Shown here: positions 1 to 64,000 of the stretch, in pieces | How positions within the stretch are numbered: position 1 is the first letter of the stretch | Layout of the letters: every line of letters begins with the position of its first letter | Virus record (IMG/VR): IMGVR_UViG_3300042868_005520 | Span: 49,198-113,197 of that record | DNA from: a virus | DNA: 64,000 nucleotides | Direction: 5' to 3' (one strand) | The notes under the pieces: generated by a model | What the model was told of the DNA's origin: nothing | Databases searched by the model: none | What the model saw: the letters and a program-made list of their open reading frames with translations, nothing else | Program-made: the position numbers and the translations under genes

Positions 1-1
1 C

Positions 2-892
2 ACTGGTTCATTCACGCATAACACATGGAATCGTGCGAGTGATGCGGGATCTGGTGGTACATACGGAACCACAGTATTCAACTACAGATACACCATTCAC
101 GACACATTCGGTGCAACCGCAACCATATCAACAACGAGAACTCCTGGAGGTGCATCTTCTCCAACTGTTGACACTTTTGTTGCTGCTGGAAATGTGTCTG
201 CTCCCGAAACCAATACCGTGCGAGAAAAAGGAAATACTTACTCCACCATTACAGCCACTTTAAGAAGAGTGAATCAGTATGTTCCTCTGACATTCTGGAA
301 ACTCCAATACAGAGAAAATGGCATTGGTGCATACGCAGACACAAACACGCCTTCTGCTGGTTTTCAAGCAGTTAGCGGAAATCCTGGCACTGTTTCTATC
401 AGTACCAATCACGCCCCTGCTAACACAGTGAATCGGGTTGACTATCAAGTTGTGGTTCGTGATCAGTATAGAGACACGATAAACGCAAATGGTGTAGATG
501 TCACTCCAACACCTAATCCTGGTGTATCTTTTGGTTACAAGATATTCTACGGGGCAACCGCTTCCATTCCAACGAATTCGGCGGGTGTGCGTACTCTTCC
601 TGGTGTAAGCATGGCAAGCGGAACCAATGCGTTCCCTAATCCATTCACACTGAACAGCGGAATTGCATTTAAAAACTTTGTTATTGCCTTGCCTACAAAC
701 ATAACCGTATTAACACAAGCAGATTTGGAAGCAATTAGCGCAAGTCCAGGCTACGCACTAAGCGGTTCGCTGACCGCTGTTAATGATGTAGCAGGAAACT
801 CTAAAAATTATAATGTGTATACCCTGACGAACGGAAGTACCTATGCCGAAAATCACCGTCATGTCATAACAACCACAGGAACGGTAGCCTAA
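2..892 (+). CDS. virion structural protein, 5'-truncated (frame open from base 2)
   Basis: No stop in frame from base 2 to 892; Thr/Gly/Asn-rich beta-type sequence directly upstream of fibre genes. Confidence 0.6.
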   Translation, partial: TGSFTHNTWNRASDAGSGGTYGTTVFNYRYTIHDTFGATATISTTRTPGGASSPTVDTFVAAGNVSAPETNTVREKGNTYSTITATLRRVNQYVPLTFWKLQYRENGIGAYADTNTPSAGFQAVSGNPGTVSISTNHAPANTVNRVDYQVVVRDQYRDTINANGVDVTPTPNPGVSFGYKIFYGATASIPTNSAGVRTLPGVSMASGTNAFPNPFTLNSGIAFKNFVIALPTNITVLTQADLEAISASPGYALSGSLTAVNDVAGNSKNYNVYTLTNGSTYAENHRHVITTTGTVA

Positions 893-893
893 T

Positions 894-2858
894 ATGCCAC
901 TTCATCAATTCACAAGCGGTCTTCAATTAGGATACGGAATACAGCCCGTAAATCCTGTTCCTGTTGATTCATTTTCTGGTCCATATGCTGCGGGAACAAC
1001 CACTGCCGCAGTTGAATTGGCAAATGCCACCATTCCTGCTGCCCTGCGATTCTTGTCACTTGAAGTACGAATTTTGGCTCCTTATGAGGGTGCAACCCTT
1101 GCATACAAGTACTGGTATCGTGGCAGTACAGCAGATAATGGACTTGTAGAATTTTCGTCTGCTTCCAATTCCACTGATTCTGGAGTAACACTAGCAGTCG
1201 CTGGCGCAGGAATTGTGCTGTCTCCCGCAGGAGGAACAGGAACAGTTACATTTATCAATAATGGTGTGTTGTCATTCAACGGCAATACTGGTGCTGTTAG
1301 TGGTGCTTCACTTGGTGCAAACACCTTTACGGCACTCAATACCTTTAATGCAGGTATCACCACATCATCTATTTACGCTTCGACAGGATCCACTTTTGGT
1401 GCACGAGTTGATGTTGCTGGTGTTCTTGATGTTGCTGGTGGTGTCACACTAGAAGCAACTCTTGATGTAACTAGTGTTGCTAAATTCAATAGCAATGTTA
1501 CTCTCGGCGATGAAGTTGCAGATATTATAACCGTAAATGGTCGGTTTATAGCAAATGCAGGTATTACAGCAAATGCAGGTATTACTACAGCATTCATCTA
1601 CGCTTCCACAGGATCCACTTTCGGTGGAACCCTCGTAGTAAACGGTGGAGCAACCTTTGCCGCGACAGATCACTCTGGTGTTGCTAGATTTGCAGCAGGA
1701 CTCACCACAAGTACTCTTGATGTTGTGGGCATCTCCAGGTTTGCAGGTGGTTCAACCTTCTCAGGCATCGCTACATTCACTTCTGGTATTACTACTTCAT
1801 TCGTCTACGCTTCGACTGGTTCTACCTTTGGCGCACGAGTCGATGTTGCAGGTGTTCTTGATGTTGTTGGTGGTGTCACACTAGAAAATACTCTTGATGT
1901 TAGTGGTGTAGCGCGGTTCACCGTAGGTATTACCACATCAACTCTTAATTCTTCAGGAGCAATTAGAGCCAACGGAGGACTGACTGCTTCCACTCTTGAT
2001 GTTCAGGGTGTTTCCAAGTTTGCAGGTGGAGCAACATTCGCTTCCCCTGCTGATTTTGCTTCTGCTGCCAAATTTGCTGTGGGGTTGACCTCTAGCGGAG
2101 ATGTGGTTGTTGGTTCTGCTGGTACCGTACTCAAGACAAACGGCGATGCCACCATTGGTGCAACTCTCACGGTGAACGGAAACTTCTTTGTTGCAGGAAC
2201 ACTGACCACTGTTAACCGAACCGATCTTTCCATTGACGATAAGACCATTACTCTTGGTAGAACTCTTGCAGATGATGCTCTTGCAGACGGTGGTGGACTG
2301 TCTCTCAATGGATCATCTCCTAGAACACTCACTTGGAGCAACAGTGCCGATGCGTGGACAAGCAACGACAACTTTAATGTTACTACTGGTTACGGCTACA
2401 AGGTAAACAACACCACAGCCCTTGCTTCAGGCATGGTTCACGGGTTGAGTGCTTCGACAGGAATAATTACTGGTGGTACATGGGCAGCAAACCTGATTGG
2501 TCTTACCTACGGGGGAACAAACAAGGATCTATCGGGAGCGGCTGCTTTTGGAGTTGTATACAAAGATGCCGACAGTATGGAAGTCACGGCAGCAGGAACT
2601 TCAGGACAAATTCTAAAGTCCAACGGTTCTGCTGCCCCAACATGGATAGATGTGACTTCTCTGTCTGGTCTAACAGCAGCAAAGGTCAAAACCACCGCCA
2701 CGAATACCGCAGGAACATACTTCCTTACATTCGTAACGGCTGCTTCAGACTCTACTGATCTGTTTGTTGATACCACCACAGGCGTAACCTACGATGCAAA
2801 CACAGGTTTATTGTCCTGCACAAAGTTAGAAGCACTTGTTGATGGTGGTACATTTTGA
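894..2858 (+). CDS. tail fibre-like protein
   Basis: G-x-T repeats, VLSFNGNTGAV repeat, GTLTTVNRTDLSIDDK...GGL fibre module, C-terminal DGGTF. Confidence 0.75.
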   Translation: MPLHQFTSGLQLGYGIQPVNPVPVDSFSGPYAAGTTTAAVELANATIPAALRFLSLEVRILAPYEGATLAYKYWYRGSTADNGLVEFSSASNSTDSGVTLAVAGAGIVLSPAGGTGTVTFINNGVLSFNGNTGAVSGASLGANTFTALNTFNAGITTSSIYASTGSTFGARVDVAGVLDVAGGVTLEATLDVTSVAKFNSNVTLGDEVADIITVNGRFIANAGITANAGITTAFIYASTGSTFGGTLVVNGGATFAATDHSGVARFAAGLTTSTLDVVGISRFAGGSTFSGIATFTSGITTSFVYASTGSTFGARVDVAGVLDVVGGVTLENTLDVSGVARFTVGITTSTLNSSGAIRANGGLTASTLDVQGVSKFAGGATFASPADFASAAKFAVGLTSSGDVVVGSAGTVLKTNGDATIGATLTVNGNFFVAGTLTTVNRTDLSIDDKTITLGRTLADDALADGGGLSLNGSSPRTLTWSNSADAWTSNDNFNVTTGYGYKVNNTTALASGMVHGLSASTGIITGGTWAANLIGLTYGGTNKDLSGAAAFGVVYKDADSMEVTAAGTSGQILKSNGSAAPTWIDVTSLSGLTAAKVKTTATNTAGTYFLTFVTAASDSTDLFVDTTTGVTYDANTGLLSCTKLEALVDGGTF

Positions 2859-2899
2859 TCACCTAGTTTGATCGCCTAGATAGAGTGAAAGGCTTTACT

Positions 2900-3115
2900 A
2901 TGAACGAACCAAATTACAATGAGACTGTTGTGATTCCGTTGCTTCAGAAGAAGTTTCAGGAACTCACTAACGCAAATCTAGTATTGGAGGCTAATCTTCT
3001 TGTGGAAAAGGAGAAAAATGCCTATTTACAAAAGCAGATAGCGTACATTCGTGGCGACACGCCACCAAAGAAAAAGAAAAAAGATGACTTGGTGATAGAC
3101 GGCAACTCCGTCTAA
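2900..3115 (+). CDS. small coiled-coil protein, paralog of 6171-6689 (possible fibre chaperone)
   Basis: NETVVIPLLQKKFQELTNANLVLEANLL matches NETILIPLLNKRLTDLVVANILTEAKLL. Confidence 0.6.
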   Translation: MNEPNYNETVVIPLLQKKFQELTNANLVLEANLLVEKEKNAYLQKQIAYIRGDTPPKKKKKDDLVIDGNSV

Positions 3116-3123
3116 AATATTTA

Positions 3124-3981
3124 ATGGCAAAAATAATCACAAAATATTCAACGACTGGTGGCTCATCTCCAAGTGGTTTGACCACTGGCGAGTTGGCTGT
3201 GAATATTTTAGACAAAAAACTGTATGTTGGTGGTGCAGCAGGACCTGTAAGTCTGTCTGATTCGTATGTAAACTCTTTTAATGGTAGAACAGGTGCAGTT
3301 CAGGGTGTGTCTGCCGCCAACGGACTTACAGGTGCGGTTACATGGGCAGCGGGTACAGGTCTAGATGTTTCCTCTGGTGGTGGAGCCATTACCTACGGAA
3401 TTGGTGCGGGATTCGCACTACTACGCTCTGTTGGAAACACAGCCGCCTTGGATAATATATCTAATCCGAGCATTGGTGACTTGGTGTTTGTGCAGGATCG
3501 AGGAACTTACTACTACTGGGATTACTACGCCGCAGGAGGGACACTCGCGTGGATTAACATTAGTTTAATTTCAAATGCATTGCAAGGAGATCTGAACGGT
3601 GACGGATCCGTTAATGGTGCAGACCTCGGCATTTTGCTTAATAGTTGGTCTGTACTATCTGGTAGCAATTCCTTGACTATCGGTGTTAAAGACGGCATAA
3701 CAGGTGCTTTTAAAATATTTGCAGACGGAAGTGCCAATCCCAAGAAGCAAGAAATGGTTGTGGTGTCAACCCAAGGCACCACATCAGCATTCTCAGTAAA
3801 CACAGACACTCTGTATTTTACGGGATTAGTTGAAATAGACGGCGAGAATGTGGATAAGGTTGCGTTAACCGTCTACAACGGAAAAACAGAACTGTATGGC
3901 GACACCACCGTTAACGGAACCCTACAACTCCTTAACGGGGGAATTTCGGGTGGATTTATAGACGGTGGAACATTTGTATAA
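3124..3981 (+). CDS. fibre-associated protein with Mtd-N-like N-terminus and dockerin-like EF-hand repeat
   Basis: LTTGELAVNILDKKLYVG; GDLNGDGSVNGADLGILLNSW; C-terminal DGGTFV. Confidence 0.7.
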   Translation: MAKIITKYSTTGGSSPSGLTTGELAVNILDKKLYVGGAAGPVSLSDSYVNSFNGRTGAVQGVSAANGLTGAVTWAAGTGLDVSSGGGAITYGIGAGFALLRSVGNTAALDNISNPSIGDLVFVQDRGTYYYWDYYAAGGTLAWINISLISNALQGDLNGDGSVNGADLGILLNSWSVLSGSNSLTIGVKDGITGAFKIFADGSANPKKQEMVVVSTQGTTSAFSVNTDTLYFTGLVEIDGENVDKVALTVYNGKTELYGDTTVNGTLQLLNGGISGGFIDGGTFV

Positions 3982-4032
3982 TTACCTATATAGTAACAGC
4001 ATACTTTACTATTAACTTTTAAGGAACGTATC

Positions 4033-6084
4033 ATGGCAACTCAACTAACTTTCCGCAGAGGCACATCCGAACCAACTCAAGCATCAGGATTGACTCTTGG
4101 TGAACCAGCGTTTAATACCTCGCTGAGTACTTTCCATATTGGAAGAGGTGCAGGTGTTACGGCTGCTTGGGTTGGTGCACAAATCAGTGGTCTGTCTACG
4201 GGCATTGCTGCGGGACTTACCTTGCAGGTTCCAACCATGTCTGCGGTTAAAGACTATGTTGCAAGCACCACATCGGGTGTTGCCACTCTAAACAGTTTAA
4301 CAGGCACAGTTACCCTTGCTGCTGGCACTAATATTGGAGTCACCACTGCTGGCAGTAGTATTACTGTTACGAACTTGGGTGTGCAAACCTTTAACGGACT
4401 CACGGGTGCTGTTGGCGGTGTCACCACATCTGCTGCAAACACCTTTACCGCACTTAATACTTTCAACGCAGGTATTAGTGCTGCTGGTGGTGTGACTTTT
4501 GCAGGTGACATTGCAGTCAATGGTGGTGATATCACCACTTCAAGTGCTACTGCAACAGTATTTAACACAACTACAACTAACTTGAGTATTGGTAGTGCTG
4601 CTACTACTTTGACAATGGGTGCTACTTCTGGTACTGCATCTATTAGAAACTCTAATATAATTTTGGGCACTTCGAGTAGCACCTTTATTGCAACACCTGT
4701 CAGTACTAATAATGACTTATATATTAGTCCATATGGAAATTTGTTATTAGCACCAAGTTCAAGTAGTGTAGGTGACGGTACATATGCATCAGTGGTTGTC
4801 ACCAATAGTACTGATGCAGCAGGTCAAGTACAGATTGCTGGAGGTGATCTTTATCTTGGTACAAAATCTGTAGATGGAGCGGTGTTTACATCTGTCAATG
4901 TAATATTTGAAGGTTCGGGGAATGCCGATTCCAACAAAACAACAGTAACTGTAGACAACCCAACAGCAAATCGTACAATCACCTTACCTAATGCTTCTGG
5001 TACTGTTGCACTCACTAGTCAGTTAATGGGGGCAGTGAACGGCTCTACGGCTGCAACCAACGCAGTGACTTCTTTCAACGGACTCACTGGTGCAGTCACA
5101 GGTGCATCACTTGGTGCAAACACCTTTACTGGACTCAACACATTCAACTCAGGTATCACCACATCATTCATCTATGTTTCCACAGGATCCACCTTTGGTG
5201 CACGAGTTGATGTTGCTGGTATTCTTGATGTTGTTGGTGGTGTCACAATGGAATCTACCAGTGATCATGCTGGTGCTGCCAGATTTGCTTCAACGCTTGT
5301 TTCCACAGGTTCAATAACCGCAAATGGTGGATTGACTGCTTCCACCCTTGATGTGAGTGGTACTGCCAGAACAACAGGCAACATGACTGTTGGTGCAACG
5401 CTCACAGTCACGGGAAACTTACTTGTTAACGGCACAACAACCACGATTAACTCCACTACACTTTCAGTGGACGACAAAAATATTGTGCTTGCTGATGGTA
5501 ATGTACTAGATGCATCCGCCGATGGTGGTGGTATTACTCTTAAAGGAGCCACAGATAAAACCTTTAATTGGGTGGATGGAACCGATTCGTGGACAAGCAG
5601 CGAACACATGGATCTTGCCGCAACAAAGGTGTTCAAGATTGGAACAAGCACGGTTCTATCATCAAGTGCTCTTGGCAGTGGTGTTACTGGATCTAGTCTT
5701 ACCGCAGTTGGAACACTCGCAACAGGCGTATGGCAAGCCACAGCGATTGGTGCAACCTACGGTGGTACGGGACTTACTTCATACACCATTGGTGATGTGA
5801 TCTACGCAAACGGCACAAGTTCTCTTGCTAAACTTACTACTACCACGGCAGGATATCTGCTGGCGGCAAACGGTGCTGGTGCTGCTCCTGAGTACAAGCA
5901 AGTACTGATTAAAGACGCTGCTGCAAACTCTATTGCCACGATCCTATCTGGATCAGGAACTCTTACTGCTACTATTCAGAATGCTACCTCATCACTAAAG
6001 GGAGTTGCATCGTTTGATAACACAAACTTTACTGTTAGTACTGGAGCAGTTACGATTACAGGAGTAGACGGTGGCACTTACTGA
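4033..6084 (+). CDS. tail fibre-like protein
   Basis: MATQLTFRRG..LTLGEPAFN N-terminus; SFNGLTGAV repeats; PTANRTITLPNASGTVAL; C-terminal DGGTY. Confidence 0.8.
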   Translation: MATQLTFRRGTSEPTQASGLTLGEPAFNTSLSTFHIGRGAGVTAAWVGAQISGLSTGIAAGLTLQVPTMSAVKDYVASTTSGVATLNSLTGTVTLAAGTNIGVTTAGSSITVTNLGVQTFNGLTGAVGGVTTSAANTFTALNTFNAGISAAGGVTFAGDIAVNGGDITTSSATATVFNTTTTNLSIGSAATTLTMGATSGTASIRNSNIILGTSSSTFIATPVSTNNDLYISPYGNLLLAPSSSSVGDGTYASVVVTNSTDAAGQVQIAGGDLYLGTKSVDGAVFTSVNVIFEGSGNADSNKTTVTVDNPTANRTITLPNASGTVALTSQLMGAVNGSTAATNAVTSFNGLTGAVTGASLGANTFTGLNTFNSGITTSFIYVSTGSTFGARVDVAGILDVVGGVTMESTSDHAGAARFASTLVSTGSITANGGLTASTLDVSGTARTTGNMTVGATLTVTGNLLVNGTTTTINSTTLSVDDKNIVLADGNVLDASADGGGITLKGATDKTFNWVDGTDSWTSSEHMDLAATKVFKIGTSTVLSSSALGSGVTGSSLTAVGTLATGVWQATAIGATYGGTGLTSYTIGDVIYANGTSSLAKLTTTTAGYLLAANGAGAAPEYKQVLIKDAAANSIATILSGSGTLTATIQNATSSLKGVASFDNTNFTVSTGAVTITGVDGGTY

Positions 6085-6170
6085 TTGAAAATATTACAGT
6101 GGTTGGGTAGCAGAGCGTAAAGGCTCTGCTGTCCACATACATACTACAGCCTCTTGAAAGGAGATATATT

Positions 6171-6689
6171 ATGGAAAGCAAGAACCCGAACGAAACTATT
6201 TTGATTCCCCTTCTAAACAAGCGACTCACTGATCTTGTTGTTGCAAATATTTTAACTGAAGCGAAGTTACTGTACTGCGAAGAAGAGAAAACAGAACTAA
6301 AAACACTGTTGGAGAAAGAGCAGACTGCGGCAAAGCAGTTGGTTGAAGACAACTCATCTGCTTTCTCCAAAGCACTACAAGAGCAAACGCAGAGCATTCG
6401 TGATACCTGTGAGCAGGAAAAAACTGCTGTGCAACAGGCTGCGGAGCACAGCAAGCAAGAAATTGCTAAAAATTGGGAGCAAGAACTTGCAACCCAAACA
6501 GGAAACCTTAATGCAAGGATTAATGCCTTAACGGCAGAACTCCAATCATCCAATCAAATGGTTAGTTCTCTCCGTAAAGAAATTCGGGAGTTAACGGTAC
6601 CAGTCGTTGTTGTGGAGGAAAAAACTACCACACAACCGAAGCGAAACAGCAAGAAACTGGCTCCTGCAATGAGTAGTGATACCTACTAA
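6171..6689 (+). CDS. coiled-coil protein (possible fibre chaperone)
   Basis: Heptad E/Q/K-rich; SD AGGAG; paralogous N-terminus with 2900-3115. Confidence 0.6.
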   Translation: MESKNPNETILIPLLNKRLTDLVVANILTEAKLLYCEEEKTELKTLLEKEQTAAKQLVEDNSSAFSKALQEQTQSIRDTCEQEKTAVQQAAEHSKQEIAKNWEQELATQTGNLNARINALTAELQSSNQMVSSLRKEIRELTVPVVVVEEKTTTQPKRNSKKLAPAMSSDTY

Positions 6690-6710
6690 ATAGGGGTAGG
6701 AGAATTTACA

Positions 6711-8384
6711 TTGGCAACACAAATTCAAATCAAGCGTGGCTCTACCACTCCAGCAGGACTAACTGTTGGCGAAAGTGCCATGAACACAAGCACCAACCAA
6801 ATCTACTTGGGTGGAACGGGTGGAACTGTTTTGGTTGGTGGAGAAGTCACGGGTGGTGTAGACATGGGTGCAGGTTCGGCTGTTTCTGCCAATCGCATTC
6901 CCACACAGAGTGGTGTCTACAACTATGTTCGCAATAGTACCGTTACTTCGTTTAATGGACTCACAGGAGCCGTGGGTGGTGTTACCACATCTGCTGCAAA
7001 CACCTTTACGGCACTCAATACTTTCAATGCAGGTATTAGTGCAGCAGGATCCACTTTCTCGTCCACCACAAACACACTTGATGTGATTGCGTCAACAGAA
7101 GGCGCAGGGCTTCGCATCGCAAAGGCTGTTACAGGAACAAACAGCAGAGTTGGTGGAATTCGTCTAGGCAGATCGGGTACTACTGCAAGCAACACATATC
7201 TTGAAGGTAGTGCTGGTACATTTACTATTTACAACGGAGTAGACAACACAGCCAATGCTTTTGCATTATTCTCTAGTACAGCATTCACTATTGGTGCTAC
7301 TACAGCCTCTCAAATGAACCTGAACTGTCCAGGGACAGTGCAGATTGGTGATGCTACTGGTACTGTTACACTACACGGTCAAAAGTTCACACTTGACGGT
7401 TCAACACGCTTCTTTACTTTTGGTGATAATAGTGGTACTACCGCAGGATTCGTGGGCATAAACCGCGCATACAACGGTCTGTGTGCAGACTACGCCCTTG
7501 AAGTAAACAGCCCCACTGGCAAGGGCTTGCAGTTAATCTACAACGATAACACGGGGGCTGCGTCCAACTGGGTGAACATGGATGTGAGCAGCGGTGGTAA
7601 CTACACACTGCGTCCAAGCGGTGGCTTGGCTACGGTTACGGGAACGCTGAATGTGTCTGCTGGTGTTTGTGCTGCTGGTGCAACATTCTCAGGTAATGTG
7701 ACAGCCCAAAGTACATTGTATACTGATAATATACAAGCCATAGGAAATCAAATAAATATTGCTAATGTAGCAAGTGGTAGAGTTGCTTTTGGTGACTACG
7801 ATGGTGCTGGCAACTCTACTTTTGTGTTTATAAGAGATGCTACATCTAGTCTATTAATTTCAAATCCAAATGGGGTTGTCGGAATTGGTGATCCTAACAA
7901 TGTGGGCAGCGGATATGCCCTATTATATGATGCTGCTGTTGGATCCTTGGACGGTAATAATTCTTCTCTTACTAATTTTAGTAGTGGAGATTTCAATGGT
8001 CGTCTTGATATGAATGGTGGGTACTCCGAACGGGGTGCCACGGCTTCACAGGCAACAAACACCATAACATTCAATGCTGCTTCAGGAAACACACAGAAGT
8101 TTGTTCCTAGTGCAGTGGTCAACACCGTTAATTTTACTAATATAAACACCGCCTCAACACAATGCACATCCGCAACTCTAATATTCCTTCACGGTGCAAC
8201 TCCTTACGGACTTACTACGGGAACATTCTCTGTGCAACTAGCGGGAGTAACCAAAACTGTGAAGTGGTCTGGCGGATCTGCACCAACGCTAACAAACACT
8301 GCAAACAAAACAGATATTCTTAACTTCCTGACATATGATGGTGGAACTACTTGGCTTGGATTTGTTGGAGGTCTGAATTTCTAA
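6711..8384 (+). CDS. tail fibre / receptor-binding-like protein
   Basis: TTG start after AGGAG; MATQIQIKRG N-terminus; C-terminal VKWSGGSAPTL...DILNFLTYDGGTTWLG domain common in fibre tips. Confidence 0.8.
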   Translation: MATQIQIKRGSTTPAGLTVGESAMNTSTNQIYLGGTGGTVLVGGEVTGGVDMGAGSAVSANRIPTQSGVYNYVRNSTVTSFNGLTGAVGGVTTSAANTFTALNTFNAGISAAGSTFSSTTNTLDVIASTEGAGLRIAKAVTGTNSRVGGIRLGRSGTTASNTYLEGSAGTFTIYNGVDNTANAFALFSSTAFTIGATTASQMNLNCPGTVQIGDATGTVTLHGQKFTLDGSTRFFTFGDNSGTTAGFVGINRAYNGLCADYALEVNSPTGKGLQLIYNDNTGAASNWVNMDVSSGGNYTLRPSGGLATVTGTLNVSAGVCAAGATFSGNVTAQSTLYTDNIQAIGNQINIANVASGRVAFGDYDGAGNSTFVFIRDATSSLLISNPNGVVGIGDPNNVGSGYALLYDAAVGSLDGNNSSLTNFSSGDFNGRLDMNGGYSERGATASQATNTITFNAASGNTQKFVPSAVVNTVNFTNINTASTQCTSATLIFLHGATPYGLTTGTFSVQLAGVTKTVKWSGGSAPTLTNTANKTDILNFLTYDGGTTWLGFVGGLNF

Positions 8385-8785
8385 TGTTTCCATCAAAGGT
8401 AGGTTTTCACTCCTCTATTCTTACTCCGAGGCTGACCAGTACTCTTGGGGCTTTGAGCAGAGGCGTAGGCAATTACGGTACGATGGGGTATGTTCTCATG
8501 GGTAACATAAACAAGCGTGAAAGATTTTTCGTAACAACAACGAATGCTAACATTACAGTTCAAATAGAAACTACAAGCACATCAGCAAATCCTTTTTCTG
8601 TGATTACAGGAACAAATGCGTTTGCTACTCCTATTGAATTAAAAATCAACAATGGAGAGTATATTCATATTGGTATGAAGGGATCCGTTGTAGGTACTGG
8701 AACTTTATCCTTGCGTTCAAATAGTTCTACAGGAACAATTTTGGCAAGCGTTGCATACCAAGTTATCACTGGTGGCAGAGGCTAA
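8384..8785 (+). CDS. hypothetical beta-rich protein
   Basis: ATG overlaps upstream stop (TAATG); followed by a terminator. Confidence 0.6.
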   Translation: MFPSKVGFHSSILTPRLTSTLGALSRGVGNYGTMGYVLMGNINKRERFFVTTTNANITVQIETTSTSANPFSVITGTNAFATPIELKINNGEYIHIGMKGSVVGTGTLSLRSNSSTGTILASVAYQVITGGRG

Positions 8786-8809
8786 ACCAAATAATCATCC
8801 GAATACTTT

Positions 8810-8833
8810 AGAGGGGCGAAAGCCCCTCTTTTT
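8810..8833 (+). terminator. rho-independent terminator
   Basis: AGAGGGGC-GAAA-GCCCCTCT followed by TTTT. Confidence 0.85.
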
Positions 8834-8881
8834 GTTATGATTTGCTCTACATACTCTACCTAATCAACACAGGAGTTCGCT

Positions 8882-10801
8882 ATGAAATCACTTCCCACGC
8901 TGTACCAATCTTTCATTCACCTTTCACGCTATTCTCGTTGGCTTGACACCGAAGGACGGCGTGAGTCATGGGAGGAAACAGTTGACCGCTATTTCCGCTT
9001 CTTTGATGAACACTTTGCGGAAAAGGGTGTAAAACTAAATAAGACTATACGCGATGAGTTGCGTGATGCAGTTTTAAATTTAGAAGTAATGCCTTCTATG
9101 CGTTCACTAATGACCGCAGGAGAAGCACTGAAGCGTGACAACACGGCAGGATACAACTGCTCGTATGTTGCCGTAAACAAGGTTCGTGCCTTTGATGAGA
9201 TTCTGTATGTTCTCATGTGTGGCACAGGAGTTGGCTTTAGTGTAGAAAGGCAGTATGTTGAAAAACTTCCTACAATTGCTGAAGAGTTTACACAAAGCGA
9301 TACGCTCATTGTGGTCAAAGACTCCAAAGAAGGTTGGGCAAAAGCCTACCGCGAGTTGGTGTCCCTACTTATTGGAGGTCAAATCCCCCGATGGGACACC
9401 TCTAAAATTCGTCCTCTTGGTGCGCGTCTCAAAACTTTCGGTGGACGCGCAAGTGGACCGCAACCACTGGAAGACCTCTTCCGATTTACCGTCAGTACTT
9501 TTAAGAAGAGTGCTGGCAGAAAACTCACATCTATCGAATGCCACGACATTATCTGTAAGATTGCGGAAATTGTCGTGGTCGGCGGAGTGCGTAGATCTGC
9601 TCTTATCTCTCTCTCGAACCTCACCGATGAGCGAATGCGTGATGCTAAAGTGGGGCAGTGGTGGTTGGAAAACCCACAGCGAGCGTTAGCAAACAATTCG
9701 GTTTCATACAAAGAGAAGCCAGAGATTGGCGTGTTCATGGAAGAGTGGCTGTCACTCTACAAGTCCAAGAGCGGAGAACGGGGCATCTTTAATCGTCAGG
9801 CTGCACAGAAAACTGTGGAGAAACTTGGTGATCGCCGTGATGCCACTTACGAGTTTGGTACGAACCCCTGCTCCGAGATTATTCTGCGTGACAAGGAGTT
9901 CTGCAATCTGAGCGAAGTCATTGTTCGTGCAGACGATACCCCCGAAACTCTAAAGCGCAAGATTCGTCTTGCCACCATTCTTGGCACATGGCAAGCCTCG
10001 CTCACGAATTTCCCGTACCTGTCAAGTGAGTGGAAGAAGAACTGCGAAGAAGAGTGCTTGCTTGGTGTTTCACTCACAGGCATTCTTGACAACAAACTCA
10101 TGCGTGATCAGGGTGCTGAATTGGAAAGACTGCTTGCTGGTCTTCGTGCCACTGCTGTTGAAACGAACAAGGAGTGGGCAAAGAAGATTGGTATTAATCC
10201 TGCTGCTGCGATTACTTGCGTGAAGCCTAGTGGAACGGTGTCTCAGTTAACTGATTCCGCAAGCGGTATTCACGCTCGTCACAACGAGTACTACATTCGT
10301 ACTGTTCGTGCAGATCGCAAGGATCCCATGTGTCAGTTTATGATTGACAAGGGATTCCCTGCTGAACCGTGTGCCATGCGCCCTGATCACACAATGGTGT
10401 TCTCGTTTCCGCAGAAGGCAGTGGGATCTGTCACGCGCACAGACTTGACTGCTATTGCTCATCTAGAGTTGTGGCTCACCTATCAGCGGCACTTCTGTGA
10501 ACACAAGCCGTCCATCACCGTGACTGTCAAGGAGTACGAGTGGATGGCGGTGGGTGCGTGGGTGTACGATCACTTTGATGAAGTGTCAGGTGTGAGTTTC
10601 TTGCCCCACTCCGATCACTCCTATGTTCAGGCTCCGTATCAGGACTGTACAAAAGAAGAGTACGAAGCAGCAGCAGCAAAACTGCCCCTGTCTATTGACT
10701 GGAGCGAGTTGACGAAGTACGAGAAGGAAGACACTACCAAGGGCACACAAACCTTTGCGTGTAGTGCTGGCTCGTGTGAAGTAGTAGATTTGACTAATTA
10801 A
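8882..10801 (+). CDS. nrdJ: class II (adenosylcobalamin-dependent) ribonucleoside-triphosphate reductase
   Basis: YNCSY, GTGVGFSVE, VVGGVRRSA, GTNPCSEI, TCVKPSGTVSQL, C-terminal CSAGSC. Confidence 0.93.
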   Translation: MKSLPTLYQSFIHLSRYSRWLDTEGRRESWEETVDRYFRFFDEHFAEKGVKLNKTIRDELRDAVLNLEVMPSMRSLMTAGEALKRDNTAGYNCSYVAVNKVRAFDEILYVLMCGTGVGFSVERQYVEKLPTIAEEFTQSDTLIVVKDSKEGWAKAYRELVSLLIGGQIPRWDTSKIRPLGARLKTFGGRASGPQPLEDLFRFTVSTFKKSAGRKLTSIECHDIICKIAEIVVVGGVRRSALISLSNLTDERMRDAKVGQWWLENPQRALANNSVSYKEKPEIGVFMEEWLSLYKSKSGERGIFNRQAAQKTVEKLGDRRDATYEFGTNPCSEIILRDKEFCNLSEVIVRADDTPETLKRKIRLATILGTWQASLTNFPYLSSEWKKNCEEECLLGVSLTGILDNKLMRDQGAELERLLAGLRATAVETNKEWAKKIGINPAAAITCVKPSGTVSQLTDSASGIHARHNEYYIRTVRADRKDPMCQFMIDKGFPAEPCAMRPDHTMVFSFPQKAVGSVTRTDLTAIAHLELWLTYQRHFCEHKPSITVTVKEYEWMAVGAWVYDHFDEVSGVSFLPHSDHSYVQAPYQDCTKEEYEAAAAKLPLSIDWSELTKYEKEDTTKGTQTFACSAGSCEVVDLTN

Positions 10802-10845
10802 AAAATCTAGACATTTTTACTCGACAGCCTCTTCTAAATAATAGT

Positions 10846-11610
10846 ATGAAGAGGCGCGTAGTCCAATCTCTTCTGATGGCTCTAGCACTCGTCTTGCTGC
10901 AAGCCTGTGTTCAAGATATAACTGCCGCTGCGCCGAAGAGCGTGGAGCCGCCGAAGAGCGGGGCAGTCGATCCAATGGCAGAAGCCCCTGTGGAGACTCA
11001 GTTCTTCATGAGGGGTTTCTCGCCGTTGGCGGCAGACGAGGAAGCCGCTGTGGGGCATCTAGAGGGCGAGAACGGGGAGGTAATAGGTAGTGCCGTTCTC
11101 ATTGCTCCCGATGAAATCCTTACAGCAGGACACTGCCTAGACGATACGGGGGCAGCGTGGTTCTCCACTGGCAACCACTGCTACAGAATAATTAAACACA
11201 CCACCCATCCGTTTTATAAAATTGGTGACACCATGCTGTACGATGTGGCAGTGGCGTGGCTAGAGGAACCGTGCGGTGTTCAACCCCTTCGGGTGGTGAC
11301 AGCACCCCATTATTTCACTCGTACCGAACCACTCACCGTTATAGGATTTGGTGGGGGCATTAAGCGTAGAAGCAATCCCAACACATTCCACTACTTTGGA
11401 ACGGTGGTGGAAGACCCCACATACTTTAAGTTTATTCCCTTTGAGGGCACCGTTTGGTTTGGTGACTCAGGTGGTGCAGTCATAGATGCCAACGGAGTAC
11501 TTGTAGGGATTGTGTCTTCATTTACTATATTCAACGGTCACTTGTACGAAAATTCCGCAACTCGTTTGGATCTCGTAAGCGATTGGATCGCAGAACAGAA
11601 GGGCAAATGA
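10846..11610 (+). CDS. trypsin-like (S1) serine protease, predicted lipoprotein
   Basis: Lipobox LQAC; TAGHC, DVAV, GDSGG catalytic motifs; TAAATA 5 nt upstream of ATG. Confidence 0.85.
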   Translation: MKRRVVQSLLMALALVLLQACVQDITAAAPKSVEPPKSGAVDPMAEAPVETQFFMRGFSPLAADEEAAVGHLEGENGEVIGSAVLIAPDEILTAGHCLDDTGAAWFSTGNHCYRIIKHTTHPFYKIGDTMLYDVAVAWLEEPCGVQPLRVVTAPHYFTRTEPLTVIGFGGGIKRRSNPNTFHYFGTVVEDPTYFKFIPFEGTVWFGDSGGAVIDANGVLVGIVSSFTIFNGHLYENSATRLDLVSDWIAEQKGK

Positions 11611-11693
11611 AACTCACCCAAATTCAGCGTGTGCTTCTTGGTGCTTGCAGTTTTTTAGTTGGTGTTTTACTGGCTCGCGCAGTAGGTTTCTAG
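11607..11693 (+). CDS. 28-aa hydrophobic peptide
   Basis: ATGA overlap with protease stop; MKLTQIQRVLLGACSFLVGVLLARAVGF. Confidence 0.45.
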   Translation: MKLTQIQRVLLGACSFLVGVLLARAVGF

Positions 11694-11714
11694 TATTGCA
11701 CCATAAATACTTAC

Positions 11715-12293
11715 ATGATACTAGCGGGAATAGATTACTCATTGTGTGGACCAGCCGTGTGCCTGTTCAAGTCGAACGCCACGGGGAAATTTTCATACAG
11801 TGGATGCTCATTTTTTTTCCTTACTGAGAACAAGCGGCAATCGGAAATTCGTTGCATGAATGTGTTTGGTGAGCGGCTGAGTGATTGGAACTCAGACGAA
11901 CACCGCTACGAAAGCATTGCAGATTGGGCTGTGGACATTGTAATGGGCTGCTCCCATGTGGCTCTTGAAGGCTACGCGTACTCCGCTAGTGGCAGGGTGT
12001 TTCAGATTGCCGAGAACACAGGCATCTTAAAATATAAACTGTACCTGTTAAGCATTCCTGTTACGGTGATTCCTCCCACCGAAATAAAGAAGTTCGCCAC
12101 AGGCAAGGGCAATGCAGACAAGAACGCCATGTACGCGGCGTTCTCGCATGAAACAGGAGTTAATCTAAAGTCGGTGCTGACACCAAAACGAGCAGACTCA
12201 GTGAGTCCTGTTTCGGATATTGTTGACTCGTACTACATCTGCAAGCGAATGTTTGAATCGCTTCCCGAAGAATTACGCTGCGAAACCGATTAA
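11715..12293 (+). CDS. RuvC-like Holliday junction resolvase
   Basis: AGIDYS, ALEGY, TGKGNADK, SDIVDS motifs. Confidence 0.8.
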   Translation: MILAGIDYSLCGPAVCLFKSNATGKFSYSGCSFFFLTENKRQSEIRCMNVFGERLSDWNSDEHRYESIADWAVDIVMGCSHVALEGYAYSASGRVFQIAENTGILKYKLYLLSIPVTVIPPTEIKKFATGKGNADKNAMYAAFSHETGVNLKSVLTPKRADSVSPVSDIVDSYYICKRMFESLPEELRCETD

Positions 12294-12592
12294 GGAGTCG
12301 GCAGGTCTACGGTGTTGGGAGTTGATACGGGAGCAGCCTTTGGAGTTTTGGGGGCAGCGTTGTCTCGCTTGCGACCAAAGAATTCCTTCCACGCCCACGC
12401 CACAACCAAGAACACAATGGGAAGATACCACAGTATCCATCCCCAATTGCCGACAATCTTGTCGCCGCTCAGGATGTCGTGCTTGAGTTTCAGCATGACA
12501 GGACTGTCTGATGTGGTATCAGGAATAATAATGGGGGAGGTGTTGCATCCCGCAAGGAAGAGCAAACAAAGAATATAGTTTAGTTTAGACAT
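12290..12592 (-). CDS. lipoprotein with internal TM helix
   Basis: LAGC lipobox; WGWILWYLPIVFLVVAWAW; SD AGGAG. Confidence 0.6.
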   Translation of the reverse strand: MSKLNYILCLLFLAGCNTSPIIIPDTTSDSPVMLKLKHDILSGDKIVGNWGWILWYLPIVFLVVAWAWKEFFGRKRDNAAPKTPKAAPVSTPNTVDLPTP

Positions 12593-12602
12593 GGCTTCTC
12601 CT

Positions 12603-13040
12603 TTAAGACTTGTTTGAAGCAGCGGCTGAACCAAAGTAGAAGCCTACAATGCTCACCAAGATTTGACGAGTTTCAGACGCAAACAAGAATCCGTTGATCT
12701 CAACAAAATACTTGCGGGTTGATTGCGGAATAAGTCCAAACAGCCCTTCGGGTGTGGTAGCGTCTACTTCAACGAATGTGGGCAGACCAAAGAACGGCAG
12801 AATGAACGGAGCCAGCATAGTAGCAAACAGCACTGCAAGAACAATGAGTTGGCGAATGCCCCTACCCACATCCATAGGAACACGCTGTGCTGCCTTGTCT
12901 TGGTTCTCTGTGGTCTGCTTGTTGGCAGCAATAAGCCGCTCAAAGATTTCTTTTTGATCCTGACTCTTCTGAGCCATGTAACGAAACAAGAATCCTGTAG
13001 CCGCTCCTCCAACCAATGAAATCAATTCGGTACTAATCAT
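12603..13040 (-). CDS. membrane protein, 3TM holin-like
   Basis: Three hydrophobic segments ending IVGFYFGS. Confidence 0.5.
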   Translation of the reverse strand: MISTELISLVGGAATGFLFRYMAQKSQDQKEIFERLIAANKQTTENQDKAAQRVPMDVGRGIRQLIVLAVLFATMLAPFILPFFGLPTFVEVDATTPEGLFGLIPQSTRKYFVEINGFLFASETRQILVSIVGFYFGSAAASNKS

Positions 13041-13077
13041 TTCAATCTGCCTTTCTATAGCACAACTGCACTACTGT

Positions 13078-13260
13078 TTATTTAGGCTTCATCTTCTTCC
13101 TACGAGCAATATTTGATTTGAGTCTTGGGTTGCCAGGCGGCATATCAGGAGGCAAACCTGCAATGCTGCCGCCTCCTGCGGTATTTGTTGGTGGTGGCGA
13201 TGCCATTGGGGGTGGAATTTCTTCGGAAATAAACTTTGAGAATTTTTTGATTGTAGACAT
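13078..13260 (-). CDS. small probable internal head protein
   Basis: KKFSKFISEE leader, PTNTAGGGSIAGL motif, basic tail. Confidence 0.6.
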   Translation of the reverse strand: MSTIKKFSKFISEEIPPPMASPPPTNTAGGGSIAGLPPDMPPGNPRLKSNIARRKKMKPK

Positions 13261-13268
13261 GGTTTCCT

Positions 13269-16200
13269 TTATACGATGGTGTAAACAGGTGGAACTGCGG
13301 ACTTGGTGAGTAGCCATGCTCCTCTTACTCCGTTTGGAGCCACACCATGATAGTCAGTAGCAATATCGTCTATCGTGATGGTGAGTGGAATATCTGAGCG
13401 AGCACTTTGAGCCAACACGATTCTTTCTCCAATAAGACCAGGACGAACCGTGAGTCTCCATGCGTACAGTCCTGCGTTTGCGCCAGATAGCAATGGAGCA
13501 CCCGAAACAATCACTTGATCATTTAGTTGTGGATAGTCTATGATACGCGGAGGACCGCATTTACTATTACCTGATATAATTCTCCAATTGTTCAATGCAG
13601 TATGAACCAATTTAGCATCGCCGTCCAATTTTCCTCTAGGATCAGGAGAAAGTGCAGCGTAGGTGGAATCACACCATACAGCAAGAGGACCTGCTCCTGC
13701 TAGTATAAGATGATAATTCAGTTCCCACCAATATCTACGATCATCGGCAAATCCACCATCTGTCCAATACGGAGTGGTTATCCACGGAGTAAATCTCTTC
13801 CACAAATCAGGAGACGCTCGTTGTGCACTTCGTATAGTTCTCATTTCGATCATGAATCCCAAGAAGCCCATGTTGTTTCGGGCTTCTTCCACCTCAATGG
13901 CGGCTCCTTCTACTCCTGAAACACCAATAGGTCCGTGTAGACGAATATACACCTTTCCACCAACACCAAGATTTCCTGCCGTTACATACGATGCAATCGT
14001 AATTCCTCTTCCACCTACCCATAGAATATCGGTAGGAGAATATCTAAAGCCCTTCCATGCAGTAATTCCTGTATCTGTAGCAGAGAAAGCGGCTGCGGCA
14101 GAGCGTCCCTCACCAAGTGAGAGTGTTACTCCGTAATCGTACTTTGATACTCCTGCCAATCCTGTTTTGTGATAGAATCGCACAGTATCATTAACGGGAG
14201 TGTAGTCGTAGCCTGTTCGGTTACCATCATACGAATTTCCATTGAAGAAATATTTTTGTAAAAAGTTTGTTGGGTTGGGGTAATACGCTGCCAACTTTCC
14301 AGGATTAGCCCCTGCACTGTCTGCTTTAGAACCAACATACGCGTAGAAGTTTGGGCAAATAAGATCTTTAGGACCAGGAGGAGGACTGTAAGTTGGATCG
14401 GAGTTTCCACTTGAATTAAACAGAATGTCTCCTATAGTACTGTGCTGTCTATAGTAATTTCCTGCACTCAGTCCCATATCGCGTAGGGTGTTGTACACTA
14501 GATTTCTGTAGTGTCCACTCTCAGTTAGTTCTCGCATTGTGCCATCCCATGCCATTTGAACATAAATTTGAGAGATATTTTCAGGATTTAGTTGTCCTAA
14601 ATCTCCACCAAGGTATGAAGTAGGCAAGTAATTGGTTGCAGAAGCAGAAAGCCGTGAGTCTTTGTATTTTCCGCCTCCACCGAAACAAGCACCAGCAACA
14701 TACGCAATTTCTATTGCTTCAGAAACAGATCCCACGGTTGATCCTACACCTTTATATTTTCCAAAAGTTGATAAGAGTCCGTTGTATATCTCCATGAAAC
14801 GAGAATTGAATGTATGAGAAGCATCCGTGGTTATTCCTGACGGATGGAACTTATAAGTGGTCATTCGAGGATCGTTTGCCAGTGCTCTCAGAAGATCGGG
14901 ATCCACTGCATTGATTGGTCCTGTGTACCCTGCGGAAACTCCAAGATCATCGTACAGGAATGACAGGGTGAATCCATTTGGATTGGCAGCAGGATTATTG
15001 TATCCGAATGTACCACCGTAGCCAGTGTATCCTGATGCTCTAGTCCATCTCTTTCGTGGAACGCCATCACCCACTCCGAAGTAATACAGAGTATGATAGT
15101 CTGAATTTTCGGCATCATCAATAATGTAATTGATTGGTGTTGGTACAATATTTCCTACGGTACGATCTCCAATTACTCCAGCAGAAATACCGTTTACTAA
15201 ATCTACCATTACACTTTTAAGATAAGCGGCTTGTTCATCACAGAACAGAGAAGGCATTTTTCTTCCGCTTAGTAAGGTTGCTCCTGGTATTACAAAAGCA
15301 CTCTCTACTGTAAAACCTGCTCCTATACTTTTTGTAAATGTTGACGCGCTTACTAGAGGAATTCGCTTGAACTGTCCAGCAAATGCTGTTGCACCTTCCG
15401 CAGCAACATATAATCGTTCTGTGGAGGTAAAGTGTATGGTGTCGTTGAATTGCAGAGTAAATCCTGCTACTCCTCCCCATGCTGTGATTCCTGTGTCGTC
15501 AACAGCAAGTGCAGATTGCAGAGTGATTCCTGTGTACAGAGTAATACCAGGAAATGATGAGGCTGCTCCAAACTTATTGTATGTAACATATTCGTGAGCA
15601 ATTGTTCGTGCGTCTGGACTCATGGTTCTACCAAATACCGCAGTAGTTGCTGCCGCAGTGGAACCGTAGCCTGTCCATCCCAATCCGTAATTTACTCCGT
15701 CCGTAGTGTTTGCCCAATACTGATGCACAGCATGATATGCTCGTTCGTAGTTTCCGTCTTTGTTCATGACAGGAATAAGATTTGGCAAGAATCGTGGATA
15801 TAAACACCGTCTGGATGGAGGAACATTTTTAAGGCGGTCAATTATTCTCCACTTTAAGCGATCAGACACAACAGACCCACCCAGATGTTTATGCAAACTA
15901 TTTTCTATAGCACTGGATTCGTATGGAATAACAAGCGGAGCCGCCGAAAGTATTCCTGCCGCTACAGCAGATTGTGAATTGGCAAGTGGATAGTTATCAA
16001 AATTACCAGGAAGATCATATCCAACACCAGTGTGAGCCTTTCCGTAATCAATATCAATCCAGTTTGCACTCCACACTGCATAGTCGGCTGATGTACTAGG
16101 AGAACTCAAAGAATTAATTGTAGGATTGCTCAAGTAGAACGACTGCCCTTGCAGCATTTCACCAAACACCATGAAGTGAATGCGCTCGGTGAGTCCGCTT

Positions 16201-17609
16201 TGGTAGATTACACCCTGCTGTGTCCACGAGTTGTCCGCAGGGTTTTGCTTTAGTGATTCAACACGGAATCCTGAAGTAGTTTTGTACTTGTTGTTTAGTC
16301 CTGCTCGAATCAGCAACAGGGAGAACTCAGGAGTTGCCGCAGTAAGATTAGTTTCGGTGTTGGACTCGTACTCACCCGTGAGTATGGTGCAGTAGGTGTT
16401 CGATGTCATGGGAGTCACAAACGAAACATCAAACAAGGAGTTTGCTCCTGCCGATACGCCTTTCACATTGAATCCGTTTTCAATGTACGCGCTTACCGTG
16501 CTGCTGTTACCTTTGTTTGGTGGAATCACAATTGTTCCGTATGCCACTGCCTTGCGCTTGTCTGCTTTATTAAACAGAGAAGACGAGTAGGTGTTCCCCA
16601 CCGTGCCAAAGCCTCTCGCACCAGGCACAAGCCGCTTGCGTGCGTCTTGGTTGCCTTTAGTACCAGTATAAGTAGTTGGTTGTGCTCCAGGTGGAGTAGT
16701 AACAAACTCCGTCATTAGACTTCCTGGTTCTAGTTGTGCTGCCTGAACATAGTATGTGGCAGAAGTGGATGTGGATATGAATCCCAATCCACTCACTGTG
16801 TTGTCTTGTAGCCCAATTTGTATTGGTACCAGAGTAAGTGCATTAACTGGAGCATTACTAGTGACAGAATATCGTTTCCAAGTATTGGTAAGTGTGATCA
16901 TTGTTTTGACATTGGTGGCATTTCTAATGAATATCTGCTCTCCACCCAACTCTCCCTTTATAAAAATGCTAAATGTCCACGGTTTTCCTGCGAACCAAGC
17001 AGGAGTAACAGCAACTGGCAGTGAAAAGAAAGAGGAATTGTTGGGGGCAGCAATGCTTTGGACAATCTTTACTGAAGTGGGTATTCCTATTGGACCTGGT
17101 ACTTCGCTAGGAGTAGAGGCAGTAAATTTGCTGTCTTGTATCCAATTTCCAACTTCTGGAATACGCAAATCACTTTCGGTTGCAAACGAAAACACTGCCA
17201 CATTAGAACGAACTGCATACTGTGGGCTTGAGTCTCCTATACTGGCAGTTCCGCCACTTGGATGAAATCCATCCTTGTATTCAAAGTTTACTACTCGTAT
17301 TCCTGCGGACTTGCCAGTGGCGGTAATAACTCCTAATGCTACGGGTTCTATGGTCTGCGGTCTGTATTCTGTATCGTAACCTATTTCGGGTGTACAAATC
17401 GAAACATACGAGCCACTACCAAACTGTTCGGGATTGGAAAATGAAATCCCGTACAGTCCTGCACTTACTCGATGGGTTCCCAAAATACCGTAACCATCGT
17501 TCACCGTGGGAGCCTTGTCCGTGTCGTACTGCATATTGATCCACGCATCACAGGTGGGAACAGTAGTAGTAGAAGAAGTAATTTGTGCTGCCGAACGAGA
17601 AGAAGTCAT
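13269..17609 (-). CDS. large virion structural protein (fibre/spike modules, CBM-like domain)
   Basis: Two AWI/AYG...G.N/G...SAG..Y.ISF..P modules; TLTNTWKRYSVT...AAQLE CBM-like segment; dense G-x-T/S. Confidence 0.65.
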   Translation of the reverse strand: MTSSRSAAQITSSTTTVPTCDAWINMQYDTDKAPTVNDGYGILGTHRVSAGLYGISFSNPEQFGSGSYVSICTPEIGYDTEYRPQTIEPVALGVITATGKSAGIRVVNFEYKDGFHPSGGTASIGDSSPQYAVRSNVAVFSFATESDLRIPEVGNWIQDSKFTASTPSEVPGPIGIPTSVKIVQSIAAPNNSSFFSLPVAVTPAWFAGKPWTFSIFIKGELGGEQIFIRNATNVKTMITLTNTWKRYSVTSNAPVNALTLVPIQIGLQDNTVSGLGFISTSTSATYYVQAAQLEPGSLMTEFVTTPPGAQPTTYTGTKGNQDARKRLVPGARGFGTVGNTYSSSLFNKADKRKAVAYGTIVIPPNKGNSSTVSAYIENGFNVKGVSAGANSLFDVSFVTPMTSNTYCTILTGEYESNTETNLTAATPEFSLLLIRAGLNNKYKTTSGFRVESLKQNPADNSWTQQGVIYQSGLTERIHFMVFGEMLQGQSFYLSNPTINSLSSPSTSADYAVWSANWIDIDYGKAHTGVGYDLPGNFDNYPLANSQSAVAAGILSAAPLVIPYESSAIENSLHKHLGGSVVSDRLKWRIIDRLKNVPPSRRCLYPRFLPNLIPVMNKDGNYERAYHAVHQYWANTTDGVNYGLGWTGYGSTAAATTAVFGRTMSPDARTIAHEYVTYNKFGAASSFPGITLYTGITLQSALAVDDTGITAWGGVAGFTLQFNDTIHFTSTERLYVAAEGATAFAGQFKRIPLVSASTFTKSIGAGFTVESAFVIPGATLLSGRKMPSLFCDEQAAYLKSVMVDLVNGISAGVIGDRTVGNIVPTPINYIIDDAENSDYHTLYYFGVGDGVPRKRWTRASGYTGYGGTFGYNNPAANPNGFTLSFLYDDLGVSAGYTGPINAVDPDLLRALANDPRMTTYKFHPSGITTDASHTFNSRFMEIYNGLLSTFGKYKGVGSTVGSVSEAIEIAYVAGACFGGGGKYKDSRLSASATNYLPTSYLGGDLGQLNPENISQIYVQMAWDGTMRELTESGHYRNLVYNTLRDMGLSAGNYYRQHSTIGDILFNSSGNSDPTYSPPPGPKDLICPNFYAYVGSKADSAGANPGKLAAYYPNPTNFLQKYFFNGNSYDGNRTGYDYTPVNDTVRFYHKTGLAGVSKYDYGVTLSLGEGRSAAAAFSATDTGITAWKGFRYSPTDILWVGGRGITIASYVTAGNLGVGGKVYIRLHGPIGVSGVEGAAIEVEEARNNMGFLGFMIEMRTIRSAQRASPDLWKRFTPWITTPYWTDGGFADDRRYWWELNYHLILAGAGPLAVWCDSTYAALSPDPRGKLDGDAKLVHTALNNWRIISGNSKCGPPRIIDYPQLNDQVIVSGAPLLSGANAGLYAWRLTVRPGLIGERIVLAQSARSDIPLTITIDDIATDYHGVAPNGVRGAWLLTKSAVPPVYTIV

Positions 17610-18055
17610 AGTACCACCACCCTTATTTGATTTGTCGTAAACTGGAGTGTGGTGAATGGTACGGCAAGAACTCTATTACCATTTGGACCAGTTAGAGTAC
17701 TAATACCCACTCGTATCCAAAATGAAGTGGTTAGTTTTGGAAATTGAGTTGAGTTTAGTGCATGAGCATATACTGTAGTAGGTGCAGGTCGCGAAACTCC
17801 AGGCTGTATAAAAATTTTATATTTGGTGTCCTGCATGGGAGTAATAAAAGAAAACTTGAGTGCTCTACCATCTATTGAACTACCACCAGCATAGTTAGAC
17901 GGATCCAAACGAAGGTTGTATCCGTCTACAAAAATTAAATTATCCCACTTGTTGGTGGTAAACGAGGTTATAGCAGTACCAGACACAGCCGTATGGCACC
18001 ACGCCTTAACGGTGCTGTTGTGTGCAAAGAATGGAAGTTGCGGTGAGTTTGCCAT
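17606..18055 (-). CDS. structural protein, same module as 13269-17609 N-terminus
   Basis: VKAWC...DGYNL...FSFITPMQDTKY. Confidence 0.55.
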   Translation of the reverse strand: MANSPQLPFFAHNSTVKAWCHTAVSGTAITSFTTNKWDNLIFVDGYNLRLDPSNYAGGSSIDGRALKFSFITPMQDTKYKIFIQPGVSRPAPTTVYAHALNSTQFPKLTTSFWIRVGISTLTGPNGNRVLAVPFTTLQFTTNQIRVVVL

Positions 18056-18438
18056 TACAATTGCCTCAGAATCTGTGCTAGTTTGCCGTCCATTGGGATG
18101 TCCGAGACTACGATGCCGTCAAAAATCATCCGCTCATCTATGTATTCCAAATACATGAGAACGGTTTTGAGTGCAGGGTAGATGTCCGCTTCCAATTTGT
18201 GAAACAGCATACGAGACGCTGCCGCACGACCAAACACATTCCCAAGCACCATGATATGGTTCAGGAGAAGAATGGTTCGCAAAGTGCCGCAGCGGTTATA
18301 CCGCTTCAGCAACCGCTTTACATATTTGATTTTTGAAATATCTTCCAAGAATTCATCCATCCCCATGCAATCAGGATTGGTGTAGTTTCCCATTGCATAG
18401 AGAGAGAAGTTGTCTTTGGTCAATATATTAATGTCCAT
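18055..18438 (-). CDS. conserved T4-like (cyanophage-type) hypothetical protein
   Basis: LTKDNF.LYAM..Y.NP.C....EF.ED...IKY.KRLL..Y...LLNH pattern. Confidence 0.7.
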   Translation of the reverse strand: MDINILTKDNFSLYAMGNYTNPDCMGMDEFLEDISKIKYVKRLLKRYNRCGTLRTILLLNHIMVLGNVFGRAAASRMLFHKLEADIYPALKTVLMYLEYIDERMIFDGIVVSDIPMDGKLAQILRQL

Positions 18439-18453
18439 GATAAAAGTATTCGC

Positions 18454-19731
18454 TTACCAGCGCATACCGTACTTGTTTAGTCTGTCTTTAATTGCATGAC
18501 TTTTAGCACTTTGTTCTGCTCCACCTGGTAGTGTAGTCCGCTTCTTCATAGTCTTCTTTGGGGTCTTTGCGGCTTCATCCACAACCTTCTTGATGCGCTT
18601 GGTTCCCTTGCCGCTTTGATCAGCAATGTTTGATCCAAGAGCAGGATCCATGATTGGAAGACCTGTGGTGAATTCTGTGGTTACATCTTCCTTTACAGAC
18701 TTCTTGGAGCGAAGCATCTTGAAGTCTTGCGAGTCAAGCCGCTTGTTCTTGTTTGCATCAAGTTTCTTCTGACCGCCAACAAGTTCTTCCTTTACAGACT
18801 TCTTTGATCGAAGCAGTTTGAAGTCTTGTGAATCGAGACGCTTGTTCTTGTTTGCATCAAGTTTCTTCTGACCGCCAACGAGTTCTTCCTTGACACCCAT
18901 AGCCGTCTTGATGCCCTTCACAGCATTGGCTTGCTTTTTGCCCGTGAGCGAATTGTAGTTCTTGTCGGAACCGTACTTCATGGACGACAGTTGTGATCCA
19001 CGCTTGGCAACATACGCGTCCTTGGTCGCCTTGCTCAACTCGTCAATCTGCTCTGCGCCTTCCTTCACTTCCACGCCTTCTTCAGCCATCACAGGCTCTT
19101 CCTTTGGTGAAACAAAAGCGGTTACACGGTACATGGAATCATCGCCCAATTCAACCTTAACGGTAAGCGTGAACTCTTGGAATCCGTCTTGACTGCCAGC
19201 GCGACCATCAAAGCGAATGCCGCCAGTCAGTGCATCGTATCCATCAACACGACCAAAGCGTGTCAGCGGAAGAGTAAACACACCAACCACAGCATTGTTT
19301 TCTCCTGGTGCCGAAGGTGGAACCTGTGCGTATCCTGACCACACGCGTGGTGTCCACGGAAAGTCAAGCAGCAGCACATTGAGCCGTGCACGAATCTTCA
19401 CCAGTGCATCGGTGGTATTCAAGTACGAGTACTTTGAAAGAGCATTAAGCATGGCATTGGCGTTGGCAATGAACTGTGCGTTGAACTTGAATGCGCCAAC
19501 ATCAGTATCAAGCGAACGATTAGGATAGCCTGTAAGGGTTTCCTTGTATTCGCTCTCGTTGAGTGTGTTGCGGAACGCTTTGAATTGCTTGGTTTCTTTC
19601 ATGTGCTTTGCCTTTGAAATTTCGATGGCAGCCAGTTGCTTCTGTGCCTTCTCTTTGGATGGGTGGGTTCCTAGAATCTTGGAACCTGTAGAATCAGTGA
19701 CTACGAATTTGCTTCCGCTTTTCTTGATCAT
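18454..19731 (-). CDS. modular probable internal head protein with tandem EF-hand-like repeat
   Basis: FKAFRNTLNE internal leader; two 33-aa EELVGGQKKLDANKNKRLDSQDFK repeats. Confidence 0.65.
   Translation of the reverse strand: MIKKSGSKFVVTDSTGSKILGTHPSKEKAQKQLAAIEISKAKHMKETKQFKAFRNTLNESEYKETLTGYPNRSLDTDVGAFKFNAQFIANANAMLNALSKYSYLNTTDALVKIRARLNVLLLDFPWTPRVWSGYAQVPPSAPGENNAVVGVFTLPLTRFGRVDGYDALTGGIRFDGRAGSQDGFQEFTLTVKVELGDDSMYRVTAFVSPKEEPVMAEEGVEVKEGAEQIDELSKATKDAYVAKRGSQLSSMKYGSDKNYNSLTGKKQANAVKGIKTAMGVKEELVGGQKKLDANKNKRLDSQDFKLLRSKKSVKEELVGGQKKLDANKNKRLDSQDFKMLRSKKSVKEDVTTEFTTGLPIMDPALGSNIADQSGKGTKRIKKVVDEAAKTPKKTMKKRTTLPGGAEQSAKSHAIKDRLNKYGMRW
18687..18892 (-). repeat. 99-nt tandem duplication in coding sequence
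   Basis: Near-identical GCTTGTTCTTGTTTGCATCAAGTTTCTTCTGACCGCCAAC copies 99 nt apart. Confidence 0.9.
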
Positions 19732-19734
19732 GGT

Positions 19735-21180
19735 TTAGTCTGTTGTTGTGGTTGAACGGTAGTCTGCATCACCTGAGCGGCGGCGTTGACTTGTCTTGGT
19801 GTCTTTGGTGCGCCGATCCTTTGCCCACTCCATCTTTTTACCTTTTCCCATACGAGCCATTGGATTCGTTGATCCACGAGCAGGTGGAATAGGCTTGCGA
19901 AGTTCTTCTGCGTGTTTCGCGTAGTCTGCTTTCAGACCCTGAAGTTTTGCAGTGACCTCACTGGCTTCATTCACTTTCTTCTTGACGATAGGTCTTTCTA
20001 TTTTTCTCGCGTGTTTCAAATCGGCTTTTAATTCTCGATCCTTGAGTTGATTTGAAGTACTATTTTTTGGGTTGTATTTCAAATCTGGATGTTCTTCAGC
20101 GGTTCTTTTGTCTGATGGTTTACCCATCATTTTAATTAAGTCAACTCTTCTCATTCTTGCGTGTGCGATCTTAGAATCCCTAAGTCCTTTACTTGAATAA
20201 TCATCTTCATCAGTAACACGATTGGCATCACTTGTTGCTTTACTCTTAATTTTGTCCAACGCGGCTCTTCTTGCAGGAGTAATTCTATAGATTTCAGTAA
20301 CCTCACTGGCTTCTTTCACTGGCTTTGGCTTTGGCAACTTTTCGGATTCCATTTCATCGCGCAGTTTACGAGCCTTCTCTCGCGCAGTAGCATTTTCCTT
20401 TGGACTCTTGCGGTTCATGGTGGTCATGTACTCGTTGAGTTCACTCTGAAGATCAAAAAAGGTTTTGCCTTCGCTCACACTTTTCCAACCGCCGCCTTGT
20501 TCGTTGTACCACTTAACAGCCCAACCGTTGGCGTAGGCAGAAGGGTACACATCAAACTTGCTACGAGCCTTGGACTTCGCTTGTGACCACAGTTCAGGAT
20601 TTGTTGGCTTGTTCTTTTCCATTAGTTCCTGTGCGGCTTCAACCAAACCAAACTCATCCATGCTTTCGGTGTTTGGTGTTTCGAATGACTCCTCAACGGT
20701 TTCTCCACCAAGAGTCTTGCGGAAAGCGTTGAACAGAACAGGTGATCCTGTAATCTTCTTTACCATTGAGTCCATCATGTCGATCATAAGATCGCGATAC
20801 ACTTTGGATGCACCCATCTTGACGGCTGTCTCAGGAGATTGCAGAGCGCGGCGAGCCACGATTACATCCTTCTTCTTTACAAGACCACTACGAAGCAGGG
20901 TCTTTGTGCGTTCGCCTTCAACACTTTCGGTGGTGATGTTTGATTCCTTGGACAGACTAGTGCGGAGAGCGGTGTACAGGTTGCGGTTATTCAGAACACG
21001 ATCCACCACATCGACAAGAATTTCCTGCATAAGCATACGGTATGCGGGATTCTTCATTGCCTTGTCGGGATCCTGAAACAGAACCGCTGCACGGCGAATG
21101 TTGTTCTTGGAAACAAGACCAAGCCGCAGCAAGGTGTTGAGTTTCGATGTGATTCCGCTATCGTGTCCGATTCCGTCCAT
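19735..21180 (-). CDS. modular probable internal head protein
   Basis: Duplicated TLLRxGLV domain; KPTNPELW...FDVYPSAYANGW...GGGW module; multiple x-x-E junctions. Confidence 0.65.
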   Translation of the reverse strand: MDGIGHDSGITSKLNTLLRLGLVSKNNIRRAAVLFQDPDKAMKNPAYRMLMQEILVDVVDRVLNNRNLYTALRTSLSKESNITTESVEGERTKTLLRSGLVKKKDVIVARRALQSPETAVKMGASKVYRDLMIDMMDSMVKKITGSPVLFNAFRKTLGGETVEESFETPNTESMDEFGLVEAAQELMEKNKPTNPELWSQAKSKARSKFDVYPSAYANGWAVKWYNEQGGGWKSVSEGKTFFDLQSELNEYMTTMNRKSPKENATAREKARKLRDEMESEKLPKPKPVKEASEVTEIYRITPARRAALDKIKSKATSDANRVTDEDDYSSKGLRDSKIAHARMRRVDLIKMMGKPSDKRTAEEHPDLKYNPKNSTSNQLKDRELKADLKHARKIERPIVKKKVNEASEVTAKLQGLKADYAKHAEELRKPIPPARGSTNPMARMGKGKKMEWAKDRRTKDTKTSQRRRSGDADYRSTTTTD

Positions 21181-21199
21181 AGTAGAGTCTCCCTTTTCT

Positions 21200-22261
21200 T
21201 TATTTAGACGATTTCAAGTGGCTAGTCATGCGGGGGGCGTTTCCTTTTCCGCTTTGTTGTGTTTCTGGTTCAACTCGTCTTTTTTGAATTACAGCGCGTT
21301 TTCTCTCTTTGGGAGTCATCTCTCCCACCGTCTCAGGAGTCTTGCTGCTTACTTTGTTTGCAGGACGGCATTTAGGGTATTTACCCTTGGAGGTGTCGGA
21401 TCGACCACATGGGGGGTATTCCCCTGTCTTGGGGTCTTTCTTGCCGCCAATGTCCACCCACTTCTCTTTGAACCACCGCGAAAGGTCTTCGTCCATTTTA
21501 CATGGAGGCGTGGGAAATATTTTATTGTGCTTGGAGAATCCCCCTGTTTGACCAGGAGTATCGGCTCTTCGCTTTTTCTTGTCGCTCTCAAGCAGTCGCT
21601 CTGCGGCGGCACGGTAAATATCTGTGTAGTTAATGCCTTCTTTAATCATCGTTTTCATACCCCGTTGTAGGTCTTGGTACAAATCCTTTACATCAGAGGA
21701 ATTAGCCTGTCGGGGCATTCCGCTCTTGAAAGTCTTGAAGTCGTTTGCGGCAGCAGCAGCACGAAGTTTGGACGCGCTCATGCCCTGCACACCTGTTGCG
21801 TTCTCGTCTCGTTTTCCTGCACCAACAATCGTCAGGCTCTTTAGTTTAAGGCGGTCTTTCCTGCGAGTGGAACTCATCAGGTCTTTGAAAGCCTCGTAAC
21901 TTCCTTGACGATCTTCTCCGCCCACAAGGTGTACATGATCGTATCCCTTTTCGGCAAGCCAGTACAGCATCTCCACAGGGTTCTTGATTGTATTCAAGTC
22001 CTTGAAGTTTGCGTCAGGAAAGAACCGCTTCAGGTACTTGAATTTCTGTCGGGGGGTGAGTGGGTTCTTCTTGGGGTCGTTTGTGCGACTGCTGAACATA
22101 GCGTACTCTGCGCCCAAACTCTTTGCCGTGCTAATGACCTTATCGACTAGCAGTTGGTGACCTGATGTGGGGGGTTGAAAGCGACCAAAGGCAACAACGA
22201 TAGACTTGCCTTTAGTCTTGGGTTTAACAATATCCCGAACTTTTTTTTCCACTGTGATCAC
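21200..22261 (-). CDS. cytidyltransferase-like (HIGH-family nucleotidyltransferase) fused to RWFKEKWVD module
   Basis: FGRFQPPTSGH, KNPL, GEDR, MSASKLR motifs. Confidence 0.8.
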   Translation of the reverse strand: MITVEKKVRDIVKPKTKGKSIVVAFGRFQPPTSGHQLLVDKVISTAKSLGAEYAMFSSRTNDPKKNPLTPRQKFKYLKRFFPDANFKDLNTIKNPVEMLYWLAEKGYDHVHLVGGEDRQGSYEAFKDLMSSTRRKDRLKLKSLTIVGAGKRDENATGVQGMSASKLRAAAAANDFKTFKSGMPRQANSSDVKDLYQDLQRGMKTMIKEGINYTDIYRAAAERLLESDKKKRRADTPGQTGGFSKHNKIFPTPPCKMDEDLSRWFKEKWVDIGGKKDPKTGEYPPCGRSDTSKGKYPKCRPANKVSSKTPETVGEMTPKERKRAVIQKRRVEPETQQSGKGNAPRMTSHLKSSK

Positions 22262-22294
22262 CTCTTTATTGTTACACCAGACACCAACTGCCAG

Positions 22295-23503
22295 TCAAGG
22301 TTTATTCCAAGTCTTTTCTGTGGTCAGATTGCTGCGTGAAAAATCCAATCGGTCTACCAATTTAACTGCATTGTTGCTCAAGCGGTCGATTGCAACAAAT
22401 CCTTCAGGAGTAGTAACTCGATATCCGCTCTTGTCCTTGATAAAGGTTCCTACGCCTGTTTGCATGGAAGCCATCTTCTGAACAATTGTGAGTTTCAACT
22501 GAGCCAGTGCATTATGTAGTGCAAAAACACGAGCAAGTTGGTTTCTGTTGTTGCGAACCCAATCAATAGATGGAGTAGTTTTTGTGCTTGCTACTTTGCG
22601 TTTGCCTTGTGCGCGGTCAAGCATGAATTGCAGGAGTTGATTCACATCAGCATGAGAAGTAGCAACTCCTCCACGCACCAATCCGTTGATGTAGGTCTTG
22701 ATTTCTATCTTTACTCCCTCGTTCTTGCCAATGCCGTTCAAGACAACACGCAAGTCAGCAGCAGTCTTGGTAAGACTAGCAATAGAGTTTTCAATTGTGC
22801 TGCGTTCCGATGGGGAGAATAGTCCTGATCCGTTTGCAAACTTCATTGTGGCGTTATCAAACCAAACATCCTTTACTTTTTTCATGTAACTAATATCGGG
22901 ATTGAATCGTGCAGTCATGGTGGCGATTGATTCGCCCTCGTATGCGGTATGGAACACAATGCCAATCTTTGCTGCTGCCATGCGTGTTCCCAAATCACTT
23001 TTTGGATCCACGGCGTATTTGATTGTGTTCGGCTGAAAGGTAAGGTAACTCTTGCCGTCAATGAGTTCCCGCTGTTTTGATTCCCCATCGAACATCATGT
23101 CGCCTTGCAGCACACCACGAATACCAAGTTTGGAAAAATGCTTTAGCGCAAGTTTAAGTTTTAAGTTCAATCCCTCTACGGGATGGTTGGCATCAATATC
23201 TGAATTGGTAAAGTTCAATTTGGGAGTCACATTGAACACACTCTTTGTGCCAACAAAAAATCGACCGCTTTGGGGGTCGATTCCACAAATAATGGCGGGT
23301 GCGCCATCCCACTTTACCGTGATGTCGTATGCACTAGGAGCGTTCGCTGTGAGAGCCTCCACAACGCCCCGTAAAGCCTTTATGGCGCGTCCGAACCCTG
23401 CGTAGCCGCTGTTGAGGATCTCGTCCTCAAGATGCTCCAAATGGACATTCTTTCCACTTGATTTTTTAAATGCTTCGACTAGGTGTTCGGTAAATGCTCT
23501 CAT
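22295..23503 (-). CDS. DUF6267-like conserved T4-like protein with capsid-targeting-like leader
   Basis: KNVHLEHLED, TVKWDGAPA, QGD, PEGFV, KLVDRLDFS; MRAFTEHLVE. Confidence 0.7.
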   Translation of the reverse strand: MRAFTEHLVEAFKKSSGKNVHLEHLEDEILNSGYAGFGRAIKALRGVVEALTANAPSAYDITVKWDGAPAIICGIDPQSGRFFVGTKSVFNVTPKLNFTNSDIDANHPVEGLNLKLKLALKHFSKLGIRGVLQGDMMFDGESKQRELIDGKSYLTFQPNTIKYAVDPKSDLGTRMAAAKIGIVFHTAYEGESIATMTARFNPDISYMKKVKDVWFDNATMKFANGSGLFSPSERSTIENSIASLTKTAADLRVVLNGIGKNEGVKIEIKTYINGLVRGGVATSHADVNQLLQFMLDRAQGKRKVASTKTTPSIDWVRNNRNQLARVFALHNALAQLKLTIVQKMASMQTGVGTFIKDKSGYRVTTPEGFVAIDRLSNNAVKLVDRLDFSRSNLTTEKTWNKP

Positions 23504-23520
23504 AATTCTCCTGTGCTTCT

Positions 23521-24186
23521 CTATTTAGAAGCATAGGAGTTCCGCTCGGAGCGGTAGAACTTGATTGCATCTGCCAAATCTGCAATATATTCCCGTGGAT
23601 CGGCTGTAAACACCTGACAGCCACCCTGTTCCACACCAATCAGAATGGCAATATTTCGGAGTTCCACTCCTGTGCGATCCTGCCACATAAGCGAATACGC
23701 CGTGGCTTGCATGAAGTAGTCTTGAATTGCGTCTTCGCTTTTCGGATATGTGGAAGACTTAAAGTCGATAACCGACGGCTTGTCGTCAAAAAATCCAATG
23801 CAGTCCGTCCTTCCCGCCAATCCCACACGCTTTGACCACAGCGGCACTTCGATAGCGTGGATCGTGCCGATGCGGTCGATAGACTCCTGCATTTCGAAAA
23901 ATAGGTCGGACTCACAAGTCCCCGCATTCGTCTGTACGGAACTGTGATCGTTTTTGAGATACGACTCGATAATTGAGTGAAGTTTCGTGCCACGGCTGAG
24001 TACTCTCTTTGATTCTTCGGGGTTTTCTCGCCGCCACTTGGCGAAGAAGGCTCGCTTCTTCCATCCCGTAACGGTGGTAACAGAGGGAAAAACGCCATCA
24101 GGGGTCTGATAGCGTCTGCCGCCGTCTGTGTCTACGCTGTTTACATTTTCGTCTAGCGTCACTAATTCATGATGAAAGGTTTTCAT
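23521..24186 (-). CDS. PD-(D/E)XK (Cas4/RecB-like) exonuclease
   Basis: PSVTT, RGTKLH, AGRTDC, IDFKS, QATAY. Confidence 0.85.
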   Translation of the reverse strand: MKTFHHELVTLDENVNSVDTDGGRRYQTPDGVFPSVTTVTGWKKRAFFAKWRRENPEESKRVLSRGTKLHSIIESYLKNDHSSVQTNAGTCESDLFFEMQESIDRIGTIHAIEVPLWSKRVGLAGRTDCIGFFDDKPSVIDFKSSTYPKSEDAIQDYFMQATAYSLMWQDRTGVELRNIAILIGVEQGGCQVFTADPREYIADLADAIKFYRSERNSYASK

Positions 24187-24369
24187 TTATTCGTCTGGTG
24201 TTTCTTCAATGATCTCCGTGCCTTCAGGCAATTCGTCATTGCGTTTCTGCTGCGGAGGAGGAGTAATGGGAGTCTGATTGCGATTCTGTTGTCGCTGTGC
24301 AGCCTTCCACTGTGGATTGTTCTGCTGATTCTGCTGTATCCAACTCAAATAATTTCTCATGTTGCTCAT
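24187..24369 (-). CDS. small Gln/Asn-rich protein
   Basis: SD AGGAG and TATATA upstream on minus strand. Confidence 0.55.
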   Translation of the reverse strand: MSNMRNYLSWIQQNQQNNPQWKAAQRQQNRNQTPITPPPQQKRNDELPEGTEIIEETPDE

Positions 24370-24406
24370 AGTAGTCTCCTGTAGTATATAGGGTGAATAG
24401 TCAAAG

Positions 24407-25222
24407 TCAAGAATCAGAGCCAAGTATTTCTGCGTGTGTGTCCATGAACTCCTGAGACGCAGCAATGTACTTGGATGTGGTTTTAGAAAACTCTGCGAAT
24501 ATTCGCTGAGTGAACGGATGGGTATTTCCGAATTGCACAATACACGGAAGCAGAATAGCATTAGCGGCTTCTTGTATGTAGGAGTGCTTTACATCAAATC
24601 CTCTTCCACCTTCTTGCTGCTTTGCTTCCAACAGCCCAATTGCTTGAATAAACGGCTGTTGTTTCTTTTCGGTTAGCAGTGGAAGCGCAGCAGTTGCAGC
24701 AGAAACAATATCACGAACGCAGTTCACACACGAACTTCTAATGCTGTAGTCGCACTCTTCTTTAATAGACAAGAACTCGAATGGCATGGTGTTCTCACGA
24801 ATCTTCTTCAGCACATCACGGCTTTTAAAGAATTGAATGTCTTCTTTCTGAACTCGCACCAAGTCGTATTTCTGCATGGCAGCAGACATACTGCACACGC
24901 GATTAAAAAGATCACGCGAAGAAAACGCTTCCGCATATACCGATTGAGAGTCCTGAGTCCAACACCTGAACATCTGTGCAATCTTTGGTTTGTATCGCAA
25001 CTGAGTGTTGTCTGCTTCCACCACAAGCACCGAAGGGTGGTATCGTTCGACTAGATTCTCTACAACAACACCTGCAAGGTGGGAAGAAGATCCCGCCGAG
25101 ACTCGACATTGTAGTGATAGGGGTTGTGTTGGATTAGAGCAAGCAAAGGTTAATACGGCAAACCCTTCGGTTGTCTTCACACGAACCGATCCACATCCAT
25201 CGGTTTGTTCATATTCAATCAT
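24407..25222 (-). CDS. hypothetical protein
   Basis: Long ORF in operon. Confidence 0.6.
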   Translation of the reverse strand: MIEYEQTDGCGSVRVKTTEGFAVLTFACSNPTQPLSLQCRVSAGSSSHLAGVVVENLVERYHPSVLVVEADNTQLRYKPKIAQMFRCWTQDSQSVYAEAFSSRDLFNRVCSMSAAMQKYDLVRVQKEDIQFFKSRDVLKKIRENTMPFEFLSIKEECDYSIRSSCVNCVRDIVSAATAALPLLTEKKQQPFIQAIGLLEAKQQEGGRGFDVKHSYIQEAANAILLPCIVQFGNTHPFTQRIFAEFSKTTSKYIAASQEFMDTHAEILGSDS

Positions 25223-25225
25223 TTG

Positions 25226-25765
25226 CTATTTCTTCTTTCGTGGTCGAATCCCGAATGTTAACCGCTTACGCATCGAGAGTTTTCGTTTTCTGTTTGCCTG
25301 TCCTCGTTTTGATCTAGCCTTTCGCGCAGATCGTTTGGAACGGAACTTTATTTTTCGCAACTGGCTTACATTGCGGCGAACACAGGTACGCTCTCCGCGT
25401 TTCATGAATCCTGGTCCGCACTTAAACAGGATTCGTTTCTTGCCCTTGCGAACCACAATCTTGCGCTTCGCAGCAACCTCGTTCAGAATTTCGCTTTCAA
25501 TGTCAACTGATTCTTCTATGTCTTCGGAGTCATCGTCTTCAATAGTGATCTCGGCTTCTTCCACGGGATCAAGAATGTAAATAACACCGTCCTTCTCTTC
25601 CCACTCAACATCATTATCTTCTAGATACGCAACCACATCTTCATGTGATAAGTTTGGCATATCAAGCACAATCTTTTCCTCTGTGAGTTCGGCATCGAAC
25701 TCTTCGAAGATGATTCGCTGTAGTGAGCAAAAAGCGTGGTCGCGTAAGTCTTTGAATGGTTTCAT
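25226..25765 (-). CDS. gp68-like prohead core protein
   Basis: Acidic N-half, ILNE junction, Arg/Lys-rich C-half ending RKRKLSMRKRLTFG. Confidence 0.6.
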   Translation of the reverse strand: MKPFKDLRDHAFCSLQRIIFEEFDAELTEEKIVLDMPNLSHEDVVAYLEDNDVEWEEKDGVIYILDPVEEAEITIEDDDSEDIEESVDIESEILNEVAAKRKIVVRKGKKRILFKCGPGFMKRGERTCVRRNVSQLRKIKFRSKRSARKARSKRGQANRKRKLSMRKRLTFGIRPRKKK

Positions 25766-26991
25766 ATCTGTATGCCTATTCTATCGGATGCGCGTGTGTA
25801 TCCGTTTTTGCTGCGAAGAAAAACTTTAGACTTTACTTCTTCGGGAGTGTCACCAATGAGATCGAATTCGGGAACTCCTGTATTATCTAGGGAAAACTTA
25901 ATGTAGTAAACCTGTTCGTCTACAGCATCACGAAACAGTTTGGTGAAATCAAGTTTGGGAGTTTTTGAAAGATTTCCAATGGCTTTTTCACACTCGTACA
26001 TTATTTCATTTGCTGTGGGAGACTTCTTTTTCTTTAGGTACTCGTTTCCCGAAATGAATGTGGCAAATAGACTCTTGTTGTACGCCGTGGAACTAGATCC
26101 CTTCGCCTTTGCAATAAAGTCATCTGCGGCTTTTTGTGTAATGCCACCAAACTCCTTGAAGCCTTTTCCTGTGAGATATGCTGCAACAAGTATTGGTCCG
26201 TAAAGAATACTTGCACCCGACAAAATTTCAAGCACTTTGTATTGTACGGTTCGTTGCCATTTTGTTTTCTTGGCAGGGGTCTTGTTCAGGAGATTGATGA
26301 TGTCTCCAGGCTTTACAACATTGGAAGTGGTTCCTGACTTGGCGGAAATGATATAACGCCGATTCTTGGTGGTGTCTATCACCGAATAGTCCATTAGCGG
26401 TTCATTTGGACGAGCAGGAATGAAAACTGCTGTATTGCTTTCATTGAGTCCTTTAATGAGTTTATTACTCAACACTCCGAAAGGACCAGCCACCTCACCA
26501 AAGTCTTTCACGATGTCTGCCACAGGAACAGTCTTTGCAGAACTGTAAAATTTCTTTAAGTGTACTTTATTCTTTTCGGTTGGATCATCACAGTAGTCGA
26601 TAAGCGCAGACAGATACGCCCGTACACTACTAGTCAAGTCTTTGCGTTCCTCAATGCTTTCACGAATTAGTTTAGCGTAATTCTTGAAAGTATATTCTGT
26701 ATCCTTAACACCGAAAGCCTGTGGCTTCAGGCTTGCAGCAGTGCTTGAGCGAACACCTGGCTTGGCAATCTTGTCGAACTCAACACGAACTATCTTTCTA
26801 CCAACAAGAACGGGTGGATGCTTATCAAATGCTTTTGATGTGATAAAGACAATCTCGGTTCCTGCGTCAAGATTCCCGACTGGCTGATTTGTTTTAAAAT
26901 CAAATACCTTTGAAGCCTTCTTTAAAACTGAAGGAATATCCTTCCCTGTATTAAAGTACTTGCTCCAAGCAGCCGTGCCTGTTGTTGCCAT
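25762..26991 (-). CDS. putative PD-(D/E)XK-fold endonuclease
   Basis: DFGEV...NEPLMDY...ISAKS pattern. Confidence 0.5.
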   Translation of the reverse strand: MATTGTAAWSKYFNTGKDIPSVLKKASKVFDFKTNQPVGNLDAGTEIVFITSKAFDKHPPVLVGRKIVRVEFDKIAKPGVRSSTAASLKPQAFGVKDTEYTFKNYAKLIRESIEERKDLTSSVRAYLSALIDYCDDPTEKNKVHLKKFYSSAKTVPVADIVKDFGEVAGPFGVLSNKLIKGLNESNTAVFIPARPNEPLMDYSVIDTTKNRRYIISAKSGTTSNVVKPGDIINLLNKTPAKKTKWQRTVQYKVLEILSGASILYGPILVAAYLTGKGFKEFGGITQKAADDFIAKAKGSSSTAYNKSLFATFISGNEYLKKKKSPTANEIMYECEKAIGNLSKTPKLDFTKLFRDAVDEQVYYIKFSLDNTGVPEFDLIGDTPEEVKSKVFLRSKNGYTRASDRIGIQI

Positions 26992-27001
26992 GAATTACTC
27001 C

Positions 27002-29329
27002 TCACTTCTTTGCTTGGGCATCCGTCTTCTTGTTCATAGTTTCGCGTTGCTTTACATCAACCTTCCACAAATCCCAATCAGATAGTTTTCGATTTTGTGG
27101 CATCTTGGATTCCGTTTCAGTAATGCAGATCATACCAACATCGGTAAAGTCCGCAGACTCCCAAATCATATCATTGCCACGATCAAGCACCATGCGGCGG
27201 GTCTTTTTATTTATGATCTGCAAGCCAGTACCTGCAACATTCAGTTCTACTTGATTAGCACCCATCATAAACACAACGGATCCCATTACGCGAGTCTTCT
27301 TGATCTTGACAGAAGTTTCCTTGCCGTCCTTCTTGCCGTAAATTTCAAAGGTTGTTCCCTCTGGCTTCTTGTTTGCAAGTGCAACTAGATCAGCAGCAGT
27401 CTTTTCGTTCTTCGCGATTGTGTTTCCTGCAACAGCATCACGAGTTACCTGTGATGCAACGCTTGCAATCTGTTTGCCGTGTGAATCTGAGCGGTTGGTT
27501 CCTCTACCAATACGAGCACCCACACCAAATGTATCGGGAGCGTCTCCCTCGATCTTTGGCTTCTTCATCTTTGGCTTTGCCGCAGCCTCGGAAAGACTAT
27601 CGTGGTACGCATTGAAACTTGTCATTACCGCACTCACGCTTTGATTCTCGCGTCCCATCAATTTGGAAACCTTGTGCTTCTTGAGGATCTGCTTGATCTT
27701 GGCTTCCTGTTGGGCAGGAGTCATACTGTTCTCTGCCTCTAGATTCATTACCTTCTTCAAGTCTTCAATCGCCCCATCAGGAAGAGCGTAGATCCAGTCT
27801 TCAAGAGCAGCCTTCATGCCACCTTCATTCAACTTTACAGAAACAGATTCGTGAAGTGATTGTGTGATACGACTGATACGACCGCTTCCGAACTTGCTCA
27901 TGTGATATCCTTCTGTCTTTGCCTTGGGCTTTTCTTTGATTGCTTCACCACCACGGGTCTGACTCATCAGCCCCACACTCTTCTGAAATCCATTAGAGAA
28001 CTTAATCATGTCTTCCACAGCAACAGGCTTACCACCTTTAGTAATGGTTCGCGTCTTCATCGTGGTGTTTGCACCGCTTCCGTTTGCAATATCCATTGCA
28101 CACTGTGCAGCCCAACGGTGGTGTCCGTCAATAACATAACCGTCACTCACATAAATTGGTTCAAGAAGGCGCGATGCTGCTTTGCCGTAGTTCGTGGGAT
28201 CCGCTGCGGCAGCAGCAAGAGTTCCGTACATTCCTGCAACCTTCTCACCTTTCAATTGACCTTGAATTGGTTTTAGTGAAGTCACATCTACTTCTTCTTC
28301 CTTTACCTCGTATCCCGAATCTTCAAGAGCCTTACGGTACTCTTTTTCCATATTGATTTCACTCTTCAAGTCTTCGGGTGTTACTTGATCAGGAGTAGTG
28401 TACCCCTTGCTTGCCATGAGAGCCTTGTACGCAACCGATTCGGTATTCTTCGGATCAACCTGTGAAGAAAACTGTGGCATCTCTTCGCGAGGAATACCCT
28501 TGGTGACTTTTTCCTTTGTCTTTGCGTCAAAGCAGAATCCAATATGTGAGAATACTTCCGAGCACAATTCAAAATCGTATGCAGTTTGTCCACGCATTGC
28601 CGATAGAGCAGCGTGGTTCAGTTCATCAATAAAGTCGCGTTCTGCTTGTGCATCACCGAATACAGATTCCGAATCATCCTTTGGACCAGCAAGTTCTTTT
28701 TGGTGAATGGCTTTTGCAACCACATTGGCTTTACGAATGTCTGGCTTTGCAGCAGCCTTCTCCGTAGCCTTTGCGTCTTTTGCGAATGCGCCGTCCATTT
28801 TTGTGGTTGGATTCTTTGTGCCAACATTACTTAGTTGCGCTGTTTCGGCATCTAGTGCTTTCGGCGGTTCGTTTGTTTGGCTACTTTGCGGTTGTGCTTG
28901 ATACTTCGGATCAGCGGTTGTCGCTTTCGCTTGGGTGGCGGGAGTTCCTCGTCCATTGGGTTCGGCTGCTGCTGTGGGTTTTCCTGCATTCGACTTTGGT
29001 GCTCCTGTTGCTGAAGGCTTTTGTTCGAATCCGTCCTTGTCCAATTCTACAGACTGTGAAGTATCTCCTGGTTTGTCTACTCGTCCTGCGGGTGCAGACT
29101 TACCTGCAATCCACGCCTTGGCTGTTTCATCTGAATCAAAGTAATCAGTAACTCCGTCTTTGTTCTTGGCTCCCCATGCTCCGCTTGCTGTTTGCCATGT
29201 TTTACCCTTCTCGCGTCCACCTAAAACCCCGCCGAGTTTCTTCTCTGCGGATTTCACTGGCTTTACGGCTGTCTGAACTTCAAGAATAACTGAGTGCAGA
29301 CTTTTATATGGTTCAATGTCCATGTTCAA
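27002..29329 (-). CDS. modular protein with WGAKN mini-domain and ParB/Srx-like domain
   Basis: LKPIQ...YVIDGHHRWAA; LHE, LNE, LSE junctions. Confidence 0.7.
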   Translation of the reverse strand: MNMDIEPYKSLHSVILEVQTAVKPVKSAEKKLGGVLGGREKGKTWQTASGAWGAKNKDGVTDYFDSDETAKAWIAGKSAPAGRVDKPGDTSQSVELDKDGFEQKPSATGAPKSNAGKPTAAAEPNGRGTPATQAKATTADPKYQAQPQSSQTNEPPKALDAETAQLSNVGTKNPTTKMDGAFAKDAKATEKAAAKPDIRKANVVAKAIHQKELAGPKDDSESVFGDAQAERDFIDELNHAALSAMRGQTAYDFELCSEVFSHIGFCFDAKTKEKVTKGIPREEMPQFSSQVDPKNTESVAYKALMASKGYTTPDQVTPEDLKSEINMEKEYRKALEDSGYEVKEEEVDVTSLKPIQGQLKGEKVAGMYGTLAAAAADPTNYGKAASRLLEPIYVSDGYVIDGHHRWAAQCAMDIANGSGANTTMKTRTITKGGKPVAVEDMIKFSNGFQKSVGLMSQTRGGEAIKEKPKAKTEGYHMSKFGSGRISRITQSLHESVSVKLNEGGMKAALEDWIYALPDGAIEDLKKVMNLEAENSMTPAQQEAKIKQILKKHKVSKLMGRENQSVSAVMTSFNAYHDSLSEAAAKPKMKKPKIEGDAPDTFGVGARIGRGTNRSDSHGKQIASVASQVTRDAVAGNTIAKNEKTAADLVALANKKPEGTTFEIYGKKDGKETSVKIKKTRVMGSVVFMMGANQVELNVAGTGLQIINKKTRRMVLDRGNDMIWESADFTDVGMICITETESKMPQNRKLSDWDLWKVDVKQRETMNKKTDAQAKK

Positions 29330-29425
29330 ACTCCAAGAGAAGAAAGTCTAAAATTAAAAGGGGAAGTTGGTGGTGTATTCCACCTTTCCAACTCCCCCTC
29401 TATTGTGTCAATCCAAGTCAAACTA

Positions 29426-30151
29426 TTAGGAAACAGTCCAAGTACCACTACCACCCGCTGGAGAGGTGTAGTAGATGGCTGCGGTGAATCCGTTATTCAC
29501 CCGCGTTCCTCGTGCATATCCTTCAAAAGTACTTCCTGCAATACCCGAAGTACCGCGAGTCACACCAACGGTAGTGACATCGAATGCTGCACCTGTGGCG
29601 TAAGTACTAGCCACGGTTCCGTTCACACGGAAAGCGGCTGTTCCGCCAGCGGCAGCAGAGGTTGCTCCACCTGCGGCTACAACATAGAATGCATCCGAGA
29701 ACACGATTCGATCATTAGGCTGTACGCTGATTGGTCCACGCGCAGTGAAAGTGTTTCCTGTGGTGTACGAAAGAGCAAGAGTAACACCTGATGCCATTGT
29801 TGCTCGATAGTCTGCACCGTTACGAACAAACTTCTTCAGATAGATACCAACCGTTTGTCCTTCAAGCGCACCAAGAACAATGCCGTTTGCCATTGTTTCG
29901 CCACGAGGATTCTGAAGTGCAGCACGCATTCCTGTTGCGTAGGACGGCAGAACCGTTCCAAACGGAGGAAATCCTGCGCCTGTGGTCAGACCCGTGATGC
30001 CGAAACCCAGTTTTCTGGCGTAGTTCTCAAGCATCTTCGCGCCTGTGGTTCCTGCGGCACCAGTTAAACCATGCGATGTGAATAGATGTGCTAATTGGTT
30101 GCCGAGTTTATTCGCCTTGGCGAGTTCGACTGAATCTGCTGTGAATGCCAT
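29426..30151 (-). CDS. G-x-T-rich virion protein
   Basis: SD AGGAG, TAAATA upstream (~30190), downstream hairpin 29358-29400. Confidence 0.6.
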   Translation of the reverse strand: MAFTADSVELAKANKLGNQLAHLFTSHGLTGAAGTTGAKMLENYARKLGFGITGLTTGAGFPPFGTVLPSYATGMRAALQNPRGETMANGIVLGALEGQTVGIYLKKFVRNGADYRATMASGVTLALSYTTGNTFTARGPISVQPNDRIVFSDAFYVVAAGGATSAAAGGTAAFRVNGTVASTYATGAAFDVTTVGVTRGTSGIAGSTFEGYARGTRVNNGFTAAIYYTSPAGGSGTWTVS

Positions 30152-30235
30152 AAGAGGTTCTCCTTTGAGTGATTTTGGCTTGTCGCTATTATTTAGCATA
30201 CGCGAAGCCTCGCCTCGCGCTAATAGGGTGAATAC

Positions 30236-31084
30236 CTATAGTGTTTTCGTGAACGCCTGTGCTGCTGAACGAGAATCAAAATATTGAACGGAGCCGCTCT
30301 CGTTCTTTGCTCCCCATTTTTTGTTTTCGGTACGCCATACGGTGCCCACAGGGAACTGCTGTCCTGCTGTTGCGGTTCGTCTTACTTCGGGTGGATCAAT
30401 CTTGCCCTGTTTGCCACGGAGTGAAACGGTGGTGCGTACAATCTTTTGCAGTTGGCGGACACGCTTCTCCTGCTCAGGAGTTCGTTTTACCCCTTGCAGT
30501 GCTTCTAGTTCCGCTTCTCCTGAGTCTCCAAGCCACACGCCGCTTTCCATGCCTGACTTGAACCGCTGCATTCTAGTGGGAGTCATGACCTGTATATTCT
30601 TCATTGCTTCTGCGTCTTGCATGAGTCCACGCCAAATACTTTCTCCGCCAGCAGACTGTACGCCACCCGTAACAATGGTGTACCCCTTCCCATTCAGGAA
30701 CTTGTACAGGCTTTGGGCAAGAGAAAATCCAATTGCACTGCTGCGGTACTCTTTTCCTGCCGTAATCATTGTGACTCGCCATCCACTGCTTCCCGTCTTG
30801 CTGCTACGCTTCATTGTGAGTTCCACAGCCACCGTGTTCGTGGGGCGATGCACAACCAATACAACTAGTTGAGGAGCCGCCGTAGTCTTGGACAAGAACA
30901 CACTAAAATCGTTTCCGATTTGTCCAATGCGGCGAACAGCCTTCTTTGTAGACTTGCCTTCATCCTTTGCGTCATCAGCAATATTCTTTAAGTGTTTACT
31001 TGCACGCAAGCCCACACTACCACCAGCCACTCGTGACACGAGTACTGATTCAATCTCATTTAATATTTGAGAGAATGATTTCAT
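30236..31084 (-). CDS. capsid-targeted GNAT-like protein with WGAKN mini-domain
   Basis: MKSFSQILNE; YRSS..G...SLY...TIVTGGVQSAGGESIW GNAT pattern. Confidence 0.65.
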   Translation of the reverse strand: MKSFSQILNEIESVLVSRVAGGSVGLRASKHLKNIADDAKDEGKSTKKAVRRIGQIGNDFSVFLSKTTAAPQLVVLVVHRPTNTVAVELTMKRSSKTGSSGWRVTMITAGKEYRSSAIGFSLAQSLYKFLNGKGYTIVTGGVQSAGGESIWRGLMQDAEAMKNIQVMTPTRMQRFKSGMESGVWLGDSGEAELEALQGVKRTPEQEKRVRQLQKIVRTTVSLRGKQGKIDPPEVRRTATAGQQFPVGTVWRTENKKWGAKNESGSVQYFDSRSAAQAFTKTL

Positions 31085-31590
31085 TTCTTTACCAGTGCGT
31101 ACATCTGCACAAACTGATCGCTTGACTGATCCTTTAATCTATATCCGTGCTGTCCTGCAAATCGCTTTATCATGGAATCGTACAGGCGAACGCGAGAATC
31201 ATTTTTCTTTTTCTCTTTTGCTGCCGTAAAACGAATTACCTCTGGATCGTATTCTTCGATGAGTTGTTTCATAGCCGCAAGGGCTGTTGCGAATATTCGT
31301 CCTGTTTCGGATTTCATCTCCGCTTCCTGATCTGGTGGTGGCGAAGCCTCATCATCCACAGTGAATCCAAACACCCAACCCGCAATGGTGCCCTCGTCTC
31401 TTCGACGATCAGATTCACCGTATCGGATGGGGCGACCATACGCTTCAAACAAATGCGGCTTTCCGTCCACCAACCAGTTTCCGTACCACACCACACCACC
31501 ATGATTCAGGTACAGCGGTGTCTTCACCATTGTTAATGGGATAGGAGTTGAGTTGAAGATTTCTTGAAGATGCTGTCGAAATGCTTTCAT
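31081..31590 (-). CDS. capsid-targeted protein, paralog family (GNAT/DUF6934-like)
   Basis: MKAFRQHLQE; RIFAT...SRVRLYDSMIKRFA..HGY. Confidence 0.65.
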   Translation of the reverse strand: MKAFRQHLQEIFNSTPIPLTMVKTPLYLNHGGVVWYGNWLVDGKPHLFEAYGRPIRYGESDRRRDEGTIAGWVFGFTVDDEASPPPDQEAEMKSETGRIFATALAAMKQLIEEYDPEVIRFTAAKEKKKNDSRVRLYDSMIKRFAGQHGYRLKDQSSDQFVQMYALVKK

Positions 31591-32813
31591 AGTGACTGCC
31601 TCTTGACTTTACCGTGAAGTTGACGATCATATCTATTGGCGCGGTAGTCCATTGGAACATCAACTTCTTTGTTTGCGTTACGGTCGTACTGTGTACGCAC
31701 TCCTCCAACCACAACGGAAAGAATAAGATTTTCTATGAATGCGGTATCACCCAATATAATCTTGGGTAGTTCTTCTTTTGCCTTTACCGATCCAATGTAG
31801 CCCATGAGCATCCAACCTTCAGTTGTTTGAATGCGAACACGCCAACGCCAAACCTTTGCACTGTCTTTCCAATACGGAGAGTCTTTGGACGAACTAGGTG
31901 TGTAGTTTTTACCGTCTATGCGAACTGTTTTGGGAGCATTGAAATTCTTCATGGACTTTACAGGCACACCGTACACAGGATACAACTCTACAATCTTTCC
32001 ACTAATATTAAATGGACGAGCGTAGTACTCCTTCTTTGGACGCGGAATGTCGCCGTGCTCCACTCCTTCGCTCATGCCCCGCCTCCACTTGTTGTTGTCT
32101 TTGGAGCGATTGGTTGCGCGAGTCACGAGTCGAATGTTCTTCTTGCCGTTGTTCAGCGCGTTGCCGTCCTTGTGGTCAATCTCGCGTCCATCGGTGCTTT
32201 TTCCTTCGCGTCCCATCTTGCGAAGAATACGCTTGCGCGATGTTTTCTTTTTCATTGCAATGCGCTGCTTGGGCGTGGGGTTTGCACCACCGTACATCTT
32301 GGCGTACTCTGCTTTGTAGTCGCGGTCTTCTGCAAGTTTAGCCGTGGTCACGGTTCGCTGTTCAGCACGGCGGCGACCGTAAACTTCGGTGTTTGCAATC
32401 TTGTACCCGTACTGCTTGCCGAAACGGCGCATCAGTGCACTGTACACCGCATCGCGCTTGCCTTCGGAGGTCTTGGATATCATGTCTAACTGTTTGGGTA
32501 ATTGATTAAATGTTTCCATGTGCCACTTCAAGAACATCTGCACCGCTTCCACAACTGTAGCCAGTATGCGATACGGCTTTCCTGCGTGTGTGAGTTCGTG
32601 TGAGCCATCCAAGGTGAAATTGATTTCCCACCCTTGGTTAATCTTTGTGATATCAATGTTCAAATACTGTGGTATTCCCAAATACGGGTCAGCATCGGTT
32701 TGTGCTTGGTATGTGATTTCAATTACACTGCTCTGCCATCCAATACGCTTTAGTTCACGCACAGAGAAAGGCTTATCGAATAGTTCGGTAAGGTAGGAGC
32801 GGAAGTCAATCAC
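31587..32813 (-). CDS. capsid-targeted polyprotein: paralog domain + HNH endonuclease + unknown domain
   Basis: MIDFRSYLTE; IDHKDGNALNNGKKNIRLVTRATN; LAE/MSE junctions. Confidence 0.7.
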   Translation of the reverse strand: MIDFRSYLTELFDKPFSVRELKRIGWQSSVIEITYQAQTDADPYLGIPQYLNIDITKINQGWEINFTLDGSHELTHAGKPYRILATVVEAVQMFLKWHMETFNQLPKQLDMISKTSEGKRDAVYSALMRRFGKQYGYKIANTEVYGRRRAEQRTVTTAKLAEDRDYKAEYAKMYGGANPTPKQRIAMKKKTSRKRILRKMGREGKSTDGREIDHKDGNALNNGKKNIRLVTRATNRSKDNNKWRRGMSEGVEHGDIPRPKKEYYARPFNISGKIVELYPVYGVPVKSMKNFNAPKTVRIDGKNYTPSSSKDSPYWKDSAKVWRWRVRIQTTEGWMLMGYIGSVKAKEELPKIILGDTAFIENLILSVVVGGVRTQYDRNANKEVDVPMDYRANRYDRQLHGKVKRQSL

Positions 32814-33289
32814 GCTGCACCTCGCTTTGGCTTTATGCGTTCAAGCACAAACATATTTTCGAAATAGTCTTCTTCGTTCTTAATCAACTTGTATCCGTAC
32901 TGTGGAGCAAACCGCTTGATCATTGCCGTGTACACACGGGATCTTGATGTGGGTCTGTCCTGCTGAAGAGTTCGGTCAAAGTCTTGTTTGCTTGCAGTAA
33001 ATTTAAAGTACTTTGGGCGATCACTTTTTTTCTCCATGAACCGCTTGAACGCATCCATTACTGATGCAAATACTCTTGCGCCATCGCCTTCGGCACGAAT
33101 GCCTGTGTCTCCGTCCACATCAAAGGAAACTATTATAGTTTCTTCGGTGGGATACCTGTTAAAGAGTACTTCAAGTATTCCACCCTTTGCACCCGTATAG
33201 GAGTACCTCTTGCTTGATACGCCAGCCTCTTTCACAAAGGTGAACGGCTCATCAAAGAGTTCGGTGATGTAGGAGCGAAATGCTTTCAT
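32810..33289 (-). CDS. capsid-targeted protein, paralog family
   Basis: MKAFRSYITE; EGDGARVFASVMDAF...SRSRVYTAMIKRFA. Confidence 0.7.
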   Translation of the reverse strand: MKAFRSYITELFDEPFTFVKEAGVSSKRYSYTGAKGGILEVLFNRYPTEETIIVSFDVDGDTGIRAEGDGARVFASVMDAFKRFMEKKSDRPKYFKFTASKQDFDRTLQQDRPTSRSRVYTAMIKRFAPQYGYKLIKNEEDYFENMFVLERIKPKRGAA

Positions 33290-33291
33290 GG

Positions 33292-33792
33292 TTACTCAGA
33301 GAATGCAGGAGAATACTGGTCGCCCAAACCTTTTTTACGAACAATAAAAATCATTACCTTTTTTCTTTCGTTTGACGAACTCAACTCGTATCCGTATTTA
33401 GGGGCAAACCGTTTAATCATTGCGGAGTACACACGCGCTCTTGATGTGGGACGGGTTTCCATGCTAACACTATCCCAGTCTTCTTTGTTTGCACTAAACT
33501 CAAAGTAGTCAGGCTGATTCTTTTTCAAGAACCGCCCAAACGCGTCCATTACTGATGCAAATATTCTTGGGGCATCGCCTTCACCACGAACAGCAATAGA
33601 TCCACCCACATCAAAGTCCACATACACAGAGTCGCCTTGATTGCTGAAGTTTACTTCAAGAGGTCCACCCTCTGCGCCTTTGTACTCGTAGGTCATTGTT
33701 CCTGGCTTTTGCCAGTTTTTATCTGCTGTGGTTTTGACTAGCCTGAACGGCTTGTCAAACATTTCGCGGAGGTGCTGGCGGAATGAATTCAT
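33292..33792 (-). CDS. capsid-targeted protein, paralog family
   Basis: MNSFRQHLRE; EGDAPRIFASVMDAF...SRARVYSAMIKRFA. Confidence 0.7.
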   Translation of the reverse strand: MNSFRQHLREMFDKPFRLVKTTADKNWQKPGTMTYEYKGAEGGPLEVNFSNQGDSVYVDFDVGGSIAVRGEGDAPRIFASVMDAFGRFLKKNQPDYFEFSANKEDWDSVSMETRPTSRARVYSAMIKRFAPKYGYELSSSNERKKVMIFIVRKKGLGDQYSPAFSE

Positions 33793-34361
33793 ATCACGCC
33801 TTCCACATCATTGTCAACCACGGTGTAGCCTGGGAACATACGCGCAAGGTTGTTCATCACGCGGTTCTTGCCCCGTTGAAGCGCACGATCACGCAGCAGA
33901 TTCTCGCCTGTTGCGGCAGAGATAATGGAAACAGTTTTACGAAAGCGATCCACGCGTCCTTGGTAGTCTGTCATGCCGCTGTAGTTGGGTGCCTTCTTCG
34001 CAGCAGCAAGGTATTCAGGAATGTCACCGTGAATCACATCCTGCGCGGTTTCGCTTGGCGGAATTTCGTACACCACAATCTTGCCACCGTCCCACCACCA
34101 CAGCAGCGGCAAGTACGAGCGCAGAGTCTTTACATCACTTGTGGGTGGAAGCCCCCACTTCTCAAGCCAACGCGCATTGGGGTTGTCGTGCCCTGTATCC
34201 GTGTACGATGCGTACTGTTTGCCGTCATAGGTGGTTTCGCCACGCAACCGCTGGAGCGTCTTGGCAGCAATAGTCTTGTAGCCCTTGGGCTTGCGGACAC
34301 CCTTCACGGCTTTGGTGGCAGAGATCACGGCTTCGCGAAGATGTTGACGGAATGTATGCAT
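33789..34361 (-). CDS. capsid-targeted hypothetical protein
   Basis: MHTFRQHLRE; TAAATA 5 nt upstream. Confidence 0.65.
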   Translation of the reverse strand: MHTFRQHLREAVISATKAVKGVRKPKGYKTIAAKTLQRLRGETTYDGKQYASYTDTGHDNPNARWLEKWGLPPTSDVKTLRSYLPLLWWWDGGKIVVYEIPPSETAQDVIHGDIPEYLAAAKKAPNYSGMTDYQGRVDRFRKTVSIISAATGENLLRDRALQRGKNRVMNNLARMFPGYTVVDNDVEGVI

Positions 34362-34375
34362 CTCCATATTTAGCA

Positions 34376-34399
34376 AAAGAAAAACCCCCTTGCGGGGGC
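34376..34399 (-). terminator. terminator
   Basis: Minus strand CCCC-GCAA-GGGG followed by T run. Confidence 0.65.
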
Positions 34400-34406
34400 T
34401 AATCGT

Positions 34407-35144
34407 TTACGAGTTCAGGTACTGAGAGTACCCGTTCTCTAGGAAGATGTTCTTCTCTGTGCGGGGCACCAAACCTATTTCAATAATTGCTGCTTCGGGT
34501 TCGGATCCCACCACATCCCGCACCTCTCGGAGTGCGCTCTTGATGGAGTCACGGGATATGCCTTCAATGATTGGGGAGGGTGAGTTCGCAGAGAACTTTC
34601 GTGCGTACACTTTCAGCCACCCCTTCATGTACGCAAGCCGCTGCACATGGTAGGCAAGATCAATGTACAGTTCCTTGATACGCTGCCCAACGAGTTCGGG
34701 AGTCCAGTCTATTACGATTCCGTCCCGTGAGAACGCTAGTACCCTTCGGGAAGTTAGCCACTCCCCTTCTGCTGCCAGTGCCTTTTTCAATTCTGCTGGC
34801 GAGATGCCGAACCGCTCTGGATGGTTTACTATTTGGGTAACATGGAACTCCCCCTCACCCCCAAAGGTGAACCACGGTTTCGTGGGATGCCACCACCCTG
34901 CATTGGTGCTTGTAGCCCACTGGTAGGGAGCGCGTGAAGGCTTTCGTGCGCCCCGTTCACGCTGATGCCTGGCAAGATCTCGTGCTGCCATCCTTGCCAT
35001 GACTCCACCGTACAGGCGGGTTTGGCGGCGGGAGTACAGCAAGTCCTTACGAGACTGCGGAGCAGTATCACGGGGAGGCGTGTACGCGTTGGGATTGTCC
35101 TGAATCTCTAGCCGCTCGGAGATGTACTGCCTGAACGGAATCAC
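34407..35144 (-). CDS. capsid-targeted hypothetical protein
   Basis: MIPFRQYISE leader. Confidence 0.65.
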   Translation of the reverse strand: MIPFRQYISERLEIQDNPNAYTPPRDTAPQSRKDLLYSRRQTRLYGGVMARMAARDLARHQRERGARKPSRAPYQWATSTNAGWWHPTKPWFTFGGEGEFHVTQIVNHPERFGISPAELKKALAAEGEWLTSRRVLAFSRDGIVIDWTPELVGQRIKELYIDLAYHVQRLAYMKGWLKVYARKFSANSPSPIIEGISRDSIKSALREVRDVVGSEPEAAIIEIGLVPRTEKNIFLENGYSQYLNS

Positions 35145-35512
35145 CCCTCGGATCCCTCGTCTAGTACACTTCCCGCACCCTTGGAGCGGAGCAGTCCACG
35201 AATGTCGGCGAGTTCACGAGCGGCATCCCGATCACCCTTCACCACTAGCCCTTCGTACTTCGTTTTCAATTCACGCAGACGGGTGGTGGTCATCTTCTCT
35301 AGTTGGGCGCGAGTATGGGATTCCTGTACAGGTTTCGCCTTTACGAATTTACCAATAGTCTTGTGTAACTTCTTGTGTGCGGCTTCACCAGCGGCACCAG
35401 GTAATTCTTTTAAGTCTTGGGCTTCTGCTGCCTTGAGTTCTGCCTTTGTGACTTCTTGAACAGTGCGAGTAAAGTCGGGAAGGCGGTCAGTAGTGAATGG
35501 ATTAGGTTTCAT
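35141..35512 (-). CDS. hypothetical protein
   Basis: SD AGGAG; VQE junctions. Confidence 0.6.
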   Translation of the reverse strand: MKPNPFTTDRLPDFTRTVQEVTKAELKAAEAQDLKELPGAAGEAAHKKLHKTIGKFVKAKPVQESHTRAQLEKMTTTRLRELKTKYEGLVVKGDRDAARELADIRGLLRSKGAGSVLDEGSEG

Positions 35513-35729
35513 TTGTACGGTTCTCCTGTGAAATTATGTAGGCGCGTACAGGATCTGATTCCCCACTCCACCGCAGCATACGATTAAAGAATTCACGCCG
35601 CCGCTCGCATCCTGTACAGCCGCTGATCCCCATAGCAGAGGTAAGAGTATGAAGCGCATCACCTAATCCCCGTACAGGAGGCGTTTGAGGAGAAACCGCA
35701 TTAGGAGGTTGTGGAAGAGGATCTGCCAT
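35502..35729 (-). CDS. small GLGD...CxxC protein
   Basis: GLGDALH...GCTGCERRR; TAAATA upstream. Confidence 0.6.
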   Translation of the reverse strand: MADPLPQPPNAVSPQTPPVRGLGDALHTLTSAMGISGCTGCERRREFFNRMLRWSGESDPVRAYIISQENRTNET

Positions 35730-35870
35730 GATTATTTAAAAGTATGCCCCGTGTTTCCCCCACAATACGGTGCCTTTCGAAAGGGTTGAAATAATGGGGG
35801 AAGCCCCTGTATCGCGTGGGGCGGTGTGGGGTGATGTGGGAGTGTACGCGCAAACTATTTTTTCACTGAA

Positions 35871-36158
35871 CTACTGCGCCCCATACTTTCGTCCGCGCAA
35901 TGACGCAGCACGATCTAGATTCTCTCTGTACCTCTGAGGTACACCCGCACCAATTTTTTTAGTTAACTCGCGGAACTGCGCCCCTGGTCCCACAGTGGCA
36001 TCAACTCCTGTCACGGGTGGAGTATTGAACGCACGAGCAATAGATTTTTTCTTACACTTTGCACACTTGCCCTCTAGTGGCAGATCACGGTCTGCAACAG
36101 AGTGAAACTCGTCCCATGAGTGGGTGCATTTAGTACAGGTGTATTCGTATGTGGGCAT
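35871..36158 (-). CDS. FmdB-family zinc-ribbon protein
   Basis: MPTYEYTCTKC...CAKC. Confidence 0.85.
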   Translation of the reverse strand: MPTYEYTCTKCTHSWDEFHSVADRDLPLEGKCAKCKKKSIARAFNTPPVTGVDATVGPGAQFRELTKKIGAGVPQRYRENLDRAASLRGRKYGAQ

Positions 36159-36180
36159 GATATAGATTCTCCTACTGTAT

Positions 36181-36600
36181 TTATCCCTCTTTAGCCAAGC
36201 GTTTCATGTATTTGCGGTGTTCTTTCAGGAGGAAGCACTGTTTAATTGGGAGTTTATACTGGCGACACAGGGCAATAGCCTGTTTCTCAGTGGCTTCCTC
36301 TAGTTTAAAGTAGTCTTTCTCGTTGAACACAGGGTCTTCATCACGCCATTGGATGAAATGGGCGTACTCGTGCACTAAAGTAAAGAGCCATTGGCGTGTG
36401 GAGCGTGAGCCAGTGCCCACTATAAGGGTTCCGCGCTCCCCTGCCTTGTGATCAGGAGACTGAAAGTACCCTTGAACACGGGATCCCCCGCAGTTAACGC
36501 GGAAACCAGTGGACAGCACCACTCGCACATTACATTTTTTGCATTCACGACGAACTAATTTCAGGAATTGCTGTACCCGTGGGTTCTTCATGTAGGACAT
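36181..36600 (-). CDS. HEXXH zinc-metallopeptidase-like protein
   Basis: LVHEYAH followed by LEE. Confidence 0.6.
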   Translation of the reverse strand: MSYMKNPRVQQFLKLVRRECKKCNVRVVLSTGFRVNCGGSRVQGYFQSPDHKAGERGTLIVGTGSRSTRQWLFTLVHEYAHFIQWRDEDPVFNEKDYFKLEEATEKQAIALCRQYKLPIKQCFLLKEHRKYMKRLAKEG

Positions 36601-36853
36601 AAGGCGAATCCTCCTCTCTATGTTGTCGAGTATATTGGAATCATGCGATTTAAATCCAATTAATGTATTCGTGTACTCTAATGCCGTGGATTTCCACGGG
36701 TTTTGGTAGGAATCGCGTTCTCCCTGCGCTCTCACCTGTGAAAAATTGCACAATGTAGGGGGTAAGTGGCAAATAACAGGGTCTGATAATGAAATATTCA
36801 GTATTATTGGACATTCGCCCTGTGAAAAACCCTATTTTTTCACTCCAAACGGG

Positions 36854-36882
36854 TTGTAAAACCCCTATATTTCATGTACAAT
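36854..36882 (+). promoter_or_regulatory. sigma70 promoter, leaderless
   Basis: TTGTAA-17-TACAAT, ATG 6 nt downstream. Confidence 0.7.
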
Positions 36883-36888
36883 TTGGGT

Positions 36889-39258
36889 ATGTCGAATACT
36901 TCGCTCGTCTCTACCTCGTCCGCACCTAATGCCGCCAAGTCTACGCTTGCGCGACTGCTTGCCGCTGAAAATATTACTGTTTCACATGAGCGCGTTGAAA
37001 CCGCGTCATTCGATTTGAAGTCGCGCCAATTGCGTCTGCCTATGTGGTCAGGTGCATCGGTGCAGTTGTACGATATGTTGGTTGGTCACGAAGTGGCTCA
37101 TGCACTTTGGACTCCTGCACAGGGATGGCGTGATGGCATTGATTCCATTACTGCTGCTACGGGTTGCCCTCGCAAGACTGCACAGTCGTATTTGAATATT
37201 GTTGAAGACGCTCGTATTGAGCGGCTCATGCAGCAGAAGTTCCGTGGCTTGCGTTCAGACTTTCTTTCAGGCTACAAGACGCTGAATGATCGCGGCTTCT
37301 TTGGTAATGTTTCAAATCCTAATTCACTGTGCTTTGCTGACCGCGTGAACCTCAATTTTAAATTGGGCGTGTACCTTGGCACCGCTGTGCGCTTTACCGC
37401 TGCCGAAGCCCCGCTTGTTGCTCGTGTTGAAGCACTCACTACTTGGGAAGAGGTTGTTGCTGTGGCTCAGGACATGATTCTGCTTTCACAACAGGAGCAG
37501 GAGCAGAAGGAAGAGCAAGAGCAGAACGAGCAGCCGCAGCCACAGGACAGCACCGAAGACGGCGAAGACGGTGACGCTGATAGTGAAACCACTACTACAG
37601 CACAGGGCGAGACTGAAGCCGAAGGCGAGAACGCCGATGCGGAAGAGTCTACTGTGGGTGATGACTCAGACTCTGATGGCGAAGACGGTGAAGCCACCGA
37701 TGAAGCCGATGACAGTAGCACAGACGGCGAAGGTGGCGAGAGCGGTGCTGGCAAGGGTACGCCGAAGTCCGACAAGACTCCTGCACCAAAGCCCGAAGCC
37801 GAAATGCCAACCACGAACGAGTCTATGGAAAAGGCTTTGAGTGATATGGCTAAGGGTGACGCACATGAGATTGGCGAAGTGGTTCGCGTTGAAGTGCCAG
37901 CGGCAAACTCCACCACTGTGGACTACAAGGCAATCATTCAGATCATGCGCGAGTGCGAAATGGCTCAAGTCATGGGCAAGCCTGTTCGTATCTCGGACTA
38001 CACCACTGCCGCTGTGGCAATGGCAAATGCTTTTAATCGCCGCAAGGCAGCGGATCAGTGGCGCAGAACTTCAACTGCAAAGACGGGTTCATTGGATACT
38101 CTCCGTATGAATCAGTACAAGTGGAATGAAGACATTTTCCGCCGTACCACCCGCATTGCAGACGGCAAGAATCACGGCATCGTGATCATGCTTGATTGGT
38201 CGGGTTCAATGAGCGGCATCATGCAGTCCACTATGGGGCAGTTGTTTATTCTTGCAGACTTCTGCCGCAAGACGGGTGTGCCGTTCGAAGTGTACGCGTT
38301 CACTGATGGCTTGTTCTCGAATCTCAAGGAGCACTATTCACAGGCGGCTCAGGACGAGCGCAATGCAAAGGATCGTGACGAGGCAGCAGCAGCGGATAAG
38401 CGTACTACAAATGTTACGCGCATCACTATGCTCAATCTCCTGTCAAGCCGCATGAGCGGTGCAGACTACGAAGCCATGAAGTCGTGCCTGTGGAATTGGC
38501 GCAGAATGGGTTCGGTTGATCACCGCTTTGCACTGAACGGTACGCCAACCACCTCGGCACTTATTGCTGGCGCAGATTTGGTTTCTGCATTCATTAAGCG
38601 TACAGGTGTGCAGATTGCCCATACGATTGTTCTCACTGATGGTGAGCCAACGGATCAGATTCGTTTCAACGGCTCCAAGTGGGATCGCGAAACAGGTTCG
38701 TCATGCGCTTCGCACAATCGGATTGTTGTACTGATGGATCCACAGACGGGTGCATCGTATGACCTGAACACCATGTACAAGCGTGGTGCACAGAACAAGT
38801 ACGGCTACTCCACTCAGACTGATGAACTCCACCAGTTTGGATCGGTTGCGATTTCACCGAAGGGTCATACCCACTCAATGATTGCAGTGGACATGATTCG
38901 CCGCCGCACGGGTTCCAAGGTGCATTGGATTGGATTGAATGACGGGTCTTCGCGCACCATTACAGCGGAGCGGTTCAACATGACTGCTGCACCGAAGAGC
39001 GATTGGAAGCGTGATGGTTTCATTCGTGGTGCAGTGGCAGGTTGGGATAGTGCTGTAGTGATTGACGCTTCGCGTTTCATGCGCGAGTCGAACGGCGAAG
39101 TAAGCACCACTGCTCGTAACCTGATGGACAAGGCAGACGAGAAGATGGACAAGGCAACAACGAACCGCGCCCTGACGAATGCATTCATTGATTCGCAGAT
39201 TGCACAGGGATCGCTCCGCACTGTTGCGAATATTGTTGGCGAATATTTGGCTGTTTAA
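36889..39258 (+). CDS. CobT-like metallopeptidase + acidic linker + VWA domain
   Basis: GHEVAH, NIVEDARIE, MIDAS DWSGS, GTPT, TDG. Confidence 0.85.
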   Translation: MSNTSLVSTSSAPNAAKSTLARLLAAENITVSHERVETASFDLKSRQLRLPMWSGASVQLYDMLVGHEVAHALWTPAQGWRDGIDSITAATGCPRKTAQSYLNIVEDARIERLMQQKFRGLRSDFLSGYKTLNDRGFFGNVSNPNSLCFADRVNLNFKLGVYLGTAVRFTAAEAPLVARVEALTTWEEVVAVAQDMILLSQQEQEQKEEQEQNEQPQPQDSTEDGEDGDADSETTTTAQGETEAEGENADAEESTVGDDSDSDGEDGEATDEADDSSTDGEGGESGAGKGTPKSDKTPAPKPEAEMPTTNESMEKALSDMAKGDAHEIGEVVRVEVPAANSTTVDYKAIIQIMRECEMAQVMGKPVRISDYTTAAVAMANAFNRRKAADQWRRTSTAKTGSLDTLRMNQYKWNEDIFRRTTRIADGKNHGIVIMLDWSGSMSGIMQSTMGQLFILADFCRKTGVPFEVYAFTDGLFSNLKEHYSQAAQDERNAKDRDEAAAADKRTTNVTRITMLNLLSSRMSGADYEAMKSCLWNWRRMGSVDHRFALNGTPTTSALIAGADLVSAFIKRTGVQIAHTIVLTDGEPTDQIRFNGSKWDRETGSSCASHNRIVVLMDPQTGASYDLNTMYKRGAQNKYGYSTQTDELHQFGSVAISPKGHTHSMIAVDMIRRRTGSKVHWIGLNDGSSRTITAERFNMTAAPKSDWKRDGFIRGAVAGWDSAVVIDASRFMRESNGEVSTTARNLMDKADEKMDKATTNRALTNAFIDSQIAQGSLRTVANIVGEYLAV

Positions 39259-39365
39259 TAGAATAAATGTAAACCCTCACCCCACAAGGGGTTAAGTACA
39301 GTATTATTGGACACTAATTGTGAAAAAGCCTGTGATCACAGGCAGATTGTGATATAATAAATCTC

Positions 39366-40709
39366 GTGAAGAACTCCTCTTTTATCGTTTCGTCTACCCA
39401 ACACGCCTTTATCGTTGCCGTGCGTCCATACCTCGCGCAACACGGAATCACTGATGCCAAGACAGGCGGCTTGATTCCATTCGCTGCGTTTACTCTTGCT
39501 GCGAAGTCTGCGGGTTACTCTGCTGTTCCTGCATGGTGCATGACCGCAGACCGCAAGAGTGGTCGCGGTGTTTACCGTATCGCTGAACTGTTTGCAACCG
39601 ATTCGCAATTCACCATTACCGAAGTGAAGCGCGGTCGACCAGCAGGTTCAAAGAACCTTGGCAAGACTGCCAAGACTGTTAAGTCTGTTAAATCCATTAA
39701 GTCCACTCTCAAGGAGATTACCGCAAAGACCCCTACCCTCGCTCCTGTTGTGCAGTCATGCACTGCCGTGGCAATGACCACTGGCATTTCCACTGCTGAA
39801 CTCGCTCGTGCAATGTCGCACGGTGAAAGCGAAACCTTTACCCCTGCTGCTGATCCCAACTACATTGCGTGGGGTTACCACAACGAAATCAAGAAGGTGA
39901 TTAAGTCGAAGTCGTTCTGCCCTGTGTTCATCACAGGTATGAGCGGTAACGGCAAGACCACTATGGTGGAGCAGATCTGCGCTGATCTTGATCGTGAATG
40001 CGTTCGCGTGAACTTTACCGCTGCAACGGACGAAGACGAACTGCTTGGTGGTTTCCGTCTTATTGCTGGCGAAACAAAGTTCGTGCCTGGTCCCGTGCTT
40101 GTTGCAATGGAACGCGGTGCTGTTCTTCTGTTGGATGAAGTGGATCTTGGTGGTCACCTCATCATGTGCTTGCAGTCTGTGCTTGAAGGCAAGGGCAAGT
40201 TTATTCCGAAGATCGGCAAGTATGTGCGTCCTGCAAAGGGATTCACGATTGTTGCCACTGCCAATACAAAGGGCAAGGGCAGCGATGACGGTCGATTCGC
40301 AGGAACGAACATTCTTAATGAAGCGTTCTTGGATCGCTTCGCGTTCACCTACGAGCAGGACTATGCAGACCCGAAGATCGAGAAGAAGATTCTCGCGAAG
40401 TTTGCGGGTTCTGTTGGTGTTGAGGACGATGCATTCGTTGAGAATCTCGTGCAGTGGGCTGATATCATTCGCAAGTCGTTCAAGCAACAGGTCGTGAGTG
40501 AAATCATTACGACTCGCCGCTTGCGCGATATCGTGTTTGCGTACTCTGTGTTCGGCTGCAAGATGACTGCCATTCAGCGTTGCGTTGCGCGGTTCGATGA
40601 ATCCACGAAGGATTCGTTCACGCAGTTCTACACAAAGATTGATGCGGACGCACAGATGCCGCAGCCTGTTGATGCTCCTGCTGCGGACTCCACGAAGTGC
40701 CCTTTCTAA
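39366..40709 (+). CDS. cobS: CobS/MoxR-family AAA+ ATPase with N-terminal extension and AT-hook
   Basis: GMSGNGKT, LLLDEVD, ATANTKGKG, EAFLDRF, TRRL. Confidence 0.85.
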   Translation: MKNSSFIVSSTQHAFIVAVRPYLAQHGITDAKTGGLIPFAAFTLAAKSAGYSAVPAWCMTADRKSGRGVYRIAELFATDSQFTITEVKRGRPAGSKNLGKTAKTVKSVKSIKSTLKEITAKTPTLAPVVQSCTAVAMTTGISTAELARAMSHGESETFTPAADPNYIAWGYHNEIKKVIKSKSFCPVFITGMSGNGKTTMVEQICADLDRECVRVNFTAATDEDELLGGFRLIAGETKFVPGPVLVAMERGAVLLLDEVDLGGHLIMCLQSVLEGKGKFIPKIGKYVRPAKGFTIVATANTKGKGSDDGRFAGTNILNEAFLDRFAFTYEQDYADPKIEKKILAKFAGSVGVEDDAFVENLVQWADIIRKSFKQQVVSEIITTRRLRDIVFAYSVFGCKMTAIQRCVARFDESTKDSFTQFYTKIDADAQMPQPVDAPAADSTKCPF

Positions 40710-40729
40710 ACTAAAGGAAATACGCCCAT

Positions 40730-41080
40730 ATGTCCACACCACAAAAACATTTCCCCGAAGGAGCCTTTCGTGCACTATACGACCTACCGCTCACTACAGG
40801 AATTGATCAAGTACACCGATGCGGTGTTGCGTTTCCAAACGGATACCAAATCTCTATTGTGTACGGTCGCGCACTGTACAGCCGTGAGGCTGGCACTGAA
40901 GAGAACTTCCAAAGCACCTTTGCCCCTGACCAATGGGCAGACCGCGTAGAGGTGGCAATCATTGCACCTGACAGCACATTCGTTACTTTCCAAAACGGCG
41001 AACAAGTAAAAGGTTACGCCACTGTTACTGAACTACTCCAAATCGTAAATTGGGTAGCCGCACTTCCTCTCACTAAATAA
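40730..41080 (+). CDS. hypothetical protein
   Basis: FPNGYQISIV...EVAI...VKGY pattern common in phage early proteins. Confidence 0.6.
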   Translation: MSTPQKHFPEGAFRALYDLPLTTGIDQVHRCGVAFPNGYQISIVYGRALYSREAGTEENFQSTFAPDQWADRVEVAIIAPDSTFVTFQNGEQVKGYATVTELLQIVNWVAALPLTK

Positions 41081-41088
41081 GGACTCAC

Positions 41089-41469
41089 ATGACTAATCTC
41101 AACACCAACTCGTTTCCCCTGCTCGCCTCGTACACTCCAGGACAGATTGAATTCATTAAGTTCCTGCAAGCAAATCGTTTAACTCTTACCGTGTACGACA
41201 CCTGCACTGTGAACCGCAAGGATCTTGTGGAACTCCTGAAGAAGTCTGTGTACATTGCTGTTCCCGCGTGGATTGCTGCAAAGCGTGAACGCCGCGCAGG
41301 ACGAGGCAATTATTTCATTCCTGAAATTGCTGCTGACATTACTACGCTCACTGTGAACGCAAACCATCGTGGTCGCAAGGCAGGATCACCAAACAAGAAG
41401 GGTCGTGCAAGCGCACCTGCTCCTGTTACGCCTCCTGCTCCTGCTCCGCAACTTGTTGCCTCGCTCTAA
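41089..41469 (+). CDS. stand-alone paralog of CobS N-terminal domain
   Basis: YIAVPAWI...RAGRGNYFI; RGRKAGSPN. Confidence 0.65.
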   Translation: MTNLNTNSFPLLASYTPGQIEFIKFLQANRLTLTVYDTCTVNRKDLVELLKKSVYIAVPAWIAAKRERRAGRGNYFIPEIAADITTLTVNANHRGRKAGSPNKKGRASAPAPVTPPAPAPQLVASL

Positions 41470-41486
41470 TAAAAGGATTCACTCTT

Positions 41487-41738
41487 ATGCCATTCTCAAC
41501 CATTACCCAACGCATTCACCACTCGCAGACCCTTGTGCTGAAGGGAATCATTGCAGAACAAGAACGCGAGATCTCACGCCTACGCCGCATGATTCTAGGA
41601 AAGACCTCTGAGTCACAGATTCGTGAACCCGCACCTCGCGACACCACTCGCGACACCTTGTCGGGAGAGCGTGACTACGGCATAGGGGGTGATGAATGGA
41701 GAAACCCCAACACAGGCATTGATGACTGGCGCGATTAA
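41487..41738 (+). CDS. hypothetical protein
   Basis: SD AAGGA; in operon. Confidence 0.55.
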   Translation: MPFSTITQRIHHSQTLVLKGIIAEQEREISRLRRMILGKTSESQIREPAPRDTTRDTLSGERDYGIGGDEWRNPNTGIDDWRD

Positions 41739-41744
41739 ATAATT

Positions 41745-41818
41745 GTTCCTGTAACTCAGCAGGATAGAGTAGCCCCCTTCTAAGGGGCAAGTCAGTGGTT
41801 CGAATCCACTCAGGAACG
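41745..41818 (+). tRNA. tRNA-Arg(UCU)
   Basis: GTTCCTG/CAGGAAC acceptor; GCCCC-CTTCTAA-GGGGC; TTCGAAT; no encoded CCA. Confidence 0.93.
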
Positions 41819-41827
41819 CTAAACACC

Positions 41828-42037
41828 ATGCACACGAACTACACAACTATTAAATGTGGATCTGTTCTACTGTGGAAGAGTGGGTGCAATACCCCCACTG
41901 CCACGCTGTGCCGCAATGCGCTCTCCGCTGTTGTATACGGGGACGAGGTTGTGGTAGCCAATACGAACGGCTCCACTACCGTTTACCGTATCACCCCATC
42001 ACGCACTAGTGCTTACCCCCTTCGCACACTTCACTAA
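41828..42037 (+). CDS. hypothetical protein
   Basis: ORF following tRNA. Confidence 0.5.
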   Translation: MHTNYTTIKCGSVLLWKSGCNTPTATLCRNALSAVVYGDEVVVANTNGSTTVYRITPSRTSAYPLRTLH

Positions 42038-42048
42038 GAGGCTACACC

Positions 42049-42195
42049 ATGTCACTCTCCACACAATACTTTACTGAACTCGAAACCCAATACATTAATT
42101 GGAGTGAATTTGAAAGGAGTATTCGCTCTGATGCACCACCTGATGAGGACGATGAGCACGAGCCGCTTCCCCATGAGGAAGACGAGGATGACTAA
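42049..42195 (+). CDS. 48-aa acidic peptide
   Basis: SD GAGG; tail DEDDEHEPLPHEEDEDD. Confidence 0.5.
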   Translation: MSLSTQYFTELETQYINWSEFERSIRSDAPPDEDDEHEPLPHEEDEDD

Positions 42196-42241
42196 ATACA
42201 ACTGTAGCCGCTGGTGATTCGTTCGCCACCCGCTACAAGTG

Positions 42242-42273
42242 CCCACTCTCGCTACGCGGGGGTGGGTTTTTTT
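42242..42273 (+). terminator. terminator
   Basis: CCCACTCTCGC-TAC-GCGGGGGTGGG followed by T7. Confidence 0.85.
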
Positions 42274-42650
42274 ATATCTGCGCTTTCGCTCACGCGCTCA
42301 CGCGATCAAAAAACAGTGTATGGCGAATTGTGGTGGGGCTTTACGGTCGCGTTAGCCGCTTCCAACCCAACCGCCCTCTAACCTTTTTAAATAATCGCGG
42401 TGGGTATCTCCGCCCTGTAGCCTTTTAAAATATTCGCGGTGGACTACAGTAGTTCTCTAAATGATTCTCAACAACTCTTTGAGTGTGCTGCCCATAGTAA
42501 AACACTTACGGGTGGAAACGCCGAACGCTGTCCCCCTATGCCGAAAAAAAAAAAATCGGGTTGGGTATGAGAGCACCTCCAAACCTTTTAAAATATTGGA
42601 ATGGGGTACGCCTCTATTGCATCTCCTGCACACCGTGATACAATAAGGGC

Positions 42651-43070
42651 ATGACATCGCCCCACACCGTTGGAGTACGCGCCATGTATGTGCCGCAAGA
42701 CATTCGATACCAAATGCACGGCGTGGTGCTGCCTGAACTCCACAAGACCCTTCCCGCCATGTACGCTCTCATTGGCTGCTCCTTCGTGGAGCGGGTGTCC
42801 TGCCTCCTACTGCCCATGAGCCGCCTGTGGGTGGACGAGGAAGGCGGCTTGCAGCAGATGGAGTTTGCGGGCAGACGCGCACCTCAATTAAATGTACGAG
42901 CCTCTATACTTGCAGGACAGCGTATATGGGGAAATGTAATTGTGTGCGGTGAAGACATTAACGGCACAATGCGGAATTTAGAAATCCAAAAAGAGGACGA
43001 GGTTTTGGATATTATTCAACTAAGCGCAGAAGAACTTGTTTTTGAACGCATCGCAGGGAACCCTAAATGA
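42651..43070 (+). CDS. DUF3846-like protein
   Basis: WVDEEG...LNVRAS.L....I.GNV; leaderless promoter 42617-42644. Confidence 0.6.
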   Translation: MTSPHTVGVRAMYVPQDIRYQMHGVVLPELHKTLPAMYALIGCSFVERVSCLLLPMSRLWVDEEGGLQQMEFAGRRAPQLNVRASILAGQRIWGNVIVCGEDINGTMRNLEIQKEDEVLDIIQLSAEELVFERIAGNPK

Positions 43071-43375
43071 ATCCATATAAAAATAACGGCACAAGAACAG
43101 CAATGCATCTACACCATCCCGCATTCGGCACGGTGGAGTTTGCGTGGGACAGCAGCGATTGGATTGTGGTATGCTTTCATTCTGCGGACGCAACGCGAGT
43201 CCCCTCTATAAAGGTACTCTTTAGTAACTTTTATAATGAAAAACCAATGACTGTTGAGAAGGCGATGGGCAGGAGTATATGGAATGCTCTGTCTACAGCG
43301 GAATTGCGTTGGAATGGAACACTAGCACCTTGTGCCCCTTCGCGTCTTTCGGCACTACATGAAGCCACCGCATGA
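43067..43375 (+). CDS. hypothetical protein
   Basis: ATGA overlap. Confidence 0.55.
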   Translation: MNPYKNNGTRTAMHLHHPAFGTVEFAWDSSDWIVVCFHSADATRVPSIKVLFSNFYNEKPMTVEKAMGRSIWNALSTAELRWNGTLAPCAPSRLSALHEATA

Positions 43376-43703
43376 GCAGTGCTGCACTCTACCTCTTGCC
43401 CCTATTCGCCCTGTTCACAGGCACATTTGCCGTTGTCCTGTGGATCGCCCTGCTGTGGGATGCCGCAACAGGTATTAACCCCGCACCCCGTTCACGAAAG
43501 AAAAATAAAGCATGACTAATTTTATAAGTTTTGTTGCTCTCATGGCTACCCTTGTAGTTGGGCTTGCACTACTCTCGCTTGCGTTTGCCGTTGTAGTGGG
43601 AATTGCCCTTCGCGCATTCCGAGGAAACGCATGAGCAGGTGATTCATTAATTAAATTGTTTCGTCTCCTCCCACCCACACCACTCTTACAGAAAAAAAAT
43701 AAA

Positions 43704-43979
43704 ATGAACACCAAGAATATTCGCGAAAGCCTGACCGCTATTGAAGAAGTAATGTTTCTGATTGACTCCCGTCACCTTGAAGCCAACACCGAAGAAGAAT
43801 TCTGTGATATGTACACCGCACTAAGTGAAGCACTGGCTACGCTGAAGAGCGAGACAGGCGTGACCACTGCGGACGATGCGTTCGGTGAGCACATGGAGGC
43901 TATTGGTGTGTTCGAGCCTATGGATACACCCATAGGTGCATTGGAAGGCTATCGAAGCATTGAGCGGGGTTCCTCATGA
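43704..43979 (+). CDS. acidic hypothetical protein
   Basis: Overlaps next ATG. Confidence 0.55.
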   Translation: MNTKNIRESLTAIEEVMFLIDSRHLEANTEEEFCDMYTALSEALATLKSETGVTTADDAFGEHMEAIGVFEPMDTPIGALEGYRSIERGSS

Positions 43980-44536
43980 GCGCGTGTACCTACTTCATTG
44001 GATGCACTCACTTTGGTCACGAAGCCATGTACCGCTTTCTTCGTGCGGACGGCACACGGGTTCGTCCGTGGGCTTCGGCAGCAGAGGGTGATGCGGTAAT
44101 GGCGGCAAAGTGGAACAACACCGTTTCCAAGGGAGACAAGGTGTATGTGATGGGTGATGTGGCGTTCACACCGAAAGATTTAAAAATCCTTGGGTACTTG
44201 AACGGCACAAAGATTCTAATCAAAGGCAACCACGATACTCTGCAACTCTCGCAGTACGCAAAATATTTTAAAGATGTTCGTGCGTACCACAAATTGGATA
44301 ATGAAATTCTTTCGCATATTCCAATTCATCCCGTGTCTCTATGGAGAGCAAAACGGAATGCTTCTTGGCTAAATATTCACGCACATCTTCATGCCGAAGA
44401 AGTAATGCTTGCCGAAGGAGTGGTAGATCTACGATATTTCTCTTGCTGTGTGGAGAGAATCGGATACACTCCTATTAGTATTGATGAGATCAGAAACCGT
44501 GTTGCGGCACTTCACCACAAGGAATCCAATGTCTGA
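43976..44536 (+). CDS. calcineurin-like metallophosphoesterase
   Basis: CTHFGH, MGDV, KGNHD, SHIP, HAHLH. Confidence 0.85.
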   Translation: MSACTYFIGCTHFGHEAMYRFLRADGTRVRPWASAAEGDAVMAAKWNNTVSKGDKVYVMGDVAFTPKDLKILGYLNGTKILIKGNHDTLQLSQYAKYFKDVRAYHKLDNEILSHIPIHPVSLWRAKRNASWLNIHAHLHAEEVMLAEGVVDLRYFSCCVERIGYTPISIDEIRNRVAALHHKESNV

Positions 44537-44768
44537 TTTATTTGTCGGAGACAATGATCACGGTGATGCAGTTCCGCCTACTGATGTTCTACTGCAAATG
44601 ATTAAACTACTCCGTGAGGATGTTGTGCAACTTGCCTATGAACTCAACGAACTCCAAGCGTTACATAAACACAATGAATCTGTAGCAAAGAGTTACGAAA
44701 AGATTGCCACCAAATATCATGCCACTCTTGAGAAGTTAGCACAGGAAGAAAGCACCAATGAGAATTAA
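44529..44768 (+). CDS. coiled-coil hypothetical protein
   Basis: SD AAGGA. Confidence 0.5.
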   Translation: MSDLFVGDNDHGDAVPPTDVLLQMIKLLREDVVQLAYELNELQALHKHNESVAKSYEKIATKYHATLEKLAQEESTNEN

Positions 44769-44958
44769 GCCACCCACACTCGGAGAAAAGATTGCCATGA
44801 CACTAACAAACGACAACGCTCCAATTAATGATGCATCCACTCTTGTGGCTCGTCTTGAGGAACACTCAGACTTTGCCAATAAAGTAATGCGGGATCTCCT
44901 GCGTGAAGCATCAGATCGAATTCAGCAATTGGAAAAGTCTACTACCCCTGCCGTCTAA
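44758..44958 (+). CDS. hypothetical protein
   Basis: LLREASDRIQQLE motif. Confidence 0.5.
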   Translation: MRIKPPTLGEKIAMTLTNDNAPINDASTLVARLEEHSDFANKVMRDLLREASDRIQQLEKSTTPAV

Positions 44959-44978
44959 ATATGTGCTAGAGGGCTAAT

Positions 44979-45365
44979 ATGAAATTTAATTCCACCAAAT
45001 ATAAAAATATAGGCGAAGCGTGTTGGAAAGGCTATACAGCCAAAGGCACAAAACTTAAAGGTGGTCGGCAAGTGCCCAACTGCGTTCCCGTACAAGAAGC
45101 CTCTCCTGCGTGGCAGCGCAAGGCAGGAAAGAACCCTGAAGGCGGCTTGAACGCGGCAGGGGTGGCTTCGTATCGCCGTGCCAATCCAGGCTCCAAACTA
45201 CAGACCGCAGTAACAACTCCTCCTTCCAAACTAGAACCAGGCTCCAAGGCAGCAAAACGCCGAAAGTCGTTCTGTGCGCGTATGGGGGGTATGCCTGGTC
45301 CAATGAAGGATGAAAATGGAAAACCCACAAGAAAAGCCTTGTCGTTGCGTAAATGGAATTGTTGA
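44979..45365 (+). CDS. DUF6321-like basic protein with CWKGY...VPNCV module
   Basis: AWQRKAGKNPEGGLN...RRKSFCARM...SLRKWNC; TAAATA upstream. Confidence 0.75.
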   Translation: MKFNSTKYKNIGEACWKGYTAKGTKLKGGRQVPNCVPVQEASPAWQRKAGKNPEGGLNAAGVASYRRANPGSKLQTAVTTPPSKLEPGSKAAKRRKSFCARMGGMPGPMKDENGKPTRKALSLRKWNC

Positions 45366-45384
45366 ATTTGGTACATAGAAGACT

Positions 45385-46461
45385 ATGGCAATACTAAAAA
45401 ACTACAATCCCACCGTTCACGACATTCATACTTACTCACCCGAAGCAACACTCACACCACTTGTTGGTGGTGAGCAGAGGGGATTCAACCCTGCTTGTCA
45501 GGGAGCAGCAGTTGATTGGTCAGGAGTCTCTCTGCGTCCTCGTGCATTTGCGCGAGAGTATTCTAAATTACTAAGAGGCAATCTTACCACTCCATATGTT
45601 GCGGAGAACATAAATTTTTGGAACACCAGCAATCCTGCTGCTGTTCTTATCTCGCCGAAACACGCACTCATCTGCGAACACTATCGTGGCGCAGGGCGAC
45701 CTGTTGGCGAAAATGAAGTCTATACATTCTTAGGAAAATCAGGAACTCGGCATTCGCGAAGAGTTATAAAGGTAACTTTTGCAATTGCCCCTGACCACAC
45801 CCTATTAGAGTTTGAATCGGCATTCCCTGCGGATGTTTGCGTTTACGATCATATCGCCGATGCGCGATATATTCCACTCAAACACCCTGTGTGGGTACAC
45901 GACTGTCAAGGCAGGGCATACAAAATGTCAATGGACAAATCCTTTGTGAGCAATGCTGATGTGTGCAGCGGGTTTGGTGTTATGCCAATCATGGACGGTG
46001 TTAATGACGGCGCACAGGCTGGCGGATGGGTGGTTATTTGGGGTGGTGATTCAGGCAGTCCTGCATTCGTTATTGATGAAGCAGGACATACTGTATTCGT
46101 TGGACTAATGAACGGCGGGATGCAGGTAAACGCTCCTGAGATTCGTGCAATTAATTCCGAACTCAAACCACACGGTTATACAGTAACTCATGTGAAATTG
46201 TCTTCTAAGATTGAAGACTTGAATGATGACGGTAAAGTTGATGGTGCAGACTTGGCAGCACTGCTTGGTGCATGGGGCAATGGAAACATCTTCATGGATC
46301 TCAATGGAGACGGCAAAGTAGATGGATCCGATCTTGCTCAACTGCAAGCAGCATGGGGTGCGTACACAATGTCTCGAAATGTTCCCGTACCAATCCCTGT
46401 TGTGGCACCACCAACATCACCAATAAATAAAAGTGGAAGAGGACAAAATAAAAGAGGATGA
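45385..46461 (+). CDS. trypsin-like protease with two dockerin-like repeats
   Basis: LISPKHALICEH, DHTLL, GDSGSP; DLNDDGKVDGADLAALLGAWG and DLNGDGKVDGSDL. Confidence 0.75.
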   Translation: MAILKNYNPTVHDIHTYSPEATLTPLVGGEQRGFNPACQGAAVDWSGVSLRPRAFAREYSKLLRGNLTTPYVAENINFWNTSNPAAVLISPKHALICEHYRGAGRPVGENEVYTFLGKSGTRHSRRVIKVTFAIAPDHTLLEFESAFPADVCVYDHIADARYIPLKHPVWVHDCQGRAYKMSMDKSFVSNADVCSGFGVMPIMDGVNDGAQAGGWVVIWGGDSGSPAFVIDEAGHTVFVGLMNGGMQVNAPEIRAINSELKPHGYTVTHVKLSSKIEDLNDDGKVDGADLAALLGAWGNGNIFMDLNGDGKVDGSDLAQLQAAWGAYTMSRNVPVPIPVVAPPTSPINKSGRGQNKRG

Positions 46462-46475
46462 AAGATATATAATAG

Positions 46476-46596
46476 TGTCATCGGGGCGGTGGCGTGACAG
46501 TGCGAACTATTACGCTACTCATGCGTTGCGGGAACTTCGCTACCTGTTGACCTTCAGAGACTAGGGGGGGAAGCCGAAAGGCTTCCTCCTCACTTT
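46476..46596 (+). ncRNA. candidate small structured RNA
   Basis: TATATA upstream, long hairpin GTGGCGTGA/TTACGCTAC, terminal GAAA hairpin, no plausible protein-coding ORF. Confidence 0.4.
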
Positions 46597-46709
46597 GAAA
46601 TAATCGTTCCAAAGAATTCAATCTGAATACTTAAAACCACCTAGGGGTCTATCTGACCACTAGATAATGCACCCCCTCAATTCCGAGGGATTTTTGAAAG
46701 GAGCGTCTG

Positions 46710-47465
46710 ATGAAGACACTACTCACAAGTTTGGCACTGGGAGCCTCAGTCACAGGAACCGCGTTTGCACAGGCTACACAGCCTGTAGCGGCTTCCCCAA
46801 CGGCTGTACCGCTCGTAGACGCACTCACGCTAAAGGAAACCTTTAGCCTGTTTGCAAAGGACGGCAGCAACAGCAGTGTTGCGGCTCTTGACTCCACGAT
46901 TGGCGTGAAGGCAATTGGTTTGGATTGGCATATTACTGTGCCAGCGTATGTTTCCGATTCGTCGGGTTACGGCGGTCTTGATGTTGGTACTTCGTGGACT
47001 GCGCTTGATGCAGTTGATTTCATTGGCTCCAAGACATCACTTGCCATCCAAGGTGGTTTGTGGATGCCTATTGGATCCGCCAATTACGAAACCACGAATC
47101 TTGATCCGCATCTCGGTCTGCTAGTTGGATTTGATTGGGGCAAGTTTAATCTTGCACAGTCTGCTGACTGGCGTTTCGTTGGTGGCTCATATTACGATCC
47201 GTATTTGGATCGCGTGAGCGATGATGTTGCTACTCTCGTCACTAATTTTGATTACACCCTTTCGGAAACAGTTTCCGTTGGTGTAGACCTGACACAGAAG
47301 TATGTGTGTTCGGTTGGTGATGGAGTGGTTCTGCTCGGTCCATCGGTCGAGTGGAAGGCTGCATCGAATGTTACTGTTGGCGCAGGAATCGGTTTTCCTG
47401 TTTGGCAGCAACTCGCAGTTGAGAACAACTGTGTTGCTAATGCCGCCGTTTCTTTCAAGTTCTGA
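46710..47465 (+). CDS. outer-membrane beta-barrel protein
   Basis: Signal peptide (AFA|Q), alternating beta strands, C-terminal VSFKF. Confidence 0.75.
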   Translation: MKTLLTSLALGASVTGTAFAQATQPVAASPTAVPLVDALTLKETFSLFAKDGSNSSVAALDSTIGVKAIGLDWHITVPAYVSDSSGYGGLDVGTSWTALDAVDFIGSKTSLAIQGGLWMPIGSANYETTNLDPHLGLLVGFDWGKFNLAQSADWRFVGGSYYDPYLDRVSDDVATLVTNFDYTLSETVSVGVDLTQKYVCSVGDGVVLLGPSVEWKAASNVTVGAGIGFPVWQQLAVENNCVANAAVSFKF

Positions 47466-47492
47466 TTTTAATTCTTAAAAGGATTTACTACT

Positions 47493-47657
47493 ATGGCTAC
47501 TACTACTGCTACTAAGTCTTGCCCTGTTATTGGTTCGTTCTGCTGGAAGAACCCTCTGCACCTTGTTGCTTTCTTTGCTCTGCTTCCGTTTGCCATCAAG
47601 GGCGCAGTGTTTCTCTACCATGCGGCAGAGAACGCAGTCGGCACGCTTGTTAAGTAA
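47493..47657 (+). CDS. 54-aa membrane peptide
   Basis: SD AAGGA; hydrophobic helix; terminator 47687-47719. Confidence 0.55.
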   Translation: MATTTATKSCPVIGSFCWKNPLHLVAFFALLPFAIKGAVFLYHAAENAVGTLVK

Positions 47658-47795
47658 TTAACTAGACAATTAAATAATTGATTCGGAGAAGGAGAGCGGA
47701 AACGCTCTCTTTTTCTTTTGTAAAATTGGCAAGTGAAATATACAAAGGGGGTCAAAGGGCTTGTGTAAACAGGGAGATGGTGTATACTGTGATAC

Positions 47796-48233
47796 ATGAG
47801 CCAAACACCTACACCGCACTTTCTGTTCTCGTCTGATGGTACTGTATGCACGGGATTCCTCAGTTTCCGCGATGGAGTAATCATTGCCACCGTGGACTGC
47901 GCGGGAGTTAATTGGCGCAACAATCTTGCTCAGTGCACCTTTGTGCAGTACCGATCAACACCACAGGGTCGTAAGAAGTGGAATGATTTAATCTCTTATG
48001 GTCGTGTAACTGAAAAGGTTTACAGCACAACATATCCAACCGTTGCTTGGCTCGAAACAAAGGATCAACCAAGTGTGAAAACAATATGCTTGGGATTGCT
48101 GATGACTTTTTATCACTCTGCAAATTCAAGCACCGATCCACTTGAAACACTTGATATTGCGGATCACCGTATTCTTGCAAGCAGTCATGTAGCCCGTGAA
48201 ACTATTAATACCCTTTACGCTTTGGAGGCATAA
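47796..48233 (+). CDS. hypothetical early protein
   Basis: Leaderless promoter TTGTGT-16-TATACT. Confidence 0.6.
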   Translation: MSQTPTPHFLFSSDGTVCTGFLSFRDGVIIATVDCAGVNWRNNLAQCTFVQYRSTPQGRKKWNDLISYGRVTEKVYSTTYPTVAWLETKDQPSVKTICLGLLMTFYHSANSSTDPLETLDIADHRILASSHVARETINTLYALEA

Positions 48234-48235
48234 TC

Positions 48236-48670
48236 GTGGCAGATATTTTACAGCGATGGCAGCAACAGTTTCCTCTGTGTTTTGAATCACAAGACAACGA
48301 CCTGTATGGTGTGTCTTGTGGTGATGGGTGGTATCCAATTATTGAAAGCCTTCTTGGTGGAATCGAAAATCATCTGAAGGCAAAGTACGAAGCAGGATTT
48401 CGTCCTGTGGTGGAAAATGGAGAGTTCCCGTTCACCATTCAGTGCATTAAAGAAAAGTTTGGAACCCTTCGCTTCTATGTGAGCGGAGCCGATGACACGG
48501 TTTACAGAATGATTGTGGGTGCAGAAACAGCGTCCTCCATTACCTGTGAAGCCTGTGGTGCACCAGGAAAGTTCTCACGGCGAGGCGCATGGTTCCGAAC
48601 GATGTGTAGTAATTGCTCTACCGAGCACGGTTATGTTTTAGCAGACGAGGAGACGAGTGATGTTGAGTAA
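48236..48670 (+). CDS. conserved phage protein (KEKFGTLRFY, zinc finger)
   Basis: GDGW...IKEKFGTLRFY...CEACG...CSNC. Confidence 0.75.
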   Translation: MADILQRWQQQFPLCFESQDNDLYGVSCGDGWYPIIESLLGGIENHLKAKYEAGFRPVVENGEFPFTIQCIKEKFGTLRFYVSGADDTVYRMIVGAETASSITCEACGAPGKFSRRGAWFRTMCSNCSTEHGYVLADEETSDVE

Positions 48671-48707
48671 AGACGCAGTAAACGAAACGAACCCACAGGA
48701 GAGTATT

Positions 48708-48956
48708 ATGAAGACCATTATTGAAAATAAATTGACAGAGGGAATTACTCTGCGCGTCACCTTCACCAAGAAGGACGGCACAGAGCGCGTGATGACTTGC
48801 ACGAAGAACATGGAAAAGATTCCCGTGGAGCATCACCCAAAGGGAACAGGCAAGCCGCGCACAAGCGATGCGATTGCAGTATTTGATTTGGACAACAATG
48901 GTTGGAGATCGTTTTCACCGAGTTCGGTTCTTGCAGTGGAATCCATTTACAATTAA
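48708..48956 (+). CDS. WYL-like SH3 beta-barrel protein
   Basis: VTFTKKDGTERVMTCT...VFDLDNNGWRSF. Confidence 0.8.
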   Translation: MKTIIENKLTEGITLRVTFTKKDGTERVMTCTKNMEKIPVEHHPKGTGKPRTSDAIAVFDLDNNGWRSFSPSSVLAVESIYN

Positions 48957-49042
48957 AATAATCATGGTTTGACTGTACCAAAAACAGGCTGAAATACAGG
49001 GGATTCTGTCAATAAGTTATCGGACTTTACCCTCCGTGACCA

Positions 49043-49071
49043 TTGACGGAATCCCCTGTTTTTAGTATAAT
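49043..49071 (+). promoter_or_regulatory. strong sigma70 promoter
   Basis: TTGACG-17-TATAAT. Confidence 0.85.
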
Positions 49072-49079
49072 TTGACTAT

Positions 49080-49931
49080 ATGGCTACCGCTCCGTCCGCT
49101 ACCGTCTCCTCACCGTCTCGCACCAAAATGCCGAAAGCATCCACTTACAATATCTACACGCTCAACGCTTCCACGCCCCCATACGGTCTGTGGATCAATA
49201 TTCCGTTTCGCACCAAGGGCAGCACCGCTATTCGCGATGAAGCAAAAACTCGCGGAGCGCGTTTTGTTCCTGCTGCAAAGGGCAAAATGAAGTGGTGGCT
49301 TCCGCAAAATAAGTTTACTACTGAAACCATTGCTTGGTTGAACACGAACCAAATGATTCACGGTGAACGCTTGGCTCCTGTGTTTAATGCCAATGCTTTG
49401 CAGTTCAGCGACATCAATACAGCACTGCCGTTTCGCTTGTGGCTTGTTGTTCCGTTTGCCCACAAGGACGGAGTGAAGAACCTTGGTGCAAAGTGGAGCG
49501 GCGATTTAAAGAAGTGGTATTTCGATAATCGCACACTCACGCCTGGCATTTTCACCAATATGTTGGCGAATAAATGGGCTTGGTGCTTTAGCGGTACAAC
49601 CGTTTTAAATCCAGGACAGATTTCAGAAATCAATTTTTCTGCTGAAGACTTGGATAGTAAGCGTACTGCTCCTCTTACTCGCACAGTGGTGCAGCCTACA
49701 GCGGCTCCTGCTGCTGATGTTCCGTTTCGGATGCAGTTGTGGTCATTCGAGAAGAATGATCACCTCATCGTCATGTGTACTACAGCCGATGGTCGTGTTA
49801 ATATTAAGTCTTCAGACGAGACTTATGTAAGCAACATCTACACCAAGGAAGAAGCGCGTACCTGTTGGAACTGTATTGTTGCTGACGGTTGGGTACTCAC
49901 AGTCACACACAAGCAAGGAGAACACGAATGA
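49080..49931 (+). CDS. protein with two DUF5710-like domains
   Basis: IPF...DEAKTRGARF...KWW and VPFAHKDGVKNLGAKW...KWY. Confidence 0.65.
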   Translation: MATAPSATVSSPSRTKMPKASTYNIYTLNASTPPYGLWINIPFRTKGSTAIRDEAKTRGARFVPAAKGKMKWWLPQNKFTTETIAWLNTNQMIHGERLAPVFNANALQFSDINTALPFRLWLVVPFAHKDGVKNLGAKWSGDLKKWYFDNRTLTPGIFTNMLANKWAWCFSGTTVLNPGQISEINFSAEDLDSKRTAPLTRTVVQPTAAPAADVPFRMQLWSFEKNDHLIVMCTTADGRVNIKSSDETYVSNIYTKEEARTCWNCIVADGWVLTVTHKQGEHE

Positions 49932-50155
49932 ATGAAGTATTCACTATACGACAGTGGATGTTTACACGAAATCATGAGGAGTTAGTCATCATGAGCACCA
50001 CCACTTATGATCGTGGAATGATAAGGATTCAGTCTCGTGACCGACACGGAACCATATTAGACGATATGCACACGAAGGTTGAAGCGCGTACCATGTGGTA
50101 CGCTCTACTCGCTGACGGTTGGTTTCTTAATAAAAAGGAGAAAACTTATGCATAA
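49928..50155 (+). CDS. paralog of the C-terminal domain of 49080-49931
   Basis: TKVEARTMWYALLADGW vs TKEEARTCWNCIVADGW. Confidence 0.65.
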   Translation: MNEVFTIRQWMFTRNHEELVIMSTTTYDRGMIRIQSRDRHGTILDDMHTKVEARTMWYALLADGWFLNKKEKTYA

Positions 50156-51006
50156 CAAAAAAGATATTGTTGATCGCTTGATGCTCAAGCCACCACTGCA
50201 TACTTTGACTAGTTACGAATTAGTCGAAGCAGCAAATGAAATTACTCGGCTCCGCAAGGAACTTGCCGAGATTAAAAATTCAAGGAGAACACATGAAGAT
50301 TAGAGCAGGAAAATTCGTCTACGATGCCCTGTGCGAAGGACAACGCCTACGCCCCAAGACATGGGGCAAGAAGGATCGGTGTCCACGCAAGGAGCGAAGA
50401 CAGGCAAAACGAGAATTACAAAATCACTGAACCCCCTACAAGCCGCCCTATGAGGCGGCTTTTTTCATAGATACTTTGGGAGTTTATCATGCTTGACAGT
50501 GAAAGAATCATCGGCATTGATTTGGTGCGTATTGACGGCGACCAAGGAGTCTACGGAATATATCAATCCGTGGATGGAGGAGGTGAGTGGGAGAAACTCA
50601 CAGAGGCTTCGCGAGTGTATGACCTGTTGGATTACGCAAAGGATAAATTTGCAAACACCACACCAATGGTAATTCCTCAACAGATTCAAAGCATTCTTCG
50701 GTATGAAATAATGGAAGAGGCGGCAACGGAAAAGTTAAAGGCAGTACCAAATAAAGTAGAAACAGTACAACCAAAAACAAATACTATATGGTGGAGACGA
50801 CTCCTTGAACTTGTTTTGAAAAGGAAGTAGCCATGAAGAAAACCGAGAATGAACTCCGCGAAGAACTGCTTAACTCTGCTGCTCTAGCAATTCATTCCTA
50901 CGAAGAGTACTTGCTTGACAAGGTTGGATGGCGCGAACTTGCCCTTGTAATGGATGCCCTCCGTAAATCCATTACCGCGATAGACAAACACAAACTATCG
51001 AAATAA
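50148..51006 (+). CDS. four small hypothetical ORFs (50148-50303, 50293-50430, 50489-50830, 50833-51006)
   Basis: SD-preceded, tightly packed; terminator 50441-50465. Confidence 0.5.
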
Positions 51007-51281
51007 TCTATTTTCGTGAAGTATAGATTTTTATATTGAGTGGTTTTTTCCACTCGTATAAGTATCTGTGTGCTGGTTCAATGAATGATAGTATTAAGAT
51101 ATAAGAAACATATATCAGAATACACTCTCAGTACCAGAGGGACACCCAACAGAATTAAATAGACGAAGAAGACCCCGAAGAGGTCACGCTGTCCCCCGAT
51201 CAAATCAAATATACGAAATGCTCCCATAGGGGTTGCGTTCTCTTTGCGCCTTGCTATAATTAGGGAGTAAGGAGTCAGAGC

Positions 51282-51756
51282 ATGACAGCGTACAGGCTAC
51301 ACATCGACATCGCCATGCCTTTGAGTGAAGCAGAAGCACTCGTGGTTTCTCAAACCGTGATTACTGCACTTCAATCCCCTCATCTCCTTGAGGAACTTCG
51401 GAGCCGCGAAGTTCCCTCTATTAACTACCGTCTTGGTCACGATACGGATCGAGGGAAGAGCAACTACTTCCTGAAGACCCCTAGTGGTCATGTTACCAAC
51501 AAGAAAAGTCGAGTTGCAATTACCGAGGATACCCATGAAGAAGTCAATTAAGTCTGCTCCAAAGAAGTCTACCAAGAAGTCCCCTAAGACCGCTCCTACT
51601 GTTCTCTATGTGAATACTGAACTAGAGGCAATTGCAATTTCAGTAATGCTGTCGGTTGCACTGATTGTTGCCCTTGTCTCTGCACCTTTGGTTCCTGCAC
51701 TGTGCATCACAGGACTTGTTGCTGCTTCGTTCCTGCTTGCATCAATTCATCGTTAA
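51282..51756 (+). CDS. two small ORFs (51282-51551; 51535-51756 membrane protein)
   Basis: Promoter TTGCGT-16-TATAAT at 51233-51260; SD AGGAG. Confidence 0.55.
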
Positions 51757-51763
51757 ATTTTTT

Positions 51764-51834
51764 GGGCGGTGGGCGGACGGCTCCGCAGATCCGCTTATAT
51801 CGGATTCAATCAGGATCGACACCTGAACCGCCTA
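51764..51834 (+). tRNA. atypical tRNA-Ile(UAU)
   Basis: GGGCGGT/ACCGCCT; GCGG/CCGC; ATCCG-CTTATAT-CGGAT; TCAGG-ATCGACA-CCTGA. Confidence 0.75.
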
Positions 51835-51882
51835 TTTTACTACTTCACCCCCGTCTGATTGCCTACTCACCTTGGATACGCT

Positions 51883-53389
51883 ATGAACGAAAACGAATTC
51901 TTAAATTACGAGTCTGATACCGAAACCGATCAAATTGCTTTTATTGACTACGAAGGAATGGGATTGTGGATTTTTGGAATTCATCACGGCGCAAGTGTAA
52001 AGCCTGAATTCGAAACTTCCGAGATCGTGGATCGGGATTCCGATCTAAATAAGTTGGTGGGACGAGCAGTTCGTGATTGGGGTGTTGATCCCCGTGAATT
52101 GTGGGTTTCACCGTGTGCGCGAGAAATTGCTGTTCTCGCATTAACAGGAATGAAAATCTAACGGAGCACTACATTATGAGTACACCCAAGAAGCCCATGC
52201 AGATCACCCTTACGCTGAATATTAGCGACACGGTGTTTCTAAAGATTGCAAAGTTGGCGCACGACACCAACACCACATTCAATCAACAGATTAATCGTAT
52301 TGTGCAGGAAGGTATTTCTCGCGTTGGCGAAACTACACCTGCACCCACTGTGCCTACTACCGTTTCCACTCATACATTTTAACGGTACGCCATGCACGGA
52401 ATCATTTATGGATTTGGAGACGACTACTCACATGGGGGTACGCCATGCACGGGAAAGACGAAGCCGAATTGGAAGCCCTTCGGGACTTGGCGAAAGCCGT
52501 TGCTGAATTACGCGGAGGGTTGCCGCCACTTGAACGGTTCAGGCGTGATCGCGGAGGGGCATTGGAATACTCCCCTCACACCCTCTCTCTATTCCGATCC
52601 GCTTGGAGAAAATTAAATGTCTGCAAAAAATTTCATACAAGCGAGTAATGAATGTCTAGAAAACACGCAGCAGGAAAAGGCGACTCCTATCGCAAGGTTG
52701 ATCGCGTGGCTTGGGAGAGTGGGTGGGAAGCCGCCTTTGGCTCCAAAGGATCTGCCCCCAAGCGGAACAGTAGTAAGCGGAAGAATGGGGGGAAGAGAAA
52801 TCCACCGAAAGATTCTTCTGCGGGTAATGCATAATTTAAGTGAAGAGTACTACGGAGCAGGATGGATTGTGGGGTTAGAACACTACCTGTGGCACATGGC
52901 TCTTCGACAGAGTACTGAAGAAGGACAAATTCTTCTGTACTGCGCGGAAACAAGTGGCGGGTGGTGGATGTGGGATGATGCTCAAGGAGGACCGCTGTTT
53001 GTTCCTCTTGCTGTGTGGCGCACCGCTTACAATGAAAACGAAATGGCTTTACCAATATGACCGCAAAAAATTCAAAAACTCAGTGGTCGTGGCGCAACCG
53101 ATACGGTCAAGAGCGCATCACCACAAAAACAGGTGAGAACACTTTTACTGTTGAAGGCGCAAGTGCGTTTATTCGTTCTGCGTGGGTTGAAAACGAACCA
53201 GGGGTAATTGACTTTGTAGACTTTGAAGGCGGACCATTTATTAGTTTGCGGTCTTCCATGTGGGAATACGGTGTTGCAGGAGTAGACCGTGAGCGGGTTG
53301 TGGTGGGCGTGGCTATGTCGGCACTCCGTGTAGAACTCGGCGAATTGCGGACAAGCGATTGGGTTCGTGTTGAACTCACTGTTGCATAA
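51883..53389 (+). CDS. cluster of small hypothetical ORFs (51883-52161, 52176-52382, 52445-52648, 52652-52834, 52785-53060, 53057-53389)
   Basis: Packed ORFs; GKGDSYRKVD and DFEGGPFI motifs typical of phage proteins; some starts uncertain. Confidence 0.5.
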
Positions 53390-53394
53390 ATACT

Positions 53395-53713
53395 TTTGGT
53401 ATTGTTGATCTCGGAATGAAATCCGTACAAGACGGGGGTTCGAATCCCCCCGACTCCATTAGCCTAATCTAGAGCACCTGTAAAACTCTAGAGACGGCGA
53501 GACAAGTCCTCGCAACAGTGGGGCATTTCCCGAAGTCCTAGGCTTCGGGTCACGGGGTCGAAAGGAATAGATTGGCGAAAAGTAAGGATGAAGGAGATAC
53601 CCGACACGGGTAACAAGTGTCGTAAATAAACCGTTGCAAACCATGATTGCTAACAAACTAGCAATGGCGGCTTAAAGCCGTGGGGACTAGCCCTCCCGCA
53701 TCTGAAAGGGCTG
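53395..53713 (+). ncRNA. ssrA: circularly permuted (two-piece) tmRNA
   Basis: Acceptor piece GGGGG-TTCGAAT-CCCCC-CGACTCCA ends 53458; coding piece starts GGGGTCG at 53554 (G3.U70); pk1 CGACAC/GTGTCG; tag ANKLAMAA* at 53649-53675; outer ends approximate. Confidence 0.88.
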
Positions 53714-53740
53714 AAAGGGGAGTCGCAAGGCTCCCTTTTC
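53714..53740 (+). terminator. terminator
   Basis: AAAGGGGAGTC-GCAA-GGCTCCCTTTT. Confidence 0.8.
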
Positions 53741-53771
53741 CATTTATACATACAATACAAGGAGATCGCGC

Positions 53772-54020
53772 ATGAGTTACCTATTCAACGAAGCAATACC
53801 ATTTGGTGGCACAGGTGGGCAATTTGGCGGCAAGAACAAGGGAGTTCTACTCACCAATACTACGGGTAGTGGAAATACTGTAGACATTTACACTTACAAG
53901 GCTAACGGCACAACACTTTCAAATCGTGTTAGCCTGATGGGCAATGAGTCTAAGATTTTTCAGATTCGTGCATGGGGTATTTCCTGTGGTGCTGGCATCA
54001 CGGGTGCGCTGCTCTCGTAA
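53772..54020 (+). CDS. small G-x-T-rich late protein
   Basis: TACATA upstream, SD AAGGAG. Confidence 0.6.
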   Translation: MSYLFNEAIPFGGTGGQFGGKNKGVLLTNTTGSGNTVDIYTYKANGTTLSNRVSLMGNESKIFQIRAWGISCGAGITGALLS

Positions 54021-54124
54021 TTAAATAATTGAGATGGGGTTGCTCCCTTGACACTCTTGCCACACACGCTATACTGTGTGCATGGCAAAGAGAATTCTGT
54101 ATCACATTAAAGTAGATGCAATAC

Positions 54125-54196
54125 GCGGGTGTCGTATAGCGGCTATTACGCGGGTTTTCCAAACCCGTCACGAGAGTTCGATTCTCTCCTCCCGCA
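54125..54196 (+). tRNA. tRNA-Gly(UCC)
   Basis: CGGGT-TTTCCAA-ACCCG; promoter TTGACA-16-TATACT at 54048-54075. Confidence 0.88.
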
Positions 54197-54198
54197 TT

Positions 54199-54264
54199 GT
54201 AGGTATGATGTAAATGGAAACATTCCACTTCGTGGATATGCAAGTTCGAATCCTGCTACCTACA
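54199..54264 (+). ncRNA. tRNA-like RNA with 3-nt anticodon loop
   Basis: GTAGGTA/TACCTAC acceptor; ATGT/ACAT D-stem; TCCAC-TTC-GTGGA; GCAAG-TTCGAAT-CCTGC. Confidence 0.7.
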
Positions 54265-54306
54265 CCTAATTAAACCGAGTTACATTAGCACTACAGGAAA
54301 CATTAT

Positions 54307-54537
54307 ATGAGCAAGCGAGAACTAAAGCAAAACATGGATTTGTTTATTACAATTAATCCACACCACCCTGATGAGCCAGCACTCCACATCAGGGGAGTGG
54401 ACACTCACGAACAGGTGGATACATATAATGTTGATGAGGTGGAAGACCTTATTGACCGACTTCATGTAGTGCTTGGTGAAATGGTTCACAAGCAGAAAAT
54501 CATGGAGTTAAATAAAACTCCATCGCTTTGGGATTAA
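54307..54537 (+). CDS. hypothetical protein
   Basis: SD AGGA. Confidence 0.6.
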   Translation: MSKRELKQNMDLFITINPHHPDEPALHIRGVDTHEQVDTYNVDEVEDLIDRLHVVLGEMVHKQKIMELNKTPSLWD

Positions 54538-54552
54538 ATATATTCGTCCATC

Positions 54553-54626
54553 GCCTTGGTAACTCAGTTGGTAGTAGTAGCAAACTTTTAATTTGCAAGT
54601 CGTGAGTTCAAATCTCACCCAAGGCA
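54553..54626 (+). tRNA. tRNA-Lys(UUU)
   Basis: GCCTTGG/CCAAGGC; GCAAA-CTTTTAA-TTTGC. Confidence 0.9.
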
Positions 54627-54645
54627 CAATACACAGGAACCGCAC

Positions 54646-55074
54646 ATGGCAAAGAAGACAAAGAAACCCGTCAGCAAACGAACCAAACCTGTGGTTGCCG
54701 CCAAGGCTCCCAAGGCTCCACGCAAGCCCTACACAAAGGCTGTGAAGCCCGTAGAAGCCCCTGTGGTTGTGGTTACCACCGAACCCGCTGTACAGACGCT
54801 GTTACAGGTAGAGCCAACGGACAAGCCTTTAAATATTACATGGAATTATCCTGTTGAATATACCAAAGTCAGCAAAGACGAACCGCTGGTGGACGAGGTA
54901 TTGAATTACAGTACTTCAGTAATTTCCAAGGTGAAATCATTCTTTAATAAGTCTGATTATATTACTGATATTCGTGATGCTGCGTTTGCACATCCCCTGA
55001 TCTTTGGTGTACTGTTTGCCATCGCACTATTTGCATTCTCTGCACTCGTGTACACAGTCATTGGTCTGTATTGA
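54646..55074 (+). CDS. basic N-terminus, C-terminal TM protein
   Basis: K/P/A-rich start, hydrophobic tail. Confidence 0.6.
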   Translation: MAKKTKKPVSKRTKPVVAAKAPKAPRKPYTKAVKPVEAPVVVVTTEPAVQTLLQVEPTDKPLNITWNYPVEYTKVSKDEPLVDEVLNYSTSVISKVKSFFNKSDYITDIRDAAFAHPLIFGVLFAIALFAFSALVYTVIGLY

Positions 55075-55224
55075 AATATTGAGTCAAATCAAATATAGAA
55101 ATATCAGCACTACCCATTGACAGTACATACTAACCGTGTTACAATTAGGACATCGAAACGCAGAATGATGTTGGGCTGACATCCGATGCGTAAACTTTCT
55201 AAAGCCCACTATTGGAGATTTGCA

Positions 55225-55500
55225 ATGGCTACTAAGACTCTCAGCAATCGTCGTCGTGTTCTCAACTTCCTCGCCGCTGGCAACAGCCTGACTTCCGCTC
55301 AGGCTGCTACGAAGTTCGGTGTGAAGAACTTCCGCGCCATGATCAGCGACATTCGTTCGCAGGTCGAAGCGTTTGGTAATTGGGAAGTCGTTAGCACCGT
55401 CAAGAACGGCAAGACGATTTACAGCATGGAAGACACCCATGATGGTGATCGTACCTATGCTTTCAAGCAGGACGGTACGCGTTACATGGTCAATGCCTAA
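55225..55500 (+). CDS. winged-HTH DNA-binding protein
   Basis: VLNFLAAGNSLTSAQAATKFGVKNFRAMISDIR; promoter TTGACA-17-TACAAT at 55117-55145; terminator 55523-55559. Confidence 0.75.
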   Translation: MATKTLSNRRRVLNFLAAGNSLTSAQAATKFGVKNFRAMISDIRSQVEAFGNWEVVSTVKNGKTIYSMEDTHDGDRTYAFKQDGTRYMVNA

Positions 55501-55590
55501 TCATTGACTAATTACTTGCCCTTGGGGTGGCTGCGACCGATTGGCGTAGCCACCCTTTTGGGTTTATATACTCTTTATGAAAGGTTTAGC

Positions 55591-55992
55591 ATGAATAAGT
55601 CATCTGTTTTTGTTGCGTATGCGGCTTTGTGCGTTGCAGGTTTTGCAGGTATTTCTCTGCTTGGAGTTACAGGCAAGAGTGATGATGTTCACGCAATCAC
55701 TGCATTCTTTGCGTTTTATGGATTTCTGTGCACCACTGGTCTTTTCTATGTGATTGCAAAGCAGAAGGCAACCATTGATGCCATGACTGCACGAACCGAC
55801 TCTATGCACGACACAATGTTCACCTTGAGTGAACAAAATAATGAGGACGCGGTTCGATGTGTTGATGAACTTCGTTCGGATATTGAACGCCGAATTGACG
55901 GTTTAGAAAATTTTGAACTGTCTAATATTTGGCGCAGCATTGAGGATTTGCAGAACGCAGATGCTGATGCAAAGTGCGGCTCTAAGAAGTAA
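55591..55992 (+). CDS. two-TM coiled-coil protein
   Basis: Two hydrophobic helices then heptads. Confidence 0.6.
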   Translation: MNKSSVFVAYAALCVAGFAGISLLGVTGKSDDVHAITAFFAFYGFLCTTGLFYVIAKQKATIDAMTARTDSMHDTMFTLSEQNNEDAVRCVDELRSDIERRIDGLENFELSNIWRSIEDLQNADADAKCGSKK

Positions 55993-56003
55993 ATTTTAAT
56001 ATT

Positions 56004-56050
56004 GCGGTGCAGCGTCAGGGCTGTTGGGGGTTCGATTCCCCTTCCACCGT
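56004..56050 (+). ncRNA. mini tRNA-like element
   Basis: GCGGTG/CACCGT stem, CAGC/GCTG hairpin, GGGGG-TTCGATT-CCCCT T-arm. Confidence 0.5.
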
Positions 56051-56130
56051 TTTTGGTATGGATTGCGGCTTGCCTTACAGGGTGTAACTACGCTAAATAG
56101 TGGTTAGACACCCAAAGGAGATCTAGTTAC

Positions 56131-56967
56131 ATGAAAAAGTTCACACAATATCTTGATGCCACGGCACTAAACGAATCGCTCAACAACAAAGAGATCACAG
56201 AAACTCCACTTGTTGAATCAAAACTGTCTCGTGTTTTCCAATATGTGGAAGACGATAAGCGTGACTTTGGAATTGTGAGCGCATCGCGTGGTGCTAATTC
56301 CGCAGAACAGAACAAAGCCAATCACGAAGAACTCAAGAAGGCGATTCGCGCTATGGGTTACGGTTACATTGAACTTCGTGGTGGCTACAAGGGTGACGAA
56401 GGTGTTGTTGAAGAACTCAGCATACTTGTTCCCAACATCAAGAAAAATCAAATCCTTTCGCTTGGACGCAAATTTGGACAGCACTCTGTGATGTACAAGA
56501 ACGATCAGGACTTTTACTATATCGGCACAAACGAAGAAGCAGGTATTGGCAAGGTTCTTATGAGGTTTAAGAAGGGTGAAGGACAAGAGAATCTTGAACT
56601 TGCAAAACACAAGGTTGTAGACTTCTTCTCCCAATTAAAGAAGGGCGCACACTCAGACAAGAAGTTTGTTTTCAATGTGAAAGACGAAACTCCCTCTGAA
56701 GGAGGAGAATCTTCTGCTGATCAACACGCTGCATCCACTCACAAAGCAGGTGATGTGTGGAAAACTTCTAGTGGGTTGTGGGGCGGCAAGAACTCACAGG
56801 GCGAATACGAATACTTTGATGATCAGCCAGCGGCAAAGAAGTACGCGAAAAACACTAAAAAGGGCTTAAAGATTCAAGAACGCGAAGAGTGGAGTTTTTC
56901 AAAGGCTGCATATTTGAGAAGGGGCGAAGACCCCAAGTGGATAACAATTTATGAGGACTTGTCGTAA
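56131..56967 (+). CDS. capsid-targeting-like leader + DUF3293-like domain + WGAKN mini-domain
   Basis: MKKFTQYL; GIVSASR...EELSILV...GRKFGQHSV; TAAATA upstream. Confidence 0.65.
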   Translation: MKKFTQYLDATALNESLNNKEITETPLVESKLSRVFQYVEDDKRDFGIVSASRGANSAEQNKANHEELKKAIRAMGYGYIELRGGYKGDEGVVEELSILVPNIKKNQILSLGRKFGQHSVMYKNDQDFYYIGTNEEAGIGKVLMRFKKGEGQENLELAKHKVVDFFSQLKKGAHSDKKFVFNVKDETPSEGGESSADQHAASTHKAGDVWKTSSGLWGGKNSQGEYEYFDDQPAAKKYAKNTKKGLKIQEREEWSFSKAAYLRRGEDPKWITIYEDLS

Positions 56968-57183
56968 ATCAATTACTAAATAAGTGTGGAGGGCTATATG
57001 CCTAAAAACACAAATAATAAAAAAGCATTGAGTAAATCATTGCTAAAGAACGCAATAGAAAAATTGCGTACTGATGCTGTTGCTAAGACACGCAGTTCGG
57101 TCAAATCAAATAAACAATCATCGTGATTGTGTGTTGACTCCTCCCGTGGTTTTGCTACAATTAGGTCTTGAAAGGAGTTCGTA

Positions 57184-57648
57184 ATGAACTTTAACACTCT
57201 GGTTGCTTCGGCGGTTGTCACCCTCTCGCTCACTTCTATTGCTTCGGCTCAGTGGTCTAACAGCGGTGGTGGACTCAATATTGGAATCGGTGGCTCATAC
57301 GGTAAGTTCAAGGACAAGATTAGCGAGACAGGCGCAAACGGACAAACCGTTAGCCGCACTCGCACGATTACCAACAACGACTTTCGTTGGGGCGTTGGCA
57401 TGGGCGGGTACTCCAACACCAACAACTACGGTGGTGGCTACGGCTACGGTGGTGGTGGCTACGGCTACGGCGGTGGCGGTGGATACTACGGTGGAGGCTA
57501 CGGCGCACAAGTAATGCCGTACTACGGTGGTGGCTGTTATCCTGTCGTGGTTCCGTACTCCCCGTTCACTGGCACCTTCGGTAATCCGTGTTACGCTCCA
57601 CAGGTGTTTGCTCCTGCGGCAGTCTGCCCTCAGTTTATTGTTCGTTAA
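57184..57648 (+). CDS. secreted Gly/Tyr-rich protein
   Basis: Signal peptide ASA|Q; GGYGYGGG repeats; sigma70 promoter 57134-57161. Confidence 0.7.
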   Translation: MNFNTLVASAVVTLSLTSIASAQWSNSGGGLNIGIGGSYGKFKDKISETGANGQTVSRTRTITNNDFRWGVGMGGYSNTNNYGGGYGYGGGGYGYGGGGGYYGGGYGAQVMPYYGGGCYPVVVPYSPFTGTFGNPCYAPQVFAPAAVCPQFIVR

Positions 57649-57669
57649 CTAGTTTGGATATTCTAAAAA

Positions 57670-57925
57670 TGCCTATCCCGTTTCGCTACCAAAGATCATG
57701 GTCGGGCTGACAACCCACTAAAACGCGAGACAAAGCCAAGAAATACTCCGTTAAGTCCAGAAGCACATACGCATACACCCATACGATACTAGTTGGGTTG
57801 GCAGGAGAGGAATGCTTGGAGTTTGAAGACTGTTGGGGTTCTTCATGCGGTGTTCAGAGTACCGTGGCACAGCACACTCACTGAAATGGTTTGACGGCTC
57901 CATTCAAAAGCCGTCGTTTTTTTTT
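57670..57925 (+). ncRNA. candidate ~250-nt structured RNA ending in terminator
   Basis: No substantial ORF; multiple helices; GACGGC/GCCGTC + T9. Confidence 0.4.
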
Positions 57926-58000
57926 GGTTCTGTCGTCTAGTCTGGTCTAGGACACCTCCTTTTCACGGAGGCGACACGGGTTCGAATCCCGTCAGAATCA
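57926..58000 (+). tRNA. tRNA-Glu(UUC)
   Basis: CCTCC-TTTTCAC-GGAGG. Confidence 0.92.
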
Positions 58001-58004
58001 TTTT

Positions 58005-58086
58005 GGGAGAATACTCAAGTGGACAACGAGGCTTGACTGTAAATCAAGCGGCATAGCCTTCGGGGGTTCGAATCCCTCTTCTCCCA
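58005..58086 (+). tRNA. tRNA-Tyr(GUA)
   Basis: CTTGA-CTGTAAA-TCAAG; long variable arm. Confidence 0.93.
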
Positions 58087-58089
58087 TTC

Positions 58090-58161
58090 GCCGCCTTAGC
58101 ACAGTGGTAGTGCAGTTGATTTGTAATCAACAGGTCATCGGTTCGAATCCGATAGGCGGCT
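58090..58161 (+). tRNA. tRNA-Thr(UGU)
   Basis: GTTGA-TTTGTAA-TCAAC. Confidence 0.93.
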
Positions 58162-58204
58162 TTGTTAAGACACGGTTCAACTACTCTACAAATGAACATA
58201 GGAT

Positions 58205-58408
58205 ATGGAAACACTGGCATTTACTCTTTACGGAATCGGAGCAGTAGCCGTTACATCAGCGGCTACGCTAAAACTGTACGCACACGCATACGCTCGTGGG
58301 TATGAAAACGGCAAGCACTATGGATTTTCTGATGGGTTGAATCACGCTAGGCTGAAAACTGTAAAGCCGCATAATTCATCTCGCAAGCAGATGGTTGCTA
58401 CTGTCTGA
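58205..58408 (+). CDS. small membrane-anchored protein
   Basis: N-terminal TM, GYENGKHYGFSDG. Confidence 0.55.
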   Translation: METLAFTLYGIGAVAVTSAATLKLYAHAYARGYENGKHYGFSDGLNHARLKTVKPHNSSRKQMVATV

Positions 58409-59794
58409 TTAAACTAATAGCAAATCAGCAGTCAAGATTGGTCTGTTCATCGCCAATAGTAGGTCGGTGTTTAGACCAATTCTATTTTCCGAAACAGTTG
58501 TTTCGTTAAGATATACACGAACTCGATTCTGCTTTAGAGTTTCATCGGAAGTAAACTTCACGGTGAATGAGTGGGCGTTAGACGCAGCAGTTCCTGCTCG
58601 GTAATTAACTAGTAGAGTTTCACCACCAAACAGTTCTGCAATAGCAGTTTTTGTTTGCGTGTTTGGTGATGTGATCTCTAGAATATTTGTTCCTGTAGGA
58701 ATAATTGAAGTGCTACTGAATTCTGCTGTGGTGTAGTACTCAGTAATTGCACCAAGAGAAATTCCTGTAACCACAAGCGGTGACCCTGTGTCTGTAGTAG
58801 TACGACCAGTCAATGTGCAGGTTACTGTTCCCAATACAACTCCCTGTTCGGTATCAGGAGAGAAGAACGAGAAGGTTGTGCCTACACTTGTGGCAGCACC
58901 AAAGGAATTCCATTGCTGTACAGCAGCAGCACTATCGTCTGCAAGAGATACTGTGGTGGAAGCACCAACAGAAACTAGTACACGAATGCCTTCAGTCTGT
59001 ATTGAGTTTGTGTCTCCAGCAGCAAGAAACTTACAGTTCTGTAGAGTTCCACCACCAATCGGTGTGTTCTCGCTTTCCCATGAATAAAATTCAGTGATAC
59101 TTGAGGAGTTTTCTTCTCCTCGAATTAGCACTGCCAGCAGAGAAGATCCTCGTGAATCCCAAATATTTAAGAATGGGGTGAGATCAAATTTCACGGTTGA
59201 TCCGCTCCACGATCCCATAGGTATTATTTCAGATGCGGCTAGTTCTGTGTCGCCGCCTTCAATAGTCCATCTTGTTGTGGCTGCTTCGGATGGCTTGTAC
59301 CAAGATACAGACGAGTCTATAGTGGTGTCTAGAGGCAGCAGAAAGGCTTCTAGAAGCCCTCCTGTGTTTCCTGTGGATCGTGTCAGCGTGAGAGTAGCAT
59401 TGCCGATTGTGTACGGGCTACCTGCGGTGTAACCTTCTAAAGTACCCACAGCAGCAGAAAAATATTGGCGTGGATTCAGCAGTATGACTGCTCTGAATTT
59501 TTCTGTTTTTGTTCCACCAACCTTCAATATATTTCTAGCACGATACAGTAAGTTGCCGCTATCCCCACCCGCGTAGGGTGCAGCATTGGTTTCTACTGTT
59601 TGCTTCACATCACTCAATTCAATAAACTTGGAACTGAATGAATCGAATGCGGGTATCTTTACTGCTGCTGAAAGATTTGTAATATAGGTATCGCTGTTGC
59701 CGTCTACTCCATATATCGTTGCCCTCACGGTGGGTGTTACATCGTGAGTTAACCGCGAACTAGAGTAATTATTGCGATAACTAGAGTGAAGCAT
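58409..59794 (-). CDS. virion protein with DNRLRE/CBM96-like domain
   Basis: LKVG...FRAVI...NATLTL...W...WTIEGGD. Confidence 0.55.
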   Translation of the reverse strand: MLHSSYRNNYSSSRLTHDVTPTVRATIYGVDGNSDTYITNLSAAVKIPAFDSFSSKFIELSDVKQTVETNAAPYAGGDSGNLLYRARNILKVGGTKTEKFRAVILLNPRQYFSAAVGTLEGYTAGSPYTIGNATLTLTRSTGNTGGLLEAFLLPLDTTIDSSVSWYKPSEAATTRWTIEGGDTELAASEIIPMGSWSGSTVKFDLTPFLNIWDSRGSSLLAVLIRGEENSSSITEFYSWESENTPIGGGTLQNCKFLAAGDTNSIQTEGIRVLVSVGASTTVSLADDSAAAVQQWNSFGAATSVGTTFSFFSPDTEQGVVLGTVTCTLTGRTTTDTGSPLVVTGISLGAITEYYTTAEFSSTSIIPTGTNILEITSPNTQTKTAIAELFGGETLLVNYRAGTAASNAHSFTVKFTSDETLKQNRVRVYLNETTVSENRIGLNTDLLLAMNRPILTADLLLV

Positions 59795-59804
59795 AGTGCT
59801 CCTA

Positions 59805-61505
59805 TTACGAAGCGTAGAACGAGAAGGTGATTCCTGTTCCTGTGTTGTGTGGAGCAAATCCTACGGAATATGCTGGATAGAACACCTTTAGTTTATTGAT
59901 GTTGTCTACTTCAAGGAATAGTTCATCTCCGTGATACAGTACATACGATGCGGCTCCTGCGGTGGATCCGTATACAGCAGCATCTGCTTCTGATATTACA
60001 CACATGAATTCGTTCTGAGATGCGTTGACCCCTGTGGCAATCCGCGAAACCTTTAGACGAACTCCTGTGCTGCAAGTGTATCCTGCGGCAGAGTTGTATT
60101 CGGTTAGGTTCTTTGCCACATATCCTGCAACATTTGTACGAGCCATGAACGACGGTTGTGTTGCGTAAGAATCAATTGCCACACTAACCGAACCACTTGA
60201 TACGGTATTTGCAAGAGTCTGCAACTGTGTGTTTACGGCATTCTTGACCAATGAATAAATTGATAGTGAATCACTAAAGTCGAAAGCACCAACACTAACT
60301 GTTGGATCGTAGAGAGCCTTCTTTGCAGCAATCAAGAAGTCTGTATTGGTCTTGACTTGAGCAATTGTGGCATTCACTGTGGATGTTGGAGTATCAAGTT
60401 TTTCCAATTCGATTGGCATAAATCCACCCGAATATCCCTTGACGATTACTGGTCCGTTGGCAGTGTCTCCTGCAACCCACAATCCGTATTCTGCACTCGT
60501 TGTTCCCGTGACAGGAATCGGAGCATAGGATGGAGCAGTAATACCAATCTGCGCGCTGAATGTGGCGTATGCATTGAATGAGAACCCTGAGTTAACAAGG
60601 TACATATTCACTGCGGCACCACACCAACCTTCACCCGTAGTACCACCAACTCGTGTTAGTATTCCCGTTGGGCTTACTGCGGCATTCATGTATGTTGGAA
60701 CAGTAGAGAGAGACAGGCTGTCTGCTGCACCCTGACCAACAATAGTAACGGTGTCTGTGGTGTAGTTTAGATTACGAATATCAAGATCCGTAGCAGATAC
60801 AGTTACACCCGTTATAGTGGACACATTCACATTCAGTGCATTGTTGGTGGAATAGACTGCTTGGATAGCAGCCGTTGAACCAGCAAAAGCATACAAGGAT
60901 GTTGGTAGAGTGCTTTCGACTCCTGTGCCGTACACAGTGATGCTATCACTATTGGTAGTTAGTCCACGAATAGAAACCGTGCTGAAAGTCACTCCAACAG
61001 CAGTGGCTCCACTTACTCCAAATATTCCAAGATTGGAGAAGGACGATACCGTTACAGGAAGAGGAGCACTTACGGTGATGCCAACAGGGTATCCACTTGC
61101 AATACCTTGAATACCAACATAGTCTATGCCACTGGTGCTGCCACTAGCGGCTCCACCGTATAGATTTCGAATATCCAAATCGGTTGCAGATACGCTCAGT
61201 GTTCCAACCGTGATGCCTACAGCCACTCCTCCTGATACGCCCACAACGGTGAGAGATGCTCCTGTGGTGCCTACAATGGTTGTGGCAAGACTATAAAATC
61301 CAGATGGAGCAAGAAATTCATATCTTCCCCATGAGCCGCAAACACCCACTGGAAGGGGCGTAGAGCCATTTACATATGTTGCTGTGTTGTCTGCACCGTA
61401 GGCAATCTTGACAATCTGATGATGTGCGGTATTGACATAATCGCTGGCTATGGTATAAGTAATACCACTGGTAACAATATCGTAGTTGTCGCTAGTCTCT
61501 GCCAT
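59805..61505 (-). CDS. G-x-T-rich virion structural protein
   Basis: TIASD...HHQIVKIAYGAD...PLPV; SATDLDIRNL repeats; GDELFLEVDNINKL. Confidence 0.7.
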   Translation of the reverse strand: MAETSDNYDIVTSGITYTIASDYVNTAHHQIVKIAYGADNTATYVNGSTPLPVGVCGSWGRYEFLAPSGFYSLATTIVGTTGASLTVVGVSGGVAVGITVGTLSVSATDLDIRNLYGGAASGSTSGIDYVGIQGIASGYPVGITVSAPLPVTVSSFSNLGIFGVSGATAVGVTFSTVSIRGLTTNSDSITVYGTGVESTLPTSLYAFAGSTAAIQAVYSTNNALNVNVSTITGVTVSATDLDIRNLNYTTDTVTIVGQGAADSLSLSTVPTYMNAAVSPTGILTRVGGTTGEGWCGAAVNMYLVNSGFSFNAYATFSAQIGITAPSYAPIPVTGTTSAEYGLWVAGDTANGPVIVKGYSGGFMPIELEKLDTPTSTVNATIAQVKTNTDFLIAAKKALYDPTVSVGAFDFSDSLSIYSLVKNAVNTQLQTLANTVSSGSVSVAIDSYATQPSFMARTNVAGYVAKNLTEYNSAAGYTCSTGVRLKVSRIATGVNASQNEFMCVISEADAAVYGSTAGAASYVLYHGDELFLEVDNINKLKVFYPAYSVGFAPHNTGTGITFSFYAS

Positions 61506-61592
61506 TTGCTTCTCCGCTTTTGCAGTGTCGTGATCAAGTCAAGGACTAAATAAGAGTACCACCCTATGTATATTTCCGAAAGTAAACCCGTC

Positions 61593-61808
61593 ATGGACAT
61601 CAACAATATCCGTTTTCCCCGCGAAGTAGAAAATCATGTCAAGAACTATGAAGTTTCATATATTGACGCAGTGATCGCAGTATGTGAACGGTACGGCATT
61701 GAGCCACAGGTGGGAGCGAAGTTCTTGAGCAAGCCAATTATTGAAAAAATAAAGGCTGAAGGACAGGAACTAAATCTGCTTCCTAAAAAATCAAAACTAC
61801 CTGTTTAA
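61593..61808 (+). CDS. gp33: late promoter transcription coactivator
   Basis: SYIDAV...CE...IE...LSKPIIEKIKAE...LNLL; adjacent to gp32. Confidence 0.85.
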   Translation: MDINNIRFPREVENHVKNYEVSYIDAVIAVCERYGIEPQVGAKFLSKPIIEKIKAEGQELNLLPKKSKLPV

Positions 61809-61909
61809 CCTTGACTCGGTACGATTATGTGGTACTATTGGCTACATAGTTGTGGTGAATTGTTCACCACACATTAAATACATCGTACAAATCGCACAAG
61901 GAGTTTACT

Positions 61910-62833
61910 ATGGGATTCAAGGATATGAAGTCGGCATCGGGTTCAAACTACCAATCACTTGCCTCTGAAATGGACAAGATGGCAAAGAAGTCGGAGTCCT
62001 ACAAGGATGACCGTATGTGGAAGGCTGACACCGATAAGACAGGAAACGGCTATGCAGAGATTAGATTTCTTCCCGCACCCGATGGCGAAGACTTGCCGTG
62101 GGCGCGTATTTGGAATCACGGGTTTCGTGGACCAGGTGGTTGGTACATTGAAAACTCCCTCACGACCATTGGTCTGAAGGATCCTGTGTCTGAGATGAAC
62201 TCTCAGTTGTGGGCAAGTGGTTCTGATGATGATAAGAAGATTGCGCGTGATCGTAAGCGCAAGTTGTCGTACATCAGCAATATTCTTGTGGTCAGCGATC
62301 CAAAGAACCCTCAGAATGAGGGCAAGGTGTTCTTGTTCCGTTACGGCAAGAAGATCTTTGAGAAGATTCAGGAAGCAATGAATCCACAGTTCCAAGACGA
62401 GAAGCCCACCAATCCCTTTGACTTTTGGAATGGTGCAACCTTTAAGTTGAAGATTCGTCAGGTTGAAGGCTACACCAACTACGACCGCAGCGAGTTTTCT
62501 GCTCCGTCTGCCGTGCTTGGTGGAGACGATGCTGCTCTAGAGAAGTTGTGGAAGAAGCAGTATTCCCTCAAGGAGTTTACGGATCCAAAGTCATTCAAGA
62601 CATACGAAGAACTGAAGACTCGTCTTCGTGATGTGTTGGGCGACAATATTCGTGCTTCCACCTCTGAGAATGCGTACAAGGGTGGAGCAGAGAAGGCTTC
62701 GTTTGATGATGAGGATGCGGCTCCTGTTGTAAAGAAGTCGGCACCACAATCAAAGAAGCCTGTGAAGGAAAGCACTGACGACGATACCGAAGACGCACTT
62801 TCTTACTTCGAGAAGTTGGCAAGCGAAGACTAA
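61910..62833 (+). CDS. gp32: single-stranded DNA-binding protein
   Basis: DDRMWK..DKTGNGYAEIRFLP, WYIENSLTT, YGKKIF, NPFDFW.GA.FKLK, acidic tail. Confidence 0.96.
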   Translation: MGFKDMKSASGSNYQSLASEMDKMAKKSESYKDDRMWKADTDKTGNGYAEIRFLPAPDGEDLPWARIWNHGFRGPGGWYIENSLTTIGLKDPVSEMNSQLWASGSDDDKKIARDRKRKLSYISNILVVSDPKNPQNEGKVFLFRYGKKIFEKIQEAMNPQFQDEKPTNPFDFWNGATFKLKIRQVEGYTNYDRSEFSAPSAVLGGDDAALEKLWKKQYSLKEFTDPKSFKTYEELKTRLRDVLGDNIRASTSENAYKGGAEKASFDDEDAAPVVKKSAPQSKKPVKESTDDDTEDALSYFEKLASED

Positions 62834-62857
62834 ATACTTATGACCTTCGGTTTCGCA

Positions 62858-62892
62858 ATAAAGGGGCGCACTTCGGTGCGCCTCTTTGTTTT
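62858..62892. terminator. bidirectional terminator
   Basis: AAAGGGGCGCAC-TTCG-GTGCGCCTCTTT between convergent genes. Confidence 0.85.
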
Positions 62893-64000
62893 ATGGCATA
62901 ATAGAGTATGCTTGCATCTGCTTGATGGTTGGTTCGTTGTTACGAATTCGAATATCATCATTGAAATTGTTTGTTGTGTTGCTAATCTTGTTCTGCACAT
63001 TTGCAGTGTTGTTTGTGTTACCACCTGTAGCCGTAGGCATATTACGAGCCTCGTTCAGTCCGTTCTGCTCTGCTGTGGCTTGAGCAACCATTCTGCCTAC
63101 AGTTGTGTTTGCGGTAGCAGGGTTCGTAACTTTTCCTTCCACCGTAGTACTACTTGATGCGCCACCTTCTCCCGCTGCCCCCGTTGCGCTTACAACAGCA
63201 GTAGTTGCGTTTCCTGCTTCTTTCTCTGTTTTCTGATCTTCGGTTGCACCTACTTCAATAAGAGAGCCAACTCCAGGAATCGAAGCCACCATGTCGTAGA
63301 TACCCTTGCCGCCAATTTGATCTGCAAGTACTTCTGCTAGTTTTCCACCAACCCATCCTCCACCAAGACTTCCTACTAAGGTTCCAATTCCTGGAACGGG
63401 TATGAGTGTTCCTAGTGCACCACCACCAACAGTTCCAAGTGCTTGTCCAAGAGTTCCAACAATAGATCGACCTATTTTTTCTTTCTTTTCATCTACTGAT
63501 AGTTCGGGATCACTCTTAATGGATGCAATATCTATAGCCCCCATTACTGTTGATATAATGGCACCAAGACCAGGAAGGCTAACAATGCTCTTCGCAACCT
63601 TTCCTGCATTTTTTCCAATAAAGGAACTTAATCCTTTCACTGGATTCATACTGCTTAGTGCTGATCCTGCTTTTGCTGCAAGGTTGCTAAAGAATCCACC
63701 ACCAGTACTAGCAACACCTGATACTGCTTGACCTGCTCCACTAAGAGCACTCTTTCCTAGATTCATTGCTCCCTTAGCAACACCTGATACTGCTTGACCT
63801 GCTCCACTAAGAGCACTCTTTCCTAGATTCATTGCTCCACTAAGAGAACTCTTTCCTAGATTCATTGCTCCCTTAGCAACACCTGATACTGCTTGACCTG
63901 CTCCACTAAGAGCACTCTTTCCTAGATTCATTGCTCCCTTAGCAACACCTGATACTGCTTGACCTGCTCCACTAAGAGCACTCTTTCCTAGATTCATTGC
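62891..64000 (-). CDS. tape-measure / baseplate-hub-like protein, 5'-truncated
   Basis: 11/22-aa repeats, glycine zipper GGALGTLIPVPGIGT, N-rich C-terminus. Confidence 0.55.
   Translation of the reverse strand, partial: AMNLGKSALSGAGQAVSGVAKGAMNLGKSALSGAGQAVSGVAKGAMNLGKSSLSGAMNLGKSALSGAGQAVSGVAKGAMNLGKSALSGAGQAVSGVASTGGGFFSNLAAKAGSALSSMNPVKGLSSFIGKNAGKVAKSIVSLPGLGAIISTVMGAIDIASIKSDPELSVDEKKEKIGRSIVGTLGQALGTVGGGALGTLIPVPGIGTLVGSLGGGWVGGKLAEVLADQIGGKGIYDMVASIPGVGSLIEVGATEDQKTEKEAGNATTAVVSATGAAGEGGASSSTTVEGKVTNPATANTTVGRMVAQATAEQNGLNEARNMPTATGGNTNNTANVQNKISNTTNNFNDDIRIRNNEPTIKQMQAYSIMP
63709..64000 (-). repeat. near-perfect 66/33-nt tandem repeats
   Basis: MNLGKSALSGAGQAVSGVAKGA repeated, nucleotide copies essentially identical. 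Confidence 0.92.

Follow-up and report, generated by a model that had tools for sequence, protein, structure and literature searches.

A variable gene array of a marine T4-like myovirus that probably encodes head-packaged proteins

The window analysed here is a stretch of 64,000 nucleotides (positions 49,198 to 113,197 of IMG/VR record IMGVR_UViG_3300042868_005520). The contig it comes from belongs to a T4-like myovirus of a marine, uncultured lineage and has an estimated completeness of 62%. Between positions 30236 and 35144, the window carries seven adjacent minus-strand genes whose products start with the common pattern M-x-x-F-[RS]-[QS]-[HYI]-[LI]-x-E:

30236..31084, minus strand: array gene 1, 282 aa, leader MKSFSQILNE, predicted mature pI 10.3
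31081..31590, minus strand: array gene 2, 169 aa, leader MKAFRQHLQE, GNAT-like paralogue near DUF6934
31587..32813, minus strand: array gene 3, 408 aa, GTG start, leader MIDFRSYLTE
32810..33289, minus strand: array gene 4, 159 aa, leader MKAFRSYITE, GNAT-like paralogue
33292..33792, minus strand: array gene 5, 166 aa, leader MNSFRQHLRE, GNAT-like paralogue
33789..34361, minus strand: array gene 6, 190 aa, leader MHTFRQHLRE
34367..34373, minus strand: motif CTAAATA resembling a late promoter, 5 nt ahead of the ATG of gene 6 (34361)
34383..34400, minus strand: G+C-rich hairpin between genes 7 and 6, resembling a terminator, with a T run after it
34407..35144, minus strand: array gene 7, 245 aa, GTG start, leader MIPFRQYISE

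A preliminary description of this DNA had claimed that seven consecutive genes share a 10-residue leader which ends in [LI]-x-E at residue 10. Both points are borne out, since all seven ORFs are present on the minus strand at these coordinates, and F4, H/Y/I7, L/I8 and E10 are found in 7/7 leaders. Judging from the amino-acid composition of the genome, the chance that a gene carries [FY]4, [LI]8 and E10 together is 0.0006, and 0.09 leader-type starts are expected in 145 genes against eight observed, seven of which are adjacent. Apart from the array, the leader fits the DUF6267 gene at 22295-23503. Because four of the seven array genes are paralogues, the leader-bearing genes amount to approximately five independent families. 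At five of the six junctions within the array, the genes overlap by 4 bases or are separated by 2, and the predicted mature proteins (residue 11 to the end) are basic throughout, with pI values of 8.1-10.3.

The late-type motif that had been claimed 5 nt before 34361 is indeed there: the sequence CTAAATA (34373-34367, minus strand) comes directly after the terminator-like hairpin. It is the only late-type promoter motif inside the array, and its distance to the ATG is unusually short. In the genome, 16 of 29 CTAAATA sites lie at most 50 nt upstream of a start, compared to 3.3% expected (P ~8e-17), and the genes preceded by the motif include gene 6, the DUF6267 gene (18 nt upstream) and the gene flanking the array downstream. 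Gene 6 has two alternative starts, TTG at 34376 and ATG at 34367; the start at 34361 is supported by its homologues in two related loci (L013 and L014), which begin directly with MKSFTQHLRE.

As judged from their sequences, the payloads behind the leaders appear to comprise four GNAT-like domains and three proteins of unknown fold, one of the GNAT-like domains being part of a three-module protein. This protein is gene 3, in which the GNAT-like domain is followed by an HNH domain (residues 205-235; PF13392 HNH_3, 25.6 bits against a curated cut-off of 24.8, E 9e-6), also matched by PHROG HNH families, and by a C-terminal module that exists as a free-standing, leader-bearing gene in the related locus L012. 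The alignment of the two (E 2e-46) begins with ...MSE|GVEHG in gene 3 and with ...FNE|GVEHG in L012. For gene 1, the only homologues are copies in close strains and one distant protein of 356 aa (P0221, N-terminus MKRFRTQLDE), and a C-terminal motif of 32 residues recurs in the 775-aa protein at 27002-29329. Gene 6 matched no known family in Pfam or PHROGs and has homologues in L011-L014, while gene 7 has 66 homologue clusters and a conserved body beginning with RLxIxDNPNA, for which no known fold was found. None of the array proteins matched an internal-protein family (IPI, IPII or IPIII) in Pfam or PHROGs, nor did the payloads match known anti-defence proteins.

Several genes outside the array also bear on its interpretation:

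13078..13260, minus strand: small basic proline-rich ORF, 60 aa, with a 13-residue leader-like start
22295..23503, minus strand: DUF6267 ligase-like protein, 402 aa, leader MRAFTEHLVE, full match
27002..29323, minus strand: large protein adjoining the array, 773 aa from the ATG at 29323
29426..30151, minus strand: conserved downstream flank gene, without leader

Similar leaders had been noted in the preliminary description at 13260, 23503, 25765 and 56131. Of these, the one at 23503 stands in full, and it precedes the Pfam domain of the DUF6267 protein, which extends from residue 19. The leader at 13260 is present within the ORF 13078-13317, not as a 10-residue but as a 13-residue form (MSTIKKFSKFISE), and those at 25765 (MKPFKDLRDH, without [LI]-x-E at positions 8-10) and 56131 (MKKFTQYLDATALNE, with L-N-E at positions 13-15) are partial matches. 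The large protein adjoining the array has an N-terminus, MDIEPYKSLHSVILE, that ends in I-L-E, an ending which is kept in relatives, and it is possibly a further cargo protein. The true start of the flank gene is likely at 30151 (MAFTAD), and it is preceded by a CTAAATA motif and a Shine-Dalgarno sequence.

The synteny with related phages had been named as a test of hypervariability, and a comparison of the window with six related loci, from relatives at 40-96% protein identity, shows that gene content does differ between conserved flanks. In these contigs, the array is made up of 6-12 genes that belong to different families, almost every one of them with a leader. Even in a strain whose neighbouring genes are approximately 96% identical, two paralogues of the window are replaced by a single chimeric one, and recombination between paralogues is seen in L011. 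The leader itself is portable, being attached to at least five unrelated bodies in this phage, and it is the sole common part of genes 1, 6 and 7 and the DUF6267 protein. Relatives add NUDIX (L013 and L014) and cytidylyltransferase payloads. Leader length varies among homologues, those of gene 7 having a leader of 10 or of 13 residues (e.g., MKDYFQFIRNLHE) whose invariant E abuts the conserved body, and the end is always an [LI]-x-E at the edge of that body. In some orthologues the leader is absent: the DUF6267 proteins of Syn33 and P-SSM2 lack it, whereas those of Melnitz and L012 have it. In the AlphaFold model of gene 7, the leader has a pLDDT below 50, which places it outside the fold.

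A T4-type head assembly module (gp20, gp21, gp22, gp23) is found in the same genome, and two of its genes lie upstream of the window on the same contig:

G000 5388-6029: gp21-type prohead protease
G000 6067-7251: gp22 scaffold

The protease matches Peptidase_S77 (Pfam, E 5.5e-39), the scaffold T4_CASP (E 3.7e-57) and the major capsid protein the Gp23 family (E 2e-132), with approximately 54% identity to the gp23s of cyanomyoviruses. In alignments, this gp23 has L-V-E in the column of the T4 gp23 cleavage site L-T-E65, and the N-terminus of gp21 has I-T-E6 where T4 gp21 has L-I-E9. We infer from these two proteins that the [LI]-x-E specificity of the protease has probably been retained.

In T4, the capsid targeting sequence is MKTYQEFIAE (PMC8442874), and residues 4 and 7 of this signal are important for targeting and 8 and 10 for its processing (PMC9026906). 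The preliminary description had referred to this leader together with its processing at [LI]-x-E, and the array leaders do keep the four mapped positions. The likeness to the T4 internal proteins extends to a leader of 10 residues with an aromatic residue at 4, an aromatic or hydrophobic one at 7, [LI]8 and E10, to basic mature parts and unrelated payloads, and to the T4-type head module in the same genome. There are also differences: the array leaders deviate from that of T4 at positions 3, 5, 6 and 9 and have F for Y at position 4, and no array payload is homologous to IPI, IPII or IPIII. Whereas T4 has three internal proteins and Alt, the present phage has seven tagged genes in one array and others elsewhere; it belongs to a marine uncultured lineage, and the role of its leaders is a predicted one.

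Since the 10-residue tag of all seven genes closely matches the T4 head-loading signal, the block is most likely injected cargo. We thus interpret 30236-35144, by analogy with T4, as a variable locus whose products are packaged in the head, as internal or ejected proteins, a reading to which we assign a probability of roughly 0.7. Every prediction of the capsid-targeting reading that was testable at sequence level came out in its favor. If the analogy holds, the leader would form a short N-terminal helix with a hydrophobic face made up of F4, H/Y7 and L/I8, and this helix would dock the protein onto the gp22 scaffolding core during prohead assembly. After closure of the gp23 shell, gp21 would cut behind E10 of [LI]-x-E, the 10-residue peptide would exit the head, and the basic mature proteins would remain with the DNA as it passes into the host. 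Core binding, cleavage at E10, presence in the virion, ejection and action of the payloads in the host are all inferred from the T4 system, and an anti-defence role of the payloads is speculation.

An alternative is suggested by the four paralogues, genes 2-5, which appear to have a GNAT-like fold near the Pfam domain DUF6934 (PF22028), an uncharacterised domain. Their own four copies fall below the Pfam threshold for it, and the domain is matched by 14 of 34 single-domain relatives of genes 2-5 and by large multi-domain relatives. The AlphaFold model of gene 5 (pLDDT 86) retrieves antizyme and GNAT acetyltransferases with Foldseek (E 2e-5 to 4e-3, with TM-scores of only ~0.4), and an R/T-G-x-G-D-A loop of the family may correspond to the acetyl-CoA-binding motif of GNAT enzymes, which it resembles. 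It is conceivable that the shared N-terminus is simply the first helix of these DUF6934-like proteins, that it is not removed, and that it has spread to neighboring genes by recombination without any role in targeting. Four of the seven array genes are, after all, paralogues, recombination between paralogues is documented by L011, and residues 4-11 of the gene 5 model are helical, with moderate confidence (pLDDT 67). Furthermore, conservation does not stop at E10, but continues as E-L-F-D-x-P-F in the four paralogues and is kept as E-L-F-D-x-P-[FY] across the 34 relatives, and the string [LIV]-x-E-h-F-D-x-P-[YF] heads internal repeats in the large multi-domain relatives. Because of these internal copies, the motif of the paralogue family could be a structural element, either instead of a cleavage site or in addition to it.

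However, genes 1, 6 and 7, the DUF6267 protein, the NUDIX proteins of L013 and L014 and a cytidylyltransferase of the cyanophage S-SM1 have bodies that are unrelated, and what they have in common reaches only up to the E. The leader has 10 or 13 residues, yet its terminal [LI]-x-E is invariant. The internal repeats keep [LIV]-x-E-h-F-D without the M-K-x-F part, as expected if M-K-x-F is a separate N-terminal signal. Lastly, T4 Alt, a packaged ADP-ribosyltransferase, is cut by gp21 at I-T-E6 (MELITE|LFDE) and at L-T-E619 (PMC5694885), the first of which lies within the same I-T-E|L-F-D-E string; residues 7-13 of gene 4, ITELFDE, are identical to it. We therefore consider an unremoved first helix unlikely. 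The array proteins may resemble Alt, an enzyme that enters the head with a short propeptide at its N-terminus. The first 200 residues of Alt show no significant homology to the GNAT-like family (hhalign probability 2%), and the array contains no ADP-ribosyltransferase domain.

That the string is a proven gp21 site in Alt raises the question whether the cap motif is a protease site wherever it occurs. In that case, the DUF6934-like GNAT domain with its cap, [LIV]-x-E|h-F-D-x-P-[FY], would be a widespread cargo unit for processing by the prohead protease, and the repeat proteins would be polyproteins. We regard this as a tentative and rather improbable extension of the packaging reading. Proteins of 1000-1500 residues with three to five repeats would be cut in the head at each repeat boundary, and gene 3 would be cut at L-A-E (around residue 163) and at M-S-E249 to yield three injected proteins. 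Tandem arrays and fused multi-repeat genes would then encode one and the same set of injected proteins in two different ways.

The leader might also be a tag for a process other than packaging, such as recognition by a dedicated modifying enzyme, for instance a radical-SAM one, or by a chaperone, or docking to another part of the virion like the tail or baseplate, and with the contig an estimated 62% complete, the gene for such a partner could be missing. Yet there is no radical-SAM gene in the 113 kb of the contig, the tag agrees with the T4 signal in precisely the four residues mapped there, and it ends in the gp21 cleavage motif that is also present in the phage's own gp23 and gp21. Moreover, among cultured phages, the GNAT-like family is found in KVP40-like vibriophages and nearly all DUF6267 matches are in Kyanoviridae, both of them T4-related, and such a tag hence seems quite unlikely to us. 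An RNA-level 5′ element (a translation-initiation or regulatory structure) is very unlikely even though the 4-base overlaps imply tight coupling, for which start regions could be selected, because the seven 30-nt leader stretches differ at many synonymous sites while the amino acids are kept (Leu as CTT/CTC/TTA, Arg as CGA/CGC/CGT/AGG, Glu as GAA/GAG, Phe as TTC/TTT), two of the seven genes (3 and 7) start with GTG, and homologues at 40-50% identity retain the peptide pattern, all of which places the conservation at the peptide level.

Indirect support for the packaging reading comes from the cytidylyltransferase of S-SM1 (T4-GC190), whose N-terminus is MKKFSAFLNE. It is the one protein of that phage with a strict 10-residue leader, and 25 peptide counts of it were recorded in purified virions (PMC3037559, Table S8), a virion support that covers one or two proteins.

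The principle is not new, since work of the 1990s already showed that T-even phages attach a conserved targeting leader to the varied products of a polymorphic locus; what is gained is a wider reach, into a distant lineage, and new payload families. The polymorphic internal-protein locus of T-even phages (Repoila et al. 1994, as cited in PMC3012670 and PMC9026906) is similar to the present one in that its content varies between related phages while the leader is kept, which was read as a diversity of injected proteins. It differs in that the relatives compared here are more distant (40-96% identity) and the payload families are others, and in that the present locus shows a tandem expansion of paralogues and a payload module that is both fused and free-standing.

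If the leader works as it does in T4, genome sequences would directly show which proteins marine T4-like phages inject, and the cargo of this lineage would be large and of fast turnover. It would include enzyme-like proteins, namely GNAT-like, HNH and DUF6267 ligase-like ones as well as NUDIX proteins in relatives, and the presence of a cytidylyltransferase in purified S-SM1 particles would find its explanation. For abundant phages of the ocean, the array and its counterparts would then define which proteins are candidate effectors at time zero, with host takeover or counter-defence as possible roles.

The window forms the final 64 kb of an IMG/VR viral contig that is 113 kb long and an estimated 62% complete. 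It carries at 30236-35144 seven head-to-tail ORFs, most of whose junctions are 4-base overlaps:

30236-31084, minus strand, gene 1
31081-31590, minus strand, gene 2
31587-32813, minus strand, gene 3
32810-33289, minus strand, gene 4
33292-33792, minus strand, gene 5
33789-34361, minus strand, gene 6
34407-35144, minus strand, gene 7

The preliminary description had read a 10-residue leader at each of the seven N-termini, and our translations agree with it exactly, with F at position 4, [LI] at position 8 and E at position 10 in 7/7. Genes 3 and 7 have GTG starts, both with a Shine-Dalgarno-like sequence ahead. Given the amino-acid composition of the genome, only 0.09 genes with [FY]4, [LI]8 and E10 would be expected among 145, as compared to eight observed, seven of which are adjacent.

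We favour the reading that the array encodes proteins that would be packaged into the head and injected, the gp21 prohead protease cutting after E10. In T4, the capsid targeting sequence reads MKTYQEFIAE (PMC8442874), where amber suppression assigned processing to residues 8 and 10, and targeting mainly to residues 4 and 7 (reviewed in PMC9026906); exactly these positions are kept in 7/7 leaders. The part of the contig upstream of the window encodes a T4-type head and tail module. Among its products, Pfam recognises Peptidase_S77 (gp21, E 5.5e-39), Gp23 and, as gp22, the T4 scaffold family, and the gp23 is ~54% identical to that of cyanomyoviruses. An L-V-E in gp23 aligns to the column of the T4 maturation site L-T-E65, and the gp21 N-terminus has I-T-E6 in place of the L-I-E9 of T4. 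Because these match the T4 sites, the protease has very probably kept its [LI]-x-E specificity, judging from the sequences. The predicted mature proteins of the array are all basic (pI 8.1-10.3). Elsewhere in the window, a class II-type ribonucleotide reductase is encoded at 8882-10801.

Among cultured phages, blastn with 29000-36000 gave no DNA-level match and tblastn with gene 7 no match, and gene 5 matched two KVP40-like vibriophages only. Leader-like starts are found outside the array as well. Of those proposed earlier at 13260, 23503, 25765 and 56131, the one at 23503 holds (MRAFTEHLVE), those at 13260 and 56131 are looser, and 25765 is a partial match. The looser leader-like starts are:

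13260, 60-aa basic proline-rich ORF
24186, exonuclease-like protein
25765, partial match
29323, 773-aa protein whose N-terminal stretch closes in I-L-E
56131, SAM-lyase-like protein

From residue 48 on, the last of these (56131-56967, plus strand) falls into the S-adenosylmethionine lyase family (PF23780, E 1.3e-10); a 47-residue extension starting MKKFTQYLDATALNE comes before, and CTAAATA is found at a distance of 31 nt upstream. This protein is possibly a SAM lyase that is packaged.

By sequence comparison, the leader appears to behave as a separate module. At 22295-23503, MRAFTEHLVE stands ahead of the Pfam domain of a DUF6267 ligase-like protein; its orthologues in Methylophilales phage Melnitz and the related loci L012 and L015 carry a leader, whereas those of Syn33 and P-SSM2 begin directly with the domain. 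Gene 7 has 66 homologue clusters with leaders of 10 residues (e.g., MKPFRQYITE) or 13 residues (MKDYFQFIRNLHE), sometimes doubled, in which [LI]-x-E is always terminal and directly precedes a conserved RLxIxDNPNA. In the structural model of gene 7, a confident body follows 15 disordered residues; Foldseek returned nothing at E <= 0.001, and the best Z among 48,161 chains compared by VIA-align was 3.8, with no known fold recognised. Gene 6 had no usable match in the ESM Atlas, and altogether genes 1, 6 and 7 showed no family or fold match. The sole distant homologue of gene 1 (P0221) has the N-terminus MKRFRTQLDE.

The C-terminus of gene 1 shares a 32-residue motif, W..(x)WGAKN..G...YFDS...A.A[FW], with the N-terminal region of a neighbouring 775-aa protein (BLASTP E 6e-7), and the motif also occurs in P0221:

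30245-30340, minus strand, gene 1 residues 247-278
29113-29206, minus strand, 775-aa protein residues 42-73

This 775-aa protein (27002-29329, minus strand) adjoins the array, and its string YVIDGHHRWAA is reminiscent of a ParB or sulfiredoxin-type motif; the protein has no Pfam match, and in PHROGs it matched only phrog_2859.

A GNAT-like family of paralogues comprises genes 2, 4 and 5 together with residues 1-150 of gene 3; a profile search for it found 2,787 relatives. DUF6934 was matched by 14 of 34 single-domain relatives as well as by large multi-domain ones. The AlphaFold model of gene 5 (pLDDT 86) resembles antizyme and GNAT acetyltransferases, with TM-scores of only ~0.4. Beyond its GNAT-like part, gene 3 encodes an HNH domain and a C-terminal module. 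L012 has this module as a leader-bearing gene of its own, and in both proteins the alignment begins exactly at hydrophobic-x-E|GVEHG.

It is in this family that the strongest rival explanation arises, namely that the leader motif is a structural cap, since conservation runs on as E-L-F-D-x-P-[FY] and the same motif opens repeats inside proteins as long as ~1,470 residues. Four such metagenomic proteins of 1100-1470 residues (P0067, P0070, P0071 and P0075, with P0071 on a 258-kb contig) contain three to five tandem DUF6934-like copies, each opening with [LIV]-x-E-[AL]-[FL]-[DN]-x-P-Y, and some of them match GNAT acetyltransferases too. A cap, however, cannot account for the unrelated payloads, the variation in leader length, or the presence and absence of the leader among orthologues, and the internal motif may reflect polyprotein-like processing. 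The view that the leader is a tag for a different partner finds no support, as a radical-SAM gene was sought on the contig and none was found. The many synonymous differences between the leader-coding 30-nt stretches contradict an RNA-level element and indicate that it is the leader peptide on which selection acts.

As to the reading of packaged proteins, T4 Alt has the N-terminus MELITELFDE and is cleaved at I-T-E6 (PMC5694885), and the identical seven residues I-T-E-L-F-D-E span the predicted cut in gene 4. Homology of the GNAT-like family to Alt residues 1-200 could not be established (hhalign probability 0.9% with 4 sequences, 2% with 34), and a sequence search of solved structures found none for this family or the Alt N-terminal region.

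The preliminary description had proposed synteny as a check for hypervariability, and the comparison bears it out: the flanks are common to six related viral contigs, whereas the array content differs. The upstream flank comprises a CobT-like gene, a protein with a MAYMKNPRV start and a zinc-ribbon gene, and the downstream flank a 241-aa gene beginning MAFTAGSVELAK and a large protein. Between them, related loci hold 6-12 array genes of differing families, nearly all leader-bearing, one being a NUDIX hydrolase. In the related locus L011, whose neighbouring genes are ~96% identical, a single chimeric paralogue (1100-1579, compared with window 32810-33792) replaces genes 5 and 4, its leader and central loop being gene 5-like and the remainder near-identical to gene 4, which points to recent unequal recombination. 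The T-even internal-protein locus (Repoila et al. 1994), as far as it is described where cited in PMC3012670 and PMC9026906, has the same pattern of variability.

For the downstream flank gene (29426-30199, minus strand), the longest ORF runs from 30199. The true start is probably 30151, because the ATG there follows a Shine-Dalgarno sequence (AAAGGAGAA), the relatives all start MAFTAG or MPFTAG, and the ATG at 30199 overlaps CTAAATA. Divergent from the cargo cluster, 36874-40709 (plus strand) encodes a CobT-like protein (phrog_459, labelled peptidase) and a CobS-like AAA ATPase (phrog_249).

Late expression of the array is plausible from its promoter-like motifs. TATAAATA, the canonical T4 late promoter, does not occur in the window, and the motif used by this phage is CTAAATA, of whose 29 copies in the contig 16 lie <=50 nt upstream of a start codon, compared to 3.3% expected (P ~8e-17); one of these sixteen precedes the gp19 gene. 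The late-type motif noted earlier 5 nt upstream of 34361 is indeed present, as CTAAATA at 34373-34367 (minus strand), just past a terminator-like hairpin. Other copies on the array strand lie ahead of the DUF6267 gene and the downstream flank gene, and the starts at 35729 and 36158 have TAAATA-core variants upstream. No sigma-70-type promoter was found on the array strand within 29000-37200. In two genes, at 34361 and 10846 (motif 10834-10840, plus strand), CTAAATA lies only 5 nt before the ATG. Transcription from T4 late promoters starts ~6 nt downstream of the motif, and with a T4-like start both messages would be leaderless or nearly so.

A hint that the leader predicts detection in virions comes from cyanophage S-SM1. 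Of the 41 proteins detected in its purified virions, one is T4-GC190, a putative cytidylyltransferase for which 25 peptide counts were recorded (PMC3037559, Table S8). This protein begins with MKKFSAFLNE and, in a genome-wide check, is the sole S-SM1 gene product with a strict leader; a neighbour with the 9-residue form MLSFKELQE was also detected, giving 2/2 (one strict, one 9-residue) in a sample from a different phage and too small to give more than such a hint. In Melnitz (L007, 1914-6427), four consecutive genes have leader-like N-termini (MQGFKTFLSE, (L)INFSKYITE, MKKFSELTSELIE and MKKFSEIIE), DUF6267 and cytidylyltransferase-like genes being among them, which makes this phage a cultured system suited to testing the prediction.

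The principle of a targeting leader is not new, T4 and the T-even phages being its known examples. In a full-text literature search, no paper was retrieved in which 'capsid targeting' is paired with terms for cyanophages or other marine phages. An anti-defence role of the array is a speculative idea. What is new here are the payload families; the array is unusually large and fast-changing.

Follow-up and report, generated by a model that had tools for sequence, protein, structure and literature searches.

The 66-nt element at 54199-54264 of the window, by which the whole 64,000-nt stretch of viral DNA analysed here is meant, derives from a tRNA, does not decode and lies in the tRNA cluster of a phage; its origin is well dated. 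It is homologous to tRNA over its full length, its anticodon arm is truncated, it belongs to a block inserted between tRNA-Gly and the next gene within one narrow clade of T4-like phages, and relatives of it are lacking in the collections searched. With a probability of roughly 0.55 we read it as a recently acquired, presumably neutral relic, which would be transcribed together with tRNA-Gly, would still be processed by RNase P and would act as punctuation between this tRNA and the downstream mRNA.

The window is part of a 113-kb IMG/VR virus record with an estimated completeness of 62%, in which a major capsid protein of T4 type is encoded (Gp23, 443 bits). The phage is T4-like, of freshwater type and from metagenomes, and no close relative was retrieved from GenBank, either by DNA or with one large protein. 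The local order is promoter, tRNA-Gly, element, 30-nt tail, RBS with a 76-aa ORF, tRNA-Lys and a 142-aa ORF, with the following coordinates:

54048-54075, + strand: predicted sigma-70-type promoter (TTGACA, 16 nt, TATACT; 11/12 matches)
54125-54196, + strand: tRNA-Gly(UCC), genuine by ARAGORN and Rfam (56.9 bits)
54197-54198, + strand: UU spacer of 2 nt between tRNA-Gly and the element, read from the sequence
54199-54264, + strand: tRNA-like element, 66 nt (Rfam RF00005 and sequence)
54265-54294, + strand: unstructured 30-nt tail, part of the inserted block, missing together with the element from non-carriers
54295-54537, + strand: RBS (AGGA) and 76-aa ORF, directly downstream of the tail
54553-54627, + strand: tRNA-Lys(UUU) by ARAGORN and Rfam, the next gene of the tRNA/ORF string

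A tRNA homologue without an anticodon loop

The Rfam tRNA model (RF00005) matches the element over its full length (model positions 1-71) with 42 bits versus a gathering score of 29, and with E-values of 2e-7 in the local search and 1.6e-5 when the whole window was compared with all families; the element is a true tRNA homologue, and a chance match is excluded. Its acceptor stem is perfect over 7 bp (54199-54205 pairing with 54257-54263) and is followed by the discriminator A at 54264, directly 3' of which the genome encodes CC. U8 and G9 are present after the acceptor strand, the D-arm pairs over 4 bp and carries A14, A15, G18, G19 and A21 in its 8-nt loop, the variable region of 4 nt ends in U48, and the T-arm has a canonical 7-nt loop with U54-U55-C56-R57-A58, its stem being interrupted by a single A.C mismatch at tRNA positions 52-62. 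Every universal tertiary position (U8-A14, A15-U48, G18G19 with U55C56, U54-A58 and G53-C61) is kept, and 20/21 stem pairs are intact. The initial annotation, which had described a tRNA shape with a 3-nt anticodon loop, a 7-bp acceptor, GG in the D-arm, a canonical T-loop, the A-C mismatch and a start 2 nt after tRNA-Gly, is borne out on these points by the sequence and by Rfam.

In place of the 5-bp anticodon stem and the 7-nt loop with U33 and an anticodon that a decoding tRNA possesses, the element has an anticodon arm of 13 nt versus the usual 17, formed by a 4-bp stem and a UUC triloop. In the Rfam alignment the arm reads as U26, the 4-bp stem, the 3-nt loop and A44, with nine anticodon-loop model positions replaced by 3 nt, so that the 5-bp arm proposed earlier is refined to four stem pairs plus the 26-44 pair, U26-A44, as the fifth. 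Since the 7-nt loop is missing and the arm is 6 nt short, the RNA is, as judged from its sequence, unable to decode or to act as an adaptor. A reading in which a 7-nt loop presenting UUC (Glu) sits on just 2 bp of stem was rejected, as two extra Watson-Crick pairs would close within such a loop and the arm would also be 2-3 bp too short to reach the codon. The element is not called as a tRNA by ARAGORN, and the mascRNA-menRNA family of Rfam does not match it at E-values up to 10.

Thermodynamically, the cloverleaf fold is plausible and marginal. Its computed energy is -14.1 kcal/mol, or -15.3 kcal/mol including the U26-A44 pair, compared with a minimum free energy of -15.6 kcal/mol, and is about half that of five of the ARAGORN-called tRNAs in the window (-20 to -31 kcal/mol). 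In the computed pairing probabilities, acceptor stem and mini-hairpin come close to certainty, the helices of the D- and T-arms reach just 0.2-0.37, and the z-score for folding of the whole sequence is only -1.9. The tail that follows the element has no significant fold (z +1.65).

A 96-nt block restricted to one clade

Besides the window, five IMG/VR contigs from different samples, assembled independently, carry the element with 66/66 nt identical; outside it their divergence from the window is 2.4-5.8% of sites. When tRNA-Gly, which is the constant feature of the locus and present in 20/20 related contigs, was taken as the anchor of a scan, 14 further related contigs from at least five lineages were recovered, and the element is absent in 14/14 of these. 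A conserved short loop in related phages, which the initial annotation had proposed to look for, is therefore found in identical form in the six carriers and is missing from the 14 other relatives. In the latter, RBS and start codon follow 5-10 nt after tRNA-Gly, a spacing that holds also where the downstream gene differs. A decoding tRNA would be expected to be retained across relatives with compensatory stem changes, which is not the distribution of the element.

Carriers and non-carriers share the order of promoter, tRNA-Gly and downstream ORF, with 70-92% identity, and the identity falls to zero exactly across 54199-54294. Element and tail thus form a clean 96-nt indel, the junctions of which are ambiguous by about 2 nt and which has AGG near both ends; the RBS is AGGA in carriers versus AGGAG in non-carriers. 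A cassette swap instead of an insertion was discarded, because the flanks are collinear and conserved. In a maximum-likelihood tree of the downstream ORF the six carriers form one clade (support 100/99) which is nested among non-carriers, and the outgroup is likewise without the block. As the carriers are a single nested clade, one recent gain of the 96-nt block on the carrier branch explains the pattern, the alternative being several identical and precise losses.

The genuine tRNAs that flank the block show what selection looks like at this locus, unlike the element. Between carriers and non-carriers tRNA-Gly has undergone compensatory changes in the T-stem and the acceptor stem, in addition to one U.U mismatch, and tRNA-Lys shows compensatory stem changes among relatives. 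The mismatch, U6.U67, lies in the acceptor stem of the carrier-clade tRNA-Gly, a stem that is perfect in all non-carrier relatives; it arose on the branch that also gained the adjoining insertion. Among carriers and relatives tRNA-Lys has 13 variable sites, most of them compensatory and located in the anticodon and T stems, while the carriers are otherwise 95-97% identical; the window copy has one extra D-loop base, and the turnover is unusually fast for a tRNA.

Descent of the element

The element is not a decayed duplicate of a resident tRNA, as it matches the tRNAs of the phage in the T-loop alone, and a comparison with the tRNAs of the phage itself and of its relatives showed no similarity past this loop. 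No paralogue was found in the genome or in 80 loci, and nearest-neighbour comparison with 113 tRNAs let no isotype stand out. A remnant of an attP site was dismissed too, because both acceptor strands are present.

Pattern searches were equally unproductive. With acceptor and T-loop fixed and any sequence allowed between them, the viral contigs yielded only unrelated tRNAs (Cys, His and Gly), and the stricter pattern, in which bases 8-9 and the discriminator were fixed too, gave zero matches in metagenome or prokaryote genome collections. The 18-mer of the D-arm hits coding sequence by chance and one tRNA-Arg with different stems, the 21-mer of the T-arm is found in carriers alone, and the anticodon stem combined with the T-arm and a free loop retrieves, besides the carriers, Marinitoga proviruses alone. 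A descriptor scan for tRNA-like sequences with an anticodon arm of at most 14 nt in about 770 kb of phage DNA, a small sample, returned only this element, and zero matches in shuffled DNA. In the literature on anticodon-less tRNA mimics of phages nothing direct was found.

The best GenBank match (E 6e-3) is the tRNA-Pro(UGG) of Marinitoga camini viruses 1/2 (KP836355). This tRNA (KP836355.1, 5651-5722), which scores 61.8 bits in Rfam, is unannotated in the GenBank record of Marinitoga camini virus 1. It shares with the element bases 8-9 and 26, four anticodon-stem pairs, the T-loop, nine of the ten T-stem bases and the discriminator A, but differs in the acceptor stem (C1-G72 in tRNA-Pro versus G1-C72 in the element) and comes from a virus of a hydrothermal Thermotogota host. 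Because of this ecological and taxonomic distance, the match most likely represents convergence among very many tRNAs and not a donor. Aligned with it, the element corresponds position for position to a class-I tRNA minus positions 31-39, and its T-stem mismatch corresponds to a G52-to-A change. By enumeration, the UUC loop is not reached from a canonical arm through any single deletion of 6 contiguous nt; one trivial lesion thus does not account for the history, and the element is at least two events away from a functional tRNA.

A tRNA-shaped sequence of 86-87 nt in IMGVR_UViG_3300044477_000015 (L031:2992-3077, - strand) agrees with the element in acceptor stem and T-loop. It is not called by ARAGORN and may represent a tRNA that contains an insert or has an odd anticodon arm.

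Constraint on the element

Among the six carriers no substitution has occurred within the element and a single SNP, at 54283, in the tail. Constraint cannot be derived from this invariance, because 2.55% of sites are variable across 53552-56060 and 39% of the 66-nt windows in that interval are likewise without a variable site. The sequences compared give no sign that the element is kept by selection.

The initial annotation had taken the intact stems to argue against simple decay, an argument that proves weak: by enumeration 4/12 possible 6-nt deletions in a 17-nt anticodon arm spare four stem pairs, and the carriers are too similar for further decay to show. Measured against the divergence of about 0.15 changes per site between carriers and the other lineages, the intact tertiary set and the 20/21 pairs are nevertheless somewhat better than neutral drift since the lineage split predicts.

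Processing and competing explanations

RNase P separates tandem tRNAs in polycistronic transcripts in E. coli. If the element is a relic, a block of 66-nt tRNA body and 30-nt tail would have entered between tRNA-Gly and the next RBS on the stem branch of one narrow clade of this T4-like phage, and the loss of about 6 nt from the anticodon arm and the acquisition of the A.C mismatch in the T-stem could have preceded or followed the insertion. The element would be transcribed together with tRNA-Gly from the predicted promoter, which likely starts the transcript; the surrounding 50-nt stretch is 72-88% identical in non-carrier relatives. RNase P would then cut at 54198/54199, at the 5' end of the element, leaving tRNA-Gly with a 2-nt trailer, and the 3' end would be trimmed after this cut. 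What results would be a small, rather stable tRNA-like by-product that could not reach a codon, with the element as de facto punctuation between tRNA-Gly and the downstream mRNA. The 5' cut is most likely retained, because the half made up of acceptor and T-arm and the elbow are intact and the transcript is shared with tRNA-Gly, and the conserved promoter and tRNA-like spacing support both co-transcription and processing. With U at position -1 and a short U-rich spacer, the element resembles the other tandem tRNAs of the genome, which are separated by similar U-rich spacers (Glu-Tyr 4 nt, Tyr-Thr 3 nt); these features, like the acceptor/T-arm half and the elbow, agree with those on which RNase P of bacteria relies.

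The lesions other than the short loop, namely the A.C mismatch, the weak D and T helices and a cloverleaf energy of half the usual, speak for a relic. The intact tertiary set, the 20/21 pairs and the non-trivial lesion history speak against it. Compact T4-like genomes, moreover, tend towards shedding useless DNA, and the region holds early and counter-defence-type genes, including an S-adenosylmethionine (SAM)-lyase-like protein.

Alternatively, the block could be a processing module maintained by selection, in which RNase P and 3' trimming release tRNA-Gly and provide the mRNA with a defined, unstructured leader of 30 nt. The position of the element between a tRNA and an mRNA of one transcription unit, the -1 U and 2-nt spacer as in other tandem tRNAs and a tail that leaves the RBS free fit such a role, as does the intactness of the acceptor/T-arm half and elbow, the parts read by RNase P and RNase Z (PMC11693755). 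We consider this unlikely all the same: the 14 related contigs manage without the block, with the RBS 5-10 nt after tRNA-Gly, evidence of constraint on the element is missing, and the RBS of the carriers is, if anything, the weaker one (AGGA versus AGGAG).

A function as non-decoding mimic, either as a CCA-tailed decoy for tRNA-binding defence factors or as an off-ribosome donor charged independently of the anticodon, would make use of the intact core of the L-shape and of the genomic CC behind the discriminator, and the neighbourhood of small early genes and a SAM-lyase-like gene of anti-restriction type would suit it. Furthermore, A73, A14, A15-U48, G18G19-U55C56 and U54-A58, which make up the identity set of E. 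coli LeuRS (PMC6614811), are all present. Most of these bases are universal in tRNAs, however, and confer low specificity, the loop that anticodon nucleases require is missing, and conservation is limited to one shallow clade without sibling elements in the collections searched. Transferase, synthetase, ligase or CCA-enzyme genes were found neither nearby nor elsewhere in the record, which is an estimated 62% complete. EF-Tu and several enzymes contact the T-stem helix of tRNA, and it is in this helix that the mismatch of the element sits. A functional mimic is thus improbable, and its most specific form, a deliberate anticodon-less and CCA-tailed RNA undergoing LeuRS-type charging for use off the ribosome or acting as a sponge for host factors that grip elbow and acceptor, is slightly more so. 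Of the non-decoding tRNA mimic proposed earlier, the non-decoding part stands, while function as a mimic finds no support: the element is a clade-restricted recent insertion, offers no variation in which selection could be recognised, and has no relatives elsewhere in the collections searched and no tRNA-related genes as neighbours.

The block might also be a stand-alone copy of a small mobile tRNA-shaped insert, akin to the 'enigmatic introns' of Lak phages. That a small unit shaped like a tRNA is cleanly present or absent within a tRNA cluster of phages recalls these tRNA-like introns, which differ in the same manner between relatives (Devoto et al., PMC6784885). The element lies beside a tRNA gene and not inside it, though, the block includes 30 nt that are not tRNA, each genome has one copy and a second site is absent from all collections searched, and no homing endonuclease was found around the element and no RNA ligase in the record of 62% estimated completeness; mobility of this kind therefore appears doubtful, to a degree comparable with a function as mimic. 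That the short loop is an artefact of assembly or sequencing, for instance a loop that was collapsed, is hardly credible, since identical copies in five other independent assemblies, which differ elsewhere, exclude assembly error. The finding that the initial annotation had foreseen as refuting it, a normal 7-nt loop in relatives through recent deletion or assembly error, did not occur; the other relatives carry nothing at this site.

Comparison with known tRNA-like RNAs

The preferred reading as a relic places the element next to the tRNA pseudogenes and 'undetermined' tRNA-like genes of phages, with which it shares tRNA homology, a lesion of the anticodon arm that abolishes decoding, a narrow distribution and a location in a tRNA string; restriction to a shallow clade and origin in a lineage-specific event likewise agree with this class. 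Compared with such pseudogenes it is unusually tidy, as the other stems and the tertiary bases are kept and a perfect mini-hairpin is left, and it derives from the insertion of a foreign unit and not from the decay of a resident tRNA gene.

In shape the closest parallel is provided by mascRNA and menRNA, the 3' modules of MALAT1 and MEN-beta, which undergo cleavage by RNase P and RNase Z and receive a CCA tail but no amino acid, and the processing of which defines the end of the neighbouring RNA (PMC11693755). Like the element, they keep acceptor, T-arm and elbow in normal form, and a compact loop takes the position of the anticodon loop. On the other hand, mascRNA is eukaryotic, its D-arm is reduced, the stem equivalent to the anticodon stem is longer and linker residues are absent, and processing of the element is predicted; of a role in defining the end of a neighbour, only the position between tRNA-Gly and mRNA is seen. 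The vtRNAs (TMERs) of murine gammaherpesvirus 68 are virus-encoded tRNA-like RNAs as well, not aminoacylated and co-transcribed with and processed from functional RNAs downstream (PMC4337559). They belong to an animal virus, are transcribed by Pol III, occur in eight conserved copies and have a demonstrated phenotype, in contrast to the one copy in a bacterial virus described here from sequence. Both serve as processing modules, the gammaherpesvirus vtRNAs for their microRNAs and mascRNA for MALAT1 (PMC4337559, PMC11693755).

In Lak megaphages the intron itself is tRNA-like, and relatives differ in whether they have it (Devoto et al. 2019, PMC6784885). The element likewise is a small tRNA-shaped unit with clean presence or absence in phage tRNA loci, but Lak introns reside inside the anticodon region of a tRNA gene, whereas the element stands alone 2 nt downstream of one and has a non-tRNA tail. 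Several copies or sites, as expected of a mobile family, are not seen, the element being confined to a single site.

On the evidence, the locus is a dated example of gain and loss in a phage tRNA cluster, in which a conserved tRNA-mRNA operon cleanly gained 96 nt, and the element could be a natural substrate for testing steps of tRNA maturation on an RNA without an anticodon loop. It also warns that a tidy cloverleaf alone is no proof of function. Should it prove to be a selected mimic, it would represent a rare tRNA look-alike of a bacterial virus with a non-decoding use, relevant to the arms race around tRNA-targeting defence, and a bacterial-virus counterpart of the gammaherpesvirus vtRNAs.

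Other genes and RNAs of the region

Pfam and PHROG searches gave no match for the 76-aa ORF and allowed no function to be assigned to the neighbouring ORFs except for the SAM-lyase-like protein, a 278-aa product of 56131-56967 (+ strand) with an S-adenosylmethionine-lyase-like domain (PF23780, E 1.3e-10), which is a candidate for an anti-restriction function within the region of tRNAs and small ORFs. RNA ligase, RtcB and CCA-adding enzyme were not found in the record (estimated 62% complete), nor was a homing endonuclease in gene-family searches around the element.

A second odd tRNA-like RNA of the phage may be encoded at 51763-51835 (+ strand), where ARAGORN calls a tRNA-Ile(UAU) with a strong cloverleaf (-30.7 kcal/mol) that is conserved in relatives. 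It has a non-canonical T-loop and a D-loop of 4 nt, and gives zero Rfam tRNA match, even at E 10 on a 300-nt slice. At 53398-53675 (+ strand; extended 53351-53741) the window encodes a circularly permuted, two-piece tmRNA (Rfam tmRNA_permuted, 71.6 bits versus a cut-off of 47), which is conserved in relatives, in whose copies ARAGORN reads the tag ANKLAMAA.
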